From the NCBI GenBank assembly GCA_003990765.1, contig RBNJ01000309.1:1-33456 (forward strand): a stretch of 33,456 bases of DNA, in the 5' to 3' direction. Below the pieces are notes generated by a model. That model saw only the letters and a list, made by a program, of their open reading frames with translations. It searched no databases and had not been told where the DNA came from. Origin of the DNA: Jimgerdemannia flammicorona. Taxonomy: Eukaryota. Positions 1 to 33,456 of this stretch are shown here, in pieces (positions within the stretch are counted from its first letter, which is position 1; the number at the start of each line of letters is the position of its first letter). The position numbers and the translations under genes were made by a program.

Positions 1-443
1 ATATGCTCATAAAGCATATATATACTAATTATCAACTTCTATATAATTTTATTAGAGATATCACTACTAGTGCTAATGGATCAAGATATTTTGAATAGAA
101 TAAAATATGAAATTTGAGCTATTTCTTAATAGAATGTGTAATATAAAATAATCTAACATAACATTCTTTAGCTGGAGCTTAAATATTATAATGGTGACCT
201 CAGAATGATGATATCAGTACAAAAAATAGTCTTTCCTTACAAGCCACTAGATCAGAGTATAAGAAGATCATATAGCATGACTCATCCAGGCTATAAGATG
301 AGCAATAATGACCAACTATAAGTTATTGAGACCACAATATAGACATCTTAAGGAATATAAAAGAAGGATCAAGGAACCACAGTAGCAGAAACTCAACAAG
401 ACCCACTAATCCCAAAATAGCTCAAAGACTTATTACAAATAAA

Positions 444-1229
444 ATGCCTACTGCTTGCCAAACCTCAAGATCAAGGAATCACTAAGATCTCTCAGTCTAG
501 GAAAGAATATTCCAAGACATCTGAAGAGCCATAAGGATCTATACCATAAGAACTCCTAGTATCAACCTGAGTACTGGTAACCCTTATCATTATATTCTGT
601 AAGATGGAAACAAGAATCACCATTACTACTAAATACCTCTAGATATGGCAAGAATATGAAATAGGAAACCTCCTCTGCCAGAAATTCCCTCAAGCCAGCC
701 CTCAAGAGCAATAAGATACCACTCCTATAAATATATATGAAATAAGGACAGCTAAGAAGATTCATCAGATCTTCAGTGGTCAATCTCTAACTTAAAGTAT
801 ATCAGAGTCTCAGACTTCAGGAATCTGTTAGTCTATCATATCAATGTACTAGTAGCTATGGTAGCTATAGAGGTCCAGTCTACTATCATCCTCAATAGTG
901 ACAAGATAGAAGAGTTCTGATATTCCATCCTTTAGGATAACTCAGATCAGTTTCTACAAGGATTGATCTCAGCTTTCCAAGGCCCCAGTATCTAGGTTAG
1001 ATCTCTCCAAGACTCTATATTTGTTCCTTATTTTGTAGAAGAGAATATCGTGGATTAGAGAGCCCCCACTACCACTGAATATAATGATGTCATCAGTAAT
1101 GACATCATTCCACATGATATATATAAAATATATAATCTATACAATAAGACAAATGAAATGTTTGCAGATCTCATCTCCTTCAGTAATGATGAGGATGAAG
1201 CCCCCATGGTCCTGAACATTCTACTTTAA
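444..1229 (+). pseudogene. LTR(U3)-encoded accessory ORF remnant of element D
   Basis: Manual translation through stops and two frameshifts: MPTACQTSRS..RIFQDI*RAIR..SINLSTGNPYHYIL / IWQEYEIGNLL (W at 646) ..RTAKKIHQIFSG / ISNLKYIRVSDFRNL ... acidic tail ..SFSNDEDEAPMVLNILL*. Aligns by eye to the LTR ORFs of B and C. Confidence 0.7.
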
Positions 1230-1500
1230 AGTTCTTAATAATACTGAATTCTACCAGCATCCTTTTTCTGTATAATAGTTAATTCTTCTACTAGTATTCT
1301 GATCTTATATAACTTAGAATTCTTCCAGTATCCTTTTTCTATACTACTAAAATTCTACCAGCACTCTGAACTTGTGCAACCATCTATACTAATACTGAAA
1401 TCTATACTGACAACTGTAGTTTTCTGTGTTCCAGTATTTTATTTAGTTATTGGAATTTATATTTAGCTTTATATCTTAGCAATCATTGAATTATATTTTA

Positions 1501-1508
1501 TATAAATA
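1501..1508 (+). promoter_or_regulatory. Putative TATA box of LTR D
   Basis: TATAAATA downstream of the U3 ORF and repeats, 27 bp before AATAAA; same arrangement as LTR C. The context is AT-rich, so support is positional only. Confidence 0.4.
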
Positions 1509-1745
1509 TTTCTCTTATTTCCTTCAAAATAAAGTCAGTTTCTCTTAGTGTAATATATATAATTCCTTGCAAGTAATCTAAAAAGATAACAAGACAGTTT
1601 AAAGATAAGAAGTTTGAGGACTATAAGATCTTAAGAAGGTACTCCAATAAGAACTTACTTATAACAAACTTGAATTAGTCTAAGAGATACATCTTGAAGA
1701 GAATCTGACATATTTGAAGAACTCAGCAACCACTATGTGACAACT

Positions 1746-1755
1746 TGGTGCCCAT
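1746..1755 (+). other. Putative primer-binding site of element D
   Basis: TGGTGCCCAT starts after a 3-nt spacer following the LTR end; TGG is complementary to tRNA CCA. tRNA identity is not resolvable. Confidence 0.5.
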
Positions 1756-1859
1756 TAGCTGGTGATTTAAGATGAATCCCTTACTTTCAAGCTGAAAAAT
1801 GAACAACTACTATAATAACTACCCTAACTACAAGAGTCACCTCTGTAAGAATTCAAGAT

Positions 1860-2466
1860 AAGATGGAAATATATCCTACCATATTCTATAGATATACTAC
1901 TGAAGAGTCAATCCTGATCTTTATTGAAGACTTTGAATAATTTGCTACTATATAAGCTCTCAACATAGATATACAATTGGCTCTTTTATCAGTCAGCCTT
2001 AGAGAATCTGCCAGAGACAAGTTCAATGTAATCACTATTACTGATACTGATATAGCAAGACTTGTCAATATGAAGACCTTTCTCAGAACTACATACTATA
2101 CTGAAGAGATCAAGCAAGCTCTCAAGAATCAACTCAACACTATCTGCCAGAGACTCAGTAAAGATCCCAACTCATTTTATATCCAAATCTACTACTAAAT
2201 TATCTTAGCTAGCTATGATGACTACCTCAAGGAACAAATAGTGGATTCAACCTTCCTTAAAGGAGTTCACTCTGAAATTGCTCTAGAAATCTGGTCTACT
2301 CCAGCTGTACTGATCCTTAATCAGAAAGTAGTCTTTATACAGAGATATTGGACTACCAGATACTCTGCCAAATACTTAATGGAGAAAATAACTAGCATCA
2401 AAATAGAGCCATCAAAGCCAACTAGTATCATACCTACCATAGTTATAAACAGACAACCATCTCTAC
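1860..2466 (+). pseudogene. gag: Gag (capsid-like) remnant of element D, cut by the LTR A insertion
   Basis: IFIEDFE*FA ... LALLSVSLRESARDKFN ... LKNQLNTICQRLSKDPNSFYIQI ... DSTFLKGVHSEI resembles retrotransposon Gag and the gag of C (ETPKSFYHRI..TTFLNGL). Confidence 0.65.
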
Positions 2467-2723
2467 TGTAAGCACACAACCTCCAAGCCACTGAAATCAC
2501 ATGCGATCTCTGAACAAATCTGGAAATCACCTGCTTGATCATGAAGCTGAGTCAAACTGAAGTCACAGTGCACAAAGCTGAGTCAATATGAAGTCATGGA
2601 ACAAAAGATTTACACAAACGGAATCTTACCAATTAGGACCAAATGCATATATACCAACCACCAAGACATGTCGAATCAGAGAACCAAAAACAAATAATAA
2701 CCACAACTTCCAAACACACAAAT

Positions 2724-3821
2724 ATGACCACCGAGATCTATACCTGCATCCACGCTGACATTTGGAATGCCATTGTCAACCAAGCCACACCCCCTCTGCC
2801 CCTCATGAATATCCATAGCCTAGCACCCCTCTACTTCATGGAAGCCCAATGGAACACTCTGAACATGCTTAGCGAGGCCCACTGAATCGGACAAATCTCA
2901 AGCTACTACCAAATTGGCCACCTCCTGGAAGACATGGTCGAACACCACCACGATACAGACATTACCCAGATATCTCAACACCAGAAGCTCATTGCCCACA
3001 AACATCAAGAACTCTTCTATGAGTACAGTACCATTATTCTCTGCCTCTGAGTTACTACCAGCGAAATGGTTGCTACTCTGTCCTATGGCCAAATCGATGA
3101 CATGATACAAGAACTCAACTACAAGTACCTCAAGTACGTCGAAACCACAGACAGAACCTTCCCATACCCCAATGATCAAATCCTGCAAATGCCCCAAGTT
3201 GGATATGTCATGAAGGATATCTATGATATAATCCACTTCAATGAAGACAAAGCAGAAGACAATGATCCCTCTGATGCCAACATGACCTCTAGCCAAGGAT
3301 CTCTGCCAACTCTGATTACTCTGCCAATCTTGCCAATGAACTTACAACAGTTCATAACTACATATGAGATTTATTGGGACAATGACCACTGGCACGAATA
3401 CCAACCCGCATTCACCCCCGACTACTTCAACTAAAATGAAGAGACTGGAGAATACAACCTGTACCTTCAGATAACCCTTGAGATCGAACCAACCACTCTA
3501 CTACCAGAGTATGAGTGACATGAATCACAGCCTCCAGCATACTACAACCCCATAACTCACAGTGCCGTAACCTATAGAAGGTATGCAGACAGTGAATCCA
3601 ATGAAAGTGAAGACAATACACCCATTCTTTGCCCACCAGCACCTTATCCAGCATATGAGACAGACGATGCTATCCTGTGGGATGGAGATAAAGTTCCAAT
3701 GTATTATTACCTCAGTGAACAAGGAGAAGTAATCCGTGAACCATTATTCCTAGATGACTACTTTATCAGAGATGATGCAATCAATGGTGAGGTCATCGAA
3801 GACTACCCAGACAGTGCCTAA
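2724..3821 (+). pseudogene. LTR(U3)-encoded accessory ORF, copy A (365 codons in one frame with internal stops)
   Basis: Track ORFs 2643-2885 and 3066-3434 share one frame running MTTEIY... to ..IEDYPDSA*. Several stops are sense codons in at least one of the other copies. Confidence 0.75.
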
Positions 3822-4010
3822 ACCTATAAATAGCCTAGCAGTCATAGTATAGTTAGATTAGCATTATACGATGTGACTGTGAACTGACTCAGCAGTCAGA
3901 CGATCTCTTGATATGTCAGATCACACTTGTACTATATGACTGCATTCCGACTCAACAAAGCACTAAGTGCTATATCCATATTTAGCATAGTCCAGATAGC
4001 CCCTCACTAG

Positions 4011-4018
4011 TATAAATA
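4011..4018 (+). promoter_or_regulatory. TATA box, LTR A
   Basis: TATAAATA conserved in all three family-B LTRs (also 7069 and 15363). Confidence 0.6.
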
Positions 4019-4495
4019 CCCCCTCTCCCAGACCTCAGAATCTCAGACCTGAACACACAAGAACACTCCTGAATACTTCCCCACAATACCCTTCACACAA
4101 CTACTCCTAGTATAGCAATATCATGAATAGTGAATAAACCTATTTAATAATCCACAAACCACTCTTAAGTAAATCTGCTCCCTGTTAGATCCCACTCCTA
4201 ACCCCATCACGAAATTTCCTAATTGGGTATTGTCTGCAGTGATATACCAATTCAACTAAGCTGGTCTTAGTTTCTTAAACTTCCTGAAATACAGAAAATC
4301 CTGAACATCTAGAACTAGTCCAAAAAGGACTTTGGTTGAGACATCAACCCAATCTTGAAATCAATAAGCATAGAGGATATACTCCATACGAAATTGATCT
4401 TGACCATAAGAAAATAGTCTTTCAGAATATCTTGAACCTCGAGAAAACCCTTCTAGAACTACATAATGGTTATCCTAAAAAGTAACCTTCTTATA

Positions 4496-4680
4496 ACTTG
4501 GTAGCAGCGGTTTACAATCCAATTCTGCTTCAAGATGCTTCCTCACCCTGCTACAAACCCCTCTGAGAATTCCTACAAGTTGGTATAGAGCCCAACCTCT
4601 GAACTGGAATTTATCCTGAACTATCTGACAATCTGGAGAGAATTGAACCTGATGTACAAGGACAATTTGACCTCCACACC
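4496..4680 (+). mobile_element. PBS (TGGTAGCAGCGG, from 4499) and truncated internal region of element A
   Basis: Colinear with 7556-7740 of element B; homology stops abruptly at the foldback element. Confidence 0.9.
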
Positions 4681-5338
4681 TAGTGCTCCTAACGAGTCAA
4701 TTTAATCCGGATTGGATTCGGATTGATTCGGATTGAATCCCATCTGGATCAACTCGGATGGGATTCGAATCCCATCTGGATGGATTCGAATTGGATTCGA
4801 ATCGGATTCGAATCGGATTCGAATCAACCATTGTTTTGATTTCCAAATTAGACAATTAAATGTTTACATCAATAATTTGATGAATAATCATCCAAATTTG
4901 ATGATCTTGGTGTCATTTGAAATCCCTTAATAAAGCCTATCAAATGATACCAAGAACATTGAAATCGGATCATGCGTTGCTGAGTTATGAAGGAAAACGT
5001 CAGAATCGCCGATTTTGGAAATTCTTTGATTTGCCGATTTTGGAAATTTCGTCAAATGGAACGTTTTCCTTAATATCTCGGCAACACGTAATCCGATTTT
5101 AATGTTCTTGGTATCCTTAGAAAGGCCTTAATAAGGGCTTTCAAATGACACCAAGATCATCAAATTTTGAGGATTATTCATCAAGTTATTGATGTAAACA
5201 TTTAATTGTCTAATTTGGAAATCAAAACAATGGTTGATTCGAATCCGATTCGAATCAATCCGGATGGGATTCGAATCCGATTCGAATCCGATTCGAATCC
5301 ATCTGAATCCCATCTGGATTGACTCGTTCAGAGCACTA
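4681..5338. mobile_element. Foldback/MITE-like non-autonomous DNA element (hAT-like termini possible)
   Basis: Termini TAGTGCTCctAACGAGTCAAT / ATTGACTCGTTcaGAGCACTA; subterminal GGATTCGAATC arrays; inner inverted arms ~4826-5000 vs ~5061-5235; ~60-bp loop; no coding capacity. Confidence 0.85.
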
Positions 5339-5479
5339 TCCCAGTATATCATAGGCTATATAGAGAGTTGATTGATCTTGAGCATCAAGTGCTCAGTTTA
5401 GATTATCTGCAGGTCCATGATACCTATAGAGTGGCTCTATGACCTTGGTAAGCTTTCTGGTGAGTATAGTTCTGATATA
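5339..5479 (+). repeat. Retroposon X, copy X1, 5'-most surviving fragment
   Basis: Homologous to ~16112-16252 and ~32537-32677; continues at 17018 after the nested insertions. Confidence 0.8.
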
Positions 5480-5492
5480 TACCATAAGTCTC

Positions 5493-7555
5493 TGTAAGCG
5501 CACAACCTCTAAGCCACTGAAACCCCACGTCACCCCAAAAACAAGCCACCGAAATCACACGCAACCTCCAAACAAATCTGGAAATCACCTGCCTGATCAC
5601 GAAGCTGAGTCAAACTGAAGTCACAGCATACAAAGCTGAGTCAATATGAAGTTACGGAATACAAGATTTACACAAATGGAATCTTACCAATTAGGACCAA
5701 ATGCATATATACCGAGTACCAAGACATATTGAAACAGAGAACCAAAACAAACAACAACCATAACTTCCAAATATACAAAAATGACTACCGAGATCTACAA
5801 CTGCATCCATGCTGACATTTGGAAAGCCATTGTCAACCGAGCTACACCCCCTCTGCCCCTCATGAATATCCATAGCCTAGCACCCCACTACTTCATGGAA
5901 GCCTGATGGAATGCTCTGAACATGCTTAGCGAGGCCCACCGAATTGGACAAATCTCAAGCTACTACCAGATTGGCTGCCTCCTGGAAGATATGGTCGAAC
6001 ACCACTATGATACAGACATTACTGAAATGTCTCAACACCAGAAGCTCATTGCCTGCAAACATCGAGAACTCTTCTATGAGTACAGTACCATTATTCCCCG
6101 TCTCCGAGTTACTACCAGTGAAATGGTTGCTACCCTGTCCTATAGCCAAATCGATAACATGATATAAGAACTCAACCATAAGTACCTCGAGTACATTGAA
6201 ACCACAGACAGAACCTTCTCACACCCCAACAATCACATCCTGCAAATGCCCCAAGTTGGATATGCCATGAAGGACATCTACGATATAATCCACTTTGATG
6301 AAGACGAAGCAGAAGATAATGATCCCTCTGATGCCGACATGACCTCTAGCCAAGGATCCCTACTAGCCCTGATCATACCGCCAACCCTGCGGATGAACTT
6401 ACAACAGTTCATAACCACCTACAAGACTTATTAGGACAATGACCACTGGCATGAATACCAACCCGCGTTCACCACCGATTACTTCAACTACAATGAAGAG
6501 ACTGGAGAACACAACCTATACCTTCAGACAACTCTCGAGATTGAATCAACCACTCTACCACCTGAGTATGAGTGACATGAACCACAGCCGCCAGCTTACT
6601 ACAATCCTGCAACTCATAGTGCCATAACCTATAGAATGTACACAGACAGTGAATCTGATAAAAGTGAAGACAATGCACCCCTCCTGCACCCACCAATACC
6701 TTATCCAGCATATAAGACAGATGATGCAATCCTATAGGATGGAGATGAAGTCTCAATGTATCATTACCTCAGTGGACAAGGAGAAGTAATCTGCAAACCA
6801 CTCTTCCTAGATGACTACTTCATCAGAAGATGATGCAATCAATGGTGATATCATCGAGGACTACCCAGACAGCACCTAAACCCATAAATAGCCTAGCAGT
6901 CATAGTATAGTTAGATTAGCCTTGTACGACATGACTGTGAACTGACTCAGCAGTCAGACAATCTCTTGACATATCAGATCACACTTGTACTATGTGACTG
7001 CATTCCGACTCAGCAAAGTACTTAGTGCTACATCCATATTCAGCATAGCCCAGATAGCCCCTCACTAGTATAAATACCCATTCCCCCAGATCTCAGAATC
7101 TCAGACTTGAACACACAAGAACATTCCCAAATACTTCCCCACAATATCCCTTCACACAACTACTCCTAGTATAGCAATATCATGAATAGCAAATAAACCT
7201 ATTTAATAACCCACAAACCACCCTTAAGTAAATCTACTCCCTGTTAGGTCCTACTCCTAACTCCTTCATGAAATTTCCTAATTCAGTATTGTCTGCAGTG
7301 ATACGCCAATTCAACTAAGCTGGTTTTAGTTTTTTGAACTTCCTGAAATATGGAAATCGTGAACATCCAGAACTAGTCCGAAAAAAGTACTTTGGTTGAG
7401 ACATCAACCTGATCTTGAAATCAATAAGTGTAGAGGACGTACTCTATACAAAATTGATCTTGACCATAAGAAAATGATCTTTCAGAATATCTAAAACTTC
7501 AAAAAAACCCTTCTAGAACTACATAACAGTTAACCTAAAAAGCAACCCTCTTACA
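5493..7555 (+). repeat. 5' LTR of element B
   Basis: Direct repeat of 13787-15849 with the same length and TG...CA ends. Confidence 0.96.
5781..6879 (+). pseudogene. LTR(U3)-encoded accessory ORF, B 5' LTR copy
   Basis: In-frame pieces 5922-6167 and 6246-6434; same protein as 2724-3821; 1-nt insertion near the 3' end relative to copy A. Confidence 0.72.
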
Positions 7556-7558
7556 ACT

Positions 7559-7567
7559 TGGTAGCAG
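7559..7567 (+). other. Primer-binding site, likely tRNA-iMet
   Basis: TGGTAGCAG after a 3-nt spacer; complementary to the ...CUGCUACCA 3' end of eukaryotic initiator Met tRNA as I recall it. Confidence 0.7.
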
Positions 7568-9513
7568 CAGTTTACAATCCAATTCTGCTTCAAGATGCTA
7601 CCTCACTCCATTATATATCCTTCTGAGAATTCCTACAAGTTGGTATAAAGCCCAATCTCTGAACTGGAATTTTTTCTAAACCATCTGACAATCTGGAGAG
7701 AATTGAACCTGACATACAAGGACAATTTGACCTCTACACCTGCAACAAGTGGGACAAACTTTACTCAAAGAAAGAAGTACTCCAATTAAATCAGCAAATA
7801 GGTGAAACTCTATTCACCAAACTCCTTGCACTACACCCAGCAAGTCAAGATGAAGAAGGTCTTATTGAAGCCTTCTTTACTCTTCTCAACAAGAGTTTTG
7901 TCAGCTCCACAAACCCGAGTGACCTAGGATAACAAGCAGCAGTCTTTCTAGCCTTAGTTCCTCATGAAGCCCAAGCCTCTGTAGCCAAGTGGCTCAACTC
8001 TACCGACTTTCACTGTACCAGGACCAAGACTGCATTATACTACCAATTCCAGAACAGCAAGGCCTGCCATATTCTTAAAGAAGAAGCAAGAGAAACCCCT
8101 CATCAACTACCTGATCCTGAACCTGAAGCAGGCCCTGCTACAGCCCTACCTGAATCTGAAACCAATACTGAACCTGAACTTGACTTTGAATTAAGTCCAT
8201 CTGAAATCAGATATGCAACTAATTCTATCTACTTTAACGCCAAGCAAACCCTATTACAGGGGGACCAAACCGAAGAGGAGGAGGAGTATCTCACTGAATT
8301 TGATCCTGGATACACTACAGAAGGAGACGCAATCCCATCAGGACAGAATACACCTATACAACAACAAACAGCTATCTATCAAGCCCTTACTCCAGATCCA
8401 CAACTACTACTTCAGCAACTTACCCAGACCCAAAGAACCCCATCACACTCTGCACCAGTACCTCAAGTAGTACCAGTAACACCACTTCCAGCAGTCCAAC
8501 TACCTCTAGTGAACAATATGGCGAACCAACAGATTCTTGATCTCATAGCCCAAGTAGCTATAATGGCAGCAACCATTACTGCCTTAGCTGAACAGACCTG
8601 ACCTACAAAAAATCTGAGCCTACCTACCTTCAATGGTACTGTACAAGAAGTCCAAAGCTTCATTAGTGTAGTTGACACCAACTTCAAAGCCAATCAATGG
8701 ACCAATGAGTGAGTTGCTGACCGTGTTCTGACAAACAATCAAGACCACACTCTGGAACAACTCTTTGCTACTACTACAGCCTATGTCCGCTGAGTTGTTA
8801 CATTCTTCTGAGGACCTGCTGAAGAATGGTGGTGAACCCTTCCTGAAAAACCCCTCATATGGAATATCTGATCTGCAGTAGTTGTTCGGAATGCAGCAAA
8901 CAATACCCCAGGATATAGAGCCCATCCAGCAGCCCCTGGACTCAAATAACTCATGATTGCTCAATATAACAGTGAAACCATGATTGCCGAATCTCGAGTA
9001 AAACTCTGCAGCCTCAAATTTGATATACATGGTAAAGAAGAATTTGAAACCTTCTGTACAAAACTCGAGTCACTCCTAAACACTGTTGGCCTAGGATACA
9101 TTGCCAATGATGAAGCACAAAATGGTACAAGAGCAGACCACTTATTCGATGCCCTGCCTGAATGGCTTACCAGAAAAATCCAAGAACAAGACCACCCAGT
9201 TGGTTGTGACCACCAACAATGGTGCCTGGCAAGAATCAAGACTATGGTCAAGCAAATCCTAACAGCTGGACCAATTCTGCCCTGAAGACAATTCAATAAC
9301 AAGGAAATGACCTGGACCAAGAAAGAAGAACCCAAGCATGAAGCACCCCAAGCTCCCTCCACATCCACCTCTTGGACACCCAGAAATCATAAACCTATCC
9401 AGCAAAGTACCTTCAAGAAACTTACTGTAGGTGAAAGGAATGAACTTCGAAGAAGCAGAGCATGCTTCTATTGCCAAAAGATAGGACACATGGCCAGTGC
9501 CTGCCCTAACTGA
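7561..9513 (+). pseudogene. gag: Gag of B with long N-terminal extension, capsid-like core (from ATG 8518) and CCHC knuckle
   Basis: One continuous frame with internal stops: LPTFNGTVQEVQSFISVVDTNF, GPAEEWW; zinc knuckle CFYCQKIGHMASAC at 9463-9504. Confidence 0.85.
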
Positions 9514-9582
9514 AAACCCCGAACAGCAACAAGAGCAACCATTACCACTCTGCACCACCTCAACAACCTGACCACCAGAACA

Positions 9583-9990
9583 CTAGACTTTATCAAGTTA
9601 AGACAAACTGCTAAGGCCCCAACCAAAGGAAGTCAAAAAGCAGCTGGATATGACCTATATGCAGCCGAAGAAGCTATAGTTTCTAACTGAGAAGTCAAAC
9701 AGATCTACACAGGAATCAGCATCCAAATCCCTGAAGGACATATTGGAAGAATATGCTATTACAGCAGCCTAGCATTGAAAGAACTCTCAGTAGAAGGAGG
9801 AGTCATTGATGAGGATTACACAGGCAAAATTATTATTCTCATCTGAAACCATAGTTGGACACCATTTAAGATCCCCATAGGTTTCTGCATAGCCCAGATC
9901 CTATTTGAAAAAATCGAGTCAACCCTGACAGTCTAGGAAGTCTCTGAACTACTACCTACCATCTGAGGATCCAAAGGATTTGGCTCATCA
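9583..9990 (+). pseudogene. dut: dUTPase domain of B, between Gag and protease
   Basis: Manual translation shows the five trimeric dUTPase motifs: AAGYDL, GRICYYSSLA (degenerate), GGVIDEDYTG, IAQIL, *GSKGFGSS. In frame with gag and PR. Confidence 0.92.
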
Positions 9991-10212
9991 AACAAGGCCC
10001 CAGCCCAACCTACCATGAATAAAGAAGAACAATTCTATAAGAAAATCGAAGATGGATATGTACCAAGTGGCCGATGCCTCTATGGCATTGGAATGTACTC
10101 TTCCCGAATGATTGACAATTGCTTCTCTTGTGTCAATGAACTGGCTCAAAGAAGAACCAACAGAAGGAAAGCTCCTATAACTGAAATCACTACCATTGGA
10201 TCAGACAAACTG

Positions 10213-13200
10213 CTCATACTCAAGGCTTTTGTCAACCAAGCACCTGTCAAGATTATGATAGACAGTGGTGCCTCAGGCAACTTCATCAATGAAGAAACAG
10301 CCAACAGACTCAAGGTCTTCACCTCTCTAGTACAACAAACTCAAGCAGTTGCCACAGCTGATAGAATCACACATATCATTAGTAAGGAAGTCCACAACCT
10401 GCCCTTCCGAATTGGTGACTACTGAGTATATGTTACCCTCCAAATCATACCACTTCCTGACAATGAAATCATCCTTGGGACCCCATGGTTAAAATAAGAG
10501 AACCCAATGATCGATTGGGTAAACCATTCTCTGACCATCAAGAAAGGATGCCACAACTTCAAATCGCAAGGTGAGAAGGACCCACTCAGTTCCAGTGACT
10601 CTGGACCAAAGATCACCCACATCAACAAGTTACAACTCAAGAAATTGGCCAAGAAATGCCCTCTCTTTGTGATCTCCATCTACTCATCCAAAGGAGAACC
10701 CAAGAATTCTGAAGAAGACTTTTCCAAAGTTGACAGCTATATCAGACCACTACTCCAGAAATTCCAAGACATATTCCCAAAGAAGCTTCCAAAAGGCCTA
10801 CCTCCTAAACGAGCAGTAGACCATGCCATCAAGACCATCCCAGATGCCAAGCCAGCCTTTAAGTCAATCTACCACATATCTCCAAGAGAAATTGATGTAC
10901 TCAAGAAGGAAATCGATAAACTCCTAGAATAAGGATTCATCAGACCCAGTGTATCACCCTATGGTGCACCAGTCCTCTTTGTTGTAAAGAAAGGAGGGGA
11001 CCTGCGAATGTGTATTGATTACCGAGACCTCAATGAGCAGACCATCAAGAACTGTTGCTCACTCCCCAGAATCGATGAAATATTCGACAGGCTTACCAAC
11101 CCACAATTCATGAGCTCTTTTGACCTGCGAAATGGTTACTGGCAAATTGCCATGAAAGAAGAAGACATCTACAAGACAGCCTTCTGAACCTGCTATGGAC
11201 ACTTTGTATTCCTGGTTATGCCTTTTGGCTAAACTAATACTCCAGCAACCTTCCAGATACTGATGAATACCATCCTGCACCCATACCTGGACAAATTCAT
11301 TGTTGTCTACATTGATGACATCCTAGTCTTCAGCAAAACCCTGGAGGAATATCTCGAACACCTTGAACTAGTACTACTGAAACTCCGAGAAAACCGACTC
11401 TTTGCAAAACTCAGCAAATGTGAATTCCTCCTGAAGGAAATACAATTCCTTGGATACATTGTCACACTAAATAGAATCAAAGTGGACCCCAGCAAAATCT
11501 CTGCAATCAAGGATTGGCCCAGACACAAGAAGCTAAAAGACCTCCAGTCATTCCTGGGATTAGCAAACTATTACAGATGATTTGTTGCCAACTTTGCCAA
11601 AATCGCCACTGCCCTTACTCAAATGACCAAGCACAATAAGAAACAAGAACAACCCTGGACCATGAAACAAGAGAAAGACTTCAACAACCTTGTAAATTGG
11701 GGACCTGAACAAGATACAGCCTTTCGAGCACTGAAAGATGCCCTGATAACTACCCCAGTACTTCAAGCAGCAAATCCTGCCCTACTATATGAAGTTACCA
11801 CTGATGCTTCTGACCTAGCCCTTGGAGCCATGATGGACATCCTGTGGCCTATCACTCCCACAAGTTCAATGATGCTGAAATCAACTATGCAACTTATGAG
11901 AAGAAAATGTTAGCCATCATAGACACTCTGATCAAATGGCAACCATATCTAGAAGGAGCACACTTCACCGTATTGACTGACCACAAGTCATTAGTCAATA
12001 TCAAGACCCAGGCTACCCTTTCTCGAAAGCAAGCCAGATGGATGAAAGTCCTCACCAATTTTGACTACAAAATCCAGTACTGTCCTGGTAAGGAAAATAT
12101 TGTTCCTGATGCAATCTCCAGACCACCAATCGAAGAGGTTATCCAAACTCTCACCTTGGTTACAAACTCCATCATGGAACAAATTATCACAGCATGTGCC
12201 AATGATAAGGAAGCTCAAGCACTCCATGAAATCCTGAACAGTGATAATGCTGATAAATATACCCAGTATAATCAATACCAACTCAAGGACAATGCTATCT
12301 ACTACAAAGACAGACTGTATGTCCAAAACAACTGAGACCTCTGAAGGACTATCATATTCGAATGTCATGATGCCCCTACAGCCAGACATTTAGGATTTGG
12401 TAAATGTTATGAAGTTATCTCCTGAAACTTCTATTGGCCCCGCATAGCAGATCAGCTCAAAACCTACATCACTTCCTGTGATGCCTGCCAATGAAACAAG
12501 TCCTCAACACTAGCAAAACCTGGCTTACTATACTCTATCCCAGTACCATCTGCAAATTGGGAACAAATCTCTATGGACTTCATTGTATAACTACCCCAAA
12601 CCAAGAATGGGAAAGATGCAATTATTGTCTTTGTGGACTATCTCAGCAAACAAGTCCACTTCATGTCTACTGCCACTACTGCAACAGCACCAGACATAGC
12701 CACACTCTTATTTGATAATATCTTCTGCTACCATGGTTTTCCTAAGATCATTGTTAGTGACCGAGACCTGAAATTCACCAGCCATTTTTGGAAAGCCCCC
12801 CATGCACACCTTGGAACAAAACTTGCACTATCCATGGCCTTTCACCCAGAAACCGATGGCCAAACTGAAAGAATGAACCGAACACTAGAACAAATGCTAA
12901 GGAACTATGTTTCCTACAGACAAGATGATTGACATGAATACCTCACTGCAGTCGAGTTTGCCTATAACAATAGCAAGCAAGCCTATCTTGGAATGACCCC
13001 ATTCTTTGCCAATACTGGACAAAACCCAAACACCCCTTTGACACTCATCTGAACTACTGAAGAACCCTCCACAGTTGAAGCCATTGAAGAATTCCTGCTC
13101 TGAATGCGTAATCTAAGCCAGATCGCAATCGAGAACTTATCACAAGCTCCAGAACAACAGTCACAGTATGTTAACCAACACCACCGAGAAGAAACCTTTG

Positions 13201-13640
13201 ATATTGGAGAAAAAGTTCTTCTTGACATCCGAGGATACTGAGTTGACAGCCTCAAGCACAGACCATCTACAAAGCTGAACAGTAAGTTCATTGGACCATT
13301 TGAAGTCCTTGCACAAGTCTCTCTGACCTCCTACAAATTGGCACTACCAGACACTATTAAGATTCACCCAGTCTTCAATGTCCAATGTCTCAAGTGATAT
13401 AATAAGAATGATAATGAGCTATTTCCAAACTGGACTATCAAACTGCCTGCACCTGTCATTATTAATGACCAAGAAGAGTACGAAGTTGAACAAATCCTCA
13501 ACAAATGTGGCCACATGAACCACCCTGAGTATCTTGTCAAATGGAAAGGTTACCCAATCCATGATGCAACATAGGAACCCAAGACCAACCTCCAGAATGC
13601 TACTAACTTAGTTCAGGAATATAATTCCTTGAACAAATGA
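10213..13640 (+). pseudogene. pol: Pol of B: protease, RT, RNase H, integrase, chromodomain
   Basis: IDSGAS (D at 10261), YIDD (11308), TDASDLALGA, TDHKSL, integrase HH..CC, SDRD, FHPETDGQTERMNRTLEQ, GPF. Many stops and a frameshifting deletion at ~11830. Confidence 0.97.
13476..13640 (+). other. Integrase C-terminal chromodomain of B
   Basis: EYEVEQILNKCGHMNHPEYLVKWKGYPIHDAT*EPKTNLQNA, with aromatic-cage residues Y/W/Y. Confidence 0.93.
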
Positions 13641-13772
13641 GATCTGAATATCCCAACACCTATCAGTACATAGCATATAATACCCTCCTGAACATTATAA
13701 CTATCACGAACCTAATCAAGAACTCAGCAAGACAGAACAAAATTAGAAGGCCCGACGAGGATGTCGAAAGCT

Positions 13773-13785
13773 AAGAAGGAGAGAG
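13773..13785 (+). other. Polypurine tract of B
   Basis: AAGAAGGAGAGAG, 1 nt before the 3' LTR. Confidence 0.9.
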
Positions 13786-13786
13786 T

Positions 13787-15849
13787 TGTAAGCACACAAC
13801 CTCCAAGCCACTGGAACCCCACATCACCCCCTAAACAAGCCACCAAAATCACATGCAACCTCAAAACAAATCTGGAAATCACCTGCCTGATCACGAAGCT
13901 GAGTCAAACCGAAGTAACAGCATACAAAGCTAAGTCAATACAAAGTCATAGAATACAAGATTTATACAAATGGAATCTTACCAATCAGGACCAAATGCAT
14001 ATATACCGAGTACTGAGATGCATCGAAACAGAGAACCAAAACAAACAACAACCACAACTTCCAAACACACAAACATGACCACCGAGTTCTACAACTGCAT
14101 CCATGCTGACATTTGGAATGCCATTGTCAACCGAGCTATACCCCCTCTGCCCCTCATAAATATCCATAGCCTAGCACCCCTCTACTTCGTGGAAGCCTGA
14201 TGGAATGCTCTGATCATGCTTAGCGAGGCCAACCAAATTAGACAAATTTCAAGCTACTACCAGATTGGCTGCCTCCTGGAAGATATGGTCAAACACCACC
14301 ATGATACAGATATTACCAAAATATCTCAACACCTGAAGCTCATTGCCCGCAAACATCAAGAACTCTTCTACGAGTATAGTACCATTATTCCCCGCCTCTG
14401 AGTTACCACCAGTAAAATGGTTGCTACCCTGTCCTATGGCCAAATCGACAATATGATACAAGAACTCAACCATAAGTACCTTGAGTATGTCGAAACCACA
14501 GACAGAACCTTCCCACACCCCAATGATCACATCCTGCAAATGCCCCAAGTTGGATATGCCATGAAGGACATCTATGATATAATCCACTTTGATGAAGACA
14601 AAGCAGAAGACAATGATCCCTCTGACACCGACATGACCTCTAGCCAAGGATCCCTACCAACTCTGATTACACTGCCAACTCTGTTAATGAACTTACAACA
14701 GTTCATAACCACCTACGAGACTTATTGGGACAATGACCACTGGCATAAATACCAACCCGCGTTCACTCCTGATTACTTCAACTACAATGAAGAGACCAGA
14801 GAACACAACCTGTACCTTCAGACAACCCTCGAGATCGAATCAACCACTCTACCACCCAAGTATGAGTAACATAAACCACAGCTGCCAGCTTACTACAATC
14901 CTGCAACTCATAGTACTGTAACCTATAGAAGGTATGCAGACAGTGAATCTGATGAAAGTGAAGACAATGCACTCCTCCTGCACCCACCAACACCTTATCC
15001 AGTATATGAGACAGACAATGTGATCCTATAGAATGGAGATGAAGTCCCAATGTATCATTACCTTAGTGAACAAGGAGAAGTAATCCATGAACCACTCTTC
15101 CTAGATGACTACTTCATCAGAAGATGATGCAATTGATGGTAATGTCATCGAGAACTACCCAGACAGCACCTAAACCTATAAATAGCATAGCAGTTATAGT
15201 ATAGTTAGATTAGCCTTGTACGATGTGACTGTGAACTGACTCAGCAGTCAGACGATCTCTTGACATGTCAGATCACACTTGTACTACGTGACTGCATTCC
15301 GACTCAGTAAAGCACTTAGTACCATATCCATATTCAGTATAGCCCAGATAGCCCCTCACTAGTATAAATACCTGCTCCCCCAGATCTCAGAATCTCAGAC
15401 TCAAACACACAAGAATATTCCTGAATACTTCCCCACAATATCCCTTTACACAACTACTTCTAGTATAGCAATATCATAAATAGCAAATAATCCTATTCAA
15501 TAACCCACAAACCACCCTTAAGTAAATCTACTCCCTGTTAGGTCCTACTCCTAACTCCCTCACAAAATTTCCTAATTGGGTATTGTCTGCAGTGATATGC
15601 CAATTCAACTAAGCTGGTCTTAGTTTCTTGAACTTCCTGAAATATGGAAATCCTGAACATCCAGAACTAGTCCGAAAAAAGGACTTTGGTTGAGACATCA
15701 ACCTGATCTTGAAATCAATAAGCATAGAGGACATACTCCATATGAAATTGATCTCGACCATAAGAAAACAGTCTTTCAGAATATCCAGAACTTCAAGAAA
15801 ACCCTTCTAGAACTATGTAATGGTTACCCTAAAAAGCAACCCTCTTACA
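13787..15849 (+). repeat. 3' LTR of element B
   Basis: Direct repeat of 5493-7555, followed by TSD GTCTC. Confidence 0.96.
14075..15173 (+). pseudogene. LTR(U3)-encoded accessory ORF, B 3' LTR copy
   Basis: In-frame pieces 13970-14200, 14216-14401 and 14417-14869. Confidence 0.75.
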
Positions 15850-17002
15850 GTCTCTTTCTCTACTACCTTACTGATCACAAGGTTTGGTAGGCAACCTTCT
15901 AAGTTCCCTTTCCTCTATTATTACCCCCTCTACCTCAGGTTGGTTTGCTGTGCCTGCAGGGGCATAGTTGAAGGGAGGCAATAGTGATGAGTTGTACTTT
16001 TATCAGTGTCCAATTGGTGTCTTCTTTACTTTTTCACAGTTTCTGGTGCCTTTAGCTACATCTGGAGTATATCTGTTTTGATTTCCTTTTGCCATTGCCA
16101 ACAAGATACTGTCTCAGTATGTCTTGGGCTCTGTAGAGAGTCAGCCAACCTTAGGCATTGAGTGCTCAGTATAGATTACCTGTAAGTCCTCAGTGTCTGT
16201 GGTAGAGCTCTCTGGCTTTGGCAAGCTTCCCGGTGGGCATGGTTCTGACATAGGTGACTGTTTTTTGGATGATATTGGAATGGGAGGCGAGATGGCCATC
16301 ACAGATAGGAGGAAGGGTAATTATGGTAAACCAGTAGGGTGCTAGACTGGAGGCAGCTGTTGGAGCTGGGGTAGGTGCTCTTCAGTGGGGCCTTTTGATT
16401 GGTGTAGTGTGGTTAGGTAGTAGGTGCCACTCTCAGCTTCTTTAGGTGGTCAGGCAGATTAGGCCCCAGTCATTAGAGGTCGGGGGGCCTGAGGCTACCC
16501 ATTTCAGATATCTTGGCTACACTTAACTAGAACCAGGAGCTGATATAGCAATGTGATCAAGGCCTATAGGCTTGAGTAGTGGAGTATTGGGGATCTCCTA
16601 CTGCCTCATGTGTAAGTCCTTTACTTACTTTAACTGAGAGAACCAGACCCTGCCCACCATGTTGTACTTTGAGGAGGGTTTTTTTTTATCTGTCATTCTC
16701 TTTGGGGTGGCAGAGGCTATTCTATTTGGCTTGGGTATATGTTGGGATTCAGGCATATGCTTTCAGTCATTGGCATATGGTTGGGTTTCCCCTGGTGGTA
16801 GGGAGAGTATGGTGTGCAGAATGAGGTATGGACCATTCTGGCCCTACTGTATCTGACATAGTCGAGCTGCTAGACAATAGCTAGTCTAGGTTAATGGGGA
16901 GACAGTGCTTGGTAGATAGTGAGGGAGGGTTTTGGTCTATATAGTCTAGGTTCTCTTTCAATAAAAATCCATGGGACATGAGTCTGTTAAAAAAAAAAAA
17001 AA
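15850..17002 (+). mobile_element. Retroposon X, copy X2 (full length; first ~13 nt at 5480-5492)
   Basis: AATAAA at 16960, A-tail 16989-17002, 15-bp TSD TATAGTTCTGATATA at 5465-5479 and 17003-17017. Confidence 0.85.
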
Positions 17003-17327
17003 TATAGTTCTGATATAGGTGACGGCTTTTTAGGTATTGTTGGGATAGGAGGGGAGATTGCCATTACAGATAAGAGGAAGGGTAATAATGTTAAATTACT
17101 AAAGTACTAGGCTTGGGGTAGTCATCAGAGCAGGGGTGAGTACTGCTTTGGTAGAGTCTTTTGATTGGTATGGAGCAGTTAGGTGATAGATATCGCTCTC
17201 AGCTTCTTTTGGTGATTTAGCAAGTTAGGTCTCAGTCATTGTGGGGGTTCAGAGAGCTTGAGGCTACTTATTTCAGATATCTTAGCTATACTTAACTAGA
17301 ATTAGAAGCTGATATAGCAATATATAA
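17003..17327 (+). repeat. Retroposon X, copy X1, middle fragment
   Basis: Homologous to ~16238-16552; interrupted by element C. Confidence 0.85.
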
Positions 17328-17468
17328 TGTGATATCTACAATTGACTCTGTCCAAATTTGGAGTACCCTGTGACCACAAGATCAGACGACATTATGGTGC
17401 GATAACTGGTGACCAGCCCACTCCGTCAAGTGATTTTACCAAAAGAAGACAAGATGACCTAAGCCAAA

Positions 17469-18524
17469 ATGAAGACCATGTTATTTAAGGAACCATACTC
17501 CGCCTCAGGGATCAGCACTAAAGAACCAAGTACCCACCACACAATGCCTCCCATTCGTCGATCCAACCAGACCTCCCACTGCTCTACCCCTTTGCCTGGC
17601 CCAAAGACCCTGATCTTTGAAGCTATCAAGAAGGCCATCTGGTGCCCAGACACTTCCGAACACTTGAACTTCTACACTGAGGACCTTGGACACTTCATCA
17701 ACTACCGGTATATAATGACCCAACAGCTCAAAGATACTACTGAACGAATGACCCTCTGGCATGACTATGAAATCGGACACCGCCTTTGCAATGAGACTCA
17801 AGAAGGTGACCAGGAAGACCTCATTGCCAAAATGTTAACCACCAGCCGGCTAATCAAGAGAGCCCTTGATGTCCACCAAATCTTTCACCATATTCCCTGG
17901 GCTATAGCACACTTGCAAGGAGTAACAGCTGGTAGCCTCTCCCACCTATCAACTGAAGATGCTGACTGGATAGAATCTGAAGTAGCCAACTCTATTGGCA
18001 GCAACCGCGTTGCCGTAGGAAGCCAACAAACTGAACCTACTCAGCCAGGTTTTCACACTACCCCACTCTGAGACAACCATCAAGGTCACCTAATGAGTCT
18101 TATGGAGATATTTGAAGGACTGCCCATTACTATAGAAGCACCCATTGGAGCTAACCCAACCACCCACCATCCAGTCAGCCACAATTCACATCTCATCATT
18201 TGGGAACCGAATCAAGAAGAAGCCCAAGAAGTCTCTGTCTTTGAAGAGGAAGCCCAAGAACTCCAAGACCCTGCCCCTGAAGAAACCCCCTCTGACACTG
18301 AAACTGACAAGTTATCAGAAGAAGAAGAGGAGCAACAGAGAGTCTACCAGTCCTCTGTCCGCGATCAAGCTGTTCAAGGGTTGGAGAATGTTGTTGAAGA
18401 TGACTGGCCACTTTTCTACCCCCTCACCTCTTGGCTGGCACTCCCCCCCTTTGAGGAGAAATATGATGAAGAAGAAATCGCAACCCAGCAAGATTTGCCC
18501 GCTGCAGGGTACTATTCCCTCTAG
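17469..18524 (+). pseudogene. LTR(U3)-encoded accessory ORF of C, 5' copy (351 codons; alternative start 17544)
   Basis: ORFs 17469-18071 and 18093-18524 are in frame, separated by one TGA that is CGA in the 3' LTR. Confidence 0.85.
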
Positions 18525-18560
18525 AGTACCACCCATCAGCTGTGAGAATCAAGCTTTTAG

Positions 18561-18815
18561 TCAGCAAGTCCGTTTTCAGCATTGCCACCCTCCACAACCA
18601 TTTCTGGCAACAATCATCATATCATGTCAGCTCATCTGTTTCCAGTGTTGCTACCCAGTATGAGCATTTTCAGCATTTTTATCAGCAAGTCCATTTTCAG
18701 CGTTGCCACCCTCCACAACCGTTTCTGGCAACAATCATTGTATCATGTCAGCTCATCCGAATCCAGCATTGCTACCCTGCACAACTGTATCCAGCATTGC
18801 TATCCCCTACAACCT
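18561..18815 (+). repeat. U3 tandem repeat (121-bp period) with reiterated CAGCRTTGCYAYCC motif
   Basis: Units start at 18561 and 18682; short motif about 5 times; mirrored at ~28899-29153. Confidence 0.85.
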
Positions 18816-18923
18816 AATCCATAGTAAACAATAGCCTGCACCTTGCATCGTGCAAGCCAATAGTATAGCAAATGTTTGCCACAATATAGTATATCTTAGC
18901 CGCACCCATAGCTAGCAAACTGG

Positions 18924-18931
18924 TATAAATA
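18924..18931 (+). promoter_or_regulatory. TATA box, LTR C
   Basis: TATAAATA conserved at 29262; AATAAA at 18950. Confidence 0.6.
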
Positions 18932-19003
18932 ACCCATATTCTTAGAGTAAATAAACCTCAGTCAGTTGAAGTTCGAAGTAAAAAGAGTTACAGAGAAACC
19001 CCT

Positions 19004-19400
19004 CACTGCCTTCAAGAGACTGGATAATTCTGAGAATAAGATAACTAGAGCAACAATCGCTCGAGGTTTGAGATAAAGAATTTTCTCTTGCCACGGAAAG
19101 AAAACGTTACCCGACCGCTGCCCGAATTTCAAGTTTTGCTGCCACAAAAAGGATTCAAGACCATGGACCACCCGCAAGTCAACTGGTTTTGAGAAAAGAA
19201 ACCACTGCCTCCAAGAGACTGGAAAATTCTGAGAACAAGATAACTACCTAGAGCAACAGATTGCTCAGAAGTTTGAGTTAAGGAATTTCTCTTGCCACAG
19301 AAAGAAAATGTTACCCGACTGCCACCATTCGAGACCCAGAAACCCAAGGATTCAAGACTACAACTGCCGCGCATTTGACCGCCATTCGAGATTCGAGACC
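19004..19400 (+). repeat. ~199-bp imperfect tandem duplication in R/U5 of LTR C
   Basis: CACTGCCTyCAAGAGACTGGA...TTCTCTTGCCACrGAAAGAAAAyGTTACCCGAC starts at 19004 and 19203; present in both LTRs. Confidence 0.85.
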
Positions 19401-19787
19401 TGGAAACCTCAGGATACCCAGCCAAAGGATACTAGACCGTCTGCCAGAACCCTTTCAAGTTAACAAGTCAAGACGGACAAGTGAGCCATTGACTTCCATT
19501 TTCTTTACCTACTGCACCATGAACTGCTTAAAGTCAAGACCGTCACTGAGTTTGCTGCCAAGTTAATTGCCACCAGGAATGCCCTTATCCACTAAACAAT
19601 TGAGCCACCATCATTGAACAATTGAAGTCCCGCTATTATCAATTACTGTACGAAATGAACGTACTGATCACATGACCATCGACCCGCGAACATCACCAAA
19701 GCCTTCAGTTATATATCGTGCGCTTCTCCAAGTGGCACATTGAGCCATGCTAGAAGCAATAAGAGATACCTAACCAACGCCACATTT

Positions 19788-19805
19788 TGGGGGCTCAACT
19801 GGGAA
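19788..19805 (+). other. Primer-binding site, tRNA-Pro type
   Basis: TGGGGGCTCAACTGGGAA resembles the tRNA-Pro PBS of MLV (TGGGGGCTCGTCCGGGAT). Confidence 0.8.
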
Positions 19806-19853
19806 AGTTTTCAAAAGACTTGACCATTTGGCTCAAGAACTCAGCTATCTATA

Positions 19854-21838
19854 GTGGAGAACTTAGCAGGACTAAGTCAGCAACCAAACCAGGGGCAGCA
19901 ACAGCCCTCCTCAGCAGAAAAGAAAGCCCACACCCTTGTCAGAACAGTAGCCAGGACCCTATTCAACACCAGTAGCCAGAAAACTGAATCAGAAGAAAGA
20001 AGTGATCCAGATTATGGTTTGACTTCAAGAGAAAGGAGACGACTCAGAGGACAACCAGAACTGCCCCTTCAGATCCAAGACTTAGGCCAAGAAGAAGAAG
20101 AGGATATCCCCGAGAAGTATCAGACCCTTATCCATAGGAAGAACTCAGACAGAAGTGACTACATAACTACTGTTGTTACTCGAGTCACTCCACTAGACTG
20201 GGTGTACTTTGAAACATCAGAAGGAGAAGAGGACTATCATCCATATCAACCAGAGCAAGACAACAATTGGGGATCAGACCACCAAAGAGACGAATTCAAC
20301 CTATACTATTATCCAGACAGCGACACAAACCCACAACAAGATGAACAAGACCTCACTACTTCACAACAGCAAGGGGCAGATGAACTCACTATCAGTTATA
20401 TCAGTCCACTCCCACCATCAGTTGCTTGAACTTCAGTACCCTGGTCACTTACACCTCGCCACTATCACTAGTCAATCAGAAGATCTCCACCACTACCCAG
20501 GACTTCAACCCCAGCATTAATTAGAAGAGCCAGATTACCCTCACCCTCACCAAGACACCGCCCTCTGCCAGCACCACTAGATCATCAAGTACTAGTACCA
20601 CCACCTTCCCCACCACCCCAAGGATCCACTAGATCCCCCACCCCTGAACAATACTCAGATAGTGAAGACGAGCCAGACATGAGCTACCTTCAGAAGTTCC
20701 ATGGTGCAGACAATGAAGATATCGAGGAATTCTTTGGAGAAATTGAAGTTCAAGCAGCCACCAAACAATGGGATGCTGCAAGAAAACTCAGAATCGTGGA
20801 GTCACTCTTGAGAGGACCAGCCCTACAGAGGTATAATCAAGTCAAGCAAGCTGGAGGAGAAATCCATGCAGAGGAACTGAATGACGGCCTTCAACCTGAT
20901 AGAAACCATGTAGCAAGATACATGATTTACAAAGCCTGGCTCTGTGCCCAGTTCAATGGATTCGAGCACCACGAGAAGCACAGGAGGCTTTGATCTACAT
21001 GAGCCAAGCTGCCATTGAAACTCCCAAGAGTTTCTACCATCGGATTCAAGCTCAAATGATCAAGGCGAACCTTCAACCAGCAGTCCAACTGGCTCTAGCT
21101 TCAACTACCTTCCTCAATGGCTTATACTCCGAACTCCGAAGGCAAGTTATCAGGATGGGATATTGAAACATTGAACAGCAAGTTGCTGGAGCACAAGGAT
21201 GTTGGGAAGCAGATTATAGACCAGTACAACAAGTACAAGGCTATCCTGAGCCAATCTGAGCTGAAACCCCAAGGACTCGAGGAACAACCATGGAGCAAGA
21301 GAATGCCTTCCTCAGAGCCCAGATAGCCAACTATGAGAACAGACCAGCACCCACAAATCCGACTCCATTCAGGCAACCACAGCAGCAGCCACCATCAAGA
21401 GTTCAAGAAGACCCCATGACAATGCTCACCAAGCAAATGAAGGACCTGGCCATTGCGGTTGCCCAGCTGAACAACCAAGGTAGAAGACAACAAGACTACC
21501 ATTGTGATAACAGACCAGACTACTGGCAACAAGACAACAGAGGTCCTGCCCCCACACTACCAGCTGTAACTACAGTCTCATCAGCGACTGGTTCCTATGG
21601 TCCCACCTGCTTCAACTGCAGAAATCAAGGCCACATCCAGAGGAATTGTCCAAGAAACCAATCCACCACCCAGTCTAATGACAGAAATGTCAACCTCTTT
21701 CAGGTAGATAAAGAGACTCAGGAAATGGAAGAAGAAGCAGCCTGGCTCCATGGTCAAGAAGATGACATCTACCCATACTTTGAGGCTTTTCCATCCAAGG
21801 TGATATGGGAAGCTGTCTCCGCAGAGACCAGAGGATGA
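19854..21838 (+). pseudogene. gag: Gag of C with acidic/Pro-rich N-terminal extension and CCHC knuckle
   Basis: LQKFHGADNEDIEEFFGEIEVQAATKQW..LLRGPALQRY from 20679; frameshift ~21000; CFNCRNQGHIQRNC at 21608-21649. Confidence 0.87.
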
Positions 21839-22339
21839 GGAAGACCATGAAGGAACCCCCCACCTCAACTGCCAGTAATAGTATCCACAGGCAAGCATCC
21901 GTGACATGGCCATTCTTCTTCAGATACTCCAAAAGAATAGGAAAAGCAAGTTAGAAGAGATACTCCTGAACCTGAAGCCAGACCATCTAAGATAACCCCC
22001 AGCTCTACCCTGCCAGACCTTGAAGAAGACGAGCATATGAGCATAGAATCTTCAGCTGACGAAATACCCAACAGGAATGAGAGACTATACTCCAAGGGAC
22101 TAAGACACCGAAGAAGCAGCAAGCCCCATGCAGCAGCCTCACTTTGGGAACATATCCACCTACAGAATGCTGGTCTTACAGTTGAGCAAGTCCTCAAGAA
22201 TGCACCAGAGGTCAGGCAAAAATTCCTGAAAGAAGCCAAGGAAGATACCAAGAGACTTCCAGTCCAAGGACCACACACTCAAGAATCTAGTACTATCTAC
22301 ACAGTCCATGAGAGCCAGCATCATGAACATCAATCTACA

Positions 22340-22700
22340 AGACTCGCCAATGGAAAAGTGCATGGTGAAAGTGCCAGAATTCTCATCGATACTGGAGCAG
22401 CAGTATGCATCATCACCCAAAGGATGTTGGAGCGAATTGGATGTAGAATAGATGAAGAAACCAAAGCAAGAGTTATCATGGCTGACGGATCAGCTTCCAC
22501 ACCTCTTGGACTTGTCAGAGACATCCCTATTCAAGTCGGAAAGGCCTGCCTCAATGTACCCAAAGCTGTCGTGACTCCCGCAACCTCCTATGACCTAATC
22601 CTGGAAACTGACTGGTTAAGCCGAGTTGGAGCTAATGTAGATATCAAGAAACCACTCCTGGTCTTCTCCATTCATGGACAGAAGTACAAGGTACCCATAG
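22340..22700 (+). pseudogene. Aspartic protease of C
   Basis: ILIDTGAAVCII (D at 22388), MADGS, YDLILETDWL. Confidence 0.93.
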
Positions 22701-23809
22701 ACTCGAAAGAATCATCTAAAAAGACAAATCAAGCCTCAGAAACAGAATGGCAAGGAAATGGCAACACCCCCACTACTACTGAGGATGAAAGTGAGGCCAA
22801 TTTCCTACAAGAACTAGGAAGTGATTTTGATGCCCCAAGGGACTAAGAAAGCGAACAAGAAGACTCTTTCATTGGAGTTATTGGTGTCAAAGGTCTGGAA
22901 GAAAGCACCGATAGAGCTATTAATGCAAGAGCAGCACTTGAGTTTGTAGGACCTTCTGCTCAACCACCACCACCACTGGTAGAAAATCGGATCATGCGAG
23001 CCTTTCGTCGAGGCATATGTGAACATTTTATCAGCTTCTACTCACCAAGAGATGATTGAAGCAATTGCCGAATCCTGGATCTCAAGAAGGTTCCAATGCC
23101 AGAAATTGATGACAAGGACGAATTGAAGCAAGCACCATCCTATAGCTGAATATAACCTCCAACCCCAAAGACCTTCAAAAAGACCTATAAGGAAGGACAG
23201 AAGATCCTTGCCCACCAAACATTTGAGTCTCTTACCATCGAAGGAGAAAGCAACAGCTCTTACACTATCACCCAGGCCCTCCAGATCACACAGCCCACCT
23301 ATGACAAGTATCGGAAGAGATTCCCTACCAGTAGGGAGGTCAAACAGCGAAATGGAGACTTTGTCAAGAAGGGATATTGTGATTGTGGAAAAACCTTTAC
23401 CTGCTACTGGTGTGAATATTGAGATGTTTACCTCAGCGAAGATGTCTACAAGAGGCGAGTCAAGAGAAAGGATCCCACCCTGCAAGAACCTCGAATTCGC
23501 TGGGCCTGTCAGAAGTACAAAGAAATCAACCATGAAGGAGATTGCCAGTTCAAGAGTAAGACCTCTATCTGGGACCTACTATTGGAAGTTCTTGCCATCA
23601 TTCGCTGGTACTGCCACCCTCATCAAGGAAAAGAAGGTATCAATCTTGCCTTTATCCTTATGGAAGCTCTGGACCCTCTAGGAAAGACTGGATTCAATTA
23701 CACAAGAAACTCAAAGACAGGAGCTCACTGGTCTTTCTTCAAACTGGAGCGCATAGACTTCTCACCTATAATGGCAACAGCTGAAGTGCCATTTCCCAAA
23801 GCTCAACCA

Positions 23810-24220
23810 ATTATCCAGGTCAAGCTGCTTTCACCCTGGGCACAGCCACCTCTTGCACAAACAGAAGGATCAGTTGGTTATGACCTCTGCCTCTCCTACT
23901 AAGCAAGAATCCGACCCAGAAGTACCAGGACTTTTGACCTACAGATTGCACTTGCTATACCATCTGGGAATTATGGACAATTGGCCTCAATATCCTCATT
24001 GACAACCAAAGGAGTCACAGTAGAAGGAGGAGTCATCGATCAGGACTACCGAGGTCCCTTGAAGGCCATTATCCACAATTCTAGTAGAACCAGCTGATTC
24101 TTCAGCCCTATGGAAGCCATCTGCCAAATCCTGTTTATCAAGACATCACAGCCAACCATCCAAGAGGTAGACCAACTAGAAGATACCACCAGAGGACAAG
24201 GAGGCTTTGGAAGTACCAAT
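23810..24220 (+). pseudogene. dut: dUTPase domain of C, between protease and RT
   Basis: GSVGYDL, GQLASISSL, GGVIDQDYRG, ICQIL, RGQGGFGST by manual translation in the PR frame. Confidence 0.92.
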
Positions 24221-24689
24221 AGAAATCTGTGAAAACTACCTATCGAGGTTCATTTAGCAACAGTTGCTCAATTCCAACAAATGAGACCCCACAACTGCCA
24301 CCCAATCCAAGCAAGAGAAGACATCCTCCTGCAGCCCTACCAGCAAAAAGGCCTAGATGTGCACCTACCAGTAGAAGCAAACAACTTGATATTTGCACCA
24401 TCACTGGAGCTTCAAAAGGAATATCACATCCTCCTGGCTGAAGAATGAATTCATGACCAGATGTCGCCGATCCACATCCCTATCAGAAACTCGAGCTTTG
24501 AAGTAATAACTATCTCCAAGGGAACAACACTGGGATATTTTGAACCACTGATAGACACCTATAAGGAAGAAGTCTTCGAATTCTTGGGAAATGGTAAGTC
24601 CTCTCCGGTGAGACTGACAGTACCAGGGAGGAAGACTCAGCAAATTCAGCAATCAAAGCCATCGACATCGAGACAACTCTAACCAAGGA

Positions 24690-27340
24690 CCAGCAACAAC
24701 AAATACAGGAGTTGATAGAGGAGTACAAAGATATATTTACCACCACATATGATAACTTCCCACCATATCAATATGGAGAACACCCTATATATAATGGAGA
24801 TGCGAGACCAATCCGACAACGACTCTATCGAACACCACATCATCTGATTGAATTCAAACAACAACACATAGATGAAATGCTATGAAATGGAGTCATTAGA
24901 CCATCATCAAGCCCCTGGACTTTACCAGCAATCATACATAGTACCAAAGAAAGGAGGATGGAGATTGGTCGTGAATTTCAGAAAACTCAACAAAGTCACT
25001 ACAGAGATGCCTACCCACTGCCAAGAATTGATGACCTCATCAATGCCCTCAGAAAAGCCAAATACATGACCACTACTGACCAGTTCCAAGGATTCCAAGT
25101 AATACCCATTACCAAGGAAGATATCTGCAAGACGGCCTTCATCACCAGACGAGGACAGTACGAATACCTACGAATGTCCTTTGGACTCTGCAATGCACCC
25201 GCCTCATTCCAACGAATGATGAACTATGTCTACCGGGACCTCATTGGAAGAAATGTACTGGTGTACATAGATGATGTAATCATCTACTCTGAGATATTCA
25301 AGCAGCATTTGCAAGACCTCCACAAAGTATTCAATACCATTTGAAATTCAGGACTCAGACTCAATGCCAAGAAGTGTTTCTTTGGAAAACATCAAGTCGA
25401 ATATCTGGGATATGTCGTCTGAGCTTAAGGAACACATGCCAACCCCCGCAAGGTGGAGAAAGTCAAGAACTACCCAACCCCGACCTCAGCAAAGGAGACC
25501 CTATCTTTCCTTATGCTAGCATCCTATTATTGATGATTCATCCCAAGGTTTTCAGATAAGGCAGCATCTCTCCGAGATATCTCCAAGAAGGACCAACCAC
25601 TCTACTGAAAGAAGAACAACAAAAGTCATTCGACTTACTCAAGAAGGCCCTTACTGAAGCCCCTGTCCTGGTGCAACCAGACTTTGGCAAACCATTCATC
25701 CTGGCAACTGATACCTCAGCCTTAGGACTTGGATCAATTCTGTCTCAGCAAGATGACCAGAAGAGGGAGCATGTTATTGAATATGCTAGCAAGGCCAAAA
25801 ATGAAACACAAGTGAACTATGGAGCTACTAAGTTAGAATGCCTAGCAGTATTTTGGGCTGTGGACCACTTCTGACACTATCTCTTGGGAAAGAGATTTGC
25901 TCTCATCACTGACCATCAAGCTCTACAATGGTTGTTCAACAAGCTGGAGCCCTCAGAAATCTTCGCTAGATGGATTATGTCTCTGCAAGAATATCAGTTC
26001 ACTATTGTCTACAAGAAAGGTGCTAAGAATTCCAATGTCGATACCCTGTCAAGAATCCTACGAAACCAATAAGAAGGGAAGGAGCCCCCACAAGAGAAGG
26101 CTGCTTCCCGCTCACCCAAATGAACCAAGAATTGCACCTCACCCTCACCTGGAGTCTGTACCATAGAAGCTTCAAGAAAGGAATCCAACCAGCTCACAAG
26201 TTGTTTATCAAAAGGAATTTCAAGAAATTCCAAGAAGGCAATGGCGAACTTTGGAGAGTAGAAGGAGAGCAGTACACCTGAGTTCCAAGAGAAGAAGAAA
26301 TATTGAAGATCCTGATAACAAATCATGACCAAAATGCATACCGAGGAATTGGCACCACAATCGCAAGAATCAAGAAGCAATACTGGTGGCCCAAGATGAG
26401 AAAACAAATTTCAATGCACATTCAACAATGTGATACCTGCCAAAGATACTGACAAAAGCCTACCGACAGAGCACCAATATTACTGATCGCAGCACCAGCT
26501 GGATCCTTCCAAAGACTGGGAATAGACATTATTGGACCTCTACCAGTAACCAGCCGAGGAAGATGCTACATCCTCACTATCGAAGACTACCTGACAAAAT
26601 GACCTGAAGCCTTTGCCATTGAGACTGCCGATGCCCAGACAATTATTGGGATCCTGTATGATGAAATTTTCAGCCATCATGGTGTGCCCAAGGAAATCAT
26701 TACAGACCAAGGCCGAGAATTCGTCAACCAAGCCATGAAGACCTTTGTGAGCAACTTCAAGATCAAGCTACGACCAATAATGGCCTACCACCCACAGGCG
26801 AATGGACTTACTGAACAAATGAACCAGACCATCAAGCGAGGTCTCAGTAGAACCAGAGATCAACTAAACTGAGATATCTATCTACTGGCAATTCTGTTCA
26901 GCATCCGTACCTCTAAGGCAACTGCTACCCAACAGACCCCCTTCTATTTGGTATATGGCCGAGAAGCACATGATCCTACTGAGCCAGTCCAGCTAGATCT
27001 GTCGAAATGAGTCACAGAAGAGATTACCTGGTTACACAATGTACACCAGCAGACACGAGGATTTATTGCCAAGGCACAAGAATGACAAAAGGGGCACTAT
27101 GACCACAAAGCCAACCTCGAACCCCTGCTCATTAGACAAGAGGTTCTGGTATACCGTACCATCATAGAAGGAAACTGGAGTGCCAAGCTTGAACCAAAAT
27201 GGGAAGGTCCCTATCTCATACACCAAGTATTCTCGAACCACACTTATCAACTCAAGACCTTGGATGGAGTTATACTGAAGACTAGGATACACTACAACCG
27301 CATAAGACTCTACTACTTAAGAGAAGCAAAATGCATTTGA
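24690..27340 (+). pseudogene. pol: Pol of C: RT, RNase H, integrase
   Basis: VPKKGGWRLVVNFRKLN, YPLPRIDD, YIDD (25264), TDTSALGLGSILSQ, TDHQAL, CDTC, ITDQGREF, YHPQANGLTE, KLEPKWEGPY. Stops and frameshifts; no chromodomain. Confidence 0.96.
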
Positions 27341-27655
27341 ACAATCCTGTTCACTCTGTCTGTATCATCTCTGTTGGAGATACAATGGATGTTTCACTCG
27401 GAACTCAAGAAAGCCAACAACGTTGGAACCAGACTCAAGCCCATCCATGTGACAGACATTGTTACTAAGAAATTGCCTCGGATTACAAGAAATACTATTT
27501 CTGATAGGTTCGAATCCCCAGCTGCGACTATGGGTGCCCTCGCCCTAGACAAGGATGGCCAGTCCTCACAAATGTACCAACATTCTGCTCATCCCTGGAG
27601 TTAAGACCACCTAACTCTGTGTAACCTTCACCGCCGAGGATGGCTCTAAATTTGC

Positions 27656-27665
27656 AAGGGGCAGA
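27656..27665 (+). other. Polypurine tract of C
   Basis: AAGGGGCAGA directly before the 3' LTR. Confidence 0.65.
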
Positions 27666-30122
27666 TGTGACGTCTACAATTGACCCTGTCCAAATTCGGA
27701 GTACCCTGTGACCACAAGATCAGACAACATTATGGTGTGATAACTGGTGACCAGCCCAATCTGTCAAGTGATTTTACCAAAAGAAGACAAGATGACCTAA
27801 GCCAAAATGAAGACCACATTATTTAAGGAACCATACTCCGCCTCAGGGATCAGTACCAAAGAACCAAGTACCCACCACACAATGCCTCTCATTCGCCGAT
27901 CCAACCAGACCTCCCGCTGCTCTACCCCTTTGCCTGGCCCAAAGACCCTGATCTTTGAAGCTATCAAGAAGGCCATCTGGTGCCCAGACACTTCCGAACA
28001 CTTGAACTTCTACACTGAGGACCTTGGACACTTCATCAACTACTGGTATATAATGACCCAATAGCTCAAAGACACTACTGAATGAATGACCCTCTGGCAT
28101 GACTATGAAATCGGACACTGCCTTCATAATGAGACTCAAGAAGGTGAGCAGGAAGACCTCATTGCCGAAATGTTAACCACCAGCCAGCTAATCAAGAGAG
28201 CCCTCCATGTCTACCAAATCTTCTGCCATATTCCCTGGGCTATAGCATACTTGCAAGGAGTAACAGCTGGTAGCCTCTCCAGCCTGTCAACTGAAGATGC
28301 TGGCTGGATAGAATCCGAAGTAGCCAACTCTATTGGCAGCAACCGCGTTGCCGTAGGAAGCCAACAAACCGAACCTACTCAGCCAGGTTTTCACACCACT
28401 CCACTCCGAGACAACCATCAAGGTCACCTAATGAGTCTTATGGAGATATTTGAAGGACCACCCATTACCATAGAAGTACCCATTGGAGCTACCCCAACCA
28501 CCCACCATCCTGTCAGCTACAATTCACATCTCATCATTTGGGAACTGAATCAAGAAGAAGCCCAAGAAGTCCCTGTCTTTGAAGAGGAAGCCCAAGAACT
28601 CCAAGACCCTGCCCCTGAAGAAACCCCCTCTGATACTGAAACTGACAAGTCATTAGAAGAAGGAGAGGAGCAACAGAGAGTCTACCAGTCCTCTGTCTGC
28701 ATTCAAGCTGTTCAAGGGTTGGAGAATGTTGTTGAAGATGACTGGCTACTTTTCTACCCCCTCACCTCTTGGCCAGTACTCCCCCCCTTTGAGGAGAAAT
28801 ATGATGAAGAAGAAATTGCAACCCAGCAAGATTTGCCCACTGCAGGGTACTATTCCCTCTAGAGTACCAACTATCAGCTGTGAGAATCAAGCTTTTAGTC
28901 AGCAAGTCCATTTTCAGCGTTGCCACCCTCCACAACCGTTTCTAGCAACAATCATCGTATCATATCAGCTCATCCATTTCCAGCGTTGCTACTCAGTATG
29001 ACTGTTTTCAGCATTTTTGTCAGCAAGTCCGTTTTCAGCATTGCCACCCTTCACAACTGTTTCTGGCAACAATCATCATATCATTTCAGCTCATCCGAAT
29101 CCAGCATTGCTATCCTGCACAACCATATCTAGCATTGCTATCTCCTACAACCTAATCCATAGTAAACAATAGTCTGCACCTCGCATCATGCAAGCCAATA
29201 GTATAGCAAATGTTCACCACAACATAGTATACCTTAGCCGCACTCATAGCTAGCAAACTTGTATAAATAACCCATATTCTTAGAGTGAATAAACCTCAGT
29301 CAGTTAAAGTTTGAAGTAAAAAGAGTTACAGAGAAACCCCTTACTGCCTTCAAGAGACCGGATAATTCTAAGAACAAGATAACTAGAGCAACGATCGCTC
29401 GAGGTTTGAGTTAAAGAATTTTCTCTTGCCATGGAAAGAAAACATTACCCGACTGCCGCCCGAATTTCAAGTTTTGCCACCATGAAAAGGATTCAAGACT
29501 ACGGACTGCCCACAAGTCAACTGGTTTTGAGAAAAGAAACCACTGCCTCCAAGAGACTGGAAAATTCTGAGAACAAGATAACAACCTAGAGCAACAGATC
29601 GCTCAGAAGTTTGAGTTAACGAATTTCTCTTGCCACGGAAAGAAAACGTTACCTGACCGCTGCCATTCGAGCCCCGGAAACCCAAGGATTCAAGACCATG
29701 ACCGCTGCACATTCGACCACCATTCGAGATTTGAGACCCGGAAACCCAAAGATACCCAGCCAAAGGATACTAGACCGTCTGCCAGAACCCTTTCAAGTTA
29801 ATAAGTCAAGACAGACAAGCGAGCCATCGACCTCTGTTTTCTTTACCTATTGTGCCATGAACTGCTTAAAGTCAAGACCATTGCCGAGTTTGCTGCCAAG
29901 TTAATTGCCACCAGGAACGCCCTTATCCACTAAACAATTGAGCCACCATCGTTGAACAATCGAAGTCCTGCTATTATCAATTACCACATGAATTGAACGT
30001 ACTGATCACGTGACCATCGACCCACAAACATCACCAAAGCCTTCAGTTATACATCACGTGCTTCTCCAAGTGGCACATTGAGCCATGCTAGAAGCAACAA
30101 GAGATACATAACCAATGCCACA
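27666..30122 (+). repeat. 3' LTR of element C
   Basis: Direct repeat of 17328-19784. Confidence 0.96.
27807..28862 (+). pseudogene. LTR(U3)-encoded accessory ORF of C, 3' copy
   Basis: ORFs 27807-28064 and 28086-28862 are in frame; its TAG and TGA stops are CAG and CGA in the 5' LTR. Confidence 0.85.
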
Positions 30123-30564
30123 ATAATTAAGGCCCATAGACTTGAGTAGTGAGATATTGGGGGTCTCCTCTCACCTCACATATAAGTCCTTTATTATCTT
30201 GACTGGGAGTACCAGGCCCTACTCACTATGATGTACTTTGATGAGGGTTTTTTCTTTGTCTATCATTTTCTTTAGAGTGGTAGAGACTATGCTATTTAAC
30301 TCAGACTTGGCCTTATATATATTGGGGTCTTGGATATGTGCTTATGGTCATTGGCATGTGGCTGGGTTCTCCCTGATAGCATAGTATACAAAATGAGGTA
30401 TAGGCCAATATAGGTCCTGCTATATCTAGTATAGTTGAGCTACTAAACAATAGCTAGCCTAGGTTAATTGGGGGACAGTGCTTGATGGGTAGCAGGAGAG
30501 GGTTTTGGCCTATATAGTCTAGGTTCTCTTCCAATAGAAATCCATAGAACATTAAGTCTATTAA

Positions 30565-30615
<51 letters not shown>
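30123..30615 (+). repeat. Retroposon X, copy X1, 3' part with 50-nt poly(A)
   Basis: Homologous to ~16553-17002; pure A run at 30566-30615. Confidence 0.87.
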
Positions 30616-30617
<2 letters not shown>

Positions 30618-31076
30618 ATCGGTAATTTTTTTTTAAAAAACTATTATGATTTTAAAAGTTATAAACATTTAAAATCTTGCCTCTAAATATAGGTACAAAA
30701 CAGTCAAAGAGATATATATTTATCTTAAAAGTATAATAATATATAATTACTATCTATTTTAAAATTTATATTTTTAATTATATTAATTTTAATAAATCAA
30801 ATATATTTATATATATATATAAGATACAAGGTATTTATATATTTAAAATTTATTATTTTAATTATAAAAGTGTAAAAATAAAATAAAATTAATATTATAT
30901 TATTACATATAAATATATATTTATAATTACTTAGACTTTATTATTTATTATTAACTAATCTATATTTATATAACATATAAACTCCACTCTTTACTCAATC
31001 TCTTTTGAGAGTCTACCTCTTACCTTTTTATAATTGAAGATTACTAAACTATTAACTATTCTAACTCTTTTACTAC
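30616..31076. other. Very AT-rich low-complexity spacer
   Basis: Mostly A/T with TA runs; no ORF. Confidence 0.7.
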
Positions 31077-32249
31077 TTTTTTTTTTTTATTTTTATTTTA
31101 TAGACTTAGAGTTCTGTAAATTTTTATTGAAAGGAAACCTAGATTATATAGGCCAAAAATCTCTCCCACCACCCATCAAGCACTACCTCTCCATTAATCT
31201 AGGCTAGCTATTGTCTAGTAGCTCAACTATATCAGATACAGTAGAATCTATTTGGTCTATACCTTATTCTGTATACTATACTCTCTCTATCAATAGAGAG
31301 AACTCAGCTATATACCAATGACTGAAAGTACATATGTACAAAACTATGCTCAAGCTGAATAAAATAGCCCCTACCACTCCAAAGAGAATAACAAGTAAAG
31401 AAAAAATACTTGTCAAAGTATATTACAGTGGGTAGGGTTTAGTTCTTCCAGATGAGATAAGTAGAAGACTTAAATAAAAGATGAGAGAAGACTCCCAATA
31501 TCCCACTACTCAAGCTTGCAGGCCTCGATCACATTACTGTATCAGCTCCCAGTTCTAGTTAAGTATAGCCAAGATGCCTGAAATGAGTAGTCTCAGATCC
31601 TCTAATCCCTCTTAATAACTGGAACCCAATTTTATGAATTGTCAAAAGAAGTCAAAAGTAATATCTACTATCTAACTACTCTGTACCAATCAAAAGGCCC
31701 CACTGAAGTAGCACTAGCTCCAGCCCTAATAACTACCTCTAGCCTAGTACCCTACTGATTCACTATAATTATTCTTCCTCCTATCTTTAACAGCCATCTC
31801 TACTCCCAACTCAATAATACCTAAATAACAGTTATCTATACTAGAACTATACTTACTGGAAAGCTCACTAAAGTCAGAGGGCCCTACCCCAGATACTGAG
31901 GACCTACAGATAACTGACACTGGGTACTTGATGTCCAAGGTCAGCTAACTTTCTATATAACCTATGAAATACTGAAATTATACCCTATTGATAATAGCAA
32001 AAAGAAGAAGATACTACACCAAAATAAGTATACTCCAGATGTAGCTAAAGGTATCAGAATCTATAAAAAAGTTGAGAAGATACTGATCCAATACTAATAA
32101 AGAGGCAACTTATCACTATTGCCCTCCTCTCACTATATCTATATAGATATAGCAAACTAACCTAAGATAAAGAGAGTAATAATAAGAAAAAAGAGACTCA
32201 GAAGGTTGTTTACCAAATCTTATAACTGATAAGATAGTAGAGAAAGGAG
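31077..32249 (-). mobile_element. Retroposon X, copy X3 (minus strand)
   Basis: T-tail at 31077-31099; the reverse complement is colinear with X2 from 5' end to tail. Confidence 0.85.
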
Positions 32250-32259
32250 TAAATGTTCT

Positions 32260-33456
32260 CACAGCTCCTTTCTCCACTATCTTACTAGTTACAAGATTTG
32301 GTAGGTAACCTTCCAAGTCCCCTTTCCCCTATTATTACCCCCTCTACCTTGGGTTGATTTGCTGTACCTGTATGAGTATGGTGGGAGGAGGGCAATGGTG
32401 ATAAGTTGCCTCTTTATTAGTATCAGATCAGTATCTTCTTTACTTTTTTGTAATTTCTGGTATCTTCAGCTATATCTGGAGTACACCCATTTTGGTGCAG
32501 CACCTTCTTCATTTTGCCATCATCAATATGATACAGTCTCAGTATATCATGGATTACATAGGGAGTCAGCTGACCTTGGGCATCAAATGCTCAGTATAGG
32601 TTACCTACAGGTCCTCGGTGCCTATGATGGAGCCCTCTGGCTTTGGCGAGCTTCCTGGCAAGCACAGTTCTGGTGTAGGTGACTGTTTTTCAGGTGTTGT
32701 GAGGATGAGAGGAGAGATGGCCATCACAGATAGCAGGATGGGTGATAACAGTGTACTAGTGAGGTGCCAGGCTGGGGGCAGTCATCGGGGCTGGAGTGGA
32801 CAATATTTCAGTTGGGCCTTTTGATTAGCTGATGGGGAGTGGGGTGGTACAGGGGCCAATGTCCTGGCTATGTCCAACTGGAACTGGAAGCTGACACAGC
32901 AATGTGATCGAGGTCCACAGGCTTGGAGAGTGGGGCCTTCCTTATTTGGTAGTACCTGACTGGAACTGGGAGCTAAAATAGCAATTTAATCAAGGCCCGC
33001 AGGCTTGGAGAGTGGGAGTGGGGTCTTTTCAGACCCTAGCCCATATGTAAGTTCTTTGAGAAAGGTGCTACATATAAGTCCTTTACTCACCTACTTTGAA
33101 TCTACTCTTCTCTCTGTTGATTAGTTAGAGGGTTTTTCTTTGCCTCGAGCTTTCTTTTGGAGTTCGGGGGGCTATTCTTTATTCAGTCCCAGTGCTACTA
33201 GATCTGATATGCAGGTGTGCTCTTGCATATAAATGATGATTTAGTCCTGGTGAGCAGACAAGTCTAGTATATGTCATAGAGGTCGATATAGCTGGTGTTT
33301 GACAGACATAGCTAGAGTGGTGGGACTGCTGTACAATTTAATAGTCTAGGTTAATGGAGGGATATTATTCGATAGGTGGTGGGGGAGGGTTTTGGTCTAT
33401 ATAGTCTAGGTTTCCTTCTAATAAAAATCTGCGGGACTATGAGTTCATTAAAAAAA
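32260..33456 (+). mobile_element. Retroposon X, copy X4 (variant subfamily)
   Basis: Same 5' start (CTCCTTTCTCCACTATCTT), AATAAA at 33420, A-tail from 33450 to the window edge; 3' half diverged. Confidence 0.85.

Follow-up and report, generated by a model that had tools for sequence, protein, structure and literature searches.

A 33,456-nucleotide stretch of Jimgerdemannia flammicorona DNA (contig RBNJ01000309.1, positions 1 to 33,456 of the forward strand; the window, below) contains retrotransposons of the Ty3/Gypsy group with a long sense-strand open reading frame (ORF) inside their long terminal repeats (LTRs). These frames raise the questions of whether they are genes, whether those of different elements are related, by which RNA they would be expressed, and what their products might do.

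Results

Elements B and C carry an ORF in every LTR

Element C is a non-chromovirus Ty3/Gypsy retrotransposon. Its two LTRs were delimited by self-blastn (92.7% identity) together with the termini read from the sequence, the element is flanked by an ATAA target-site duplication (17324–17327 and 30123–30126), and a polypurine tract (27654–27665) lies just before the 3′ LTR. The internal region is decayed and spread over three frames; a Pfam scan assigned the domains given below and detected no chromodomain in it. A metagenome contig runs from the end of a C-type LTR into the same PBS as in C, and a check for self-priming found no 9-mer of the C or B LTR complementary to the 40 nt that follow that LTR. 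The features of element C are:

17328..19784, + strand: 5′ LTR, about 2457–2458 bp, TG..CA
17469..18524, + strand: LTR-embedded ORF, 5′ copy, 351 codons, single in-frame stop at codon 201
18555..18777, + strand: 1.8 copies of a 121-bp tandem repeat, located after the ORF and before the TATA box
18923..18958, + strand: core with TATA box GTATAAATA(A/C)CCC, followed 26 nt later by AGT(A/G)AATAAACCT
19785..27665, + strand: internal region with PBS, gag (CCHC), protease, dUTPase, RT, RNase H and integrase
27666..30122, + strand: 3′ LTR
27807..28862, + strand: LTR-embedded ORF, 3′ copy of 351 codons, of which numbers 86 and 93 are stops

Element B is a Ty3/Gypsy chromovirus whose polypurine tract ends at 13785; LTRs of B and C are 2.2–2.5 kb long. 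A further B LTR, probably solo, lies upstream, and Pfam searches of the sequence between this copy and the full element returned nothing meaningful. The three B LTRs were again defined by self-blastn and by their termini:

2467..4678, + strand: LTR copy 1, probably a solo LTR, beginning TGTAAGC and ending in ACA
2724..3821, + strand: LTR-embedded ORF, copy 1, 365 codons, 4 stops
4010..4141, + strand: core with TATA box GTATAAATACCCC (4010–4022) and AGTGAATAAACCT (4129–4141)
5493..7738, + strand: LTR copy 2, the 5′ LTR of the full element
5781..6879, + strand: LTR-embedded ORF, copy 2, frame broken by 5 stops within codons 1–349 and by a frameshift near codon 349
7739..13786, + strand: internal region with gag (CCHC), dUTPase, protease, RT, RNase H, integrase and chromodomain (Pfam scan)
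13787..15849, + strand: LTR copy 3, which forms the 3′ LTR and is itself 3′-truncated
14075..15173, + strand: LTR-embedded ORF, copy 3, frame broken by 4 stops within codons 1–349 and by a frameshift near codon 349

Every B and C LTR copy in the window (5/5) thus has a sense frame of about 350 codons. These frames contain 1–5 stops where 15–18 are expected (Poisson P from 3.5e-6 to 8e-4), and the other five frames hold 8–34; chance ORFs are ruled out by these counts. For C the figures are 1 and 2 stops against 15.4–15.6 expected, with 10–27 in the other five frames, and for B 4–5 stops per 349–365 codons against 16.8–17.8 expected. In both elements the start and stop codons of the ORF lie within the terminal repeat, the whole ORF including its start codon beginning 141–257 nt inside the LTR, so that each element carries two copies and the likely solo LTR one more. 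The family-conserved start of the 5′ ORF of C is the ATG at 17544. The stop at codon 201 is private to this copy, being a sense codon in the 3′ copy, in the related protein P0004 and in contigs of metagenome runs X1 and X2; the frameshift of B copies 2 and 3 sits near the C-terminus of the product, and an intact relative of the B ORF exists in P0006 (63% identity over 247 aa).

A small family of proteins related to the C and D products

The initial annotation had described long sense ORFs upstream of a TATA box in the LTRs of a third family, D, as well as in those of B and C. The description is accurate for B and C, but the D frame is decayed and interrupted by nine or more stops together with two frameshifts, and all window copies, the five of B and C as well as D, are broken. 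D retains similarity to one protein of the family, P0017 (tblastn, 61–72% identity in three pieces, E 1e-75), and its DNA is 64% identical to that of L002, an intact relative described below. The features at D are:

356..363, + strand: TATAAAAG, an upstream TATA element 88 nt before the D ATG
444..1229, + strand: D, a decayed P0017-type member of the C/D family
1501..1533, + strand: D core, TATAAATA followed 27 nt later by AATAAA
2148..2291, + strand: gag-like stretch 3′ of D (tblastx to C gag, 29% over 48 aa, E 2e-4)

Pfam searches of the sequence following D gave nothing meaningful. There is a single D copy in the window, and from its shared downstream motifs and the gag-like stretch we infer that it lies in an LTR; with gag-like sequence downstream, the D ORF would occupy the 5′ LTR position.

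The products of C and D are homologous, as had been proposed from short aligned blocks, both by tblastn (3e-21, P0017 against the C copies) and by profile search (E 1.6e-15). An exhaustive profile search of 1.84 billion representatives returned just eight proteins at E<=0.001, with the distant matches P0014, P0015, P0017 and P0020 at E 5.5e-22 to 5.3e-6. We define the C/D LTR-ORF family as P0001, P0004, P0014, P0015, P0017, P0020, L001 and L002; the C copies and D have significant N-terminal similarity to it, and the N-terminal domain carries the motifs W-x-[DE]-Y-E-I-G and H-Q-[IV]-F-x-H-x-P. Judged by sequence comparison, the C and D products are a small orphan protein family whose relatives are all metagenome proteins, many of them intact. 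A metagenome scan with the D-type profile recovered L001 and L002 only, a scan with the C profile gave 170 pattern matches of which none was confirmed, and scans of viral contigs with the B and C/D profiles gave 123 and 87 pattern matches, again with none confirmed.

L001 and L002 have intact ORFs of 291–343 codons. L001 also contains a 48-nt match to the 3′ end of the C internal region, at a matching distance upstream of its ATG, and this flanking homology suggests that its ORF likewise lies inside an LTR; for L002 the sign of LTR placement is the downstream TATA/AATAAA core only.

The frame is under purifying selection between subfamilies

Comparison of L001 with L002, two intact subfamilies, gives pN 0.399 and pS 0.746, with 126, 101 and 168 differences at the three codon positions; pS is saturated here and the ratio is to be read qualitatively. 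With pN well under pS, the frame is under purifying selection between subfamilies. The two LTRs of C differ evenly over codon positions (14/18/17), as expected of decay after insertion.

We also aligned metagenome DNA contigs of four runs on the C LTR and compared their variants and indels. Among the 12 of 40 indels listed, those within the frame add up to a multiple of three in each contig, and downstream of the ORF 9 of 9 are not multiples of three. The 32 variant positions within the ORF, among the 40 of 199 listed, fall 9/9/14 over the codon positions, which is not significant. Intact relatives are over-represented in such comparisons, as database proteins are seen only where the frame is open. 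Taken together, the ORFs very probably constitute a real, selected, LTR-resident gene family.

The B ORF may be a very distant member of the family

In the chromovirus B the ORF matches those of the non-chromovirus C and D-type elements in placement, size and build, and the initial annotation had aligned the products of all three. The alignment stands for C and D, but the inclusion of B is much less secure. BLASTP of B against C/D gives an E value of about 1, and hhalign gives E 0.0099–0.011 (P about 0.01), with a probability of about 4% using the deeper profile and 0.15% using the shallow one. The hhalign alignment is colinear over 105–123 columns and spans all three blocks named earlier. Its real score was reached by none of 123 column shuffles, by a single one of 123 block shuffles, and by 53, 68 and 9 of 3000 sequence shuffles. 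Block shuffles often score 24.7 against the real 26.2, showing that most of the score comes from a single short motif. The B LTR has no blastn match to C, D, L001 or L002, and the AF2 model of the B protein (pLDDT 30.9) is too poor for structure comparison.

Two interpretations compete for these observations. The B ORF may well be unrelated to C/D, two Gypsy lineages having independently gained different genes at the same place in the LTR, and this is a serious contender in view of the BLASTP result, the low hhalign probabilities, the dominance of a single motif, the absence of a DNA match and the low pLDDT of the B model (31). Independent gain would, however, have to account for the colinearity over as many as 123 columns with all three blocks covered, for the rarity of shuffles that equal the real score (at most 1/123 for column or block and 9–68/3000 for sequence), for the same placement (ATG 216–257 nt into the LTR), size, leader and acidic tail, and for the GTATAAATACCCC and AGTGAATAAACCT motifs common to B and C/D. 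The reverse transcriptases of B and C are only about 31% identical, and at that distance a faster-evolving gene is expected to drop below detection. The link of B to C/D is suggestive, and we lean towards the B ORF being a very distant homologue of the C/D family. A gene common to chromovirus and non-chromovirus lineages had been proposed; it is present in C and D-type elements, and B has a similarly built ORF whose suggested homology has a P of about 0.01.

Position of the ORF relative to promoter and poly(A) motifs

The ORFs end 180–400 nt upstream of a conserved TATAAATA TATA box, which is followed by AATAAA, and this sense-strand placement upstream of the core is seen in both C LTRs and all three B LTRs. 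The motif pair of the C core occurs with the same spacing in L002 and D; the distance from TATAAATA to AATAAA is 26–27 nt in C, D and L002 and about 120 nt in B. These conserved regulatory motifs have 5 and 4 matches in the window, where 0.10 and 0.19 are expected. A second set of motifs precedes the ORFs: TATAAAAG lies before the ATG not only in D but also in L001 (at −80) and L002 (at −65, both counted from the sequence), and all three B copies have a TATATA element 76 nt before the ATG. No such TATA element is found upstream of the ATG in the C-type LTR. The leader before the ORF is A/C-rich. The element in B copy 1 is:

2648..2653, + strand: TATATA element

Since B, C, D and L002 have in common a TATA box and an AATAAA motif that follow the ORF, the latter would, on the usual reading, sit in U3, and the TATAAATA box would be the promoter of the genomic RNA. 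The upstream TATA of D, L001 and L002, the TATATA of B and the A/C-rich leader together point to a short mRNA made by the LTR itself. Such an mRNA, about 1.2–1.6 kb long, would start at the upstream TATA, encode this protein alone and end at the poly(A) signal of the same LTR; the genomic RNA, starting at or just after AATAAA, would ignore that signal at its 5′ end. Whether each LTR is in this way its own small transcription unit, expressed from its own promoter, is evenly balanced on the motifs available.

Two other arrangements were considered. In fungi the poly(A) signal has two parts, an efficiency element and a positioning element, and TATAAATA with AATAAA might be such a signal; the ORF would then lie in a very long R rather than in U3, the upstream TATA would be the promoter of the genomic RNA, and the ORF would be the first cistron of that RNA, with most transcripts ending early as the short LTR mRNA. 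The presence of TATAAAAG 65–88 nt before the ATG in D, L001 and L002 and of TATATA in B agrees with this, and the 26–27 nt spacing in C, D and L002 is as suitable for a two-part poly(A) signal as for a promoter. It nevertheless seems unlikely, because it needs an R of about 1.2–1.5 kb, to our knowledge far beyond any known R, because the B motifs are about 120 nt apart and C lacks the upstream TATA, and because GTATAAATACCCC resembles a strong core promoter and is kept with its flanks across lineages. Alternatively, a U3 ORF without a promoter of its own could be expressed from a spliced subgenomic RNA, the 5′ leader being joined to an acceptor site of the 3′ LTR that precedes the ORF; MMTV sag and lentiviral nef are expressed in this way. 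The location is the same as that of sag, and the C-type LTR has no upstream TATA; but inspection by eye of five aligned upstream regions revealed no conserved acceptor (polypyrimidine tract plus AG) before the ATG, and the upstream TATA is conserved in three subfamilies, so we regard splicing as distinctly improbable. We retain the short LTR mRNA as the working model.

Structure and possible role of the LTR protein

The AF2 model of the C protein has an N-terminal helical domain of about 140 residues (41–180; block pLDDT 58–89). The C-terminal halves are acidic in all families, as first noted, with net charges of −17 to −31, and form a tail that is rich in proline and acidic residues and contains hydrophobic-acidic motifs; there is no membrane segment (maximum 19-residue hydropathy <=1.38). 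Profile search, AF2 model, pN/pS and charge thus agree with the description of a protein family in Gypsy LTRs with a helical N-terminal domain and an acidic tail.

Similarity to characterized proteins was sought at several levels. Pfam had no match at E<=1 for three B and C proteins, nor at E<=5 for eight family members, and a PDB sequence search with the family profile returned one match only, at E 0.96. Foldseek with the C model gave nothing at E<=0.001 in PDB and BFVD, and the ESM Atlas yielded no usable match. A VIA-wide fold search with the C model reached Z<=4.1, all of it on the long helix at the C-terminus, so that it hardly probed the N-terminal domain by itself. No DNA-binding family or fold was found for the acid-tailed protein in these searches, made with the whole protein.

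If the protein has a role for the element, it would most likely be trans-acting and affect how the element itself is expressed or silenced; its folded domain would recognise a target and its acidic tail would recruit host machinery. Such a regulatory function is a guess, and a doubtful one. That the frame is instead a passenger, derived from a captured piece of a host gene or from a once-coding sequence that now does nothing for the element, is very improbable: the five window copies and D are all broken and no function is assigned, but subfamilies 29–43% identical in protein sequence still retain frames open over about 300 codons and show pN well under pS, there are only eight matches in 1.84 billion representatives, each context examined, namely C, D, L001 and the metagenome contigs aligned to the C LTR, is that of a retrotransposon, and strand composition is as in the rest of the element. 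Overall, with expression and role included, the best explanation, in which we have moderate confidence, is an accessory protein-coding gene inside LTRs of the Ty3/Gypsy group. The dUTPase that both elements encode points to a fungus as host. The fullest version, an old LTR gene common to chromovirus B and non-chromovirus C/D, with every LTR, solo ones too, a self-contained gene that has its own promoter and uses the poly(A) signal of the LTR, and with a trans-activating or anti-silencing product that has a new helical fold and several hydrophobic-acidic motifs in its tail, we consider improbable as a whole.

Discussion

A conserved gene inside an LTR is otherwise known mainly from a few retroviruses. 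The sag gene of MMTV is a sense ORF of about 320 codons wholly in the LTR, upstream of the promoter and carried twice per provirus, and Sag is a type II membrane protein. The ORFs described here are likewise sense accessory ORFs wholly within the LTR and present in two copies per element, but they belong to Ty3/Gypsy retrotransposons and not to a betaretrovirus, and their product has no Pfam superantigen match and no membrane-spanning segment. Lentiviral nef and foamy-virus bel/bet are 3′ accessory genes that start in the internal region and run into the 3′ LTR. They share with the present ORFs the placement of accessory coding sequence in an LTR, whereas here the start codon and the whole ORF lie 141–257 nt inside the LTR, and there is no likeness of sequence or fold.

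Among LTR retrotransposons, additional ORFs (aORFs) include the env-like ORFs of Athila/Bagy2, the antisense ORFs of Grande, RIRE2 and Retand, and that of Boty in Botrytis; they are described as conserved, without assigned function, present in most copies of a family and without cellular homologues (PMC7264820). The present ORFs resemble them in occurring in 5/5 B and C LTR copies and in having diverged intact relatives elsewhere. They differ in lying inside the LTR: aORFs are internal, mostly between pol and the 3′ LTR, and none is placed within an LTR in the passages of that paper dealing with their position (PMC7264820). Among the fungal Gypsy elements reported by Novikova et al. 2010 are some whose dUTPase is N-terminal in Pol or lies between PR and RT, which is also where B and C have theirs, and the legend to Figure 3 of that paper gives an ‘add. 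ORF’ of unassigned function; the ORF so named might correspond to the LTR ORF or be a different one (PMC2864245). CERV of the C. elegans Gypsy element Cer1 is, like the protein proposed here, a retrotransposon-encoded accessory protein, and acts on the element's own RNA; unlike it, CERV is not reported as LTR-embedded in the passages that describe it (PMC10309623). A full-text literature search turned up no retrotransposon with a protein gene embedded in its LTR, and the term ‘LTR ORF’ denoted MMTV or pol ORFs; the crapaud paper is about variable 5′ halves of LTRs and not ORFs, and Muszewska 2011 contained nothing relevant to LTR-embedded genes.

The family is missed by current domain libraries and is seen in metagenomes only, and repeat masking probably hides it in annotated genomes. 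Retrotransposon LTRs are usually treated as non-coding control regions, and a conserved gene inside them means two copies per element; solo LTRs that recombination leaves behind could still be a source of the protein in trans, which would change how ‘dead’ LTRs are read in annotation. The arrangement parallels the retroviral U3 genes sag and nef in a simpler host and offers a candidate element-encoded regulator or counter-silencing factor. If every LTR does carry a trans-acting gene, these elements would be ‘complex’ retrotransposons, comparable to the complex retroviruses.

Long sense frames within the LTRs of nested Gypsy elements

The window is made up of nested Ty3/Gypsy LTR retrotransposons, every one on the + strand. 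The LTRs of families B and C, with boundaries revised for the three B copies, are as follows.

LTRs of families B and C
2467–4678, + strand: B1 LTR
5493–7738, + strand: B2 LTR
13787–15849, + strand: B3 LTR, truncated (cut off at 15849), with a polypurine tract directly upstream
17328–19784, + strand: C 5' LTR, 2458 bp, 92.7% identical to the C 3' LTR
27666–30122, + strand: C 3' LTR, 2458 bp, 92.7% identical to the C 5' LTR

The C LTRs have TG..CA termini and element C is flanked by the target-site duplication ATAA; a polypurine tract (27654–27665) lies directly ahead of the 3' LTR and a PBS-like TGG run just after the 5' LTR. Its decayed internal region contains gag (CCHC), protease, dUTPase, RT, RNase H and integrase, and no chromodomain was detected there. 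The element appears to have inserted into another repeat family that surrounds it (15843–17321 and 30126–33456), whose copies are 72–81% identical, occur in both orientations and have the opposite GC skew. The three B LTR copies share 88.6–91.2% mutual identity. B1, which lies 814 bp ahead of the full B element, is probably a solo LTR. What separates it from B2 (4679–5492) is not B internal sequence, and B2 has no preceding polypurine tract. The B internal order is gag, dUTPase, protease, RT, RNase H, integrase and chromodomain, and its RT is only about 31% identical to that of C across 266 residues, showing that the two are deeply separate lineages. The dUTPase lies between gag and protease in B (about 9600–10000) and between protease and RT in C (about 23850–24220). 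Both placements match the arrangements (at the Pol N-terminus, or between PR and RT) that a portion of Novikova et al. 2010 (PMC2864245) describes for Gypsy elements of fungi, and the pattern agrees with the variable placement on record there for basidiomycete elements.

All B and C LTR copies in the window contain a long sense frame. The C frame has 351 codons, with one stop in the 5' copy and two in the 3' copy; the B frames have 349–365 codons with 4–5 stops each, B2 and B3 being additionally frameshifted near the C-terminus. Base composition predicts 15.4–17.8 stops for these frames (the other five frames contain 8–34), and the observed counts are so far below expectation (Poisson P from 3.5e-6 to 8e-4) that the frames are not due to chance. 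A family-conserved start codon in C lies at 17544, 216 nt inside the LTR, and the B1 start codon at 2724 is 257 nt inside. The initial annotation also credited D, a single decayed copy at 444–1229, with a long ORF, but that frame is not open, being interrupted by nine or more stops and two frameshifts. The D copy sits within one of two AT-rich stretches (1–2000 and 30001–31000; GC 0.28–0.34 versus 0.41–0.48 in the elements), and its stops possibly arose through RIP-like or methylation-driven decay.

Intact relatives connect C and D; B is a possible distant homologue

Word-based searches for relatives confirmed few candidates (2 of 1125 for C, 1 of 627 for B). An exhaustive HMMER search of 1.84 billion representatives with a C profile found eight proteins at E≤0.001, four of them C-type fragments and four distant members (P0014, P0015, P0017 and P0020; E from 5.5e-22 to 5.3e-6). 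One of these, P0017, is an intact protein of 247 residues and the counterpart of D, which it matches in three pieces at 61–72% identity (E 1e-75). Because it also matches the C copies directly (3e-21), we conclude that C and D are homologous, as originally proposed. A family-profile search added a few further members (9 of 3787 candidates). All relatives are metagenome-derived, labelled at most 'hypothetical protein', and have no NCBI or UniRef accession. A metagenome scan yielded DNA of two members, L001 (ORF 376–1251) and L002 (ORF 69–1040), both intact, although intact relatives are over-represented since database proteins arise only from open frames.

Where it could be examined, the context of the relatives also points to retrotransposons. 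D is followed by shared core motifs, a C-like leader and a gag-like stretch (tblastx E 2e-4), which would put it in a 5' LTR position. A 48-nt segment of L001, 366 nt ahead of its ATG, matches the C internal region at its 3' end (79%); in C the corresponding distance is 346 nt. In one metagenome contig a C-type LTR end is continuous into the same PBS as in C.

The place of B is less direct. BLASTP of B against C/D gives E of about 1 and hhalign with shallow profiles a probability of 0.15%; a deeper C/D profile gives E 0.0099–0.011 (probability about 4%), with a colinear alignment of 105–123 columns that includes all three sequence blocks noted initially. No column shuffle and a single block shuffle (123 of each) reach the real score of 26.2, and the reversed alignment scores 15.8. 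Block shuffles often attain 24.7, indicating that the score comes mostly from a single short motif, Y-x-I-G-x-x-L. The family HMM score on the three B copies is beaten by only 53, 68 and 9 of 3000 shuffles. An AF2 model of B was unusable (pLDDT 30.9), and blastn found no match of the B LTR to C, D, L001 or L002. The B frame is placed like that of C/D and is of the same size, with an A/C-rich leader and an acidic tail as well, and two 13-mers occur in the same order in B, C and L002, first the flanked TATA box and then AGT(A/G)AATAAACCT (5 and 4 matches in the window versus 0.10 and 0.19 expected). We consider the B ORF somewhat more probably a distant homologue than an unrelated frame.

LTR architecture and expression

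In all lineages a TATA box, GTATAAATA(C/A)CCC, lies downstream of the ORF and is followed by AATAAA. In B the gap between the two is about 120 nt; in C, D and L002 it is 26–27 nt. C also has a 121-bp tandem repeat between the ORF and the TATA box. On the usual reading this box would serve as core promoter where U3 ends, placing the ORF in U3 as first suggested, with the poly(A) signal at the RNA start or immediately ahead of it and so active only at the 3' end. TATA elements also precede the ATG: TATAAAAG lies 88 nt ahead of it in D, 80 nt in L001 and 65 nt in L002, and B has TATATA at -76; no such element was found upstream of the ATG in C. From these we infer a second, upstream LTR promoter, which would produce a short mRNA encoding this protein alone and terminated by the poly(A) signal of the same LTR. 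We give this route about an even chance. The same upstream elements could instead mark the genomic promoter, with the ORF within a very long R, but we think this unlikely. Expression through splicing, as for sag, seems slightly less likely again.

L001 has a 33-nt direct repeat (82% identical; 170–202 and 1481–1513) flanking its ORF. The C LTR contains an internal duplication (19004–19118 versus 19203–19322) absent from relatives, and contigs from three of the four sequencing runs aligned to it (X2, X3 and X4) skip about 237–239 bp of 18955–19203, with other letters between. In X1, X2 and X4 contigs the match ends upstream of 17439 and gives way to a common unrelated sequence, so that close subfamilies differ over roughly the first 110 nt of the LTR (17328–17438).

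Selection and decay

L001 and L002 proteins are 43% identical, with pN 0.399 and pS 0.746 (saturation of pS makes the ratio qualitative only) and 126/101/168 differences by codon position. Replacement sites are nonetheless clearly constrained between subfamilies, indicating purifying selection. Differences between the C 5' and 3' ORFs are even by codon position (14/18/17), as they should be if both copies have decayed neutrally since insertion. The in-frame stop codon of the 5' copy is peculiar to it; X1 and X2 contigs, the 3' copy and the relative P0004 have a sense codon at that position. Among the 12 of 40 indels listed for the four runs' contigs, those within the C ORF sum to multiples of three per contig and nine downstream of it are not multiples of three; the 32 substitutions listed for the ORF fall 9/9/14 by codon position in our own count, which is not significant. 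Across the C LTR (17327–19784), X1 contigs have C where the window has T at 46 places (19 in reverse) and G where it has A at 23 (15 in reverse), which suggests C-to-T decay of the window copy.

Nature of the protein

With a family alignment of 10 sequences, AF2 gives a mean pLDDT of 58, a helical domain at residues 41–180 (block pLDDT 58–89) and a low-confidence tail except for a single long helix. In every member the N-terminal half is close to neutral and the C-terminal half acidic (net -17 to -31; about 20% D+E and 10% P, with hydrophobic-acidic motifs), and no hydrophobic stretch of membrane-span length was found in any of them. Searches of Pfam, PDB sequences, Foldseek (PDB, BFVD), VIA-wide and Atlas, in which the N-terminal domain was always part of the longer protein, gave no match.

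LTR retrotransposons with accessory ORFs and retroviruses with genes in U3 are both known already. A full-text literature search found LTR-embedded protein genes for retroviruses only, chiefly MMTV. The additional ORFs of LTR retrotransposons covered in the first part of a review (PMC7264820) sit in the internal region, unlike the ORF described here. An 'add. ORF' of unknown function in fungal Gypsy elements, named in the Figure 3 legend of Novikova et al. 2010 (PMC2864245), may bear on novelty. The homology of C and D and the signature of selection bear out the initial proposal of a conserved protein gene within Gypsy LTRs: the gene is real, selected and an orphan, and its placement inside a retrotransposon LTR appears undescribed so far. 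From the build of the protein and the position of its gene we would guess at a regulatory role, whether in transactivation, anti-silencing or tail-mediated recruitment.
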